Shown here: positions 1 through 64,000 of the stretch, piece after piece
How the letters are laid out: each line of letters begins with the position of its first letter
Numbering within the stretch: the first letter of the stretch is position 1
NCBI RefSeq assembly: GCF_006345805.1
Contig: NC_043006.1
Location: 101,680,001 to 101,744,000, forward strand
Direction: 5' to 3'
Length of the DNA: 64,000 nt
Source of the DNA: Octopus sinensis
Taxonomy: Eukaryota
Program-made: the position numbers and the translations under genes
Notes under the pieces: generated by a model
The model's input: only the letters and a program-made list of their open reading frames with translations
Database searches by the model: none
Told to the model about the DNA's origin: nothing

Positions 1-153
1 CTTGCTGCCTTAGTCTACCAAACAGGTCTCAGATAATCTGTGATATGCTGAGAGTCTGTCTAGATTTGCAATCAATTTTTCGTGTTTGTGCTATAACCTC
101 TATTGTAAATAATAATCAATGTTCTTATGGTAAGAAAATGACAAGTCTGAAAG

Positions 154-234
154 CTACTGATTCTTTATATTAGAATAAAATTACCAATTCTTTGTGTTAG
201 AATACAATTACTGATTCTTTATATTTGAATAAAA
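154..234. repeat. 27-bp minisatellite, 3 diverged copies
   Basis: ctactgattctttatattagaataaaa / ttaccaattctttgtgttagaatacaa / ttactgattctttatatttgaataaaa. Confidence 0.85.
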
Positions 235-746
235 TTATTGCCAGAAGCATTTAAAATACGTGTTGGTTGTTGTAGAATTATTGATAGTTGAATAATTCAT
301 GCAGGTGTTTTTTTTTTTTATTTTATTTAATTTTTTATGTTGAGATTACATCTTACCCTTACCTAACCAAAAATGGCATGGATGTGTGCGTGTGTGTGTG
401 TGTGTTGTGTGTTTGTGTGTGTGTTCATTTTGTTTGTATTATTATTTATAACTTGTTGATTATAGGCTAGTGGGGTTCACAACTCATCAAGCTATTGTGG
501 ACACCACACTGAAGACATTGTTTTCATTATGTCTAAGATATACAGGCTGAAGTAGCTGAATTAAAAACTGTAAACTACAAAATACTTGTAAATGTTATAA
601 TACTCCTGCTGTTTAGAATGGAAAATTTTATCAAATTTTACCCCTTCTAGTACTCACCCACAACTCAATTGCTTGAGGTATTGTGAGTTAAGTTCTTTTG
701 CCATAATAGAGCACATTGCCAGCGAGTGATATGAACTACTAAAATT

Positions 747-952
747 TTAACCGATTTCTCACTGTATTTCTTTGGACATTCGCCATCTTTGTAAGGAAGA
801 ATTTAGTAAAATAACTTTGTCACTATTAATATGCTGGGAACATAAATTGATTTAAAATTTTGATGGAAAGTTTAATTTAGATAATTTTAAAGCAGGAAGA
901 TTGCATCATATACCAACAGTGGTCTCAGGTGTATTAGTACTAAAAGGGTTAA
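747..952. mobile_element. TTAA-flanked MITE family 2 (piggyBac-type), degenerate
   Basis: Starts ttaacc, ends aaaagggttaa. Internal gaatttagtaaaataactttgtc is shared with copies at 10948, 26521, 42640 and 54259. Confidence 0.75.
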
Positions 953-3036
953 ATAGGTATCTGATTTTATTTATCTAGCCTCCTGTGACTTTAGTATGGA
1001 GTACTAATTATATAGGCATACAATATTGATACAACTGTCACGAAAATCTTATATTCCAATCTACTGTTCCTTGTAAATCTGCAATCTCATATCTATTTAT
1101 CTATCTGTCTGTGTGTGTGTGTGTGTGTGTGTAAGCTACAAGAATCAAATTGTGTAAACAGTATTACCTTCAGATAATTCTCTTACCTGGAAAAGATATG
1201 ACAAATGGTGACAGGAAGAGGATCCAGCTGTAAAATGCTGCTTCAGATAACTCCCCATCTAACTTACGCTAGTGTTTGGCAAAACAAATGCTAAACGAGT
1301 GGCCAGCTGAATGAAGTCAGTTTAATAGGAAATAATGTTACAGTAAATTGCAAACAAATTTATTTTGAGACTTAATCTTAAAAGGATTCACTTAAATTTA
1401 ATTATCTTATGTTTTCAAACAAAATATGATCACATTTATTTATATTTCCTATTCAAGATTTATACCATATTTGAATATTGTAATGTGAGAAGAGATGTGG
1501 TAGACCTAATCTGTTATCCAGTTTAAGCCCACCACCTGGACTTTGGTTGTGTTGAGTAGAATCCATTCAATTACAAACTTTTAGATCAAATCTCTAGTTT
1601 GAAGATAAAATGATGCATTCCTTTCAGCTGCAGAAGCCCATGGATTGTTGTTTCTCTTCATCTCCACGTATAAAGACTTGGAGGTTCTGAAAAAGTTACA
1701 GGGGCTGCCCTCTCTTTCCAACTAAGCTGTAACAAAAAGCAACAGATATCCTTATAAATATAACACAAAACAAAATCCCAAGTTTGATTAGAATCTATGT
1801 AATGTCTCTGATTTTTGGTTCTTAGTTTTGTGAGATTTTCTCATAACTATATTGATTCGTTTAGGGGTAAGATACATCCTGAAACAATTCCCCATGGGAA
1901 TTTAAAACATCTTAATGTTCAGAGTTGTAAAGACTAGCTCAGTGTAGCTGACATTTTGTTGCCCAGTTGTATTGTCTATCTTGCTATTGTATCCTTTATC
2001 TTTGGACAAGAAAGTTTACCTCCTCAAAACTTCAGTAATCTATACTTAAGAAATTGTTGTCATTTCTCTTTTAGAATTAAGTTGAAATCATTGTCACTGC
2101 TGTTAATGGGCATGAAATTTGCCCCCATTTATCCCATGCCACTTCACACCTTTGATATAATTAAAATATAATGTAAAAATAAAACGAAAAATAAACTGGG
2201 GAAACATATGTTAGTCTACAACAAATCAGTTTTGAAAAGTTTGAATGACTGTTGTCAATAGTGATTGGCTTAGTGGCAGATGTCTACTAACTAAAATCAA
2301 CAACAACTATAACATTAACAAGCTACAAGAATCAAATTATATGAATAATATGTTTTCAATTGATCATTTTTCTTGTTCTCTGATTTCATTCTTCTTGTAT
2401 ACATTGTAATATTAACTTCCATCTGTATTCGTAGTAAATCTGAGTAGAGAGTTATGTTTTAGAAGGATTTAAGAGAAAAACAAAAATTATCAAGAACCTA
2501 AAGGAAAAAAAATATGTATCTAAAAAATTGAGAAACAAATGTTCTGCTAGATAAGATGATTAAAGTGTCTTTTGGCTTTCTCTCTAAGCAGATAATTATT
2601 TCTTTATAACATTACCAGGCTCCATTTCAGGTTTATATATATTGTGTTTGTAATGTGCATATTGTTTGAATATATGTGTATATATCTATGTAATATGGAT
2701 ATATTTGTGTGTATGTATCTCTGTAATATGTATATGTTTGTGTAAATATGTGTGTGCTTGTGTCTTTCAGTGCTTGTGACCTTTTGAAATCAATGTTTAC
2801 TTCTTGTTCTGTGCTTTTAGTGAAATTTATTTTACTTTCTATCCTCTGTGCTTACAAATGTGTTGTTTACTTACAATATACAAGGAATAAAAGTAAACTA
2901 TTTGAGTAGATATATACAACATAAATTCAAGCTGGACTGCTTATCTTTCCATCAATTTCACTGTTGGCTTTTCATTGTAATATGCATAATGCAGTATTGT
3001 CTCAGTTTATCTAGCTGGCAGTATAGGCATTATATT

Positions 3037-3185
3037 AATGGCAATGGATTAGTAGAACCGTTGGAGCAGTGGACAAAATACCTTGCAGTTTTTAGTTGTG
3101 ATTCTTTATGTTTGGAGTCCAAATTGTACTAAGGTCAATTTCACATTTCTGCATTCTGGGCTTCATAAATACTAAGGTTAGTCAA
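3037..3185 (+). mobile_element. SINE B, highly degenerate
   Basis: agtagaaccgtt...ggacaaaatacc...gagtccaaatt...aaggtcaatttc follows the order seen in the copy at 7863. Confidence 0.5.
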
Positions 3186-3413
3186 AAAATAATGCAATAT
3201 TTTATTATATATAAAAAATAAGGTGTATAATCAAACATATTGTACATCAAAATATAGCTATACGTCTTGGGTCCTCATCCCAACTGCTCAAAATAGTCAT
3301 CATCTCTTTCAATGGCAGTGTTCCACCTATGAATGAGAACGTTTTCCTAGCTTTCTAAAACTTAGCTGTCTGCTTTTATAGTTTTTCTATTATAACTATT
3401 ATAATTTTCACTA

Positions 3414-3632
3414 AATAAAATTAAGACTGCTGTAAGGAATTGGCTATCACATTAGCCAGCTGAGTTTTACAAAGCTGGAATAAATGTCATTGAAAGAGCT
3501 GGTAGTTGGGTTGAGAAGTAGGGCTACGAATCTGTGATGTAGAACTACATGATGATGGAAAATATGTCTGGTTGTATTCTTTATGTTTTTTTTACAACAT
3601 AAAACTGCATTACTTTTTGATTCACCCTTGTA
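3414..3632 (+). mobile_element. Mariner transposon 3' remnant (transposase C-terminus plus right TIR)
   Basis: The frame from 3423 reads KTAVRNWLSH*PAEFYKAGINV, like mariner C-termini. 3607-3632 gcattactttttgattcacccttgta is the reverse complement of a TAC(G/A)AGGGTGAATCAAAAAGT mariner-type terminus ending in TA. Confidence 0.7.
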
Positions 3633-4199
3633 CATTACCAGTCAGGAACTGGAATCAATTGCATGGAATTACAGTAGAAGAGTAGTAAAGATTATTTGTC
3701 AATGCTACCAGATAAAAATCAGCGCCCAGTCCAGGTATGAGTTTTTGAGTCACTGAAACATTTATATCTTATGTACAATACTGTAAACTGGTTACAAATC
3801 CAGCAACCAGAGTTCTATTCTCTGGATTTATATTATTTCTGTTAGTTTATTTGGTGATGGTAAAGACTGTAACGTCAGCATTGATTAGGCAGGATTATGG
3901 TATGTAGGGGGTTAGTTAGCTAATTAGGTGTGATCTACAAAACTATATTTCCAGATAATCTGCATTAATACATTGTGTGGGCCCCGTAGTATGCTTGATA
4001 GTATGCGTGTGTCATATGATATTGCTTTTACTTGTATTTGTATGCCAGTAATGTGGTGGTGTGTGGGAGGAAACAGTAGATTGGGGGGTAGTATGGAGGA
4101 GGTTGTACAGCAGAGTGAAGTAGGGTGGAGAGAGACAAAATGAACTTACTAGTAAAAGCAATTTAACAAAATAAAGACTCTCTTTCTCTGTCTGTCTTT

Positions 4200-4637
4200 G
4201 TATCTCTCTGATCGGGTAACCATTTACTTCCCCTATAGGGAAATGCTTGTTTCTATCTCACTATAACCTTTCATCATCTGACACAAGATCCCCTCCTCCA
4301 ATGCCTCTCCCCTCTCAAAGGATTTTTGGCTTGCAAGTTACTTGGCAACTCTGCCAGTGTGCCACTTAAAAAGCATCCAGTCTACACTGTAAAGTGATTG
4401 GTGTTTGGAAGGGCATCCAGCTATAAAAGCCATGCCTGACTGACCTTGCCTGTGCTTGTACCATGTGAAAATTACTCAATCCATTCTGCTGGGTGGTTGG
4501 TGTTAGGAAGGGCATCTAGCCATAGAAACCATGCCAAAACAGACCAAGTAGTCTGGTGCAGGCTCCTGTCTGGCCAGCTCCTATCAAACCATCCAATCCA
4601 TACCAGAAGGCAGGCATTAAACGATGATGATGATGAT
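4200..4637 (+). mobile_element. Non-coding retroelement with RTE-type 3' tail and (GAT)n end
   Basis: Body ctaacctttcatcatctgacacaagatc is shared with 44228-44545 (inverted) and more loosely 26930-27444. Tail ggttggtgttaggaagggcatc...ccatccaatcc...ttaaacgatgatgat is shared with RTE ORF-bearing fragments. Confidence 0.75.
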
Positions 4638-6052
4638 AGACTATCTGAACATGAGAGAAGCACGTTAGAGTGCTTCTACAGCTAGTGATAATGTGAAGTG
4701 TACTGGTTAGTGTGCTTATTAGCCTACTACAGTCAAGGCAAGAGTGGCTATTTTCACAATGGATATGGTATATTGGTTCCAATGTGTTTCTCATTCCTGA
4801 TGTTCTTTCATTTGACGTCACTGACCATTTTTTTCTTTCTCTGATTTAAAAACTGGTACATTTTGTGCCTTGAGGAACAAAATCATTCATTGAGCTCTCC
4901 TCTGTTTATTTGTGTAAAGAAATTAGTTTGCTGCCTCACTGTTATTTGTGGAAATGCTATTGAGGTTAGTTGATCACTTCACCTCTGCCGAGGGTGGAAG
5001 AAATTCATAAAATAAGTATCAGCAGCAAAGAATCAAGATTTAATGTTTCATGATTATGCACATCACTATTATTTCTGCTATTTCTGCTATTTCTGCTAAC
5101 TTAATAATTTACATATTACTCTTGTAACGACCAGTCATCTTGAAATAACGTAAATGAGAAAATAGTACACTATATCATTCATAGAGGTGGTAATTGTAAC
5201 TATAGCGGTGATGATGTTGGGAAGGGTGATAATAACAGTAGTAATATTGATTGCGTTATTTGAATTCATTGTTCAATTACACTCTGAAATGATAGTAATA
5301 GCATTGAAAATCAAGCTATGAAGTTATTGCTTCTGTCATGGCTAAAGTTCACAGATGGACTTGAATTCAGTACAATGAGCTCACAAAAGTCTCATCAGTT
5401 TTATAGTACAGCTGCTTACTACAGTGTACTAGTGCACCACATTGGTAGCTTCACACAGCAACTAGATCAACTGGGCCATTCAGAATTATGTATATTGGTC
5501 ATGTACATAGCTTAGTGTTCTTGCCACCTTATGAACCCCTCAGCTTTGTGGCATGGTTGGTTATATATTTTCTTATCAACACAGCCCATGTATTGTCCGG
5601 CAGTAATTCTATTACTATTCACAATAGTGGCACTTAAACTCTTGGTTATGTTGTTAGTGAGGGTAATGGTCATAGTAGTAATAATAGTACTACAAATGTT
5701 GGTAATGGTGATGGTGGCAGCTGTTGTAATAGTAGCAGCAGTAACAACATCAAGCTATATACCAGCTTTCGGTTTTTTTGTTTGACCATTTTAATATAAA
5801 ATCTCAAATAATTTACATGAGGGTTTTATTTATTTTTTTTTTTTATATATTTGATTTAACAAAAGGACAAAAAACAAAAACAAAAATGGAAAGAAGTTAA
5901 AAGGGAAAATGCTGACTATGATTGTTTTTTAGTCCTCTCCTTTATAACTCTGCCTTTATTCTACTCTGCTTTCTCTGGACACGCTTCTTAGTTTCATTAC
6001 TTCAATATAATTTTGTATGAAAATATTTCCGTTGTTATTAGTTGGTATCAGG

Positions 6053-6141
6053 CTATGTGTACACACACACACATGTATATATATATTCACAAGCACATGT
6101 GTGTGTATTTATAAAGATATACATACATACATACATACATA

Positions 6142-6172
<31 letters not shown>

Positions 6173-6175
6173 CAT

Positions 6176-6212
<37 letters not shown>

Positions 6213-6271
6213 TATTTATATAGATAGATAGATAGATATATAGATATATATATATACATAGATATGTGTGC

Positions 6272-6310
<39 letters not shown>

Positions 6311-6370
6311 TATATGCACACATACACTTATACACATGTATGTGTGTATATTGATATGCATATATCTGTA

Positions 6371-6432
<62 letters not shown>

Positions 6433-6591
6433 GATATAAACACATGTATATGTGTATATGTATGCACACACATGTACTTGTACACACAATCACAGTTATA
6501 TTACATACTTTATATATATGTAAATGATGTTTGCACACATACCTATATGCATGTCCATACATTTGTGTATGTACATATATATATATATAAT

Positions 6592-6622
<31 letters not shown>

Positions 6623-6762
6623 TATATATAAATATGATTACATATGTATATTACCAAATTTGCATATAAATATAGAAATGTTTGTATACGTGTGTGTGTG
6701 TATCTATGTACACACACACACACACATACTGACTTTAACACTTATATTGAATGAATGAATGA

Positions 6763-6819
<57 letters not shown>
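6053..6819. repeat. Compound (TA)n/(CA)n/(TAGA)n microsatellite block
   Basis: Direct inspection; it explains the YIYIYI-type ORFs. Confidence 0.95.
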
Positions 6820-6820
<1 letters not shown>

Positions 6821-7731
6821 CGGGAAAAAAACAGGCAAAGAATAATCGATGTCTATTGACCAGTATTTTTATTGCAATGTCCGCATCAGTCAGCCGTATC
6901 AACAGTACCATTGATGCAAACCTACTCTGAACAACACATCTTTTACTTAAAGTATTATCTTTTTTTTTTGTTTTTTGCCTTTTCCTTTTACAGTGATATT
7001 GCTGTTGCTATCTTTGTTTTCTTTTTATTTATATATATATATATATATTTCTTTATTCTCACTGTTTTCCAAACTTCTCGTTAAAAAAAAGAGTTAGACC
7101 TAAAATGTGCACACTGAGTGTGCGTATTCTTGTATAACATAGTGTTGCATGTATATGTATGCACACACACAAACACATATACATAAATGTGCACTACACA
7201 TGTGTACCCATACCCATACATGTACAGGCGTGTATTTCTCTTGGTATGGATTTGGTTTTTTTTTTTACATTTTCTTTGATGCTTTGCTTATATTTCTTTT
7301 TCTTTCCTCTTTTTTTTTCTCGGTTTTTATTTATTACAAATGCTATTTCCATCAACTATTATTGCTAATTTATTATTAGTATTATTTTTGTGATATGTTT
7401 GTTGTTGGAAAATCTAATATTATTAAATCGTCTCCTTGCCAAATAGTAGCCTCCTGCAATACATTCTTGTTTTTCTTTCTTTCTCTCATCTTCTTATTAT
7501 TCTTGTTGTTGTTGTAATAAAAAAATAAAAGGAATTATTATTTTTCCTGTTATTTATGTTTTCTTAGTGCTGTATATTTCTTTAGTCTTTGAGGATTTTG
7601 ATGGAAAATTGTTTTGTGCAAGAAGATGAAAAAGATGAATAACGTGGAAAAGAAAAGAAAAACTGAATGCCAAAATTATTACTGATGGTGATGATAATAA
7701 CATTTCATTCTTTAGGACTGAATTTATAGAG

Positions 7732-8209
7732 CAGTGGTTCTCAACTGAGGTTCACATGACCCTTAGGGGCCTATATGCAATTTTATGGTTAAAATTTATG
7801 TGCAGTAAATTGGTTATACTTCTAAAATACAAAATATATTTTGATTTTTTTTTTATACAATTAAGGCAGTGATCTGGCAGAATCATTAGCTTGCTGGGCA
7901 AAATGCTTAGCAGCATTTCAGCTGTCCTTATATTCTGAGTTCAAATTCTGCCAAGGTTGACTTTACCTTTCATCTTTTTGGGGCAATAAAATAGGTACCA
8001 CTGTGGTCGATTTAATCAACCCAGCCCCTCCCCCAAACCTGCTGGCCTTGTGCCAAAATTTTGAAACCAATGACTTCTTTTAATACAATTCCTAATAGTA
8101 TTTAATTACAAGAATATAATTGGATTTTTTGAAACATGAAATGGCTGAGGGTCCACGTGAGTAAAACAAAAATCAATGAGGTCCATGGGTGAAAAATGGT
8201 AGAGAAGTG
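7732..8209. mobile_element. hAT (Charlie-like) MITE interrupted by SINE B
   Basis: Left end cagtggttctcaac preceded by ttatagag (nTCTAGAn-like target). The right end is degenerate (aatggtagagaag). Confidence 0.55.
7863..8069 (+). mobile_element. SINE B, near full length
   Basis: A-box-like tggcagaatc, B-box-like gagttcaaattc, 3' end gctggccttgtgccaaaattttgaaacc; many homologues in the window. Confidence 0.85.
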
Positions 8210-8486
8210 GGGAAAAAATCAAAATGAGCTGTTGTGACTTTCATCCATGTTATGCACTCATGCTCTCATGCACAGACATTCATACATTTACATAAATGCT
8301 AATGTGTCTATATTCACACATATACTTGGACATTCTATTGCTTATAGCCTCAAAGGAACCAAAATCATACCAAGAAATGCATATAAGGGCAGCTACATCA
8401 AACCCTTTCTTTGAGCAAGTATAAAGCTGCAATAAACCACATGGTGATATCCTAATATATCTACCAAAAAACCAGTAAAAGATATA

Positions 8487-8850
8487 CTCTTATTTGATAC
8501 ATTTATTGGAATACAGCCATGCTGGAGGTCTGACTTGTTGGGTTAGTCCAAGAAATTGATCTCAGTACCTATATTTGATCTAGAACTTATTCAGCTGAGT
8601 TGTTTTTGAACCACTAAGTTATGAGGCAGTACAGAAACTGAAACCACTTGTCAAGGAGTGATGAAACAAAGCCATACACATACACACACACAAGGAACTT
8701 CCAAACAGTTTCTCTCTATCAAATTCACTCACAAAGTATTGTTCAAACTGGAGCTATAGTGGAAGACACTTGCCCAAGGAACTGTACAGTGGGACTTACC
8801 CTAAAGCTACATTGTTATGAAGTAAACTTCCTAACTGCACAGCCATACCT
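8487..8850 (-). mobile_element. SINE A (tRNA-type head, central microsatellite), degenerate
   Basis: Colinear with the reverse complement of 17628-17987 (gaagacacttgcccaagg, cacagcca). Confidence 0.75.
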
Positions 8851-11110
8851 TCACCTTTATCTTTTTTTCTAATACTTCTTTGTGGCTATAGTGAGACAAC
8901 GTTTCCTAAGACATTGCTATTGATATCGCAAAATATGTTGCCTATAATGAGTTAATACTTAAGCTAGTATTCTAACCAATGTATTAAAGCCAATCATCTT
9001 TTTAATTAGGATTATACTGTAGTTGTCATATCTTTGTTTTCTGAACTTTGTCTTAGAATTTATAACAGAGCATTGCATTTATGGTTGGAAAACTGCATTA
9101 TTTGTCTTTTCATCTTTTCAGCTATTATATCTCCCTTTTTGTTGTCGAATCTCTGGAGAATAGTATAAATAATATTGTTAAACATTCCTTATAATGTAAC
9201 AGTAATAATATTGTAACATTGTGCTGCTGTCTATTTTTATTGTTTAAAATATTAGAAAAATTCAATTGAATGATTTCTTTCAAAATGTTTAATTATTAAC
9301 CTTAATGAATCATGCTAGTCGCAATTTAAGAGAAATGGTTCTGAGTACAAACATCAGTGGTACAACAAGGGATTTTGAGACTTGAATCTGTGGTTTATTG
9401 TAGTATATGTTACTCTTTGTTTTTATTATATTGTCTGGGATTTTCTATTGGGTCTTCGACTGATTTTTTTGTTAGAAGCTCACTGAAAGATGTTTAAATA
9501 AATCTTGCTTTTCTTAGAAAACTAGGTATTTTAGCCACTGAACCTGTTTCTTAAGCAATCAATATCTAATTGTTCTTTATGAAATCAATTTTATTCTACC
9601 TTGTCTGTTTCTGAAAAAACTACTTGGAACTTATTTCTAAAATTGCTCCTTTGAGAATCACCTCAGTTTTTAAATCCGTTATATGGTTTATAAAATTAAA
9701 CAGCTGTTATTTATCTAACCCGTTATCTTATCTTTATGAAATCAGTTAACCAGTCGTAGGTTTTCAACTATTCCTTTGTGCTTTATTCCTACTCTCTATT
9801 TGCTTACAAACTGAGTTGTTATCTCAACTTCATCAATATTATAAAATGTTAAAAATAAAAAAAAATTGTCTCTTTCAGTTTTTAACCAAAATCTTTGAAA
9901 AGCTTGTCACTGCTACAAGTGGATTATTAACTATACAATGATCTCTCTATTTATGCAACTATTGCAGTTAGTTATTTGATGGTTTATTTGATAAAATAAA
10001 TCACTGCTGAAAACAAATTAGAAGTGGAAGAGGGGTGGTTTCAGTTTTCCTCTCATGCCAAATTTCTCCAGAGTTTCAATGCAAGTTATTCCATGTCTAA
10101 GGATAGCATTTGTTCAGTTCAGCTGCAGTGAAAAACTGTCTTCAACAAATGCTAGATAATTGCCTTAGTATCGACAACAGTTCAGTAGTGCTATCACTTG
10201 AATTAAATCCTTCCCTGTCTATGGTTGCATTGACAGATTGTTCAACTTGTTGCAACTAAATTAGTTTTCTTGCTGGCATCATTCTATACCTTCAACTTAG
10301 AGAATCTTGCTTCTTTTATTCCTCTTCTCCTTGGTTTCTTTTTTTTTTTTTTTTCCTTTTATTATAAATTCGATTATATTTTCTTGGAGTCATTTTATAT
10401 TCCTATACCTGAAATTCTTTAGTTTGTTTCTGAAGAATTCCTCAAAGTTTAGGACAAGTTTTAGACAGTAAAAAGAAACAAAAAATTTTTTTGAGAAAAT
10501 AATTTTTTTTTGTTTTTAGTTCTTCATCTGAGAGGAATGTCAGTGTATTTTCTTTTTAATTCTTTATAAATTTTTTCATGTTTTATTTTACTCAGTTGGT
10601 TTTAATTTCAACTTTGACTTTCACTTGAGTGGTCATATATTTGTGTATAGATGTCAAAATTAACATGGCATACACTTATTTCATTGCATAATATTCTATT
10701 TTGTATTGTAGCTGCATGACTGTCTTATACATGTTCATGTGTATTTGCATGTGTCTGTATGTCATTTTGTGTCTAGTAAAGATTTCAAATAATTCAATCT
10801 GCTACAATACTAGTTTGGGTTATAGTGATAAAGTTGGTGTGAGACTGTTCCTACACACTCTACTTATGATTAGGGTTGTTTGTGAATGCAAACAGGTGAC
10901 CATAAAGTGACAAAGATAACTAAGATTAGCTAGGAAGCAGTTTAGTATTAACTCTTTCTTTGTCATATTTCTGTTGAAATACACTGTTTTTGTTTCAATT
11001 AATTTTGAAAATAAGAAAGAAATTAGTAAAATAACTTTTTCATTATTAAGCTGGTGTTTGGAATATGAATTAACATGAAGTTTTTATGGAAGGTTTTAAT
11101 TTTGATCACT

Positions 11111-11571
11111 TTACCCCTGGAAAATGTAACCTCTCGAAAGAGCTGTTCTTCACTCCTGCTCCAGAGCGTTGGCTGCGGGGTCATTCCGAAAAGCTCTATC
11201 TGCAACGATTTCATCTCAATCGAAGGAGAGGGGCCGACGACCACTTTGTTCAAAGTCTCCCTTGACCTCAAGTGGCCTGAGCTCTTTACATGAACACCAC
11301 CCTGTACATAACTCCATGTCCCCCTACGTGGCCTTGCTTTTTGCTTTTTGAGCCAAAAAATTAACTAACTAACTAACTAAACCAGCCATATCTGCTCAAA
11401 TATCCTACTTGTTTTATGTTCAAACCAACCAAATCCAGCCTCTCACACTTACCCTTCAAAAATTTACATCATCATAATTTTGAGAGAACAAAATAATGCA
11501 TTGTTAATTGAAAACAGTGTGGACCAAAAAGCATTACATCTGACTGAGTAGTGTGAATGCTGAAGGGTTAA
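11111..11571. mobile_element. TTAA-flanked MITE family 1 (11111-11118 plus 11381-11571), split by a CR1-like fragment
   Basis: Residual left end ttacccct; body accagcccatatc...ttttatgttcaaacc; right end tgctgaagggttaa. Confidence 0.75.
11119..11380 (+). mobile_element. CR1-like LINE 3' end fragment, internally deleted
   Basis: GKCNLSKELFFTPAPERWLRGHSEKLYLQRFHLNRRRGA contains the RGHxxKL motif. A second frame gives PTTTLFKVSLDLKWPELFT*, followed by a short UTR and a (CTAA)n tail. Confidence 0.8.
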
Positions 11572-13007
11572 CACTGTGTATCATAGAATCAGTGATGGTC
11601 TTAGGTAGGTTGGCATCAAAAGGATTTAATCAGAGTATACATTAGGGATTGATGTAACAGTAATAAGAAATGATGAGGAAAGTGGTGAATCTGCCCACAA
11701 AATCAGACAAAGTTGTTGAAGATAGTGATAGTGATGACAGTTGTAAACATGAAATATTTTCTATGGCTTGTTTGAATTATCTGTCGTAATCATCAGGTTA
11801 GTAAATCATTCATGTGGTTTAGTTTTTCTCATTCTATTTTACCCAACTGCAATTACAGCTGGCAGGTTTAAAGATATTTAGAAAGCAGTTTGTCCGATAC
11901 TGTTGCTGTTGTTGACCTGGTCACTTCTGCTTGAGTTGACCTACAGCAGTAAGATAGCTTGATCGATGAATTGTTCAATCAGTATTTTGGCTTAGATGAT
12001 CCTGTCTTAATGCTGTCCAAAGACAAGTGACATTAATCATGTCTTCACTTTTGCAGATGGAAAGAGTTCAATAAAAGAGATTTGGCAAATGCATTGATCA
12101 ATTTGAACGATTGCATAGCTAATTTGTTGACTCATATCATTTTAGTTTCTGTGTCATATGAAAATAAGTTTCCAGATAAATTATACATGACTGATTTTTG
12201 ACCTTATAAAATGACCACTCTTCTCTGTTTTATTTTTTTCTATTACTTGTTGAAACATAGTTATCAGGATTCAGTTTTATGTCAAATCTTAAATACAATT
12301 TATGTATGTAATTAGTTTAACGGATGCTACGCAACATAGCTATAAATCTTCTGTAATATCAACAGGGTCTCTTTAATATTTTGTTGAAAAACTTATTTAC
12401 TCCATTTGGGAGGATGGGGGAGACAAAAAGAAGAAGCTTTTTTTCTTTATTGATTACATTTCACTCTGTTTGTTTATGTGTGTGTGCACTCATGCGTGTG
12501 TGTGTGAGAGAGAGAGAGAAAGGGAAAAATAAGCAGATGTCATTAGTATTCAAGACAGAAATATTGTTGTTTCCAATAATTTTGAGATATGTTGTCATTT
12601 CTCTTTATCCAAAAAAACTTCTTTTAACCTATCCATTTCTTCATTTTATGTCTCTTGTGAAATACAGGAACGTGTGTACACATGTGCACACACACACACA
12701 CTTCTAAAGATCTAAATATTTTTCCTTGGTACTATTAAAATCTTATTTCTTCTGCTGTCCATTTTTCTTCTTTTTTGTTGTTTTTACCTTTTTTTTCATT
12801 GTTTTCTTCACCAGCATTTTATCATTTCCTTTCATTCTCTTTTTCCCTCCCATTTCTTTTCACTTCTTGCTTTGCTTTTCTTTCCTGTCCTTCCTTCATC
12901 ACCATTCCTCCTCCTTTTTACTCTCTCTGGCCCCTCCTCATCTGCCTTTCCTCTGCCCCCCCCCCTCATTCCATCTCTCTTTCTTTCTCCATCTATTTAA
13001 ATTATGC

Positions 13008-13385
13008 TTAACCTTTTGAAATCTAAACTGACCATATCCAACCAAAATATTCTACGCGTTTTATGTTCCAACCAGCCAGATCCAGGTTCTCACACCTACT
13101 CTACAAGGTCATCTTAAAAAAAAAATCATTCTAAAGAATCACACCATTGAAATCTTAAAGCTGTAGAATAATGCATTCTTTTATTCTTTTACTTGTTTCA
13201 GTCATTCAATTGCAGCCATGCTGGAGCACTGCCTTGAAGAGTTTTTTAGTTGAACAAATTGACCCCAGGACTTATTTCTTAAGCCTAGTGCTTATTCTAT
13301 TGGTCTCTTTTGGCAAACTCCTCAGTTATGGGGATGTAAACACACCAACACTAGTTGTCAAGCAGTGATGGGGGGACAAACACAT

Positions 13386-13427
<42 letters not shown>

Positions 13428-13624
13428 ACATATTTCAAAATGTAACCACATGTGAATCATTGGCGATTTTCTTCCTCCGTCTTTCCTTCTTTTGGACTTT
13501 CCTCTGTTTCCAAAGAAGACCGTCTGCTCAAAACACTAAACCACCATTCTTTCCTTCCCTGAGTGTCTGCTAATACTTTATATGTACCACGTTCTCGCAT
13601 TTTTGTGTTCTTCTTTTTTAGATT

Positions 13625-13664
<40 letters not shown>

Positions 13665-13913
13665 ATATACATACACACACACACAGACACATACCACAGG
13701 CTTCTTTCAGTTTCCATTTACCCAATCCACTTACAAGACTTTGGACAGCCTGAGGTTATTGTAGAAGACACTTGCCCAAAGTGCCATGCAGTGGGACTGA
13801 ACCTGGAATCATGTGGTTGGGAAACAAACTTCTTACCACACAGTCATGCCTAAAACATTTTAAATAAATAAGCATTTACATTTGACAGAGTAAGCTGAAA
13901 GCCAAAGGATTAA
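13008..13913. mobile_element. MITE family 1 (13008-13176 plus 13852-13913) split by SINE A
   Basis: Start ttaaccttttg; the right half aataagcatttacatttgacagagtaagctgaaagccaaaggattaa matches other copies. Confidence 0.8.
13177..13851 (-). mobile_element. SINE A, full length, with a ~195-bp insert in its central microsatellite
   Basis: cttttacttgtttcagtcatt...gccatgctggagcac...gaagacacttgcccaa...cttaccacacag is colinear with the reverse complement of 17628-17987. Confidence 0.9.
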
Positions 13914-14026
13914 ACCATCCCAGTCAATCATGCATAATGGAAAATATACATCACAGCAATTAGTTTTCCTTACCCAGCCAAATTGTTGCCCTCTCTTACT
14001 GTTTTTCTTTCCCTTATTATGTTTAT

Positions 14027-14097
<71 letters not shown>

Positions 14098-16299
14098 ACC
14101 ATTCCAAGTGATTTAGCCTATCATCATTGCTTCATAGTGTTGTTTCTCCAGTCAAAAGATCAAGGTTACAGCAACTAATATTTGTTTCCTTACACTTTTA
14201 TATCTTCTTTTTGTGTTTTTGTCTTTAAGACTCAGCGGAAGCATTTAGATATGCATTTTAACATGTACGCTGCTGCATCATTGCTTACATGGAAGTGTTC
14301 TGCTGAAATCAGATTTATTGACAAATAAATGGCTCATTTTTAAAACTTAACTTTTAATCAAATTAGGAATACGGGGGAGGCAACAAAAAAAAAAACAGAA
14401 GAAAACAAAAGGAAAGAAAATTAAAAAAAACTTTGTAAATATAACAAATTTAAATGAAATAAAGTAGTTAGGTGAAAGAGAAGGTGGTGGGTGCAACAGA
14501 AAATGGTAGTTAATGCCAAAATAACTACAGGAAGTCCTGTAATTACAGAAATGGCAGGTACATTAGTCAAATTAATCAACTGCGTAACGTTTTATTCTTT
14601 AATATTTTCAAATGAATTTAATAACTTTTTGAAAGTCGTTTATATAATGTTAATTCTTTCTCTCTTTTTTGGTTCTTTCTTTTTGTTTGTATATATGTGC
14701 TTTCTTTTTTTTACCCTTTTTGTTTTTTAATTATTTATTTTTTAATGTTTTTTTGTTTTTTCTGTCTCATTTTAAAGAAATTATTTGAAATCAAATCAGA
14801 TCTTATACACAATCTTTACTCCCACCATGTATGTGTGTGCTTTATATATATGTATGTGTTTATGTTTTTTTTGTTTTGTTTTCTTTTTGTTATTTCGATG
14901 CTCTTGCTAGATTTCTGTAAATCTTTATCATAATCATAATGAATCATTCCCTGTTCACTGATGCTTACTATAAACTCATTCATGATGGGTAAAACTCTCC
15001 CTCTTTTGTTTTTTCCTTTTCATATCTTCTTTGTTCTGTTTCTTCCTTCTTATCTACATATTTTTATTTTTAAATATCTCATTTATCAGTTTTTTCTTAA
15101 CATTTAATGACAACGAAAGTTGTGTATTTGAGCTGTTTAAATGGAAAATTAAAGTAATTTAGTTTGAATATATTATGCTCATGAGTAAGGAGTACTATTT
15201 GTGCTGTACAAGTAATTTTTGTTTTATTAAATTGTGGATCATAAGTAGTCTTTTTTATGCATGTGTTAGAGGAGTGAATGTTGTTTGTGTATACATGTAT
15301 GTGTACCAAGACCGTTGCATGCATGTGTGTATCATGAGAACTTTCAGTGAATGTATGAATGCTTACTGTAGTTTATGAATGTGCCTATTTATCATTGCTA
15401 TTTTGTGTGTGTACTGGGTGTGTGCATAAATAATTTATTTAATATTGAATATACAAAAGAAAGTGTTCAGATCTTGTGTGATGTGCATCAGGAATAGAAA
15501 AAGTTAAATGATGTGAATGAGGGAATGGTTGAATGATTAGATTTCATATATGAAGACAGTGATTAATGATTAAAGGAGAAACAGTTGGTAAAGAAGCAGT
15601 GATTGCTGTTTTGTGAAAGATAGATCTTTTGTCTATTTGATATTCAGTAAAAGGGCACTATTCATATTTTAAACCAATTTCTTTAAAGGGACAAGTTTTG
15701 TTTTGGATTGGATAAGTGAAATCAAGCTGAAGCTGCATTTGAACTGCTTGATTATTGTTGTAGAGGGGAAAAAATATTGAATAGGCTGAGTAGTGGGACT
15801 GAAAAGATAGACAGTTTAGTGTGGGATCTATCTGTCTATCCCTCCATCCATCAGAGAGAGAGAGAGAGAGAGAATGATAGTAGTAGGACAGAAATTACCA
15901 GTCTGTATAAGAATACGAATAAACTCATACATCAACTATGTAATTAGTTCTACAGTGGTATTAATCAAGTAATTACACTGTAGAGGAGCCTTTCTGGCCA
16001 TTTAATGACACACAAAAACTGTTAAATTCACTTTAAATCTATTTATTTCACAAAGTGCCAAAGCTGGAGTGAAACTGTGTCAGTTGCCGGGTTGCAGCTG
16101 TGTGATGAAAATTTTGATTCCTTATGAAATGAATTTAACACTTTTATACATTATTAAATTGCTATAATATCACTTCCAGTTTCAATTCTTGGGTTTCAGT
16201 GAAATCAATTACTTACCAAGTACAACTCCAATACAGATTTCAGAAGGATAAAAGTTGTACACTTCTGGGTAAGTTTGTATGACTGAGGCATGGGTAGTA

Positions 16300-16700
16300 C
16301 TTATAGCATTTAAAGGCCTTTTCAGATCCTTGAGATTATTGTAACTAATTCTTATTTGATGTGTACAGGCAAAACATGAGATGGATTTCCAAAGATTCAG
16401 TCTGTTGGGCAGGAAGGATAAAGGTGTCACGGTCTGAGTGACAAGGGAGGAGAGCAAGGTGTGATGCATGAGACTACATTGAAATGGTGTACAATTATTA
16501 GTTCTGAAAACAGGTGTTGTAGTTGTGATAAAATAGGCAGTGAAACAAGACAGGATGTTCATTAGTCAGAGGTTGAATTGTGTCTAATGAGTCTTTTACC
16601 TTATTCAATGCTGCAGTGTTATTTGATGGTGATTTGGCTGCTGTTTCTAGCAGGATTAGGAACCTAGTAAAAAGTAAGAACCCCATTTCTGAATCAACTT
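16300..16700 (-). mobile_element. Possible highly degenerate LINE ORF2 C-terminal remnant (CR1/Jockey group)
   Basis: Two minus frames give DTIQPL...HCLFYHNY and SFLPNRLNLWKS...SYNNLKDLKRPLN. These loosely match the LQPL..RR....LFYRY / SFFPRT..LWNSLP / YNL..FK..IN motif order; similarity judged by eye only. Confidence 0.4.
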
Positions 16701-17501
16701 CTAATGTGATTGGGAAAGGTATGAATAGCACCAAATCCCCACTTCTCTCATTTCAAAGGTATGATATTTGTGCCTGTTGGGTATAGAATTAAAGAAATAG
16801 AGAAGATTGGAGTTTATTGGAATAACACTGATAAAAAGAAACAAAATGCAAACTTAACATGACAGGGTACTTATGTATTTTAGACAGTCAGTCTGTGTTT
16901 TACAATCAAGTAGATCACTTGTATTGCCTTTTCAAAAGTTACAGTTTTCTTTTTCATTCGTTTTTGGATATTTAAATATTTTGAGCACATACTGAAGTAT
17001 AATATATAGAACATATAGCTGCTTGTTCTAATATATACAATTACGCATTGACAAGCCATGTCAATCATATCAACACTACATTGGCATCTTACAGTACCTA
17101 TCTTAAAGTGTATCGATCAAACAATTGAAAAGAGAGAGAGAGGAAAAGACAATTATGAAATATGTGAGAAGTATTGAAATATATTTTTGGTGTGTTTCCC
17201 ATTTAACATTGCATTGTGAAAAGATTTTGAGTGGGGTTTCACCCATTGCCATCATTTTTATAATCAGTTCATGCTTTGTTTTGTCATTTGACCAAATAGG
17301 CCTACTTACCAATTCTTCTACTTCTTAAAATATCTGTTAAGTAGAACACTCCTTTCCAACTATGAAATAACATCTTCCTTGGTCGACTTTTTCTTCTGCT
17401 ACCGTCTGCAATTTATCTTTTTTATCTTATGTTGCAATTTGCCAGCCACAGGTCAGTTACAGGTCCACTGCATTTCTGAGAGCAAGAGTGACAATAGTTG
17501 T

Positions 17502-18089
17502 TTAATCCTTTAGCATTTATATCAGTCATATCTGGACCAAATAGTTTACCTGTTTAATGGTCAAACCAGCTAAATCTTGCCACTCACACCTACTGTACAA
17601 TGTCTTTCTAAAAATAAACAATCACATAGGCGCAGGCATGGCTGTGTGGTAAGTAGTTTGTTTACCAACCACATGGTTCTGGGTTCAGTCCCACTGCGTG
17701 GCACCTTGGACAAGTGTCTTCTACTATAGCCTCGGGCCGACCAAAGCCTTGTGAGTGGATTTGGTAGACAGAAACTGAAAGAAGCCCGTCGTATATATGT
17801 ATATATATATATGTGTGTGCGTGTATGTTTGTGCATGTACTTAGCGGTTCGGCAAAAGAGACTGATAGAATAAGTACTGGGCTTACAAAAGAATAAGTCC
17901 CGGGGTCGATTTGCTCGATCAAAGGCGGTGCTCCAGCATAGCCGCAGTCAACTGACTGAAACAAGTAAAAGAGAGAGTAAAAAGAGTACATTATCAAAAT
18001 CTGAAAGCTACAAGATAATGTATAATTAATTCAAAATAAACTGAATAAGCATTACACTTGACAGAGTAATCTAATTGCTAAAGGGCTAA
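17502..18089. mobile_element. MITE family 1 (17502-17627 plus 17988-18089) split by SINE A
   Basis: Start ttaatcctttagcattt, end tgctaaagggctaa; acat is repeated on both sides of the SINE. Confidence 0.85.
17628..17987 (+). mobile_element. SINE A, well-preserved full-length copy
   Basis: tRNA-like head (tggctgtgtggtaag A-box-like, gggttcagtccc B-box-like), central (TA/TG)n, tail ctgaaacaagtaaaagagagagtaaaaagag; many CpGs retained. Confidence 0.9.
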
Positions 18090-18449
18090 AGCAATACCAG
18101 ATGCATCTTTTTTTCTGGGTTTCTTGCTGATGCTTAAATCCTATGCTCTCAAACACATGCTGCACAGCCAGTATCACTTGTAAGTACAAGACTGTCTTAA
18201 GGTATGGGCACACTGAGCAGTTGTTCAGGGTCCACAGAGGTCTGGGGCCTAATTATGATGCATGTATGATGTAGCTTGCAGTCAATAAAAGGGAGGGGCT
18301 ACAGTGATTCTAAGGCAGTTCTGTGTAAGTATTACTTGTTAATATGTACTATGTTTTCCTCAATTGTTTTAGGTGCCAGTATTGTTACTAGCAGTTACAA
18401 ATTCTCAGGCCCCTTTATGCTGACTCAGCAGAACACCTAAATTGGTGAT

Positions 18450-18618
18450 GGCTGGTGGGAGAGAGGCTATCCCTAGTACCCAGCTGGTACTCATTGCAAC
18501 GGAGTAAACTAGAACAACAACAAAGAAGTGCCTTGCTCAAAGATACAATCAGTCCAGGAATTGAACCAGTTACCTTATGATCATGAACTGAACACATTAA
18601 CTACTAGCTCATGTGCCT
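18450..18618 (-). mobile_element. SINE C (tRNA-type head), degenerate
   Basis: Reverse complement shows tagtagttaa...ggttcaattcctgg...ttgagcaaggcactt, homologous to 45555-45854 and 40002. Confidence 0.65.
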
Positions 18619-18621
18619 TCA

Positions 18622-18655
<34 letters not shown>

Positions 18656-20744
18656 AATGCAAGGTGATTTTCCACACAGTTCCAGCCTACCAGATTACAC
18701 TCACAAAGTATTGATCAATCTCAATCTATGGTTGGGGCCACTTGCCCCTATTGTTGTGTAGTCATGAAGCAAAATCCTTAATCAAAGGGCCACTCCTACA
18801 TACATTTGATATGATTTTCTTTTATTTCATTCACAAGCTTAAGATTCCATTGTATATTTTAATTACAAACTCAGTACCCTCTCTCTCTCCTTCATCACTT
18901 TATTTTTCTTCCCTTCTCAACAGCCTACCATATTATTTAGCCTCTAATATGCAGATCCTCTCTCCCTTTCATAACATATTTCTATTGTCTTTCTCTGAAT
19001 TTCACATTTCATATGTAACAAATCACACCCACCAACCTTGTAGCTATTGTTTTAACATCTTTTATCAAAGTCCATGCAAACGATAACCATTTGCTTTTAA
19101 AGCCCTACTGGTACTAACCCACATGGGACTACTTCTGGTTCTTTGATGCACAATTGCCTGCTTTTAGAATATTTATGCTTAAATTAAATCATAATTCTAT
19201 TTTTAAAAATCTTTTGTTAAGTCGTTTCAAACACCAGCTTTAATATACCTATTAAAAAGTTTGTTCTTTAAATCTTTCTTCAAATTCTTGATTATGTTCA
19301 AAATTAATTCAAACACATAAACAGTGCATTTTGTCTGAAATATGATAATGAAAATGTTATCCTTGATATCAGATGAAGGAAACTACATTCGCCTCAGTTA
19401 ATTATATTTAATGAAAGCATAAATTACACTGCTTTATACAAGGATTGCAATTCTTTTCAGTTTATCCTCCTGCTTGGTAGGAGAACAAACTAAACAATAT
19501 ACATTTTTATTTTCACAATGTTTTCATACTTGTTTTCCAAAGTCTCAAGGGAATCTGCATGAATATTTACAACTGAAACATGAGTTTATTTGCTATAAGA
19601 TATTTTGTGAACTAATGGAAACTATAATGTTGTTTTAGAATATTCTGAGAATACACTGTTAAGAAGTAGTGCTACAGTTCTCTACTTCACCAGAACAACT
19701 GTCACGTTTCACTTTATTAATTGTTTCTACTGGTTTAACGTCATTTTTAGTGTTTCAGTGATAGTGATGTGAAGAAGAGGATAATGATAGTAGTAGTAGT
19801 AATAATAATAATAATAATAATGATAATAAATAAATAAATAAATAAATAAATAATGATAATAATGAATAATAATATCAATAGTCATATTTTTTATTTTCTT
19901 AATACGCTATTTTGTTCAAGTAGTTAGGCAGTGTAGAATTTATTCCATTTATTTTTATTTTCTTTATACTTTTGGAATTTGTTATGTTCTCTTATATGAC
20001 ACTATCAAATTAGGAAACTTGTCTTCCATGATTTCCTGACTTGAGAGCTTTCTCAATTAATGTCCGAAGAAGTGGAATTTTTTGCTGAGGAAAATCTGTG
20101 TTATTCGAGAGGTAGAATAATGTGTTAAGTAGTTGTTAATATATGTCACAAATAACTCAATGAATAGGCTAGTGTAACAAATAAAAAAAAAAAAAGAAAT
20201 ATTAACAACAACAGCAACAACAACCAAACATACAAAATACATAAACATAGAGGGTAGTAAAATTGTATAGAGAAATCATTTATATTGACTAATAACTGCT
20301 AGTATCTGATTTGTAAGAATGATAAAGTATTTTATTAATGGTATATAGCAAACAAGTATAAGAGACAGCGTTTTAATGATGATTTCTCATAATGGGCAAT
20401 GAATCCTCAGAATTATAAATGGAAAGTAACTTAATTTGTTGATATTCATGTATTTTCTCTAAGGTATTAGCAAGGTAAGTGGTTTCATATAAAAAATTAG
20501 AGCCAGTTTGTTCAACTTAACACTGTACTGTTATTCTGTAGAGAAGTGGGGTTCTTGACAGTATTCACAAAACAATAAATATCAGAATATATTGGAGATG
20601 ATTTAACTGACTCTAACTCCGAAACCACCCCACACACACACACACACACACACCACCACCACCACCAACACCTCCAACTCTACAGTAATTGATTTTGATC
20701 TTAAAGTGACACATCAACAATTATGTCATATTAATAATAATAAT

Positions 20745-20958
20745 CTTCCGCTTTAGGCACAAGGCCAGCAGTTTTTGAGTTGAGGAGGTTAGTTGATTAC
20801 ATTGACCCAGTACATGACTGTTACTTAATTTTATCAACTGCTGAGGGAGGGAATACAAAGTTTACTCCAGAAGGATTTGAACTTGGAAAATAAAGTACCA
20901 GAATAAATACCATAGAGCATTCTTTCTAAAACTAATGATTCTGCCAACCCACTACCTT
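20745..20958 (-). mobile_element. SINE B
   Basis: ggcacaaggccagcag...gatttgaact...gattctgcca is the reverse complement of the 7863 copy. Confidence 0.75.
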
Positions 20959-20975
20959 CAAAAATAAAAAGAAGT

Positions 20976-20977
20976 AA

Positions 20978-21043
<66 letters not shown>

Positions 21044-21081
21044 CATCATCATTATTATCATCATTATTATTATTATTATGT
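20976..21081. repeat. (ATT)n/(ATC)n microsatellite
   Basis: Direct inspection. Confidence 0.95.
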
Positions 21082-23099
21082 TATATAATTACAAGATAGT
21101 AGATTGGTAGAATCAATAGACAAAATGGCTTGTAGAATTTTTTTCTAGCTCCTAGTGTTTTGGGTTCAAATCCTGCCTAGCTCAAATGTACATTTCACAT
21201 TTTAAGGCAATGAAATAAAAAAGGCCACAAGTGCAGGGTCAATGTTATTGATAGTACCCTCTCCTTTGAATTGCTATTCATATACCTAAATTAGAAATAG
21301 TTATTGATAATTATGTCTGTGTGATTTCGTGATTATACCTAAATCCTATTTATGAGACAGAAAAAAATTGTCATGTAAAGGTCACTCTAAAATCACTTTA
21401 ATAAAATTGCTTCCTCTAAGAACAACTGTCTTTTCACTGGGAGAGAGGAATGTGAATCAGTGACTTTCATGCTTTTCTAAAGCACTTTAACAGTGTAAAT
21501 AAAATTAATTACAATAACTGTAATACTAATAATGATGACAGAGATTGTTTATTCATATCATGTGTGAAGTTTTGATAGCTTAATTTTGAGGAAATAAAGA
21601 GGCAAAAGATTAAGAGAAGAGTGAGAGAAGAGCACTTGCCTTACAAAACTTATTGAATAGATCAAGATAATATTATAATATCTATTGTATAATTTTCTTA
21701 TTAATTCTATACTATAAATGGACAGCTTCTATGTGTATGCTGAATTATTGTCTAGATTTTTCTCTTTCTTTATTCCTCTAGTTTCAACACGATGCCAATA
21801 ACTATTGCTTTTCAAATATTCCTTCATAAGCTATTTAAAGCTATAGCAGAACAGTGATGTTTCATATACCTACTTGTAAGGAACTGGATGGTCTTCTGTT
21901 TTGTGAAATGTGTAAGGATAACTGCTTAGGTAATTAACATCTAGGGAAATTCACACACAAACATTAATCAAACGTAGGTCAGTTGTTTCATAAAAACATT
22001 ATGAAATTCCATAAATGTTTCTTTTGTATAAATATGAATGAACATCTGATATTGTAGATTAGTAAAGTTGCTGGCATATTAAGCTCCTAAACTAAGTGGC
22101 TTTAGCTTTCATCTCGGCTCACGACCAAATTTTATCGTTTCATCTCAACTCAAGAGATCAATGGTCATAATTGTGTTCTTTGATTTTTGTTTTTATCAGT
22201 GCTTGTGGTATAAAAGCAGTGTCCACTATTATCTTCTGCTAACAGTTAATGTGATTGAGTTCCTGGGTAGATTCTAAGAAGTTTAATTTTGTTCCTCGAA
22301 ACCTGGGTAGCAACCATAAGCTGAATTGCTCTACAGACATGTGTACATAGAAATTCAAAATTACAATGCTAAAATTTTCCTTTGATGAAATTCTTCTTTG
22401 AAACCTTCTGTCAATAAGCAGTGTGAATATTTTGAGTATCTAATATTAATAAAGATACTCATGATTTTCCTTTAGGAGTGTGATTATTTTGTTTGTATAA
22501 TCATAAGGTCTTATATTGTGTACGTGTGAAAAAGAGATGGGGAGAAAAAGAGATTCTTTCTGAATAACTTTTATTCTGTTTGAAATACTGTACCCATTGA
22601 CTTTGTATTATTCATCTCATTGATATTTGACTTAGAATTTATTTTAAATGGAAACTGTATGAAACTCACTGCGTTTGTATGTGTGGGAATGCTTACAGTC
22701 TCTGATTGCATAAAAATAATTTTGGCCTATAAATGGTGATAATTCCTCAGCAAATCGTCTGCTAGCTTTTAACTTTTGAAGATGTATTAGAATAGAAAAG
22801 AGTAAATAAATAAAAGAAGGATTACTTACTTGATAAGCATGTAATGTTAATAACAGGAGGGACATATGACTGTTAAAAAATACCTCAATAACATGTATTT
22901 GTTTCACCCATGGTGAGGGGAAAACTGACATAAAATGAACAAACAAGTATATACTGTCCGGAAGTTTCATTGAAAAGCAATTAAGCTGAAGGATGTTCTC
23001 AATACTGTTAGATAGAGTGGGTTTTTTTATATTTGAAGTTGAGTCTGAGTGAGTCACTATTTTACTGTTTTTCATGCATCATGACTCATAGACTCAGAT

Positions 23100-23513
23100 T
23101 TAATCCTTTAGTGTTTAAACTAGTCATATCCAGCCAAAATATTCAGCCTGTTTTATGTTAAGACTAGCCAGATCTGGTCTATCACACCTACCCTACAATG
23201 TCATTCTAAAGATAAACAATCATATCATCAAAATAACAAAGCTCTGAAATGATGCTCGATAAGCGCCATTCAAACTTTGGGCCTTACGGAGGCAAGGACA
23301 AGTGACTGAGACCCTTGGCAGTAGACTGTGCTTAAGATGACCTGTCGAACCAAATAAGATTATAGTTGTGGCCAAAACCAGTGTTGTGTAACTGGCACCT
23401 ACTACACTCCAACCCATGCCAGCATACAAAAACGGACGTTAAATGATGATGATGATGAATGTAAATTAATAAGCATCACATTTGATAAGATAACCTGAAT
23501 GCTAAAGAGTTAA
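23100..23513. mobile_element. MITE family 1 (23100-~23256 plus 23457-23513) split by an RTE 3' fragment
   Basis: Start ttaatcctttagtgtttaaac, end gaatgctaaagagttaa. Confidence 0.85.
23257..23456 (+). mobile_element. RTE LINE 3' fragment
   Basis: Frame QTLGLTEARTSD*DPWQ*TVLKMTCRTK* resembles RTE ORF2 C-termini; ends ggacgttaaatgatgatgatgat. Confidence 0.75.
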
Positions 23514-24100
23514 ACACACTTATTATTATCATATTCCTCATTATCCCCATTTTAATATCCATTATTTTTCATAATGGTATTAGCTAATGAAGTAGAGTAT
23601 ATTGTTATTCTTCTTCATCTAAATTCCTTCTTCCTCTGCTAATTAGCCACTCGGTGTGCACCCACTGTTAGTATTGTGTATACAGTGTTGAATTTTGACT
23701 AAATCTTTTCCTATACATTGAGCAACACCACCTAAGAATCTCTGAGATTTTGTACTCTATCTTTTTTAACAAGACTGATCTTTGCTATATTGTACACTGT
23801 TCAAGGCTTAAAGCTTTCTTTGATACGTTTTAGGAAAGATTCTGCAAAAGAAAAGATTCATCATCATGAATGATTTTAGTCCAACCTATATCAGCATGGA
23901 AAACAGATGTATGTATTGTGATGAAAACAGCAGTAATAGTTGTGGCTATTATCTAAATTTTTAAGAACACCCAGTTCCAAAAGCAATTGTCTATTGTATA
24001 TAAAATTCTTCCTTACATTTGCTGCCAATCTTATCCTTGCTTACAGTTATTGTATACAAGCATGGACTACTTTCATAATTCGAATATATATGCATATATT

Positions 24101-24314
24101 CTTTTCTTTTATTCTTTTACTTGTTTCAGTCATTTGACTGCAGCCATGCTGGAGCACTGCCTTTAGTTGAACAAATTGACTCTCGGACTTATTCTTTGTA
24201 AGCCTAGTACTTATTCTGTCAGTCTCTTTTGCCAAACTGCTAAAATACAGGGACATAAACACACCAACATCGGTTATCAAGGGGGGGGTGACAAACACAG
24301 ACACACAAATGTAT

Positions 24315-24369
<55 letters not shown>

Positions 24370-24516
24370 GCTTTTTTCAGTATCCATCTACCAAATCCAT
24401 TCACAAGGCTTTGGTTGGCCTGAGGCTAGAGTAGAAGACACTTGCCCAAGGTGCCATGCCATATAGCTGAACCCAGAACCATGTTGTTGGGAAGCAAGCT
24501 TCTTACCACGCAACCA
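24101..24516 (-). mobile_element. SINE A, full length
   Basis: Colinear with the 13177 and 17628 copies; central (TA)n. Confidence 0.9.
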
Positions 24517-25499
24517 TTTTACCATATTTATGTGCCTAAATGCTTAATTTTAGCAAAATGTAGAAACCAAGGCAAATATGGTCCAAATCTATTCTTGATG
24601 TATCTTATGATTTGTTCAGGCCAATGATTTTTCAAGGTAGATACATTTATTAAAATAAAGAAACCCCCACCCACCCACTACTTTTCAGGTCACCAAATTA
24701 AATCAGGCACCAATATAATTGATATTGTAACCTATTGAACAAGTCTCATAAGCTATTAAGTATATATATATATAAATCTGCATGTTAGAGTTTGTTTCTC
24801 ACTCTGTAAGTTGTACTCATGGGACAATTTGAACCCAGACTGGCAAGCTAATGAGATACTCACGATATAAATAAGTTAACTGCTGCTTACAGCAATGTGA
24901 TGAGCTGTACCACTCCCACATATCATTGCACCTATTTACAGCCAGGGAAGACCCAACTAATGGGCAATATTGCACCAATGTTGCATTATAAACTCTGACA
25001 CCTTTGACTGCGAGGTGAACATCACATCAACTCACTCAGCTGTGGCTTTTTCATGACCCATTACAACACTCAACACAGATAGTAATTCTGTTTGCAAACG
25101 ATTTAATTACTTTAAATCAATAGCAGCACTTATTTCAAGAAGATAAGGAATCAACCTCCGACACAAATGTGTTATTCCTTTGAAATGAGAAAAGAAAGGA
25201 GGAAAAGAAAATACAAAAAAAAGAAAGAAAGAAACACAGAAGGAAATAAAAGTATGTTTTCATGTTATCAAAATAATATCCTACTTTCACACAAAAGTTT
25301 TTGGTGCTAGCAGTAAAACTTCCAATAAAAACTTGTGTGTTTGTGTGTATTTGTGGGTAACTGTTTATATTTGTGTATATTGATTGCATTGACGGAAATG
25401 TGTGTATGCTTACATCTAAGTACATAGTTCTTTCTTTTTCTCATTTATCTTTCTCTCGTGTCCTCTTATTTTTCTCTTGTTTTACTCCACACTTGTTTC

Positions 25500-25645
25500 T
25501 CTATCTCTCTCTCTCTCTCTCTCACTCTCAATCTAGTATCTCTTTCAAAGACAGCGGCATGCAGACACACACACACACACACACACACAACACACACACA
25601 CACACACACACACACTATATATATATATGTGTGTGTGTGTGTTTG
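25500..25645. repeat. Compound (CT)n/(CA)n/(TA)n/(TG)n microsatellite
   Basis: Direct inspection. Confidence 0.9.
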
Positions 25646-26520
25646 CATGTGTATTGAAAGAGAGTGGTGGGTATGAGAGAAAGAGAAACATAGAGATGTT
25701 GACAGAAAGAGATATAGAGAAGTATTTATATCTCTTTCCTTCCTTCTTTTCTTATCACTTTCTTCCTCTGATCCCTCTCCTCCACCTTTCACTCACTATG
25801 TGTGCTTGCACATGTGTTGTGTCACTGTCTTTATACATTTTAGTTTGCCTTCTTTTTGTTTTTTTCTTTTGCAGATGCTGTATGTGTGGTGGTGGTAGTG
25901 TTCATAATGTGGCAGAGTAAACATAATCAGTGTACATATTTGCATATGTTTGTTAATGTCTATTGCCATTTCTTTTTCCTTGCAAATCAATCTATCAGTT
26001 GATGTGATGTTTCTACACACATACACACATCTCTAAGATAACTCATTAGAGCTAATTGAATATATACGGCTTTTTTTAATCACTATTTAATCTGTGTGTG
26101 TATGTGTGTGTGTGGTTATGTATACATACGCATAATTAGGTATCAACATGAGTGTATTTCTGTGGGGGGTTTTTTTGTGTGTATGTATATGAGTATATTT
26201 GTGTTCTTTTTGTGTGTTTATAATTGCATGAATTTGTGCATGTATGTGTGTATACATAAGCACAAGTTATATGGTTTACATGAAATTATTCTGTATATTT
26301 CGATAAATTAAAATGAGTGAAAAATCATGGTAATGGTCTAGCAGCATTTAGGTATGAGTTTATTCAGTACACCAAGTTCTATCTGCTCCATTCCACTGTA
26401 ATGTCAGGAAAAAAAAAAAATTAATAAGTCTGTGAATGTTACCTGAGGCAGATTGCTATTCTGTCAGCTAGTTAAAACACTCAAAGCAGTGTTTTTCTGC
26501 ATTGTTTTTTTTATTATTTT

Positions 26521-26743
26521 TTAACCCTTTTGTTATTATGTATCTGTTGAAATACACTGTCTTTCTTTTAATTAATTAAAGATAATGAGAATTTAGTAAA
26601 ATATCTGTAAATCTTTAACTGGTGTTAGGAACATAAATATAATGAAATTCTAATTGAAGGTTAGAATTTAAATCACTGTTAAACACAAACTTAGTGTCAC
26701 AAAATTAGGAGCAGTCTCAGGTGAGTTGGAATGGAAGGGTTAA
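26521..26743. mobile_element. MITE family 2
   Basis: ttaacccttttgtt ... gaagggttaa termini; body matches other copies. Confidence 0.85.
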
Positions 26744-26929
26744 TCACCTTCAGTAACCACTAAGGCTGTTTTATTATTCTTTAAATATCAATATTTGAGG
26801 ATGTGTGTGTATATATATATATATACATATATATATTTGCATATACAAATATGTCATGATGTACTCTGCAGCAATCTATGTACATAAATTTTTTACATTA
26901 TTTCTCTCTTCCTCTTTCCCCCTCTGTTT

Positions 26930-27444
26930 CCTTGTTCTACTGGGGTAGCCAAGTATCTCCTCTGTAGTAAGACTGCTATTCTTGACCCTCTGTCATACTC
27001 TAACCTCTTGCCTGGCACACAGCCACTTCTCTCAGTTCCTCTCTCTCTCTCTCTCAGTTATGACCACCTTGTCTTGTGATCCATTTAGCGACCTTACAGG
27101 TCCTGGTGCCACATAAAAAAAACAGCCATGCTGGAGTCAAACAAAAAGCAACTGTACTGGCACCACCTAAAAAGCACCCTCACCACTGCCATGTAAAAAC
27201 CACCTGTGCTGGCACCGTGTAAGGCTTATCCTTGCCACATAAATAGCATCCATGCCAGAACCCATAAAAGCACCCAGTGCACTCTGTAAAGTGATTGGCA
27301 TTAGAAAGGTCATCCAACCATAGAAACCATACTAAAACAAATGACTGAGATCTGGTGCAGCCCTCTGGTTTGTCAGCTCCTATCAAACCATCCAACTCAT
27401 ACCAGCATGAAAAACAGTTGTTAAATGATGATGATGATGATGAT
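26930..27444 (+). mobile_element. Non-coding retroelement with RTE-type 3' tail
   Basis: Body ctctgtcatactctaacc...cttgtcttg...ggtgccacataaaaa; tail ttaaatgatgatgatgat. Confidence 0.75.
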
Positions 27445-27821
27445 ACCTGTGTGAGTACATACATAAACCCACCGCAGTATCAGTGTCCAAAACAGGTGTA
27501 TTATTTAAACAGTTACTAAACATTACATGATTTACCCAAAATATTATGTTGACAACATATCTTGTACAAAGATAATTTATTGTACTCATTAATATTTGTA
27601 ATACATTTACTGTTCAAATATTATTCATTTTTTGACTTTTCTTTGATACAGCATAGAATTATGGCTTGTATTTCAAAAGATAATGAATTAGCTGACTTAA
27701 GTCTGACAATGTTCGCGTATTTTGTTTTACTGAAAGTTTTGTTTAATATCTTAATAAATTCCAATTAGAAATTTCTACATTTTCTTCATATCATCATCAT
27801 CATAACAAACACATCAATAAT

Positions 27822-27826
27822 AATAA

Positions 27827-27882
<56 letters not shown>

Positions 27883-27908
27883 ATAATAATAATAATAATA
27901 ATAATAAT
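27822..27908. repeat. (AAT)n/(ACT)n microsatellite
   Basis: Direct inspection. Confidence 0.95.
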
Positions 27909-28440
27909 TGGCTCTCATGGCTTCTGATCTTAACTGATTGGAAGTGTTATCATGTACATTGTTTTGTCTTGGTATAAAAGATGGGCTACAGCAAATATTC
28001 TGCTCAATACCACAGATTTGCTTGTCAGTTGTTTGACCATAACCAGTTGAGCCTGCCCCTTAGTGGCTGACGATATGTGCATCTCTGATCACGAGCAGAA
28101 GTAGTGGGGGAGCATCATAGCCATGTGTTAAGAGGGATTCTTTGGGGTTTGAATAATTCACCTCTGGAAGCATGGGTGGTTCTTTCAACATCCTTAAACA
28201 ACCCTTATTCAGGGACCTTTTGAGCGGGATGGGCTACTCAACCTGAAGAAAATTCTAACTGGGCCCCACCTGCAAGGTCATGCGCTGTTTACCGTGATAT
28301 GAGATCACCATGTCGCGCACATATAGTTGTGATGCATGTGCCTGGTGTACCCTTATCAGATGGGTAGTCATGATGGATATACTGGGCTTCATATATTTTA
28401 CCCCAGTGTCACTTTGATGGCATGCACTGCCCTCTCACTC
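27909..28440. mobile_element. ~530-bp interspersed element embedded between (AAT)n tracts, family unresolved
   Basis: Sharp rise in GC and CpG content with (AAT)n abutting both ends. It looks to me like a high-copy octopus repeat (recollection, unverified). Confidence 0.6.
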
Positions 28441-28714
28441 AATAATAATAATAATAATGATAATGATAATAGTAATGTTTCAAGAAAATGAATAATTGGT
28501 TTTGTCAACCACTGGCACTTTATTTTAGAGATCTGTAAGAGGTGAAAAGCAAAGTTAATATCTCTTAATGATGATGATAATGATGATAATGGTTGATGGT
28601 GGTGCTAAGACCTGTAATTTTGGTGGGGTTGGGCTAGTTGATTGCATCAACTCCAGTTCTCAACAAAAGGCAAAGTCTACCTCAGTGGGGTTTGAACTTA
28701 GAATGTAAAGTCTT

Positions 28715-29085
28715 TGTACTATGGTATGCTGGGTCACCACTTTGAAGGGCATTTTTGTTTTCACGGTTGGTCAATTGAACCTCATTATGTTTTAAAGCTT
28801 AGTATTTATTCTATCAACCATTTTTTACTGAACTGCTAAGAAACAGGGACAAAAGCAAACTTACACCAGTTGCCAAGTCGTAAGACAAAGACAAACACAA
28901 GTGTGCATGCAGACACACACACATGCATGACTTCTGCAAGGCTCTCATCTACCAAATTCACTCACAAGGCATTGATTGGATGGTACTATAGCAGAAGATT
29001 CTAGTCCCAGCTACTGTGCAGTGGAGCTGAACCTAATATCACATGGTTGCAAAGCAAATTTCTTAACCACACCACCATACTTGTG
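28715..29085 (-). mobile_element. SINE A, degenerate (adjoining a SINE B fragment at ~28575-28715)
   Basis: tatgctgggtcaccactttgaag...accaaattcactcacaaggc...cttaaccacac. Confidence 0.7.
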
Positions 29086-29279
29086 CCTCCTGTCTCTCTC
29101 CCCTTTCTGTTTCCCTTTTTCTCTGTCCCTTAGTACTTGAATACCAAAGATAGAATGATATGCTTTTTATTAAAGCTGAAAAAATCTTCACAAATGCTAT
29201 ATATACTTTTAATAAAATGTGTATATGTATATATATACACTAACTGAAAAGCTGTATTCCATATGGACTTTTAAGCTAG

Positions 29280-29500
29280 CTCCTGTATTGTGGCTTTGTG
29301 TCTGTTTTTGTTCCGCACCACTGCTTCATAACTGGTGTTTGTGTTTTTACTTTCGCAGAACATAGCAGTTCGGTAAAAGGGACCAATAAAAAAAAGTACC
29401 AGGCATAAGAAAAAGAACTGGTGTTGATTTGTTTAATTAAAATTCTTCAAGGCGGTGCACCAGCGTGGCCATAGTCTAATGACTGAAAAAAAATAAAAGA
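29280..29500 (+). mobile_element. SINE A 3' half
   Basis: tagcagttcggtaaaag...aaggcggtgcaccagcgtggcc...atgactgaaa. Confidence 0.7.
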
Positions 29501-31574
29501 ACCACTAAATTCCTTAGTAAAACTTTAAGAGAAGTAACTCTTGTTCACCTATCTCAGTAATACTATGGCAGTTACTTCACCTGGTAGGAATAGAAACCCA
29601 AATGCTTTTAAATCCCAATGCTGGAAGTTCAAGAACCAAATGAAGGACAAATTTTCAATGCTGTGATCATCCTGATTCTATAAAGATATATGTCTATGAA
29701 GAGTAAATATAGGCTGAGATACAGGGCTCCTGGACGGACAAACAGAATTTTGTGTTTATTAATATAGATGTATAAGAATTATCAGTTTAGCACTAAATGA
29801 AAATTAATGACTAGGAATTGAACCTAGATGGTCCACTTGTTGCTGGAAATTTATTACTCTATTACACTGCACCATTTGCCATAAACTAATATCATTATCA
29901 GCATCTTCAGCCTCTTCAAAATTGTTCCCAACATCATTGCTAACATCATCTTCTATTGTCATTTGGTAGATTTGGCTACTTTGTTTGCCAAAGTTAAAAC
30001 AACAAAAACTTGAACAAAAGCTATCATTCCATCATATGAATGATAGCTTCAGATTCCTTCCTACAAAGATGTTTAGTAAAATTTGTCATATCATATATCA
30101 TTCTTTCAAACTCTTTCTATCATGTTGTGACACATGGTTATTATGACGTACATAATTTGACATCTATGTCAAGTTCTACATCGCTGCACAGTTTTCTTGT
30201 TAAATTCTCAGTGGGCGAGTTCAAAATCAAAAGCATCATTCTTATTGTGTAAGTAGGTAGAAAGGGTATGGACTGATACAAATTACTTTACTCAACTTAA
30301 CATAGTTAACTTACCTTAAAAAATATGGTAACATTCACACTTTACAGTTAGATTTTTATTACAAGGAAAAAAAAAATATTGTTGTAGACATAGAGAGACA
30401 GGTGGGGGGAGAGAAAACAAAAGAAAGAGGTGTATCAGTTCATGTGCAAATATCCAATTTATCTGATCTAGTCAATTTATGAAGCTAGAATTAATAAAAA
30501 AAATAGATAATAAATAGATATAATATGCCTATGCAGCCAATTTGTGATGTTAACATTGATAAAAATAGATGTAAAAACCATAAAACAGAAGTGTGGAAAC
30601 AAAAAATATAAAAGATATTTAATAATTTTAAGAGAATATAGTAAATAAGTCTTCACCCCCGTTAATATAAAAGGAATAAAGATTCTATTTATATGTGTAT
30701 ACTTTTAGATATGTTTGTATGTGAAATGGTGTAGAGTTGTGTGAGATAGAAGGTTGTTGCTATGGGGCTTTATTGGGAAATAAAATAAACAAATGCAACA
30801 AAATATTTGGAATACAGAAAATGGAAAAATAGCATCCTGTGTAACAAAATATTTTTGGAGAAAAATAAATTCTTGAGAAAGGAGAATGAGAATAGAATTG
30901 CGTGGTTTGTGGTTCATACCTTATTGTAATGTTTTAAGGGTGCAGGTGAAATTAATTAGGTTCAGATGGAAACGGAAGCTAATTCCTAGGCTTGGCCAGT
31001 AGTACTTGTTCTGGCACTCACAAATATGGAAAGCAGAATATGAAATATTGAAACATATTAAAAGAGCTAGATGTGTTTCTGCTTTTTATTTATCTCTTCG
31101 GTAATTGTACAGGAATCAGTCCTTTCTTTAACTTAAGTTGTAGATAGAAAGTGAGTAAGATTTTCTGATTTTATGACCAATGCTGGCAATAGAACTTGAA
31201 CCTGAAGCATTTTGATCAATTTCAGTCATAAACTTTATTCCCTTAGGTCATACAAAACTTGAGCTCTGTGCATGTAAATTAGTTTATTTGAATTATTTTT
31301 ATTATTCTCAATGTGTATGTATTTGGGTTTGATTATAGTTATGAATTCCATATAAATTGATAGTTGAAGATTACTAAATCTCTAATCCTTATAATTTACA
31401 GCAAAGATAGCTGCAAAGTTTTATAAGAAACCAAATATATTCGGATACCAGACATGTTATTTGATCTGTATATTGTTTTCAGTAGCCATTAACTTGTAAA
31501 ATGCGCAGCAGGGTGTGTTTCTATATGTACATAAATGTTGCTCTATCTATATGTGTTTACACTCACAGAACATT

Positions 31575-31632
31575 GTGCATGTATATGCATATATATATAT
31601 ACATATATATATAGAGAGAGAGAGAGTGAGAG

Positions 31633-31684
<52 letters not shown>
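31575..31684. repeat. (TA)n/(GA)n/(GATA)n microsatellite
   Basis: Direct inspection. Confidence 0.9.
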
Positions 31685-31685
<1 letters not shown>

Positions 31686-32439
31686 TAAAAGCGGAAAAGC
31701 CATAAAAATAGAAATATTCATGTCTCGTGTCATCTGAGAGAATAGTGATATTAAGAAGTTAATGGTTAATTATTGTCCTTTACCTCTGATAGATATTAAA
31801 ACGAGAGTAGACATCACTTCAGAATACAGGCATATTTTAATGGTATGTTATATAGTTTCTGATGAGAAAGTTTCAGACAAGGAGCTTTCTAATACAATTT
31901 ACTGCAGAGCAATCTATCCTATGCTTAGAGATTTTCTTGTGACCTTCTTCACCTTTACAAGTTGCCATAATTTTAAATACTATATTTAACCTTCTATTCT
32001 GATGTTTTATACCATCATAGTGGCTTCTCAATTCAGATTGTGCTCAGGTATCTGTTACCTGTTGTTTGTTCACTTGAGTGTTAACAAAATAGTACCAGTA
32101 ATATGGTTGAGGATTGGTGACAGGAAGAGCACCTATCCATAGAAAAAAATCCACAAGTCCCTTCTGGTCTGTGCAAGTTTTGAAAAGTATGCATTAAATC
32201 AATGATGAAGAAGAAGAATGTACCAAATTCTTAAGCAGTCATCTCTTTCTGTTGTTGATGTTTTTATAGTTCAGGGTCAGCTGCAAAATTATATGCATGC
32301 ACAATGCACATGCACGTATGCACCCTCTCCCCCAACACACATTTATGTATATGCGCCATGGACACTCCCATCGTTATACAACAGATGAGGGTTCTGCAAT
32401 TTCTTATTGAAGAACCACACATATGATTTCTTTACAATG

Positions 32440-32660
32440 ATCAAATGTTTGTGTTCACATAAGCTTACTCCTGCCATCAAATTGACATTACCTGTACAGG
32501 TGCGCAACATGCCACATGTCAGATGATGAATTGATTGTAGAGCAACATGAAATGACGTGTTTTGCTCATGAACACATTGTGAACACAGCACAACACCTCG
32601 TCTGGGAATCAAACCACGATTTTGTAATTGTGAGTGTGACACCCTAATCACTGAGCCATA
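32440..32660 (-). mobile_element. SINE C
   Basis: Reverse complement head tggctcagtgattagggtgtcacactcacaatt...ggtttgattcccaga; homologous to 45700-45854. Confidence 0.75.
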
Positions 32661-32671
32661 TTCCTTGACTC

Positions 32672-32707
32672 TGTGTGTGTGTGTGTGTGTGTGTGTATTA
32701 CTACTAT

Positions 32708-32748
<41 letters not shown>

Positions 32749-32965
32749 ATAATAATAATAATAATAATATAATAATAATAACAATAATAATAATAATAAT
32801 AATAATGATATTGATGATAATAATAATGATAATAATATTGATAATAATAATAATAATAATAATGATAATAATAATAATAATGATAATATAATAATGATAA
32901 TAATAATGATGATAATATAATAATAATAATGATAATAATAATAATAATAATAATTATAATAATAA
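32672..32965. repeat. (GT)n-(ACT)n-(AAT/GAT)n compound microsatellite
   Basis: Direct inspection. Confidence 0.95.
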
Positions 32966-35632
32966 TGAAAGAAATAAAGGAATTATTCTTTCATTTATTT
33001 ATATACCAGTAGAGAAAGTCTTCAAATTTTCAAATGAAATAAAATAAATTAAGATAGAAACATAATTACATTCAAGAATTTGTCAAGCACTTGAGAACGT
33101 GTATACTTCTGCTAAGGGTATGGTGCAAATTGAATAGTATATGGCAGTCGTGCGACTTTTTTAGGGCCATCTATGACAGTAATGTCAAGTTAAGTGCTCA
33201 TCAAAGTGCCATTTGATCAGAGAGGATTGGCACCGCTGATAAGTCAGTTTGGTTATGTGATAAGTGTGATGAAGTGCTGTTAGGTTTCTTAACTAATTTT
33301 GGTCGAGAATAGTGTTTACATTCTCATTTATTACATTACATCTTTTTCAAGGAGATCAAAGGGAACAGAATACATAGACAATAGGCTGAGCATGTCTCTT
33401 ATTACTATCATAGTTGACCCTAAAATGTCAGATTATTCAATTTGTATCGCCCCTTTGCAACCCTCATATGAGCCTACTTTTCTGTATATTAAGGAAATTG
33501 AACTTTCTACCTTTCGTAGATATATAACTATTCTCAATCGCTAGAAAGTTCTTAAATGTAATGACATAAATATGTTATTTTCATTTCATTTCCTTCGGAA
33601 ATTTGAATACTTTCAGAATGTGTATATAAAAACTTAATTTCTTCTGACTGGCATTAATTTTATTATTAATATACTATCTTGCTGGAGAGAGTCCATGTAA
33701 ATATACTATGGAATACTTGGCATAAGCCAGGCTGGAAAGTAGCTATAAATGGTCTGGAATGATTCTTCACGTAGGCATTTTCTGTGTACTAACACACTAT
33801 TAGATTTCTCTTGACAATTTATCTACTATGTAAGAAATAAAATTGTTTTTTCCACTATGTTCATAACAGTCTGGTGTGTAGTGCACTGTGTTGGAAGTTA
33901 CAGATCAATATTAATAGTATGTTTTGGGTTTTAATTATGTAATTGACATGTAACTAATTCAAGTATACAAAAAAGGTTTATTGTAAGTAAAAACAGTTTT
34001 ATTCTGTTTGAAACTATTATTGAACATAATATTTTATCTACTTTATGGATGAACCGTTTAATAACACACAAAGCTTTGAATATGCAGGACTGTGACTTTG
34101 TCGTTGGCACCATTTTACTGCAACTGTGTCAGTGATCATGCTGTAGTTGTGCAATGAAGATTTTGGTACATTGTGAAATAGATTTTAGTTTAAAAGGAAT
34201 TTAACAGCTTTGGGTATTACTAAATGACTAGAATGGCTGCTTCAGTTTTAACATGTGATCTCTGGTCAAATCACTTGCCAGACAAGTACAACTCTGAAAT
34301 ATTATTTTTTTTTATGATTTATTTTTAAAATTCTTTAATTTTTAAAATCATTTGAAAAATGAGTAGAAACAGGAGTGCTGGGAGATGAACCTCTTATGGA
34401 AATCAAATGATTTGTGGAAACTGGAGTGCCTGAAGGGAATCCACACATCCCAATATTGGAACTGCAAAACATGCAGCAATAAAGAAATGATATTAAGAAT
34501 TACACTGGATCCCAGCTTATATGATATTAGTTGTGTAACCATCATAGCCTTGGGAATTCTAAACACTCATGTCAGCATCTCTTGATAAAAAAATGTTTTT
34601 GGTTTTATCAGCAGAGATTATGGAGGATGTCTTCATAAATGTAGCCAAGAGCAAAGCAGGATCCTCAAAACATACTCCAGCAACATATATTTTTTGCATT
34701 TGGAATCTATTAACTGACATGGTAAATCTAAGGCCAACTTGGAAACTGAAGTTTTCTAAATCAAAAGGGTACAACTACTGGTATGAGTGGAATATTGAAT
34801 ATATTTGCATCCTCTCCGCTGGCATACTCAGTATGAATAGTAGTCACTATATTTTTGTGGTAGAAGGTTCTTATCCATTAATTTTGTAGTTGAAATAAAT
34901 TATACAGTAGTATTAAAAGGATTCCTTTTTTTTTCTTTTTTGGGCTGAAGGCTTTGTGGCAGCAAACCTAAAAGTTCCAAAGAATTTTAGAACTTCTGCT
35001 GATTAGTGAATTACTTTTTCCTGATCTATAGCAGTCTCTATTGATTTGTAGCTATATGCTTATATTCATACAGCTCTTGCAGCCTCTGTTGAACTATGCT
35101 GCCCTCTATGTCCAAAGGTGTACTCTTCTACTACCAAAGTAAAAAATCAATTTTGGGGAAATGCTCAAAAGCGGAGCTGCTGTTGTTGCATAATTCTCAA
35201 GAAAATTATGTGCTACATTTGTCTAATAAAAAAAAAGAGAAAAAGTAAAAATAATGAAATGAAATTAGAGGTAGCAAGTCATCTGAGGACCTATGGTAGG
35301 AATGCTATAGAAACTTGTTACAGGAATATGTCTCTATTGATAAATTAAGTTGATGCATGTGTGTGTGTGTATGTGTGTTAATGAGAGATTTGTAAACTGG
35401 ATAAAGCTATTTATTTTGCAAGTAGTTCTTGAAGTTTAGATATTGTGTGTAGTAATGTTCAACTTGAGTAGTTTTGTCATCTAAAGGTACGTTTTATACC
35501 TGAGAAGGAAGTGATATTGGTTTTGAGATTCTGTCGTTATATATTACATTCTTATTCATTGGGCAACTAAAAATATAACCAAGAATATGTAAATACATCT
35601 CATTCAAACTGAAAGAAATAAAATTGCAAGAA

Positions 35633-35641
35633 TTATTATTA

Positions 35642-35684
<43 letters not shown>

Positions 35685-35753
35685 CATCATCATTATCATT
35701 ATTGTTATCATCATCATCATCATCATCATTATTATTATTATTATTATTATCAT

Positions 35754-35785
<32 letters not shown>

Positions 35786-35840
35786 TTATTATTATTATTA
35801 TCATCATTATTATTATTATTATTATTATATTATTATTATA

Positions 35841-35871
<31 letters not shown>

Positions 35872-35902
35872 CATTATTATTATTATTATTATTATTATCA
35901 TT

Positions 35903-35933
<31 letters not shown>

Positions 35934-35974
35934 TTATCATTATTATTATTATTATTATTATCATTATTATTATT
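35633..35974. repeat. (ATT)n/(ATC)n microsatellite, ~340 bp
   Basis: Direct inspection; it explains the poly-I and poly-L ORFs. Confidence 0.95.
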
Positions 35975-37579
35975 GCTGTGGACTGTTTTTGAAAGGATTA
36001 CTATAAAGAACTGTTTTCTAGGTCTGAATTATTCAGTGTAATTTTTATTCCACATTGCCTTTTCCATTTGTTATTTATTATATACGTCTTTTTTGTTGTT
36101 GCTGTTGTTGTTTTTTAAATACATAAAACATATGTTGCAACTAGTTGTTGAATTTCGGGTAATGCAGGAGATAAAAGGAATGTTTTGATTGAATGTAATA
36201 TATAGTGTTTGTATTCCTCTTATCTAACAGAAAAAAAAATGTTAAATAATATAGTTATGTATTCCTTCCTCTTCACTTTGACATACACACAGAAACAGTA
36301 AATGATGCAGAAATTGCTGTTACTTGAGCTTCTCTGCAGTTGTATTTTGATTTCATATTTCGTATTATCTTCATGGATCCATTTATTTATCAATATGTTT
36401 TTGTACATGTTGTATTGCTACATTACATGCTTAATGTATATGAAATGAATGTTTGCAAAATAAGAAAAGGGAAAATACAGTTTACCAATATGAGAAAGAT
36501 TTGATGATATTGTTGTTATATCCTTGTTGCCTGGATCTTTAGAGAATAAATTATTGAATTTCTTGTTCTAAGGTAGTGAAAAGGTTTTAGCTTATTGCAG
36601 GAATGACTTTGTAGTTGGAGGATAATTATATACTTATACGGTTTTGTTAAGAAATTATCATTTCTATACACCAATGTATTTCAATATTGCTCGGATGCCA
36701 TATCTTCTCTAACTATGGGAGAGAAAACTGAACTGATCTGCTGAAATCTTTTCCTGACTTTGAAATTCCTTACTTAAGTGAATCTTGTTTTGATTGGGAA
36801 TTCAAAGTATTTTGTATACTTGCTAAAATTTGAGGACATAATTTTGTTGTCTGCATCTAGTTGTTCACTTTACTTGCATTGCAAATCCTTAGCACATTAA
36901 AAGCATTCTTTTAACTATGTATCATAATTCCTGAACCTGTTTTTTGACTGAAAGAACTAAGTAGAGTAGATATAGTAAACCTGGAATCTGATTAAAAATA
37001 AGTGGTAGAGGGGTAAATTTCAAAAACTGAAATTGTATTACATATCTTTAGGTTGGAGAACTCACCAAAGGATAGTAAATTGTTATCAAAGCCTTGAACA
37101 AGATGTGATAACATTTTTAATATTTACAATTGAAAACATCTCAAGAATTCACACCATACTAGAAAAAAAAGAAAAAAAGAAAAGAAGTGATTTCATACAT
37201 TCAGATATGAAGGAAAAATCATTGGATTTGGTTTTAATTTGAAAACAAGAGTATTTTTCCATACAAGTTACCATGGAGTAATCATTCTAGTAAGACTGAA
37301 ACTTCCATTTAAAATCTCTTGGCTTACTTTCAATAAAAAGTGACGGCTACTGTCAATGGAAGTAAAGGCAACTGATGTAAAAGTGAGGACTGCTGTCAAT
37401 AAAACTGAAGGCAGCAATTATAGAATTAGTACTTTTATGATGTGAACAAATCAATGGAAGTAGCTAAAAATTCCATTATATTTACTGAATAATTATGTGG
37501 TTAAAAAGTTCATTTTACAGGTTTTTGGCCTCATCCCTCTGCTTGATATCTTGAGCAAATGTTTAGGTTGAACAGAGCC

Positions 37580-37808
37580 TTAACCCTTTAGTGTTCACAT
37601 TATTCTGCCAAAATTAATGCTTTTTCATCCACTTTGTTTTGAACTAATGATGCATTATCTTGTAGTTATGAGATTTTGATGAGGTAGCTGTTAATTTTTA
37701 AAACAATATTGTAGGGTTTGTGTGAGAGACCAGATCTGGCCAATTTGAACATAAAACAAGCAGAATACTTTTGGCCGGATATGGCCGGTTTAAATGCTAA
37801 AGGGTTAA
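37580..37808. mobile_element. MITE family 1, uninterrupted copy (opposite orientation to the split copies)
   Basis: ttaaccctttag ... ctaaagggttaa forms a perfect 12-bp inverted terminus including TTAA. Confidence 0.9.
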
Positions 37809-40001
37809 GAGTGCATTTGTGTGGAAGTAAACTGTATCAAATGGACTGCACTTACTTTTGGGTGTCACTTTTAATCTGCTACAACATTTAACCCCAACTT
37901 CTTTCCCTTTGGGTATATTAGCTTACCATATCTCTGGCCTGCAGATAACTCGATTTGTTCAAACAGTTTTACTACTATAGGACACATGGTTTCTTCTTCT
38001 CTGTCCTTCTATTGTCTCAGAAAGTGGAAAGAAAGAGAGGAAGAACTTGCAAAAGGTTGTGTGAGTTGCCCTTCTCTTTCTAACTTAAACAATCAAAAAT
38101 GTTTTTTTTCGTTTAAAATCATGTATTTATGAAGAAAAATGTATCAATAAATCCAAGTTGGTACATTTCTACCCATCTATTATTCTGATATTTTTCTAAC
38201 CCATGTATTTTGAATATTCATAATAGCATAAAGATTTTGTCATACTCATTTATGTGTTAATGCGTCATCTAAATATAATAAAAGATTTAAAAGATAAGGG
38301 TTATGTGATCATGATGTTAATCTATTGACTTTATGATTATCATTTGAAACCTTACATTATATATTGTGTTCCTGAAGAAGGCATATGTTTAGCCAGTTTT
38401 ATTTTCTTCAGGTTATTTGGATGATGATAGGTTCCACTCCAAAAGCATAGATGTTTGTTCAGGAAAGAAAAGTAGTTTCAAAAATGTGTAAATGTTTAAA
38501 TACGGAATAATCATCCATACTGTGTTGTCCTAGGAGAATGGATGTTAAGCAGTAAATAGTAACCGGAATTCAGATATTTACTGAGTAAAAAGCATTCAAT
38601 TTAGAACAGTGTTTTACTGCTAAACCACTGTATTGCCTTTCATAGCCTTTAATGATTCTTGACTGAGGTTAAGAGATTTCTTATCTTACTTCTTTACCTC
38701 TGGAGTTGAACAACTTATGTGTGGTAGAATATGGAATGGAATAAACCTGGAAATATGGATCAATATAGGAACCAAAACAAAAGTACCTTGTTTGTTTGCA
38801 TATAATAATATATTCATTTATATATGTGTTTGTTAATTCTACTCTTTATCTCAAGTTTCCCTGGCAACATGGGGAGTGCAGTTGGATTCAATTTACATTT
38901 GAGATCTGGGACGAGGAATCCAATAAGAATGCAATATTAATGATATTTGGATAATTTTGTTTATATTTTTTGGCTTTTTAATAGTTGAATTTTTTCTTCT
39001 ATATACCATTAAAATGTGTAGAGTATCTATTGGTTATTGGAAATACTGATATTTTAACAGCCTCTCTCTCTCTCAATACACACATACACAGGCCACTCAC
39101 ATACACATAGATCTTGAAGTTGTAGTCATAGATTTTCTCTCTTTTTTTACCACTGTTTGTTTGCTAATACTTCCATCAGATAACATATCTCTATTTATTT
39201 AACTGTGTGTGTATGTGTATCCAGTTATATATATTTATATATATATATGTGTGTGTGTGTGTGCATGTTTGTATATAAATATTCATGTGTAGAAATGTAT
39301 GAAATGTACATGTTTTCTATGACACATCGAATTTTGCAAACAAGGAGAAATGTGAGTACTCAAAACGAGACATGGAGTTTTGTATTTATTAAAAACTGAC
39401 TTCGCTAATCATTACTCTGAGTTCGTGTTTTCAGTCAGAAATGTGAAACTTAGAATAACAGTTGATGACATTTTTAGATTCCTATATATTTATATGAGGG
39501 AGAGAGAGGATGAAAGTGAGGAAGACAGACACACACATAAACATGTACACACAATTGTATAGTCTGTGTATTATATTTATATATGTGTATTTGTGTATGT
39601 TTTTATGCATAGATGTAGTTGTATATATGTATGTGTATGCATGTATGTGTTTGAGTATGTATTTATTTTGTGTGCGTATAACTAGGTATATATGTACTTC
39701 TTTCTAAGGTATGTACATATATACATGTATATGTATGTATTGTCTTTTGGAAAGAAACTTTATCCAATCTATTGGATTGAGTTTAGTTACGTAGTCTTCT
39801 GCTTTTAATAATATTTTCAATATTTCAAGTAACATAGTTTGATTATTGCATTTTTGAGAAATATTGAAAATTTTTTTCTCTCGTGTTTTGCTATTTTATT
39901 GTTTGTAAATAAAATTTATTGGAATATTTCCTGTAAAGTTTCCTTGGGAATTTTCCTTTTTAAAATCCTTTTTCATTGTGTATTGCTGTTACATAAAGTA
40001 C

Positions 40002-40230
40002 AAGGCCTAGTGGTTAAGATGTTGAGCTCTCAGTGATCATGGGTTTGATTCCCAGACTAGGCTATGCATTGTGTATTTCAGCAAGACAAGTTTAATTAAA
40101 TGGAATGAGTACAAGCAGTAGCTTAAATTACAGTGGAATGGTATCTATCAAGCAGAAGAATCTTGCATTTTTAGTTGCATGTACACCTTGGAAAATAGAA
40201 TAAGCTCTGGCCCTATGATCTTCTAGATAT
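40002..40230 (+). mobile_element. SINE C, degenerate
   Basis: ggcctagtggttaag (A-box-like), gggtttgattccc (B-box-like). Confidence 0.6.
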
Positions 40231-40554
40231 CAGATAGACTTGAACTATTTTTGATATTGCAGAAATGAAATGGGAGAGAACAGTATCAAATATGATATCA
40301 TTGAAGTCAACACAGTTATTACTACTGTTTTGTGTATTCATCGTCATCGTCATCATCGTCATCATTTCACTGCCTACTTTTTCAAACTTGCATGCATCAG
40401 CTGTAATTCATTGAGACAGGTTTTTTTTCTATGTCCTTCTTGTTGCCAATCTTCACCTGGTGATATTTCCCATGGCTACACATTTCAAAAGCAAGTGTGC
40501 AGTAAAGATCTGATGGTTACACTCATTTTAAACATTTGTGTGATGTAAAACAAA

Positions 40555-40762
40555 GAAACACAAGCATGTGCATAATGCACACGCAGACATGCTTGGAGGC
40601 TTCTTTTAGTTTCCATCTATCAAATCCACCTACAAGTATTTGGTCGACTCAGAGATATAGAAGAAGACACTTACTCACCCAAGGTGCCATGCAATGGCAC
40701 TGAACCAGAAATCATGTGATCGGGAAGCAAATTTCTTAACTACATTGCCATGCTTGCACCTA
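40555..40762 (-). mobile_element. SINE A 5' half
   Basis: ggcttcttttagtttccatctatcaaatccac...gaagacactt...cccaaggtgcc. Confidence 0.75.
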
Positions 40763-42639
40763 TAATTTTGCATAACGCACATTTGTGTTTATAGGCAATC
40801 TTCACAGAAGGAAGGTTACCCATTACTGTTATAAGCATTATTGCATTGCTGAAAATAAGGTAATTAGTTTCCCTTGTGCTGTGCACATGACCATTTCTAA
40901 GCCTTCCTTTAACCATGAATATTTATTGAGTAAAAGTTATATTTCTGTTAGAATAGGGTGTGAATACAGAGTATTAACCTTCTCAAACAACCTGTCACAG
41001 TCACACTCATGATATGAAAAGCATCTTATCCCTGCTTACCTCATTAATTTTTGTCCTCTCTTTACTGATTTCTAGTATTTTTATATGGCAATATGGTCTA
41101 CAGGTCCTAAAATATCTTCTCTTTTTATTCAGGCCAAGAAAGATAAAAAAGATATTTATTGTCTGTTTCATATATATTGTCTTTGAAGATATTACATTGA
41201 AGATTACTCCAGTAACCTCAATGTTCTTTCTATATTTCCTCATCACATGCATTCACTTCTGCCTCTGGTTAAATACTTTGTTAGATATAAAATATGATCA
41301 AACTTCTTTTCATGACCTGGCTTTAATTCAATATCTTTTTCGAAACCCATGGCAAGTTATTCACTGATTCCTTTTCTTTCTCTTTTTCTCTTTCTTTTCC
41401 ATTCTGTATCGTTTGTCTTTTTCTCTTTTCTGCCTTTCCTCCCCATCCTCCTACAGCTTTGAATTTCACACTGGTTGACTTTGAGAATAAGACATACATA
41501 GATCTGTAAAAGCTGCAACTATGGAAGAATATAATGAAAATTAATTTTCTGAATAAAAGAGATTGGCAGGATAAATGGGAAATATGTATTGGATGCCAGA
41601 TAGCTGATTGCAAATTCATGTGTTCAAATTCTTTGACAGCCATTGTCTTCTGTTTCTGGTTAAGGCACTTTATTTCATTCAGTCAACTTAGTTGAAAATG
41701 GGTACTACTTCCACTTCACAGATGAGTGGTCAGTATTAGTAAAGTCTTCCTGGAGGTTAAAAACTAAGCAAAAACTGAGAATAAGCTCCAATAATCAATG
41801 CAGGAATGACAAAGTTACCAACTTTCAAAACTGCTGCTGCATAGTAAACAAGATTTAAAAACATTGAAAAAGCAAGAATGTAAAACTCAATAGCAATATT
41901 TTGTAGTTGCTGCACTGCATACACAGAGATCGCTTTTCTAGTTTTGATTTATTTGCTATAGGTTTTTTGACCCTGGATACTTCAATTTTTTAAAAAATTT
42001 TTTATTTTTATATTTCATCTTCATCTGTCTCTCTTTTCAGTGTATAACGTTTCTATTATTTAAAAAAAAAATCTTTTTAGTCTGAAGGGAGAGCAGTGTC
42101 TATGACCATTACAAGGTCTCCAAAAGAAAAAGTATTTGGTCGACTCAGAGATAGAGGGAGGAAGATATCCTTAGTCTGAAGACTTGACTCAAATGCTTTA
42201 AACAGAACAGATTCTGCTGAAAGCACCCAAGATACTAGATAAGGGTTATGAACTGACTAATAGATTACATTTTCCACCTAAATAGGCCATGGCAGGATTT
42301 GAACACAGAATGTCAAGTGCTGGTTCGAATTCCAATTCTGCCAATCCACTAACCTGATTTGGTACTTTATATTACCAACCTTGAAAACTTTACCTTGGCA
42401 AGAATTGAACACAGAATGTCAAAGCATTCCATCTGATGCTCTAATGATTCTGCCAATTCACAGCCTATCATATTATACTACTTTGCTTTACCCTTATGAA
42501 TGTGGTTTTATATTAAATGTTTGCTTGTTGTTACCTTGTTTTAAGCACCAAATTTTCTGCCAATAAATGTAAGGAAAATCCTCATATGTACATGTATAGT
42601 TTTGGAGACTTATATGTGGTAGTGAGAGAAAAGTTTCAT

Positions 42640-42836
42640 CTCTTAGTTATCATATTTCTGTTAATTTTGAAAATAATGCAGAATTAGTAAAATAACTTTG
42701 TTATTATTAAGTAGGTGTTAAAATCATAAATTAGCATAAAATTTAATAGAGAGCTTGAATTTAGATCACTATAAAGCTAGAAGTTCCTATTATTGAAACA
42801 AAGGTAGCCTCAGGAGGTTGGTACCAAAAGGGCTAA
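42640..42836. mobile_element. MITE family 2, left end eroded
   Basis: ttaattttgaaaataatgcagaattagtaaaataactttg...ggttggtaccaaaagggctaa. Confidence 0.75.
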
Positions 42837-42904
42837 GACTAAATAGCATTTAGATAATTTTTAAAATTTTACATTATAATTACAATGCTGAGAATGATAC
42901 AGAC

Positions 42905-43255
42905 AAGTGGTTCTCAGTTATTTTCTGACCTATATATGTTACTATTTTATTATTGGGACCCTGTCCCCCATAACCATTTGACTTCTGAGTACTAGTTTAA
43001 TGGAGACTTCTTTCAAAAATTCCTATTTCATTTTTCACACGTTCATTTCACATGTTCATTTGCACTGGTAGTCTATGAGCAAAGATGTTTCAGTAGCCAG
43101 AAACATGTTGAACTATGTACAACATTAGAGAAAGAAACCTAGCTGTTTCTTGCAAGAAATATGTGTAAAGCAAATTTTTTTTTCAAGGACCCTTAAAACA
43201 CCTCTGTGGATCCCCTCCCTCCATGGGTCATATGGGCTCCATTTGAGAATCATAG
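42905..43255. mobile_element. hAT (Charlie-like) MITE
   Basis: Ends aagtggttctca / tttgagaatcatag. Flanking 8-mers atacagac (42897-42904) and atctagac (43256-43263) match 6/8 and resemble the nTCTAGAn target. Confidence 0.6.
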
Positions 43256-44032
43256 ATCTAGACTGACATTGCCAAAAAGAAAAAAGAAATTGATTTATAT
43301 GGTTTGCTTTTGTTATTTTAATAAATAAATTTAAAAGGTTTCAAAATTTAAACATCACGACTGAAAACTAAACTTTATGTCCAAAACTAAACTACTAGGA
43401 TAATTTAGAAAATTAATTTTTAAAAAATTTTCATATGTAAATTTTACTATTCTGATTAAGAACTAATACAATTATAACATTTTCACCATTAATACTGTAA
43501 CTTGTTTACATTTTCTCATTAAAAGTGTGTGTGTAAAGGTACATGTGACTAAATACTTTAAAGGTCTGTGAATATGTGCAAGTATTTTAAATGTTTTTGC
43601 ATAAATAAATACACACACACACACACTTCTTCCTTCAGGGTATTCTAACATTGTTGGGGTAAATATGATAAAACTATCTGTGATAACTTGCTCTGTTATT
43701 TAAAGTTCTTTTATTTGTCTTTTCATTATTGAAACAATGAATAATATCTTTTTCCAACATTAATAATGTTTGTTTGTTTTTCTTTTCTTTCAAAAATTGA
43801 AGTAACAAATTTATTTTCTGTTTTATGTTTATTAAACTTAATGCAATTATTATTACAGTTAGTCTTGTTGCATTATTATTATTGATGTAATAGCAGACAA
43901 AATGCCTGGTTTTGTTTGTTTAGTTAAAACACTTTCGATTCTGTGTTCATACCACCCTGAGGCTGAACTTTGCCTTTCACTCTTCTAAGACTTGTGAAAT
44001 AAGTAAGTAATGCAGTCAATATATGGAGTACG

Positions 44033-44215
44033 TAAGGCGGTGAACTGGCAGAACCATTGTACGTCTTGATGTTCAGAGTTCAAATTATGCCAAGGTTGAT
44101 TTTGCTTTTCAACCTTTTGGGGAGTCGATAAGTACCAGTTGAGCACTGGAGTTGATGTAATTGACATACTCCCTTCTCTTGAGCTTGCTAACCTTGTGCC
44201 AAAGTTTGAAACCAA
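44033..44215 (+). mobile_element. SINE B with an internal head deletion
   Basis: taaggcggtgaactggcagaaccattgtacgtcttgatgttcagagttcaaatt lacks the ~30 nt present in the 7863 copy. Confidence 0.8.
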
Positions 44216-44227
44216 TTTATCGACTGC

Positions 44228-44228
44228 A

Positions 44229-44262
<34 letters not shown>

Positions 44263-44545
44263 CCATTTAATGTCTGTCTTCCATGTTGGCATGGGTTGGA
44301 CAGTTTGACAGGAGCCAGCCAGACAGGAGCCTGCACCAGACTACTTGGTCTGTTTTGGCATGGTTTTTATGGCTGGATGCCCTTCCAAATGCCAACCACT
44401 GCACAGTGTGGATTGGATGCTTTTTATGTGGCACCAGCACCAGTTGGGTCATCAAGTAACTTGCAAGACAAGAAATTTTGAGAGGGGAGGGGCATTGGAG
44501 AAGGTGATCTTGTGTCAGATGATGAAAGATTAGAGTGTGACAGAG
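44228..44545 (-). mobile_element. Non-coding retroelement with RTE-type 3' tail
   Basis: (CAT)n then tttaatgtc...ggatgcccttcc...gatcttgtgtcagatgatgaaag; inverted homologue of 4250-4637. Confidence 0.8.
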
Positions 44546-45554
44546 AGGCAAAAACATTACTCTCCTAAATTAGTTAACTTCTACCCATCTCAGAAATTAT
44601 TATTATTATCATCATTAACATCCTTATTCTGATTTCAAACCCTGCTAAGGTTAACTTTACTTTTCATTCTTCCAGGAACAATAAAATAATTACCAATCAG
44701 TAACAGGGATTATTAAATTAACTGCGCCATCTCTGGCCTTGATCCAGTCATGTATATCCTTGTAGATCTTGGACCAATGATTGATAGAATCAGTAAAAAT
44801 TACTGTATTAAGTGTTGTATGTAGAAGTCTCTGAGCTCAAATCTTACCAGGATCAGTAATGAAAGTATGCAGAACCTATGCAGAATCATAATCTATGAAT
44901 ATATACATTTAATTATTTGATATCATGGATAAATAAAATAGAAATATAGTCTCATATATTAGTGATAACATCACTATACAATTATTAAGTTACAAAATAA
45001 TTTACAAACCACTAGACATTAATAATAACATTAAAGCATGTAAGGTGAAAACTGCGACATATATGCCCTCACACATCTTCACCAGTTTCTCTCTTTCTCT
45101 TTCCTTTTCCAACTGAGGTAGTCATGTATCTCCTCTAAGACATCTATTTCTATTCCTCTCTCAGTTGAAGGTGGGGGTGAGGATGGTTTCTTGCATTTTA
45201 TTTGGTTGTCCTGCTGGTGCTGGTGCTTTGTAAAAAGCTCTGAGGACACTATAAAGTGGTTGGCATTAGAAAGGTCATCCAGCAACAGAAACCACTAATT
45301 TAAATAACTAAGACCCTTCCTCTCAAATTTGCTGTGTAGATGTGAGAACTTAATGTTGGAGCAGGTATGACCTTATAGTTAAAAAGTCTACTTCATAATC
45401 ACATTACTCCACATCGGATTTGACAACATGGTGCTGTAAGGAAAATCTTGTCTAACACAGTCTTGGCCTATACCTTGTGGGTAAAATTTCATATACGGAA
45501 ATTGTGTCAAAGGTTGTCAGTTGTACTTGCGTGCATGTGTGCATGAGTATAGGG

Positions 45555-45854
45555 GGTAAAGACACCATGGGATTGCACCTAGAAACTTCCCCTCCAAGGC
45601 ACAAGTTGTTTATGTAAGACCAGCAGTCACCCACGCATACCAACCTGCCCTCTCCATGTCACCAATGTTAACCAAGGGAAAGGCAGGCCCACAGAACATG
45701 GCACTGGTGACTTCACAACTCATTTCTGCAGCTGAGTGAACTGGAACAACATGAAATAAAGTGTCTGACTCAAGAACACAACTCACAGCCTTGTCTGGGA
45801 ATAGAACTCACTACCTCATGATTGTGAGCCCGACGCTTTAACCACTGAGCCATG
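45555..45854 (-). mobile_element. SINE C, near full length (preceded by a degenerate SINE A head at ~45365-45545)
   Basis: Reverse complement head catggctcagtggttaaagcgtcgggctcacaatcatgaggtagtgagttctattccc. Confidence 0.8.
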
Positions 45855-45900
45855 AGTATATAATGTGTGTATATTTATACCAGCGTGAGGTGAGAACTGC

Positions 45901-48900
45901 TACATTTGAAGGGAAATGCCTTGTTTTATTGATGTTTTGACTGATTTAAGGTGGCAAGCTAGCAGAATCCATTCGTCTTTACATTTGAAGGGAAATGCCT
46001 TGTTTTATTGATGTTTTGACTGATTTAAGGTGGCAAGCTAGCAGAATCCATTCGTCTTTACATTTGAAGGGAAATGCCTTGTTTTATTGATGTTTTGACT
46101 GATTTAAGGTGGCAAGCTAGCAGAATCCATTCGTCTTTACATTTGAAGGGAAATGCCTTGTTTTATTGATGTTTTGACTGATTTAAGGTGGCAAGCTAGC
46201 AGAATCCATTCGTCTTTACATTTGAAGGGAAATGCCTTGTTTTATTGATGTTTTGACTGATTTAAGGTGGCAAGCTAGCAGAATCCATTCGTCTTTACAT
46301 TTGAAGGGAAATGCCTTGTTTTATTGATGTTTTGACTGATTTAGGTGGCAAGCTAGCAGAATCCATTTGTCTTTACATTTGAAGGGAAATGCCTTGTTTT
46401 ATTGATGTTTTGACTGATTTAAGGTGGCAAGCTAGCAGAATCCATTCGTCTTTACATTTGAAGGGAAATGCCTTGTTTTATTGATGTTTTGACTGATTTA
46501 AGGTGGCAAGCTAGCAGAATCCATTCGTCTTTACATTTGAAGGGAAATGCCTTGTTTTATTGATGTTTTGACTGATTTAAGGTGGCAAGCTAGCAGAATC
46601 CATTTGTCTTTACATTTGAAGGGAAATGCCTTGTTTTATTGATGTTTTGACTGATTTAAGGTGGCAAGCTAGCAGAATCCATTCGTCTTTACATTTGAAG
46701 GGAAATGCCTTGTTTTATTGATGTTTTGACTGATTTAAGGTGGCAAGCTAGCAGAATCCATTCGTCTTTACATTTGAAGGGAAATGCCTTGTTTTATTGA
46801 TGTTTTGACTGATTTAAGGTGGCAAGCTAGCAGAATCCATTCGTCTTTACATTTGAAGGGAAATGCCTTGTTTTATTGATGTTTTGACTGATTTAAGGTG
46901 GCAAGCTAGCAGAATCCATTTGTCTTTACATTTGAAGGGAAATGCCTTGTTTTATTGATGTTTTGACTGATTTAAGGTGGCAAGCTAGCAGAATCCATTT
47001 GTCTTTACATTTGAAGGGAAATGCCTTGTTTTATTGATGTTTTGACTGATTTAAGGTGGCAAGCTAGCAGAATCCATTCGTCTTTACATTTGAAGGGAAA
47101 TGCCTTGTTTTATTGATGTTTTGACTGATTTAAGGTGGCAAGCTAGCAGAATCCATTCGTCTTTACATTTGAAGGAAATGCCTTGTTTTATTGATGTTTT
47201 GACTGATTTAAGGTGGCAAGCTAGCAGAATCCATTCGTCTTTACATTTGAAGGGAAATGCCTTGTTTTATTGATGTTTTGACTGATTTAAGGTGGCAAGC
47301 TAGCAGAATCCATTTGTCTTTACATTTGAAGGGAAATGCCTTGTTTTATTGATGTTTTGACTGATTTAAGGTGGCAAGCTAGCAGAATCCATTGTCTTTA
47401 CATTTGAAGGGAAATGCCTTGTTTTATTGATGTTTTGACTGATTTAAGGTGGCAAGCTAGCAGAATCCATTCGTCTTTACATTTGAAGGGAAATGCCTTG
47501 TTTTATTGATGTTTTGACTGATTTAAGGTGGCAAGCTAGCAGAATCCATTCGTCTTTACATTTGAAGGGAAATGCCTTGTTTTATTGATGTTTTGACTGA
47601 TTTAAGGTGGCAAGCTAGCAGAATCCATTCGTCTTTACATTTGAAGGGAAATGCCTTGTTTTATTGATGTTTTGACTGATTTAAGGTGGCAAGCTAGCAG
47701 AATCCATTGTCTTTACATTTGAAGGGAAATGCCTTGTTTTATTGATGTTTTGACTGATTTAAGGTGGCAAGCTAGCAGAATCCATTCGTCTTTACATTTG
47801 AAGGGAAATGCCTTGTTTTATTGATGTTTTGACAGATTTAAGGTGGCAAGCTAGCAGAATCCATTCGTCTTTACATTTGAAGGGAAATGCCTTGTTTTAT
47901 TGATGTTTTGACTGATTTAAGGTGGCAAGCTAGCAGAATCCATTCGTCTTTACATTTGAAGGGAAATGCCTTGTTTTATTGATGTTTTGACTGATTTAAG
48001 GTGGCAAGCTAGCAGAATCCATTCGTCTTTACATTTGAAGGGAAATGCCTTGTTTTATTGATGTTTTGACTGATTTAAGGTGGCAAGCTAGCAGAATCCA
48101 TTTGTCTTTACATTTGAAGGGAAATGCCTTGTTTTATTGATGTTTTGACTGATTTAAGGTGGCAAGCTAGCAGAATCCATTTGTCTTTACATTTGAAGGG
48201 AAATGCCTTGTTTTATTGATGTTTTGACTGATTTAAGGTGGCAAGCTAGCAGAATCCATTCGTCTTTACATTTGAAGGGAAATGCCTTGTTTTATTGATG
48301 TTTTGACTGATTTAAGGTGGCAAGCTAGCAGAATCCATTTGTCTTTACATTTGAAGGGAAATGCCTTGTTTTATTGATGTTTTGACTGATTTAAGGTGGC
48401 AAGCTAGCAGAATCCATTTGTCTTTACATTTGAAGGGAAATGCCTTGTTTTATTGATGTTTTGACTGATTAAGGTGGCAAGCTAGCAGAATCCATTGTCT
48501 TTACATTTGAAGGAAATGCCTTGTTTTATTGATGTTTTGACTGATTTAGGTGGCAAGCTAGCAGAATCCATTGTCTTTACATTTGAAGGGAATGCCTTGT
48601 TTTATTGATGTTTTGACTGATTTAAGGTGGCAAGCTAGCAGAATCCATTTGTCTTTACATTTGAAGGGAAATGCCTTGTTTTATTGATGTTTTGACTGAT
48701 TTAAGGTGGCAAGCTAGCAGAATCCATTCGTCTTTACATTTGAAGGGAAATGCCTTGTTTTATTGATGTTTTGACTGATTTAAGGTGGCAAGCTAGCAGA
48801 ATCCATTCGTCTTTACATTTGAAGGGAAATGCCTTGTTTTATTGATGTTTTGACTGATTTAAGGTGGCAAGCTAGCAGAATCCATTCGTCTTTACATTTG

Positions 48901-51900
48901 AAGGGAAATGCCTTGTTTTATTGATGTTTTGACTGATTTAAGGTGGCAAGCTAGCAGAATCCATTCGTCTTTACATTTGAAGGGAAATGCCTTGTTTTAT
49001 TGATGTTTTGACTGATTTAAGGTGGCAAGCTAGCAGAATCCATTTGTCTTTACATTTGAAGGGAAATGCCTTGTTTTATTGATGTTTTGACTGATTTAAG
49101 GTGGCAAGCTAGCAGAATCCATTTGTCTTTACATTTGAAGGGAAATGCCTTGTTTTATTGATGTTTTGACTGATTTAAGGTGGCAAGCTAGCAGAATCCA
49201 TTCGTCTTTACATTTGAAGGGAAATGCCTTGTTTTATTGATGTTTTGACTGATTTAAGGTGGCAAGCTAGCAGAATCCATTCGTCTTTACATTTGAAGGG
49301 AAATGCCTTGTTTTATTGATGTTTTGACTGATTTAAGGTGGCAAGCTAGCAGAATCCATTTGTCTTTACATTTGAAGGGAAATGCCTTGTTTTATTGATG
49401 TTTTGACTGATTTAAGGTGGCAAGCTAGCAGAATCCATTGTCTTTACATTTGAAGGGAAATGCCTTGTTTTATTGATGTTTTGACTGATTTAAGGTGGCA
49501 AGCTAGCAGAATCCATTCGTCTTTACATTTGAAGGGAAATGCCTTGTTTTATTGATGTTTTGACTGATTTAAGGTGGCAAGCTAGCAGAATCCATTCGTC
49601 TTTACATTTGAAGGGAAATGCCTTGTTTTATTGATGTTTTGACTGATTTAAGGTGGCAAGCTAGCAGAATCCATTTGTCTTTACATTTGAAGGGAAATGC
49701 CTTGTTTTATTGATGTTTTGACTGATTTAAGGTGGCAAGCTAGCAGAATCCATTCGTCTTTACATTTGAAGGGAAATGCCTTGTTTTATTGATGTTTTGA
49801 CTGATTTAAGGTGGCAAGCTAGCAGAATCCATTTGTCTTTACATTTGAAGGGAAATGCCTTGTTTTATTGATGTTTTGACTGATTTAAGGTGGCAAGCTA
49901 GCAGAATCCATTTGTCTTTACATTTGAAGGGAAATGCCTTGTTTTATTGATGTTTTGACTGATTTAAGGTGGCAAGCTAGCAGAATCCATTCGTCTTACA
50001 TTTGAAGGGAAATGCCTTGTTTTATTGATGTTTTGACTGATTTAAGGTGGCAAGCTAGCAGAATCCATTTGTCTTTACATTTGAAGGGAAATGCCTTGTT
50101 TTATTGATGTTTTGACTGATTTAAGGTGGCAAGCTAGCAGAATCCATTTGTCTTTACATTTGAAGGGAAATGCCTTGTTTTATTGATGTTTTGACTGATT
50201 TAAGGTGGCAAGCTAGCAGAATCCATTTGTCTTTACATTTGAAGGGAAATGCCTTGTTTTATTGATGTTTTGACTGATTTAAGGTGGCAAGCTAGCAGAA
50301 TCCATTCGTCTTTACATTTGAAGGGAAATGCCTTGTTTTATTGATGTTTTGACTGATTTAAGGTGGCAAGCTAGCAGAATCCATTGTCTTTACATTTGAA
50401 GGGAAATGCCTTGTTTTATTGATGTTTTGACTGATTTAAGGTGGCAAGCTAGCAGAATCCATTTGTCTTTACATTTGAAGGGAAATGCCTGTTTTATTGA
50501 TGTTTTGACTGATTTAAGGTGGCAAGCTAGCAGAATCCATTCGTCTTTACATTTGAAGGGAAATGCCTTGTTTTATTGATGTTTTGACTGATTTAAGGTG
50601 GCAAGCTAGCAGAATCCATTTGTCTTTACATTTGAAGGGAAATGCCTTGTTTTATTGATGTTTTGACTGATTTAAGGTGGCAAGCTAGCAGAATCCATTT
50701 GTCTTTACATTTGAAGGGAAATGCCTTGTTTTATTGATGTTTTGACTGATTTAAGGTGGCAAGCTAGCAGAATCCATTCGTCTTTACATTTGAAGGGAAA
50801 TGCCTTGTTTTATTGATGTTTTGACTGATTTAAGGTGGCAAGCTAGCAGAATCCATTCGTCTTTACATTTGAAGGGAAATGCCTTGTTTTATTGATGTTT
50901 TGACTGATTTAAGGTGGCAAGCTAGCAGAATCCATTTGTCTTTACATTTGAAGGGAAATGCCTTGTTTTATTGATGTTTTGACTGATTTAAGGTGGCAAG
51001 CTAGCAGAATCCATTTGTCTTTACATTTGAAGGGAAATGCCTGTTTTATTGATGTTTTGACTGATTTAAGGTGGCAAGCTAGCAGAATCCATTCGTCTTT
51101 ACATTTGAAGGGAAATGCCTTGTTTTATTGATGTTTTGACTGATTTAAGGTGGCAAGCTAGCAGAATCCATTCGTCTTTACATTTGAAGGGAAATGCCTT
51201 GTTTTATTGATGTTTTGACTGATTTAAGGTGGCAAGCTAGCAGAATCCATTCGTCTTTACATTTGAAGGGAAATGCCTTGTTTTATTGATGTTTTGACTG
51301 ATTTAAGGTGGCAAGCTAGCAGAATCCATTCGTCTTTACATTTGAAGGGAAATGCCTTGTTTTATTGATGTTTTGACTGATTTAAGGTGGCAAGCTAGCA
51401 GAATCCATTCGTCTTTACATTTGAAGGGAAATGCCTTGTTTTATTGATGTTTTGACTGATTTAAGGTGGCAAGCTAGCAGAATCCATTCGTCTTTACATT
51501 TGAAGGGAAATGCCTTGTTTTATTGATGTTTTGACTGATTTAAGGTGGCAAGCTAGCAGAATCCATTCGTCTTTACATTTGAAGGGAAATGCCTTGTTTT
51601 ATTGATGTTTTGACTGATTTAAGGTGGCAAGCTAGCAGAATCCATTCGTCTTTACATTTGAAGGGAAATGCCTTGTTTTATTGATGTTTTGACTGATTTA
51701 AGGTGGCAAGCTAGCAGAATCCATTCGTCTTTACATTTGAAGGGAAATGCCTTGTTTTATTGATGTTTTGACTGATTTAAGGTGGCAAGCTAGCAGAATC
51801 CATTCGTCTTTACATTTGAAGGGAAATGCCTTGTTTTATTGATGTTTTGACTGATTTAAGGTGGCAAGCTAGCAGAATCCATTCGTCTTTACATTTGAAG

Positions 51901-52370
51901 GGAAATGCCTTGTTTTATTGATGTTTTGACTGATTTAAGGTGGCAAGCTAGCAGAATCCATTCGTCTTTACATTTGAAGGGAAATGCCTTGTTTTATTGA
52001 TGTTTTGACTGATTTAAGGTGGCAAGCTAGCAGAATCCATTTGTCTTTACATTTGAAGGGAAATGCCTTGTTTTATTGATGTTTTGACTGATTTAAGGTG
52101 GCAAGCTAGCAGAATCCATTTGTCTTTACATTTGAAGGAAATGCCTTGTTTTATTGATGTTTTGACTGATTTAAGGTGGCAAGCTAGCAGAATCCATTTG
52201 TCTTTACATTTGAAGGGAAATGCCTTGTTTTATTGATGTTTTGACTGATTTAAGGTGGCAAGCTAGCAGAATCCATTTGTCTTTACATTTGAAGGGAAAT
52301 GCCTTGTTTTATTGATGTTTTGACTGATTTAAGGTGGCAAGCTAGCAGAATCCATTCGTCTTTACATTTG
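45901..52370. repeat. Satellite/minisatellite array: 82 x 79 bp plus 8 nt
   Basis: Unit tacatttgaagggaaatgccttgttttattgatgttttgactgatttaaggtggcaagctagcagaatccattcgtctt. Hand count of 82 units; 82x79+8 minus 16 observed 1-nt deletions = 6470, the observed span. Confidence 0.97.
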
Positions 52371-52502
52371 TGAGGTCAAATTCCGCCAAAGTTGACTTTG
52401 CTTTTTATTTCTACAGACTCAATAAAAAAATATCAGTAGAGCACTGGGGTCAACATCATTGATCTCTCCATTCCTCAAAAATTTGCTGGCCTTGTGCCAA
52501 GG
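52331..52502 (+). mobile_element. SINE B whose head forms the last array unit
   Basis: aaggtggcaagctagcagaatc...tttacatttgtgaggtcaaattccgccaaagttgactttgc...gagcactggggtc...gctggccttgtgccaag is colinear with 7863-8069 and 44033-44215. Confidence 0.85.
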
Positions 52503-52794
52503 TAAGAATGTTAATGGTTGATTGGGTTATTTCCCTTTATATCAATTTTCACTTAGCATTTTGTATCATAGGAAAATGATAAATTATGATAATTAAGACT
52601 TTGTAGGGTCTTTTAATATCAATCCGTTAAATACTTAGGGTTGATATAAAGCAATCCCATGATATAACCAAGTGCACCAAAATGTTCCAAAATTAGGTAT
52701 CTATATTATTGTTTTTGCTATTATTATTAGTTTCATTGTTATCTTTACTATTATTATTATTGTTATTACTATTTTTATTGTGTTTATTCTTAGA

Positions 52795-53215
52795 GCAGTG
52801 GATTTGCAGAATTATTAGAGCATTGGAGAAAAAGCTGTGTGATATTTGTTCCAGCACTTGATATTTTAAGTTCAAACCATGCTCCCCTTCAACTTTGCCT
52901 TTTATCCTTTTGAGGTTGATAAAATAAGTGCCAATTGAACACTGGAGTTGGTATAATTGACTTGAATCACCACCCTTAAAACTGCTACCTTTATGTCAAA
53001 AGTTGAGACCATTTTTATTTTTAAGGTTGTGGATTTGCAGAACTGTTGGAACATTGGAAACTTCTAACTCTTTACATTCTGAATTCAAATATAGCTTTGG
53101 TCAGTTTTACCTTCTGTCCTTCTGAGAACTACAGAAATAAGTACTTGTTCAGTACCGAAATCAATAGTATCAACTAATACGTTTTCCTCCAAATTTCTGG
53201 TCTTGTGCTTAATGA
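52795..53215 (+). mobile_element. Two tandem degenerate SINE B copies (~52795-52995 and ~53020-53215)
   Basis: Each has gatttgcagaa...ttcaaa...ctttg/ttttac...aataagt. Confidence 0.65.
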
Positions 53216-54258
53216 AAAACTTTTTTTTTTTATTCTTTTTTATTTTTTTGTTTCATTAATCAGTGTGTTTGGTAGACTCAGTAGGAAATCAGCCATGTAT
53301 TCTTTATAGCATACAAAAGTTAAGCTTCTCATTGTTCCGAATTTAATTTAGGCTTTTCATCTCTATATAGTTAATAAAATATCTCTAATATAGTGCAATC
53401 AATTTAATTGATCCTTGTCTTTTGTCAAAAGATATCATTGTCAGCATTGCCATAATTGTTATTGTTATCATTATTGGTAATAATTTAGAAAATAAATCCC
53501 TATTATTATCTTTATCATAACCATCAATAGAAATAAATTAGAAAGCAATATCAGACTGAAGCAGGTTTTTAAAAAAAAATCTATCTGTATGTTATTGGCG
53601 AGTAAAAACTCACAACACACACCCACACACATATTTTATCTCACTAAGGAATTAAAAGATCACAGTAATTTCAAATTTATGTAATTTTTTTTTTTCTTTT
53701 TAAGACTTGAATCTAGAATCACTCTGTAATTTTAATTTAAATCTAAAGATTAGAGTACAAAGAAAGAAAGAACATCATTAAAGTATGCCTGAAAAGTGCA
53801 TTTTTTAATTGTTTATCATTTTGTTTTCTCATTAAATTGTAAAAATAATAGCTAAATTTTTTACCAAGTGTCATTATTTTTTGAATATAGCAATCAATAT
53901 ATTTAGGTATTTGTTTTTGTTTTCCTTTAGTCTCAAACAACAGCAACAACACCTCTATTATGTTTAAAAACTGTAGAAGTGTCTGGTTTCATTAAAAGTG
54001 TCTAGCAGGTAGCCTCACTTCCATTAAGTTGTTTGAGATGAACCTCTTGCAGATGGGAAGCGGGACTAACTGCATTGAAACATTGTGCATGTGAGCAGTG
54101 CGATGTCTGAGTGCAGCACCATGTTTTCAAATATTCCACACAGAGAAGAATCTGGAAATACACTATAAAATTCCTTGTGTGAAAAATTATGTAGTTACTG
54201 AATGGCCTAATACCGGTGTACAACACGGACTGTCAGTACTAAATATATCTATAAAGAG

Positions 54259-54486
54259 TTAACCCTTTTGATACTAACCCAGCTGAAACCGGCTCTGGCT
54301 CTGTGGTAAAATGTCTTGTTTTCATAAGTTTTGAATTAAAATCTTCCATCAAACCTTAGTCACAATTTATGCTCCTAACACTAGCTCAATGATGACTAAG
54401 TTATTTTACTAAATTCTTTGTTATATTTAAAATAATTGAAAGAAACACAGAGCATCTCAACAAAAATATGGTAACAAAAGGGTTAA
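54259..54486. mobile_element. MITE family 2, best-preserved copy
   Basis: ttaacccttttgatac ... gtaacaaaagggttaa: 16-bp inverted termini with one mismatch, TTAA at both ends. Confidence 0.9.
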
Positions 54487-54689
54487 AAAGGTTGAAATTT
54501 TAACTTTGAAAATGAGAATCCAAAGGTTAGAAATTAGATATGGCGGTTTGGGAAGGAATTGGTAATTCTGTAAGTGCAGCGTTGGTACTGCAAGTCATCA
54601 TCTTCAGCAGTGAGATCACATCTGATTTCCATGGATTGTTAGTTATTTCTTATTCAGATTTATTGCTCTGTTAATGTTAATGAAGTGTG

Positions 54690-55045
54690 GCTAAGGGACC
54701 CTACCTCGCATGTATGTCACACTTTAGTACGGCTTCTATGGCTGAATGCTTCACCTGACACCAGTTGGCATATGGAATGTGCCAGGTGCATTTTATCACA
54801 CCCGCACTAGAAAGGTTGTCATGTTCATAAGACAAAGACAGTATGGTTCTCCTGACTCTACAAAGTTTCTGCTCAGTCACCAGAGTGTATTGAGTACCAT
54901 TTATCATGGCAGCAGCTTTAGTTAGGTTGCGTTTGTCATCTCTTTTGAGTTGTAATAACCTGAGATCATTCTTCACCACTTTATTCCAAATCCTCCTTGA
55001 CCTCTCACCTCCACAAGTGCCATTCACTTTGAACACTTGAGACAG
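54690..55045 (-). mobile_element. RTE LINE 3' fragment
   Basis: ORF 54701-55036 begins FKVNGTCGGERSRRIWNKVVKNDLRLLQL, like the RTE GxRxRGRPRKTWxxxVKxDL motif. Confidence 0.7.
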
Positions 55046-55130
55046 TAAATAAAGGAACTGGTTTGATCTTGTCAGAGGTAGGACTCAGTGTGTGTCAGGA
55101 CTATATTACATTAATTATAGCAAACACATC

Positions 55131-55480
55131 AGGTGCAGGTGTGGGGTGTGGCTATTTTCTAAGGAGCTTGCTTCCCAACAACATGGTCCTGGGTTCAGTC
55201 CCATTGTGTAGGTCAAGCAAAGTCTTGTAAGTGGGTTTGGTAGATAGAAATGGAAGGAAGCCTGTCGGATATATATATATTTGTGTGTGTGTGTGAGTGT
55301 TGGTTTGTTTACATCTCTGTAACTTTGCGGTCAGTTTGGCAAAAGAGACTGATAGAGTAAGTACCAGACTTAAAAGAAAATATAAGTACTGGGGTCAATT
55401 CATTTGACTAAAAATTCCTCAGGGTTTTGCCCCAGCATGGCCTCAGTTTAATGATTGAAACAAACAAGAGATAGAAGATA
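55131..55480 (+). mobile_element. SINE A, full length, degenerate
   Basis: aggtgcaggtgtgg...gggttcagtccc...gcaaaagagactgatag...attgaaacaaacaagagatagaagata. Confidence 0.85.
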
Positions 55481-57023
55481 TATGTAGACATACTTAACAA
55501 TTTAAATTTAATCCTAGCTGTTTTAAAATGTGTGATTTTATCTATTTGTGATCTGATATGTATACAATATCTTGTATTGTTTATTCAACAATAGTATTAA
55601 GCTACAAACTTCTTTTTCCCCATTCATTACACTACCACTTAATTACAGCTGCCTTCTCTTTATTCATTACAATAGTTGTAAGTTACATAATTTCTCTTGG
55701 TAATATTTGGGGTGGTGGAGATGAATGTAGCACAATATTTTATGAACATACTGAGAATTAGAAAATAAATCACCACCACCTACCCAACCACTCCCTGAAA
55801 AAAATTAAATGGAAAACAACAGGTGATGTATTTTGAATATTGTGACATCTACATGCAGATTAACTGATTGAGAATGGTGCTGTAACAACATACATTAGAT
55901 ATTTTGAACTAAAATATGTTTATGTGTACAGTTATTTCGAAAGGATTAAATTATCAGAAATACAGTGGTAGTCACTATCAAAATCACATTATAATCTCAA
56001 AGAACTTGAAAAATTGTATGCAGTATCAAACTATGCCTGGAAAATAATTAAATTAAATAACAAAAATATGCCTTTTAGTCAAAGATTCAGGGATAAACAA
56101 AACGTGGCAGGGAGAAGGCAAGCAAATAAAACATTATTGTTGATAACCATGTTAGGAACTTCATAAGTGAAAGAAAAATGATTGCAAAGAATGTGACATA
56201 CTGCAATAACACGTGACATTCTATGTGGCATTAAATAATAATAATAATAACATTAGTAGCTCAATGAAGAAGAGGAGAAGTGGGAGGAAATTTTAAAAAT
56301 TTGCTAACCTCCTGGAAAGAAAGGTAGTAAAGTGGTTTGTTTAGTCAGCAGTGGGGATCAGGTTAGATATGATACTTGTCATTCTTTGAATGCAACCACG
56401 CTTTTGTCTTCTTCTCTCTTTCTCTGCCTGTTAGTATTTGTTATTGTTCATGCAACATTACTAAAAGTGTTTTTTTTTTGGGGTTTTTTTTTTTTCCATT
56501 CACCAATTCTTCAGTAACTGAAATATTGGCATCATTCCTGTCAGTTGTTTAACTTGTTTCTCTGGCTTTCTTAATGTCTTTCTTACACCTTGTGACCTGG
56601 CTTTAGAAAAGCTACGTGGTGTTGGTGGAGAGGAGAAATAATGGAAATAAATATGTATATATATATGTATATATATATGAGGACTACACACATAATATGT
56701 ATATGTGTACAACAAACTTATTTTACATACAGTGTTTGTGGCTAATATATTTTAATATAAGGAAGCATTTTTCAATGTCTTTTACAACTATGCATTTAAG
56801 TTGTGAGGATATATACAGTTGGGGAGAGAGAGAGCTATAAGCTTTTGTAGACAAGTAAAGGTTATTAAATTTGTGATAGATTCCATCTTTATAATGTGTG
56901 AATAGTTAATGTATGTTACTGTTTATATGTGTGCATATAAATATTTCTGTATCCGTGTGTGTTTGTGTGTATATATTTTGGTATGTGAAATATATATAGG
57001 GAATGTGTGTGTGTGTGTGTGAA

Positions 57024-57069
<46 letters not shown>

Positions 57070-58559
57070 TGATATAACCTGGCAGTATTGATTCTTTCAT
57101 TGATTTAGACTTATGTCAGGGTTAACATTTTCGTCTTTCCTAGAGTTGATAATGTAAGTACAGAGTAATATACTGAGAAATATAGTAAAGTTTATGAAGG
57201 ATAACTGGTGGGGGGAGACACAAAAAAAAAACCACTTTCACTTTATAAATAAATCAAGTGAACAAATCAACGCTTACAGGCTTTGATATCTCTTCTTAGA
57301 AATCACAATTTATTTACCATGAAGTTGCGTGATAAGTCAGCAGACAAGTAAATTTATGACTTGATTTCAATTCTCACTCAGTTTGGCACTGACCTATTTA
57401 TGTTACTAAAGTTCTGAGGAGAGGTGGAACTGAAAATTGTGGTATTTGAGGTATACTAGTTTCAGATTTTATATTTTAGGCTTTTGAAAATCATATTATG
57501 TCTAGAAACTTTCTATATCAATCATTTACAGTGATTTCATGAGCTAGTTCGCTTGAATGCATTATGTTTGTCTTTGCTTGACTGGTAGGACTTGAAGCCA
57601 ACATTGAAAAGCTAATAAAACACTCATTAATTATAGTGTTCCCACTTGCTTCATGGTAAGCTTTATCATACTCCAAAGTAATTCATTTACAATTAAGAAT
57701 AATAGGATCAGGAAGTTTAAGTTTCTTGGCCACAAGTATGTACAACATTTGAAGAATAGTATGATGGCATCGGCACTTTGGGCTAAACCATTTGTGATTA
57801 ATCTTATTACATTGGTAACTGTAATTATCCCTGGTTAAAAATTGTGATAGCACTAGTGCCCAGCCTCTAGTATCCATAATAGATGTATACGTATGTTGAT
57901 TCTAACTTGTGTTGATTACATTTTTACATTCTCATTTCTTCAAAATGGAATATAAATTTTACAGTGTATCATACTTTGCAGACAGACTTTAAATAGGTAT
58001 GAAGAATATGGAAAGTAAAGAAAGTATGATATAAGATGGGTGAGCTAATAATGAGGTAAAATTATTGTGAAGAACAGGTAGAGTATATTACAGGAGACAG
58101 AGTACTAAAGTAGTAAATATATGTATATAAGTGAAAAGACTAGGTGCTAGAATCTGAGATAAGTAATGTGCATGATGATTATGAAAATTATTTTTATGTA
58201 CTATAATTGAAATAGCAATGTTAGTAAAGGAAATAGCGAAATAAATTGAAGGCTATTGAAAAGTTTCTACTGTAATGCAACAGACAAAAAGAACAATATC
58301 CAGTGTACATATTTGGCAAGATGCCATGCAAGCTTTGATGTAAACCTGTGATGTTATCCAAATAGACGTTGATTATCTCTTGTGGAAATTACAATCGGTA
58401 CAGTTTGGCGCTACAGCTAAGGCATCACTGAGCAGTGGATGAAACTGATTCATCAATGTGTCTTCTATAATGACTATTTAACTGCTTCATTGTCTACTTT
58501 GTCACTTCATCAACAAATGCTGTGATGTTCTAGCGGACCACTTTTGGGATTATGTCATA

Positions 58560-58609
58560 TATGTGTGTGTGTGTGTGTGTGTGTATGTTTGTGTATATAT
58601 TTATCTATC

Positions 58610-58640
<31 letters not shown>

Positions 58641-58693
58641 CTGTTTATGTATGTTTGTGTATATATTTATTTATCTATCTATCTATCTGTTTA

Positions 58694-58743
<50 letters not shown>

Positions 58744-58745
58744 CC
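58560..58745. repeat. Compound (TG)n/(TCTA)n/(TA)n microsatellite
   Basis: Direct inspection. Confidence 0.9.
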
Positions 58746-59312
58746 TGTCTGTATGAAGCTTAAATAGTGATACTACTGCTATCACTATGACCGCCACTAT
58801 TTCTAGCAGTATCATTACATCATCTGAAAAATATGAAAATACCTGCCAGACTTGTTTATTGGCTATCATACCATACTGGAGCAATACATTTGGAAGTAAC
58901 TTTTCTCATGGATTGTTTTAATTTCTGTAAACTGCTTGACAAAGTTAATTAAGTCTAAGGGTAGAATTCTTGAACCTCAGGAAACTAGTGAAAAATGAAT
59001 CTGTGTGTGTGTGTGTGTGTGTGCAACAGTGGTAAAGCAAAGGGACTTTCTGCATCATACAGCAATTGCACTTATTGACTCCTATTACTTCTGTTGGATT
59101 TTTAACTTCTTCTAGATTAATTGGTTTACATTTTGTTAATCCTTTAATGAGTTAGCTTATTTCAAATTTCCATACTGCTTACTGTATGAGACTAGTTAAG
59201 ATGCTTTTCTGTGGCAAACAGGTCAGATTATCCATGTAACTGTAAAGTGTTTTTAAGATAAACACTGTGCTTCAAACATTGTAGAATATTGTAATTTGAG
59301 TATAAGGAGAGA

Positions 59313-61040
59313 ATTACGAACGAGGAGAATGAATGGGATCAGAAGGTGGAGGTTGCTGTGGAGAGGGTTAGTCTGGAAGAAGTAGTGGAGGCAATGAAGG
59401 AAATGAAAACAGGAAAGGTGGCTGGTCCATCAGAAGTAAGTGTGGAAATGGTAACTGCAAGTGGAGAGATAGGGATTGTGGAGATGATGGAGCACTGCCA
59501 GGGTGTGCTGGAAGGAAGAGGGACGCCAGATGATTGGGCACTAAGTGTGGTGGTACCGATCTTCAAGGGGAAAGGGGATGTGATGGGTTGTGGAGCGTAT
59601 AGGGGAGTGAAGTTATTGGAGCATGCAATGAAGATAGCGGCAAGGGTGTTGGAGAGGAGAATTCGGAAAGGGGTGGATGTGGATGAGATGCAATTTGGTT
59701 TTATGCAAGGAAGGGGACTAAAGATGCAGTGTTCGTTGTAAGTAGATTATAAGAATATCGAGATAAGGAGAAGGAGTTATACATGTATTTTGTTGATCTA
59801 GAGAAGGCATTTGATAGGGTTCCAAGGAAGGTGATTGAGTGGGCATTGAAGAAGAGAGTAAGTTCTTGAGATAATAGTGAGGGCAGTGATAAGTTTGAAT
59901 GAGGGGGTAAAGATGAGAGTTAGAATTGGATCAGAGCTGTCGGAGGAATTTGTGGGGAAAGTTAGTGTGCATCAGGGATCTGTGTTGTCACCGTTGTTTG
60001 CAATATTGGTTGATGTGATGACGGAGAGTGCAAGAGAGGGATTGATAATGGAGATACTATATGCAGAAGACCTTGTTCTGATGAGTGAGATGATGGAGGG
60101 ATTGAGGGAGAAGTTTTGGAAATAGAAAGAGGCATTTGAAAGCAGGGGTTTGAAGGTAAATCTCAGGAAGACAAAGGTGATAGTGAGCAGGATGGAAGGA
60201 GAAGTGTTAGCAAGTAAGGTGGATCCATGTGGTGTATGTGGGAGGTGGGTAATGGCAAATACAGCTTTGTGTACGAGATGTGAGAAATGGATTCATGGTA
60301 GGTGTATGAAAATGAAGAAGGTAACCCCAAAACTGGCAAGAGAGTTTGTGTAAGGAAGGTGTGAGAAAGGAGCTGGAGGGCTGGTAAAACTATTAGAAAT
60401 GCTATGTGACGAGGTGGAAATGGTGAAAGGGTTTTGTTATTTGGGAAATAGGACGGATGTAAGTGGTAGATGTGAAGCAGCTGTGACAGCAAGAGCAAGA
60501 CTTGGCTGGGTGAAGTTCAGGGAATGTGGAGTATTGTTAGGTAGGAAAAGGTGCTCATTGAAGATGAAAGGAAGGGTCTATAGGAGTTGCGTGAGAGCAG
60601 CAATGCTGTATGGGAGTTAGACATGGTGTTTAAGGGAAAGAGAGATGGCAATTTTGAGAAGGACCGAGAGTGCAATGGTGAGAGAAATGTGTGGAGTGAA
60701 GTTGTTTGATGAGATAAAGACTAAGGACTTCATAGGGATGCTGGGGCTGGAGGAATTGGTGGAACAGCTTGCAAGGGCAAATGGAATTGAGAAGGGATAA
60801 GGAGCATGTGCTGAGGAGAGTGCTTGAGTTTGAGGTAAATGGACTGAGAAAGTGAGGTAGACTGAGAAAATGTGTAGGGAACAGTTGTAAGAGAAGATTG
60901 GGGGGAGGGGCTTGAGAAGGGAGGATGCCCAAAACAGGGCAAGATGGTGTGAGAGCATTTGCTATGGCATTGAAGTAGATCCAGCCACCCCTGTTTATGG
61001 GGACAAAACACTGATTTAAAACATGGGATGACTGACTGAC
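59313..61040 (+). mobile_element. 5'-truncated, decayed RTE-clade LINE ORF2 (reverse transcriptase), with frameshifts and stops
   Basis: MKTGKVAGP, DW..SVVVPIFKGKGD, YRGVKLLEHAMK, QFGFMQGRG, FVDLEKAFDRVPR, VHQGSVLSPL, LYAEDL (the catalytic YADD is decayed), F.YLG, MLYGS; 3' end ccagccacccctgtttatgggg and a (GACT)n tail. Confidence 0.92.
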
Positions 61041-61599
61041 ATTATATGTAAAACATACAGAATACAATCTCACATGATAGCTGCTAGCACACTTTGTAGA
61101 GAAATTGCTGTAGTAAGTATATATGATGTCAATTTAAATGCTTTTTAACTGATAACTCATCACTGACATTGAACTGAGTTGAATATTGTAAAAACCATCT
61201 GCTGCAAATATTTTAATGGTTTGAGAAACATAAAAAAAAAAGAAAATGGGTGAGATAAATATATTTCTGATATACCACACTAAACTAGGAACTGATTGTA
61301 GATTGGTAATTTTAAATGGCAATGTTAAAATTTTCTTCTGAATATATCTCAGTGAAATTATATTCTCAGTTATTCTAAAATAATAATTCTTGTATTCACA
61401 CTATCAGTATAACTATCTATAAATAATAGATAACAGGCTGGTTTTGTCAGGAATATAGTAGAAAAATTCCATGAAAAACTTTGCTTCAGTTTTCAAAAAT
61501 CAACTCTTAATTCTTGAGGATTTGAATTGCTCCAGTTTATGAGTTTAATCATAAACCACTCTCTTGTGTCATTCTGGTAATTCCTTGTCATAATTTTCA

Positions 61600-61978
61600 C
61601 TGCCTGCAGAATTGTTAGCATGCCAAACAAAATGCTTAGCAGCATTTCATCCACCTTACATTCTGAGTTCAAATTCTACCTATGTTGACTTTGTCTTTCA
61701 TCTTTTTAGGGTCAATAAAAATAAAAACCAAGTAAGTGCAGGGATCATCATAATCAACTTGCCCTCTCTCACAAAATTTCAGGCCTTGTGCCTATAGCTG
61801 AACAAATTATTATTGTTGTTGTTGTTGTCATTAATGTAAGGTAGTGAGCTTGTAGAATCATAAGCATGCTGGGCAAAATGCTTTGTGGCATTTTGTCCAT
61901 CTTTATGTTCTGAATTCAAATTCCACCATAGTTGACTTGCCTGTTGTCCTTTAGGGGTCAATAAATTAAGTACCAGTG
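61600..61978 (+). mobile_element. Two tandem SINE B copies (~61600-61795 and ~61836-61978)
   Basis: gcagaattgttagcatgcc..caaaatgcttagcagcatttc...gagttcaaattc, and a second similar copy. Confidence 0.8.
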
Positions 61979-62400
61979 AAAGAAGACCTGGCAAGCCAAG
62001 TGAGATCGTAGCCATGACCTATGCCAGTGTCACATAACCATCCCATTTAAGAGTACCCTTCAATCAATGGGCAATATGCTGTGCTTGAGAAGACCTGTTG
62101 AATTAAGTGAAATCATTGTCATGGCTGGTGCCAGTACCACCTAACTGGCACCCATGCCAGTGGCATGTAAAAAGCACCATTCGAACGTGGTCGGTGCCAG
62201 TCCCACTGGACTGGCTCCTGTGCTAATGGCACGTAAACTCTTGCCCAGTACACTCTTGGAGTGGTTGGCATTAGGAAGGGTATCCAGCTGTAGAAACCAT
62301 GTCAGATCAGATTGAAGCCTGGTGCATATCCTGGCTTTGCCAGTCCTCAGTCAAACCGTCCATCCCATGCCAGTATGGGAAGCAGATGTTAAAGGATGAC
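61979..62400 (+). mobile_element. RTE LINE 3' UTR fragment
   Basis: gaagacctggcaagccaagtgag...ggttggcattaggaagggtatccagc...ttaaaggatgac. Confidence 0.75.
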
Positions 62401-62874
62401 GAAACACTAGTGTCGGTGTAATTGACTAGTCCCCTCCTCCAAAATTTCAAGCCTTCTACCTTTAGTAGAAAGGATTATTATCATTATTATTAGAATCATT
62501 GAAGCACTGGAAAAAATGCTTTATGGTATTTGTTGTGCTTTGAGTTTAAATCCCATTGAAACCAACTTTGCCCTTCATCCTTTTGGAGTCAGTTATTGGG
62601 GTTGATTGTACTGACTAACCATCATCTTCCAAATTTCTGGTCTTGTGCCTGTATTAGAATCAGTAATATTATTCCTTTTATGTTTCTTGTTTTACATCTC
62701 ATAGAGTCAGGTTCAAATAAATCCCTCAGTTGTACTCAAGGAAGATACTTGATTGACAGCACTCTCTATAATATGTGGGTTGTTTCCAACAGGGAATTCT
62801 TCTGGACTATGTACATATTGATGTTACGTGGGATTCAGTTTGTTAATTTTTCCGTTCGCTTTTCCATGAGTCCT

Positions 62875-63290
62875 CGTCATCATCATTATTTAACATCCGT
62901 TTTCTATGCTGGCATGGGTTGGACGGTTTGATTGAAAACTGGTAAGCTGGAGAGCTGCACCAGGTTTCGATCTGATTGGTATGATTTCTACAGTTGGATG
63001 CCCTTCTTAACACCAACCTCTCCAAGAGTTTAGTGGATGTTTTGTACATGCCACCAGTGTGGGTGCCACTTATGAAACACCAGCATTGGCCACAACAACA
63101 ATCTCACTTGGTTTGACATTTCTTCTCAAGCACGGTATATTACCAAAGGTTTCGGTCACTTGTCTCTGGCACTGTGAGGCCCAAGATTCGAAGGGTGCTT
63201 TTTTATGTGCCACTGGAATGAGTGCCAGTTGCACAACACTGGCATCAGCCATGACTGTGATATCACTTGGCTTGACAGGTCTTCTGATAT
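62875..63290 (-). mobile_element. RTE LINE 3' fragment, inverted relative to 61979-62400
   Basis: tcatcatcatt..tttaacatccgttttctatgctggcatgggttggacgg...ggatgcccttc. Confidence 0.8.
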
Positions 63291-63294
63291 TATT

Positions 63295-63490
63295 TGATAT
63301 TCCCATATTCCTCGTCCCATTGATTTTGATCTACAGGTGTTTGTACTTGGTCAGATTCTCTGTGTCTTTCACAGAAATATTTCTTTGAGATTCCATTGCC
63401 AGTGTCACATGTAGGTGCTGCTTGTTGTTCTTGTCCTCGATAACAATGCCAAGCATTTTGGCTTTTATCTTTTTCATCTCTGTAAATGAG
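63295..63490 (-). mobile_element. Decayed restriction-like endonuclease (RLE) domain of an R4/Dong/NeSL-type non-LTR retrotransposon
   Basis: KIKAKMLGIVIEDKNNKQHLHVTLAMESQRNISVKDTENLTKYKHL*IKI parallels the KANRPDIV.KD..K.C.LID..IP.D.NI..KE.EK..KY..L.IEI pattern; the catalytic PD and D are lost. Confidence 0.6.
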
Positions 63491-64000
63491 CATGTCCCTG
63501 AGAAGGGTGACATCACCATTGTTGTTATGGCTATTATCACAGCAATGACCTTTTAGTATTTAGTTCCCTAAAACTAATTTTTTTCTTCCTTTAAGCCTTC
63601 AGGGTAGATCAAGTAAATTATCAGTCATGTACAGGAGTCAATCCAGTCAACTTTAGCACTTCTCTACAAATATATGATATTTGTACTAAAGTTAAAAATA
63701 TGAATTGCTGTGTGCACCACAACTTCCTCCTTTGTGGTCTGTTTGTTTATTTATTTGTTTTACAAGTTGCTTACACAAGAGAATTTATTGACATATCTCA
63801 ACACAGAGGTTGTGTTCATTGAAACATTGAAATACTTATTTCAAAGTATATTTGATCTTAATTTTAATCAAGTATGTGTCTTCCCTTGAGATCTAGAAAT
63901 GTCTATTTGTCACTTTACATCTTGTGCTTAAAACATTCGGGAAATGTTGAACCAAAGGAAAGAAAATTGTGTTGATATTTCTTTAGTGCTTTCTTTTTAT

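What the first reader, a model, noticed from the sequence alone, without database searches (positions are those of the whole stretch)
45901..52370. Satellite caught at birth: 79-bp SINE-head/flank junction amplified 82 times between 8-bp direct repeats
Seen: each unit is about 47 nt of non-SINE DNA plus the first ~32-40 nt of SINE B, and the SINE body continues after the last unit. The array equals n x 79 + 8 because TACATTTG marks both boundaries (gaactgc|tacatttg and tacatttg|tgagg). Apart from the CpG site I see one substitution (gacaga near 47834) in 6.47 kb, whereas the host SINE is visibly diverged from its relatives. Inference: a single-copy ancestral allele flanked by 8-bp microhomology was duplicated by slippage, or excised as a circle and rolling-circle amplified, very recently or under strong homogenisation. 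The pre-amplification allele can be written down exactly. TE-derived satellites are known in general; whether this one is described I cannot check.
Basis: partly seen in the sequence, partly recalled or inferred. Interest (0 to 1): 0.8.

Follow-up and report, generated by a model that had tools for sequence, protein, structure and literature searches.

The report
Young minisatellite at an octopus SINE junction
A 79-bp piece of DNA spanning the edge of an old octopus SINE has been copied 82 times in a row at one spot; it is a clean but ordinary example of a transposon-derived minisatellite, not a demonstrated new satellite.

Summary
The array is real and sits exactly at 45901-52370: 82 head-to-tail units of 79 bp plus an 8-bp partial unit. 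Each unit is 47 nt of non-SINE flank plus the first 32 nt of a tRNA-type octopod SINE. The SINE body continues in register after the last unit. Collapsing the array to one unit restores a normal short-head SINE, like the independent copy at 44034-44204.

The host SINE is about 20% diverged from the family consensus. So the length is not exactly n x 79 + 8. Nearly all of this variation is of the type that long-read consensus errors produce, so the true array may be even more uniform.

Best explanation: in-place tandem amplification of a SINE 5'-junction segment. It was probably seeded between two TACATTTG repeats and grew by out-of-register exchange or slippage, long after the SINE inserted.

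This is the known Haber-Louis / Jurka-Gentles type of TE-derived minisatellite. "Satellite at birth" and rolling-circle origin are unsupported. I could not test spread elsewhere in the genome, read support or orthologous alleles. Interest is low to moderate.

The parts
45480..45857 (-). Unrelated SINE of another family (head CTCATGGCTCAGTGGTTAAAGCG...), pointing away from the array. Context only.
   Evidence: nhmmer finds 3 more copies in the window; sequence read
45858..45900 (+). Unique 43-nt spacer upstream of the array, ending ...GTGAGGTGAGAACTGC
   Evidence: No similarity to the unit or to other parts of the window. The GTGAGGT match to the downstream flank is not significant.
45901..52362 (+). 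82 full units of the 79-bp repeat TACATTTGAAGGGAAATGCCTTGTTTTATTGATGTTTTGACTGATTT|AAGGTGGCAAGCTAGCAGAATCCATT(C/T)GTCTT. Positions 1-47 are flank-derived and positions 48-79 are the SINE head.
52363..52370 (+). Terminal 8-bp partial unit TACATTTG. It is also SINE sequence (family consensus TA(C/T)ATTC-TG) and matches the first 8 bp of the array (45901-45908).
52284..52330 (+). Flank-derived 47 nt of the last unit. In the one-unit ancestral allele this is the DNA immediately 5' of the SINE.
52331..52530 (+). Host SINE. Its head is in the last unit, its body runs to 52502 by profile, and its tail reaches about 52530 by eye. It is a short-head variant lacking about 35 nt (the A-box-like region). 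The B-box-like GAGGTCAAATTCC lies at 52372-52384, outside the repeat.
47834..47834 (+). The only substitution outside the CpG: T>A in unit 25 (GACTGA>GACAGA).
48425..48655 (+). Units 33-35, which carry 6 of the 16 single-base deletions. This looks like a stretch of low consensus quality.

Best explanation
This is a single-locus, TE-derived minisatellite (VNTR) in an octopod genome.

An old tRNA-type SINE of a short-head variant inserted here long ago. Much later, a 79-bp segment was duplicated in place. The segment consists of the 47 nt of DNA just 5' of the SINE plus the first 32 nt of the SINE. The duplication was most likely seeded by mispairing between two TACATTTG octamers 79 bp apart, one in the flank and one in the SINE, through replication slippage or unequal exchange (the Haber-Louis / Taylor-Breden models).

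Once two or more copies existed, out-of-register sister-chromatid or allelic exchange, slippage or repair synthesis grew the array to about 82 copies and kept it uniform.

The array has no reading frame, no notable fold and no Pol III promoter box, so it is probably neutral.

Most of the residual variation (C/T and C-loss at the sole CpG, and one-base losses in homopolymers) is probably long-read consensus error at a methylated CpG and in base runs. Alternatively, the C/T pattern is a real two-variant interspersion of the kind seen in minisatellites.

Shown: the structure, the junction composition, the in-register flanks and the age contrast.
Inferred: the seeding mechanism, the growth mechanism, neutrality, and the technical origin of the variants.
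For: - Array and units.
- The SINE 5' end falls at unit position 48. Six full-length copies start at AAGG after unrelated flanks, and the head matches 17 of 22 bases to copy 61838 and 16-17 of about 22 to copy 44034.
- The alignment of the last unit plus downstream DNA to the independent short-head copy at 44034-44204 runs straight across the array boundary.
- The first 47 nt are not SINE-like and occur nowhere else in the window.
- The terminal TACATTTG aligns to the SINE consensus TAYATTC-TG.
- Age contrast: the SINE is about 20% from consensus, against 1 substitution in 82 x 77 non-CpG sites. With the octopus clock quoted in PMC13282606 (JC 0.09 = 25 My, 0.2 = 56 My), the SINE is about 56 My old. 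A star-like unit ancestry is about 0.04 My old (Poisson 95% about 0.001-0.25 My).
- The edge units are perfect, which argues against an old array that is homogenised only in its interior.
- There is no ORF, the DNA fold z-score is +0.76, and the B-box lies outside the unit.
- Independent CpG decay is excluded. T at 34 of 82 CpGs against 1 of 6314 other sites is a ratio of about 2600-fold.
- The error signature is 16 deletions, 0 insertions and 1 substitution, all deletions in base runs, 6 of them at the CpG itself and 6 in three adjacent units. Nanopore consensus errors concentrate in 5mC motifs and homopolymers (PMC6591954). At least one octopus reference assembly is ONT R9.4.1 (PMC10700109). 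CpG o/e is 0.21 in the window, which implies germline methylation.
- Precedent: 300 human TE-derived tandem repeats are flanked by 5-20 bp direct repeats, mostly 7 bp (PMC3389668).
Against: - No reads, no second individual and no orthologous locus could be examined. The copy number, and even the uniformity, could be shaped by assembly or polishing.
- The 8-bp boundary repeat is a by-product of any array with a partial last unit. It does not prove microhomology-mediated seeding.
- No target-site duplication of the SINE could be found to prove that the 47 nt is the original insertion flank.
- The unit could not be searched in the host genome, so 'single locus' holds only for these 64 kb.
- The sequencing platform of this window is unknown, so the technical reading of the C/T mosaic is an inference.
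Confidence: 0.7

Rival explanations
1. The 79-bp unit belongs to an older, multi-locus repeat. It would be either a dispersed satellite or the internal VNTR of a composite mobile element (SVA-like: repeat block plus SINE part). In that case the 47-nt half is element sequence, not local flank.
For: The host genome could not be searched. The metagenome and prokaryote-genome scans were empty, but they do not contain the SINE either, so they say nothing. No target-site duplication was found to pin the SINE's original flank. TE-borne tandem repeats are common in molluscs (PMC12628747).
Against: There is no second copy of either half of the unit in 57 kb of surrounding repeat-rich DNA, nor in 20 kb of O. 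bimaculoides DNA that does carry the SINE. The SINE 5' end falls exactly where other copies start. The array boundaries are sharp and in register with unique flanks.
Confidence: 0.12
2. Rolling-circle origin. The 79-bp segment was excised as a small circle through the 8-bp repeats, copied by rolling-circle replication, and the concatemer recombined back into the locus.
For: The very high uniformity of the units would follow from a single template. The 8-bp repeats could mediate excision.
Against: The array lies exactly in register between its own ancestral flanks. That requires homologous re-entry at the source locus and adds a step with no supporting evidence. If real, the C/T interspersion is not expected from a single template. 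No circle data are available.
Confidence: 0.08
3. Assembly artefact. The array, or most of its length and uniformity, was produced by long-read assembly or polishing rather than being present in the animal.
For: Sixteen homopolymer deletions, and substitutions confined to the CpG, show that this stretch is an imperfectly polished long-read consensus. Polishing with multi-mapping short reads can erase real differences between units.
Against: A 6.5-kb array is within the reach of single long reads. The boundaries are clean and join unique flanks colinearly. Assemblers more often collapse than invent such arrays (my own knowledge).
Confidence: 0.07
4. An old array kept uniform by concerted evolution. 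The first duplication would date from near the time of SINE insertion, for example triggered at the endonuclease site at the SINE 5' end, with continuous homogenisation since.
For: Partial-Alu duplications at the 5' end of Alu have been ascribed to the retrotransposition nick site (PMC3389668). The unit's SINE head is itself about 25% from the family consensus, as expected if the unit evolved along with the SINE.
Against: The edge units, which escape homogenisation in old arrays, are identical to the majority unit. There are no degenerate units at either boundary.
Confidence: 0.1

Closest known systems
Alu-derived and other TE-derived human minisatellites flanked by short direct repeats (Jurka & Gentles 2006; Ahmed & Liang 2012, PMC3389668)
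   Same: The tandem array is built from part of a SINE in place, next to the rest of the element. It is bounded by a 5-20 bp direct repeat (mostly 7 bp in human; 8 bp here). Unit and array sizes are in the minisatellite range.
   Different: Here the unit straddles the SINE/flank junction: 47 nt is not TE. Copy number is high (82; most human cases have 2 units). The host is an octopod.
Models of minisatellite birth: Haber & Louis 1998 (a segment flanked by 5-10 bp direct repeats duplicated by slippage or unequal exchange) and Taylor & Breden 2000 (slipped-strand mispairing at non-contiguous repeats, leaving an incomplete terminal unit), as summarised in PMC3389668
   Same: An 8-bp repeat lies at both boundaries, the terminal unit is incomplete, and the single-copy progenitor can be reconstructed.
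   Different: The mechanism is inferred from the end product only. No progenitor allele was observed.
SINE-derived satellites and VNTRs: Hydromantes Hy/Pol III, Xenopus satellite 1, and the mouse B1-derived unstable VNTR (table in PMC9659126)
   Same: The tRNA-related or 5' part of a SINE is turned into a tandem repeat.
   Different: Those are multi-locus or abundant families, or short-motif VNTRs. This is one 6.5-kb locus whose unit is mostly flank, and the Pol III boxes are not in the unit.
Mollusc TE-associated satellites (oyster Cg170/HindIII, BIV160 in pearl/Helitron-type elements; PMC12628747)
   Same: A mollusc genome in which tandem repeats are physically joined to a TE on one side.
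   Different: In those, the repeats are internal parts of DNA transposons and are spread with them. Here a retroposon junction was amplified in place.
SVA (SINE-VNTR-Alu) composite retrotransposons
   Same: A VNTR block lies next to SINE-derived sequence.
   Different: SVA is a mobile, multi-copy family with target-site duplications and a poly(A) tail. None of these was found here.

Membership tests
TE-derived minisatellite seeded at short direct repeats | Head-to-tail units of about 10-100 bp forming an array of about 0.5-30 kb | tested here: met
   79-bp unit, 82.1 copies, 6470 bp
TE-derived minisatellite seeded at short direct repeats | The unit contains part of a TE copy that continues colinearly outside the array | tested here: met
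   Unit positions 48-79 are the SINE head. The body continues at 52363-52502. The alignment to copy 44034-44204 crosses the boundary.
TE-derived minisatellite seeded at short direct repeats | A direct repeat of 5-20 bp at the two array boundaries, or an incomplete terminal unit | tested here: met
   TACATTTG at 45901-45908 and 52363-52370. Whether it predates the array can only be inferred from the SINE consensus.
TE-derived minisatellite seeded at short direct repeats | Single locus: the unit is not dispersed in the genome | not testable with these tools
   The unit is absent from the rest of the window and from 20 kb of O. bimaculoides.
TE-derived minisatellite seeded at short direct repeats | Copy-number variation between individuals, and a one-unit allele in relatives | not testable with these tools
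   No reads, no population data and no orthologous locus were available.
Classical satellite DNA | Very long arrays (tens of kb to Mb), usually at several chromosomal sites and a measurable fraction of the genome | tested here: not met
   The array is 6.5 kb with both ends inside the window. Abundance elsewhere is not testable.
Composite VNTR-bearing retrotransposon (SVA-like) | Several dispersed copies sharing the repeat block, bounded by target-site duplications | tested here: inconclusive
   No other copy in the window and no target-site duplication detected. The genome-wide search was not possible.
tRNA-derived SINE (host element) | Pol III A and B boxes in a tRNA-related 5' part, many dispersed diverged copies, and a defined 5' end | tested here: met
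   About 18 copies in the window, with a common start at AAGG. The consensus has an A-box-like TTAGAGCACTGG and a B-box-like GAGTTCAAATCCTGC (box assignment is by eye). This copy lacks the A-box region. ARAGORN and Rfam find nothing, as expected for degenerate SINE heads. The family is also present in O. bimaculoides.
Rolling-circle / eccDNA-derived array | Evidence of circular intermediates, or of array insertion away from the source locus | not testable with these tools
   The array is in register at its presumed source locus, which does not call for a circle.

The most novel reading that the evidence does not exclude
The array is truly nascent: absent or one unit long in sister species that split 2.5 My ago, hypervariable within the species, and already seeding copies elsewhere. 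Alternatively, it is the VNTR of a so far undescribed SVA-like composite retroelement of octopods. Either would give a dated, fully reconstructable start of a satellite family in a clade for which I found no satellite DNA description.
Probability: 0.07. Interest if true: 0.6.

Novelty: new member of a known kind. Interest (0 to 1): 0.25.

Why it matters
The array is a tidy case of how a minisatellite starts. The progenitor sequence, the two 8-bp repeats and the old SINE that supplied one of them are all readable. The age gap between element and array is about two orders of magnitude or more.

My literature searches found no description of tandem repeats of this class in octopods. The locus could therefore serve as a VNTR marker or as a test case for array dynamics in cephalopods.

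It also carries a practical warning. In long-read assemblies, the variation inside perfect arrays (CpG C/T and homopolymer length) may be technical and should not be read as history.

It does not change what is known about the origin of satellites.

Tried and rejected
- **Whole unit SINE-derived.** I looked for an internal SINE duplication. The best match of the 47-nt half to the SINE consensus (AAATGCCTTGTTTTATT versus AAATGCTTTGTGGTATT) is reached by 41 of 500 shuffles. Rejected.
- **5'-truncated SINE.** nhmmer prefers to align the SINE part of the unit to an internal SINE region rather than to the head. I rejected this in favour of the true 5' end. The unit carries the family's terminal AAGGTGG, and copy 44034 has the same short-head layout.
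- **Target-site duplication of the host SINE.** None was detectable.
- **GTGAGGT 7-mer upstream and at the 3' boundary.** Not significant: 26% of shuffles match as well.
- **Higher-order repeat structure in the C/T pattern.** No periodicity. Clustering is only weak (runs z = -1.8; longest C run of 12, p about 0.03).
- **Independent CpG decay as the source of the C/T mosaic.** Rejected on the rate ratio.
- **Coding or structural role.** There are stops in all frames and the fold is no better than shuffles.
- **Unit in public collections.** There are 0 hits in metagenome and prokaryote-genome contigs. The control with the SINE core also gave 0, so these negatives carry no weight.
- **Reaching the host genome or orthologous locus by exact ORF look-up.** Four window ORFs are not on record.
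- **Loci fetched through the LINE RT homologues.** Only the O. bimaculoides locus carries the SINE. The ENA loci L001, L003 and L004 do not.
- **Rfam and ARAGORN.** No hits.
- **Paper search for the SINE core sequence.** No hit.
- **Pfam scan of all window ORFs to find a host exon.** Considered, but not run beyond six ORFs because the expected yield was low.
Full report
**1. What is there**

Tandem Repeats Finder reports a single large array at 45901-52370: period 79, 82.1 copies, 99% matches, score 12625. No other long-period array exists in the 64-kb window. Splitting on the octamer TACATTTG gives 82 full units and a terminal 8-bp partial unit.

The upstream boundary reads ...GTGAGGTGAGAACTGC|TACATTTGAAGGG. 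The downstream boundary reads ...CATTCGTCTT|TACATTTG|TGAGGTCAAATTCC. Both halves of the unit occur only inside the array, with 76 and 79 matches against 0 expected from shuffles.

**2. Variation among units**

- 43 units are identical to TACATTTGAAGGGAAATGCCTTGTTTTATTGATGTTTTGACTGATTTAAGGTGGCAAGCTAGCAGAATCCATTCGTCTT.
- 25 units differ only by C>T at the single CpG.
- There is one further substitution: T>A at 47834, in unit 25.
All lie in runs of identical bases (GGG, AAA, TT, TTT, AA), there are no insertions, six are at the CpG site itself (ATT-GTC), and six fall in the three adjacent units 33-35.

Only 69 units are 79 bp long. The array length is 82 x 79 + 8 - 16, not n x 79 + 8.

Counting ATT-GTC as T-type, the CpG site is C in 48 units and T in 34. 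The order is close to random, with weak clustering (runs test z = -1.8; a run of 12 C, p about 0.03) and no periodicity. The first five units and the last unit are the C type and are perfect. C is the ancestral state, because the SINE consensus has CG at this position.

**3. The SINE**

A profile built from the window finds about 18 copies of one SINE family. Its consensus begins AAGGTAGTGGATTGGCAGAATCATTAGAGCACTGG... and contains a B-box-like GAGTTCAAATCCTGC. Six full-length copies begin at AAGG[T/C][A/G]G directly after unrelated flanks, which fixes the 5' end of the element.

In the array unit, the same start (AAGGTGG...) is at position 48. The terminal TACATTTG aligns with the SINE consensus TA(C/T)ATTC-TG, and the SINE body runs on to 52502, with a tail to about 52530.

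This copy lacks about 35 nt, the A-box-like region, relative to full-length copies. An independent copy at 44034-44204 has the same short-head layout. The alignment of 'last unit + downstream' to that copy crosses the array boundary without a break. Collapsing the array to one unit therefore restores an ordinary SINE. This is the strongest support for in-place amplification.

The 47-nt half is not significantly similar to the SINE (41 of 500 shuffles). It is not found elsewhere in the window. No target-site duplication could be recognised.

**4. Host**

The window is rich in SINEs and microsatellites, with GC 33% and CpG o/e 0.21. A decayed non-LTR reverse transcriptase at 59346-60500 has its best relative in Octopus bimaculoides at 76% identity. 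A fetched O. bimaculoides locus carries the same SINE family, whereas three ENA loci with related LINEs do not.

The window therefore comes from an octopod. Because a 6.5-kb perfect array is assembled, it comes from a long-read assembly. The species could not be fixed, since four exact-ORF look-ups were not on record.

**5. Age**

The host SINE is 65-76% identical to other copies and about 80% identical to the window consensus. A recent O. vulgaris repeat study equates JC 0.09 with 25 My and JC 0.2 with 56 My (PMC13282606). On that clock:

- The SINE belongs to the old burst, at about 56 My.
- The array has 1 substitution in 82 x 77 = 6314 non-CpG sites. For a star-like ancestry, that gives about 0.04 My (Poisson 95% roughly 0.001-0.25 My).
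- The two perfect edge units alone bound the age at a few My.

These figures assume that the consensus is accurate.

**6. The C/T mosaic**

If the 34 T's were independent CpG decay events, the CpG would have mutated about 2600 times faster than other sites (34/82 against 1/6314). At a CpG transition excess of 10-15 fold (a mammalian figure, from my own knowledge), about 10 My would be needed, and some 200 other substitutions would be expected. One is seen. Independent decay is therefore excluded. Two readings remain.

- (a) Technical. All variation except one base is either a homopolymer deletion or lies at the sole CpG. These are the two classes in which nanopore consensus errors concentrate (PMC6591954). 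The current O. vulgaris reference was built from ONT R9.4.1 reads called with Guppy 5 (PMC10700109). CpG o/e of 0.21 shows that this DNA is germline-methylated. Mixing of two haplotypes in a collapsed consensus is a related possibility.
- (b) Biological. One early C>T was followed by repeated out-of-register exchange or conversion that interspersed the two variants. Human minisatellite variant-repeat maps show such patterns (my own knowledge).

I favour (a) for the deletions and cannot decide for C/T.

**7. Mechanism**

The array lies in register between its own ancestral flanks. Growth in place is therefore the simplest account.

Seeding by mispairing between the two TACATTTG copies 79 bp apart fits both published models of minisatellite birth. 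One model has a segment flanked by 5-10 bp direct repeats; the other predicts an incomplete terminal unit. Both are summarised in PMC3389668. Six of the eight bases of the downstream copy are SINE consensus, so the repeat plausibly predates the array. Even so, any array ending in a partial unit shows such a repeat, so this step is an inference.

Expansion by unequal exchange, slippage or repair synthesis is also inferred. A rolling-circle origin is not excluded, but it needs an extra homologous re-entry step and has no evidence.

The array has no open frame and no fold better than shuffles. It does not include the SINE's B box. No function is indicated.

**8. Comparison with what is known**

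- About a fifth of human mini- and satellites derive from TEs. Of these, 300 are flanked by 5-20 bp direct repeats, mostly 7 bp. Alu-derived minisatellites of this kind were described by Jurka and Gentles. Partial-Alu duplications at the Alu 5' end are also recorded (PMC3389668).
- SINE-derived satellites and VNTRs are listed for salamander, Xenopus and mouse. TE-linked satellites are well known in bivalves (PMC9659126, PMC12628747).
- By unit and array size, this locus is a minisatellite rather than a satellite.
- What is specific here is the junction-spanning unit, the high copy number, the near-perfect identity and the host clade. I found no satellite or minisatellite description for octopods.

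**9. Limits**

The unit search in public collections was empty. The SINE core was absent there too, so those negatives mean nothing. I could not test read support, genome-wide copy number, population variation or orthologous alleles. These are the decisive checks.

**10. Verdict**

The feature is a young, in-place amplified SINE-junction minisatellite of a known kind. Interest 0.25.

Noticed in passing
window 43885-44204, 52793-53211, 61604-61979, 62399-62652, 42280-42466: Copies of the same SINE family repeatedly sit head-to-tail within 10-40 nt of each other. This suggests preferential insertion into the microsatellite-like tail of an older copy.
   Followed up: no
window 59346-60500 (+): A decayed non-LTR retrotransposon fragment (RVT_1 plus a PHD-like zinc finger) with several in-frame stops. 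Its best relative is O. bimaculoides LOC106880826 at 76% identity.
   Followed up: partly
window 45480-45857 (-); also 32508-32665 (-), 18489-18615 (-), 40000-40126 (+): A second, unrelated SINE family with a tRNA-like head (CTCATGGCTCAGTGGTTAAAGCG). One copy lies 43 nt upstream of the array and points away from it.
   Followed up: partly
whole window outside the array: Strong CpG depletion (o/e 0.21) with TpG/CpA excess (1.3) at 33% GC. This implies long-term germline methylation of this repeat-rich region.
   Followed up: partly
window 48425-48655 (units 33-35): Six of the 16 single-base deletions cluster in three adjacent units. This looks like a local dip in consensus quality of the assembly.
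   Followed up: partly
window 6106-6651, 32747-32966, 35632-35974: Very long microsatellites: (TA)n of about 273 copies, (TAA)n of about 74 copies and (ATT)n of about 115 copies.
   Followed up: no
window 13563-13853, 17662-17997, 24167-24466: Three ORFs share the peptide ...SVSIYQIHSQGFG.PEA.VEDTCP.CHA(V/I)... (two continue GLN.E.CGW). This marks a third dispersed repeat family in the window.
   Followed up: no
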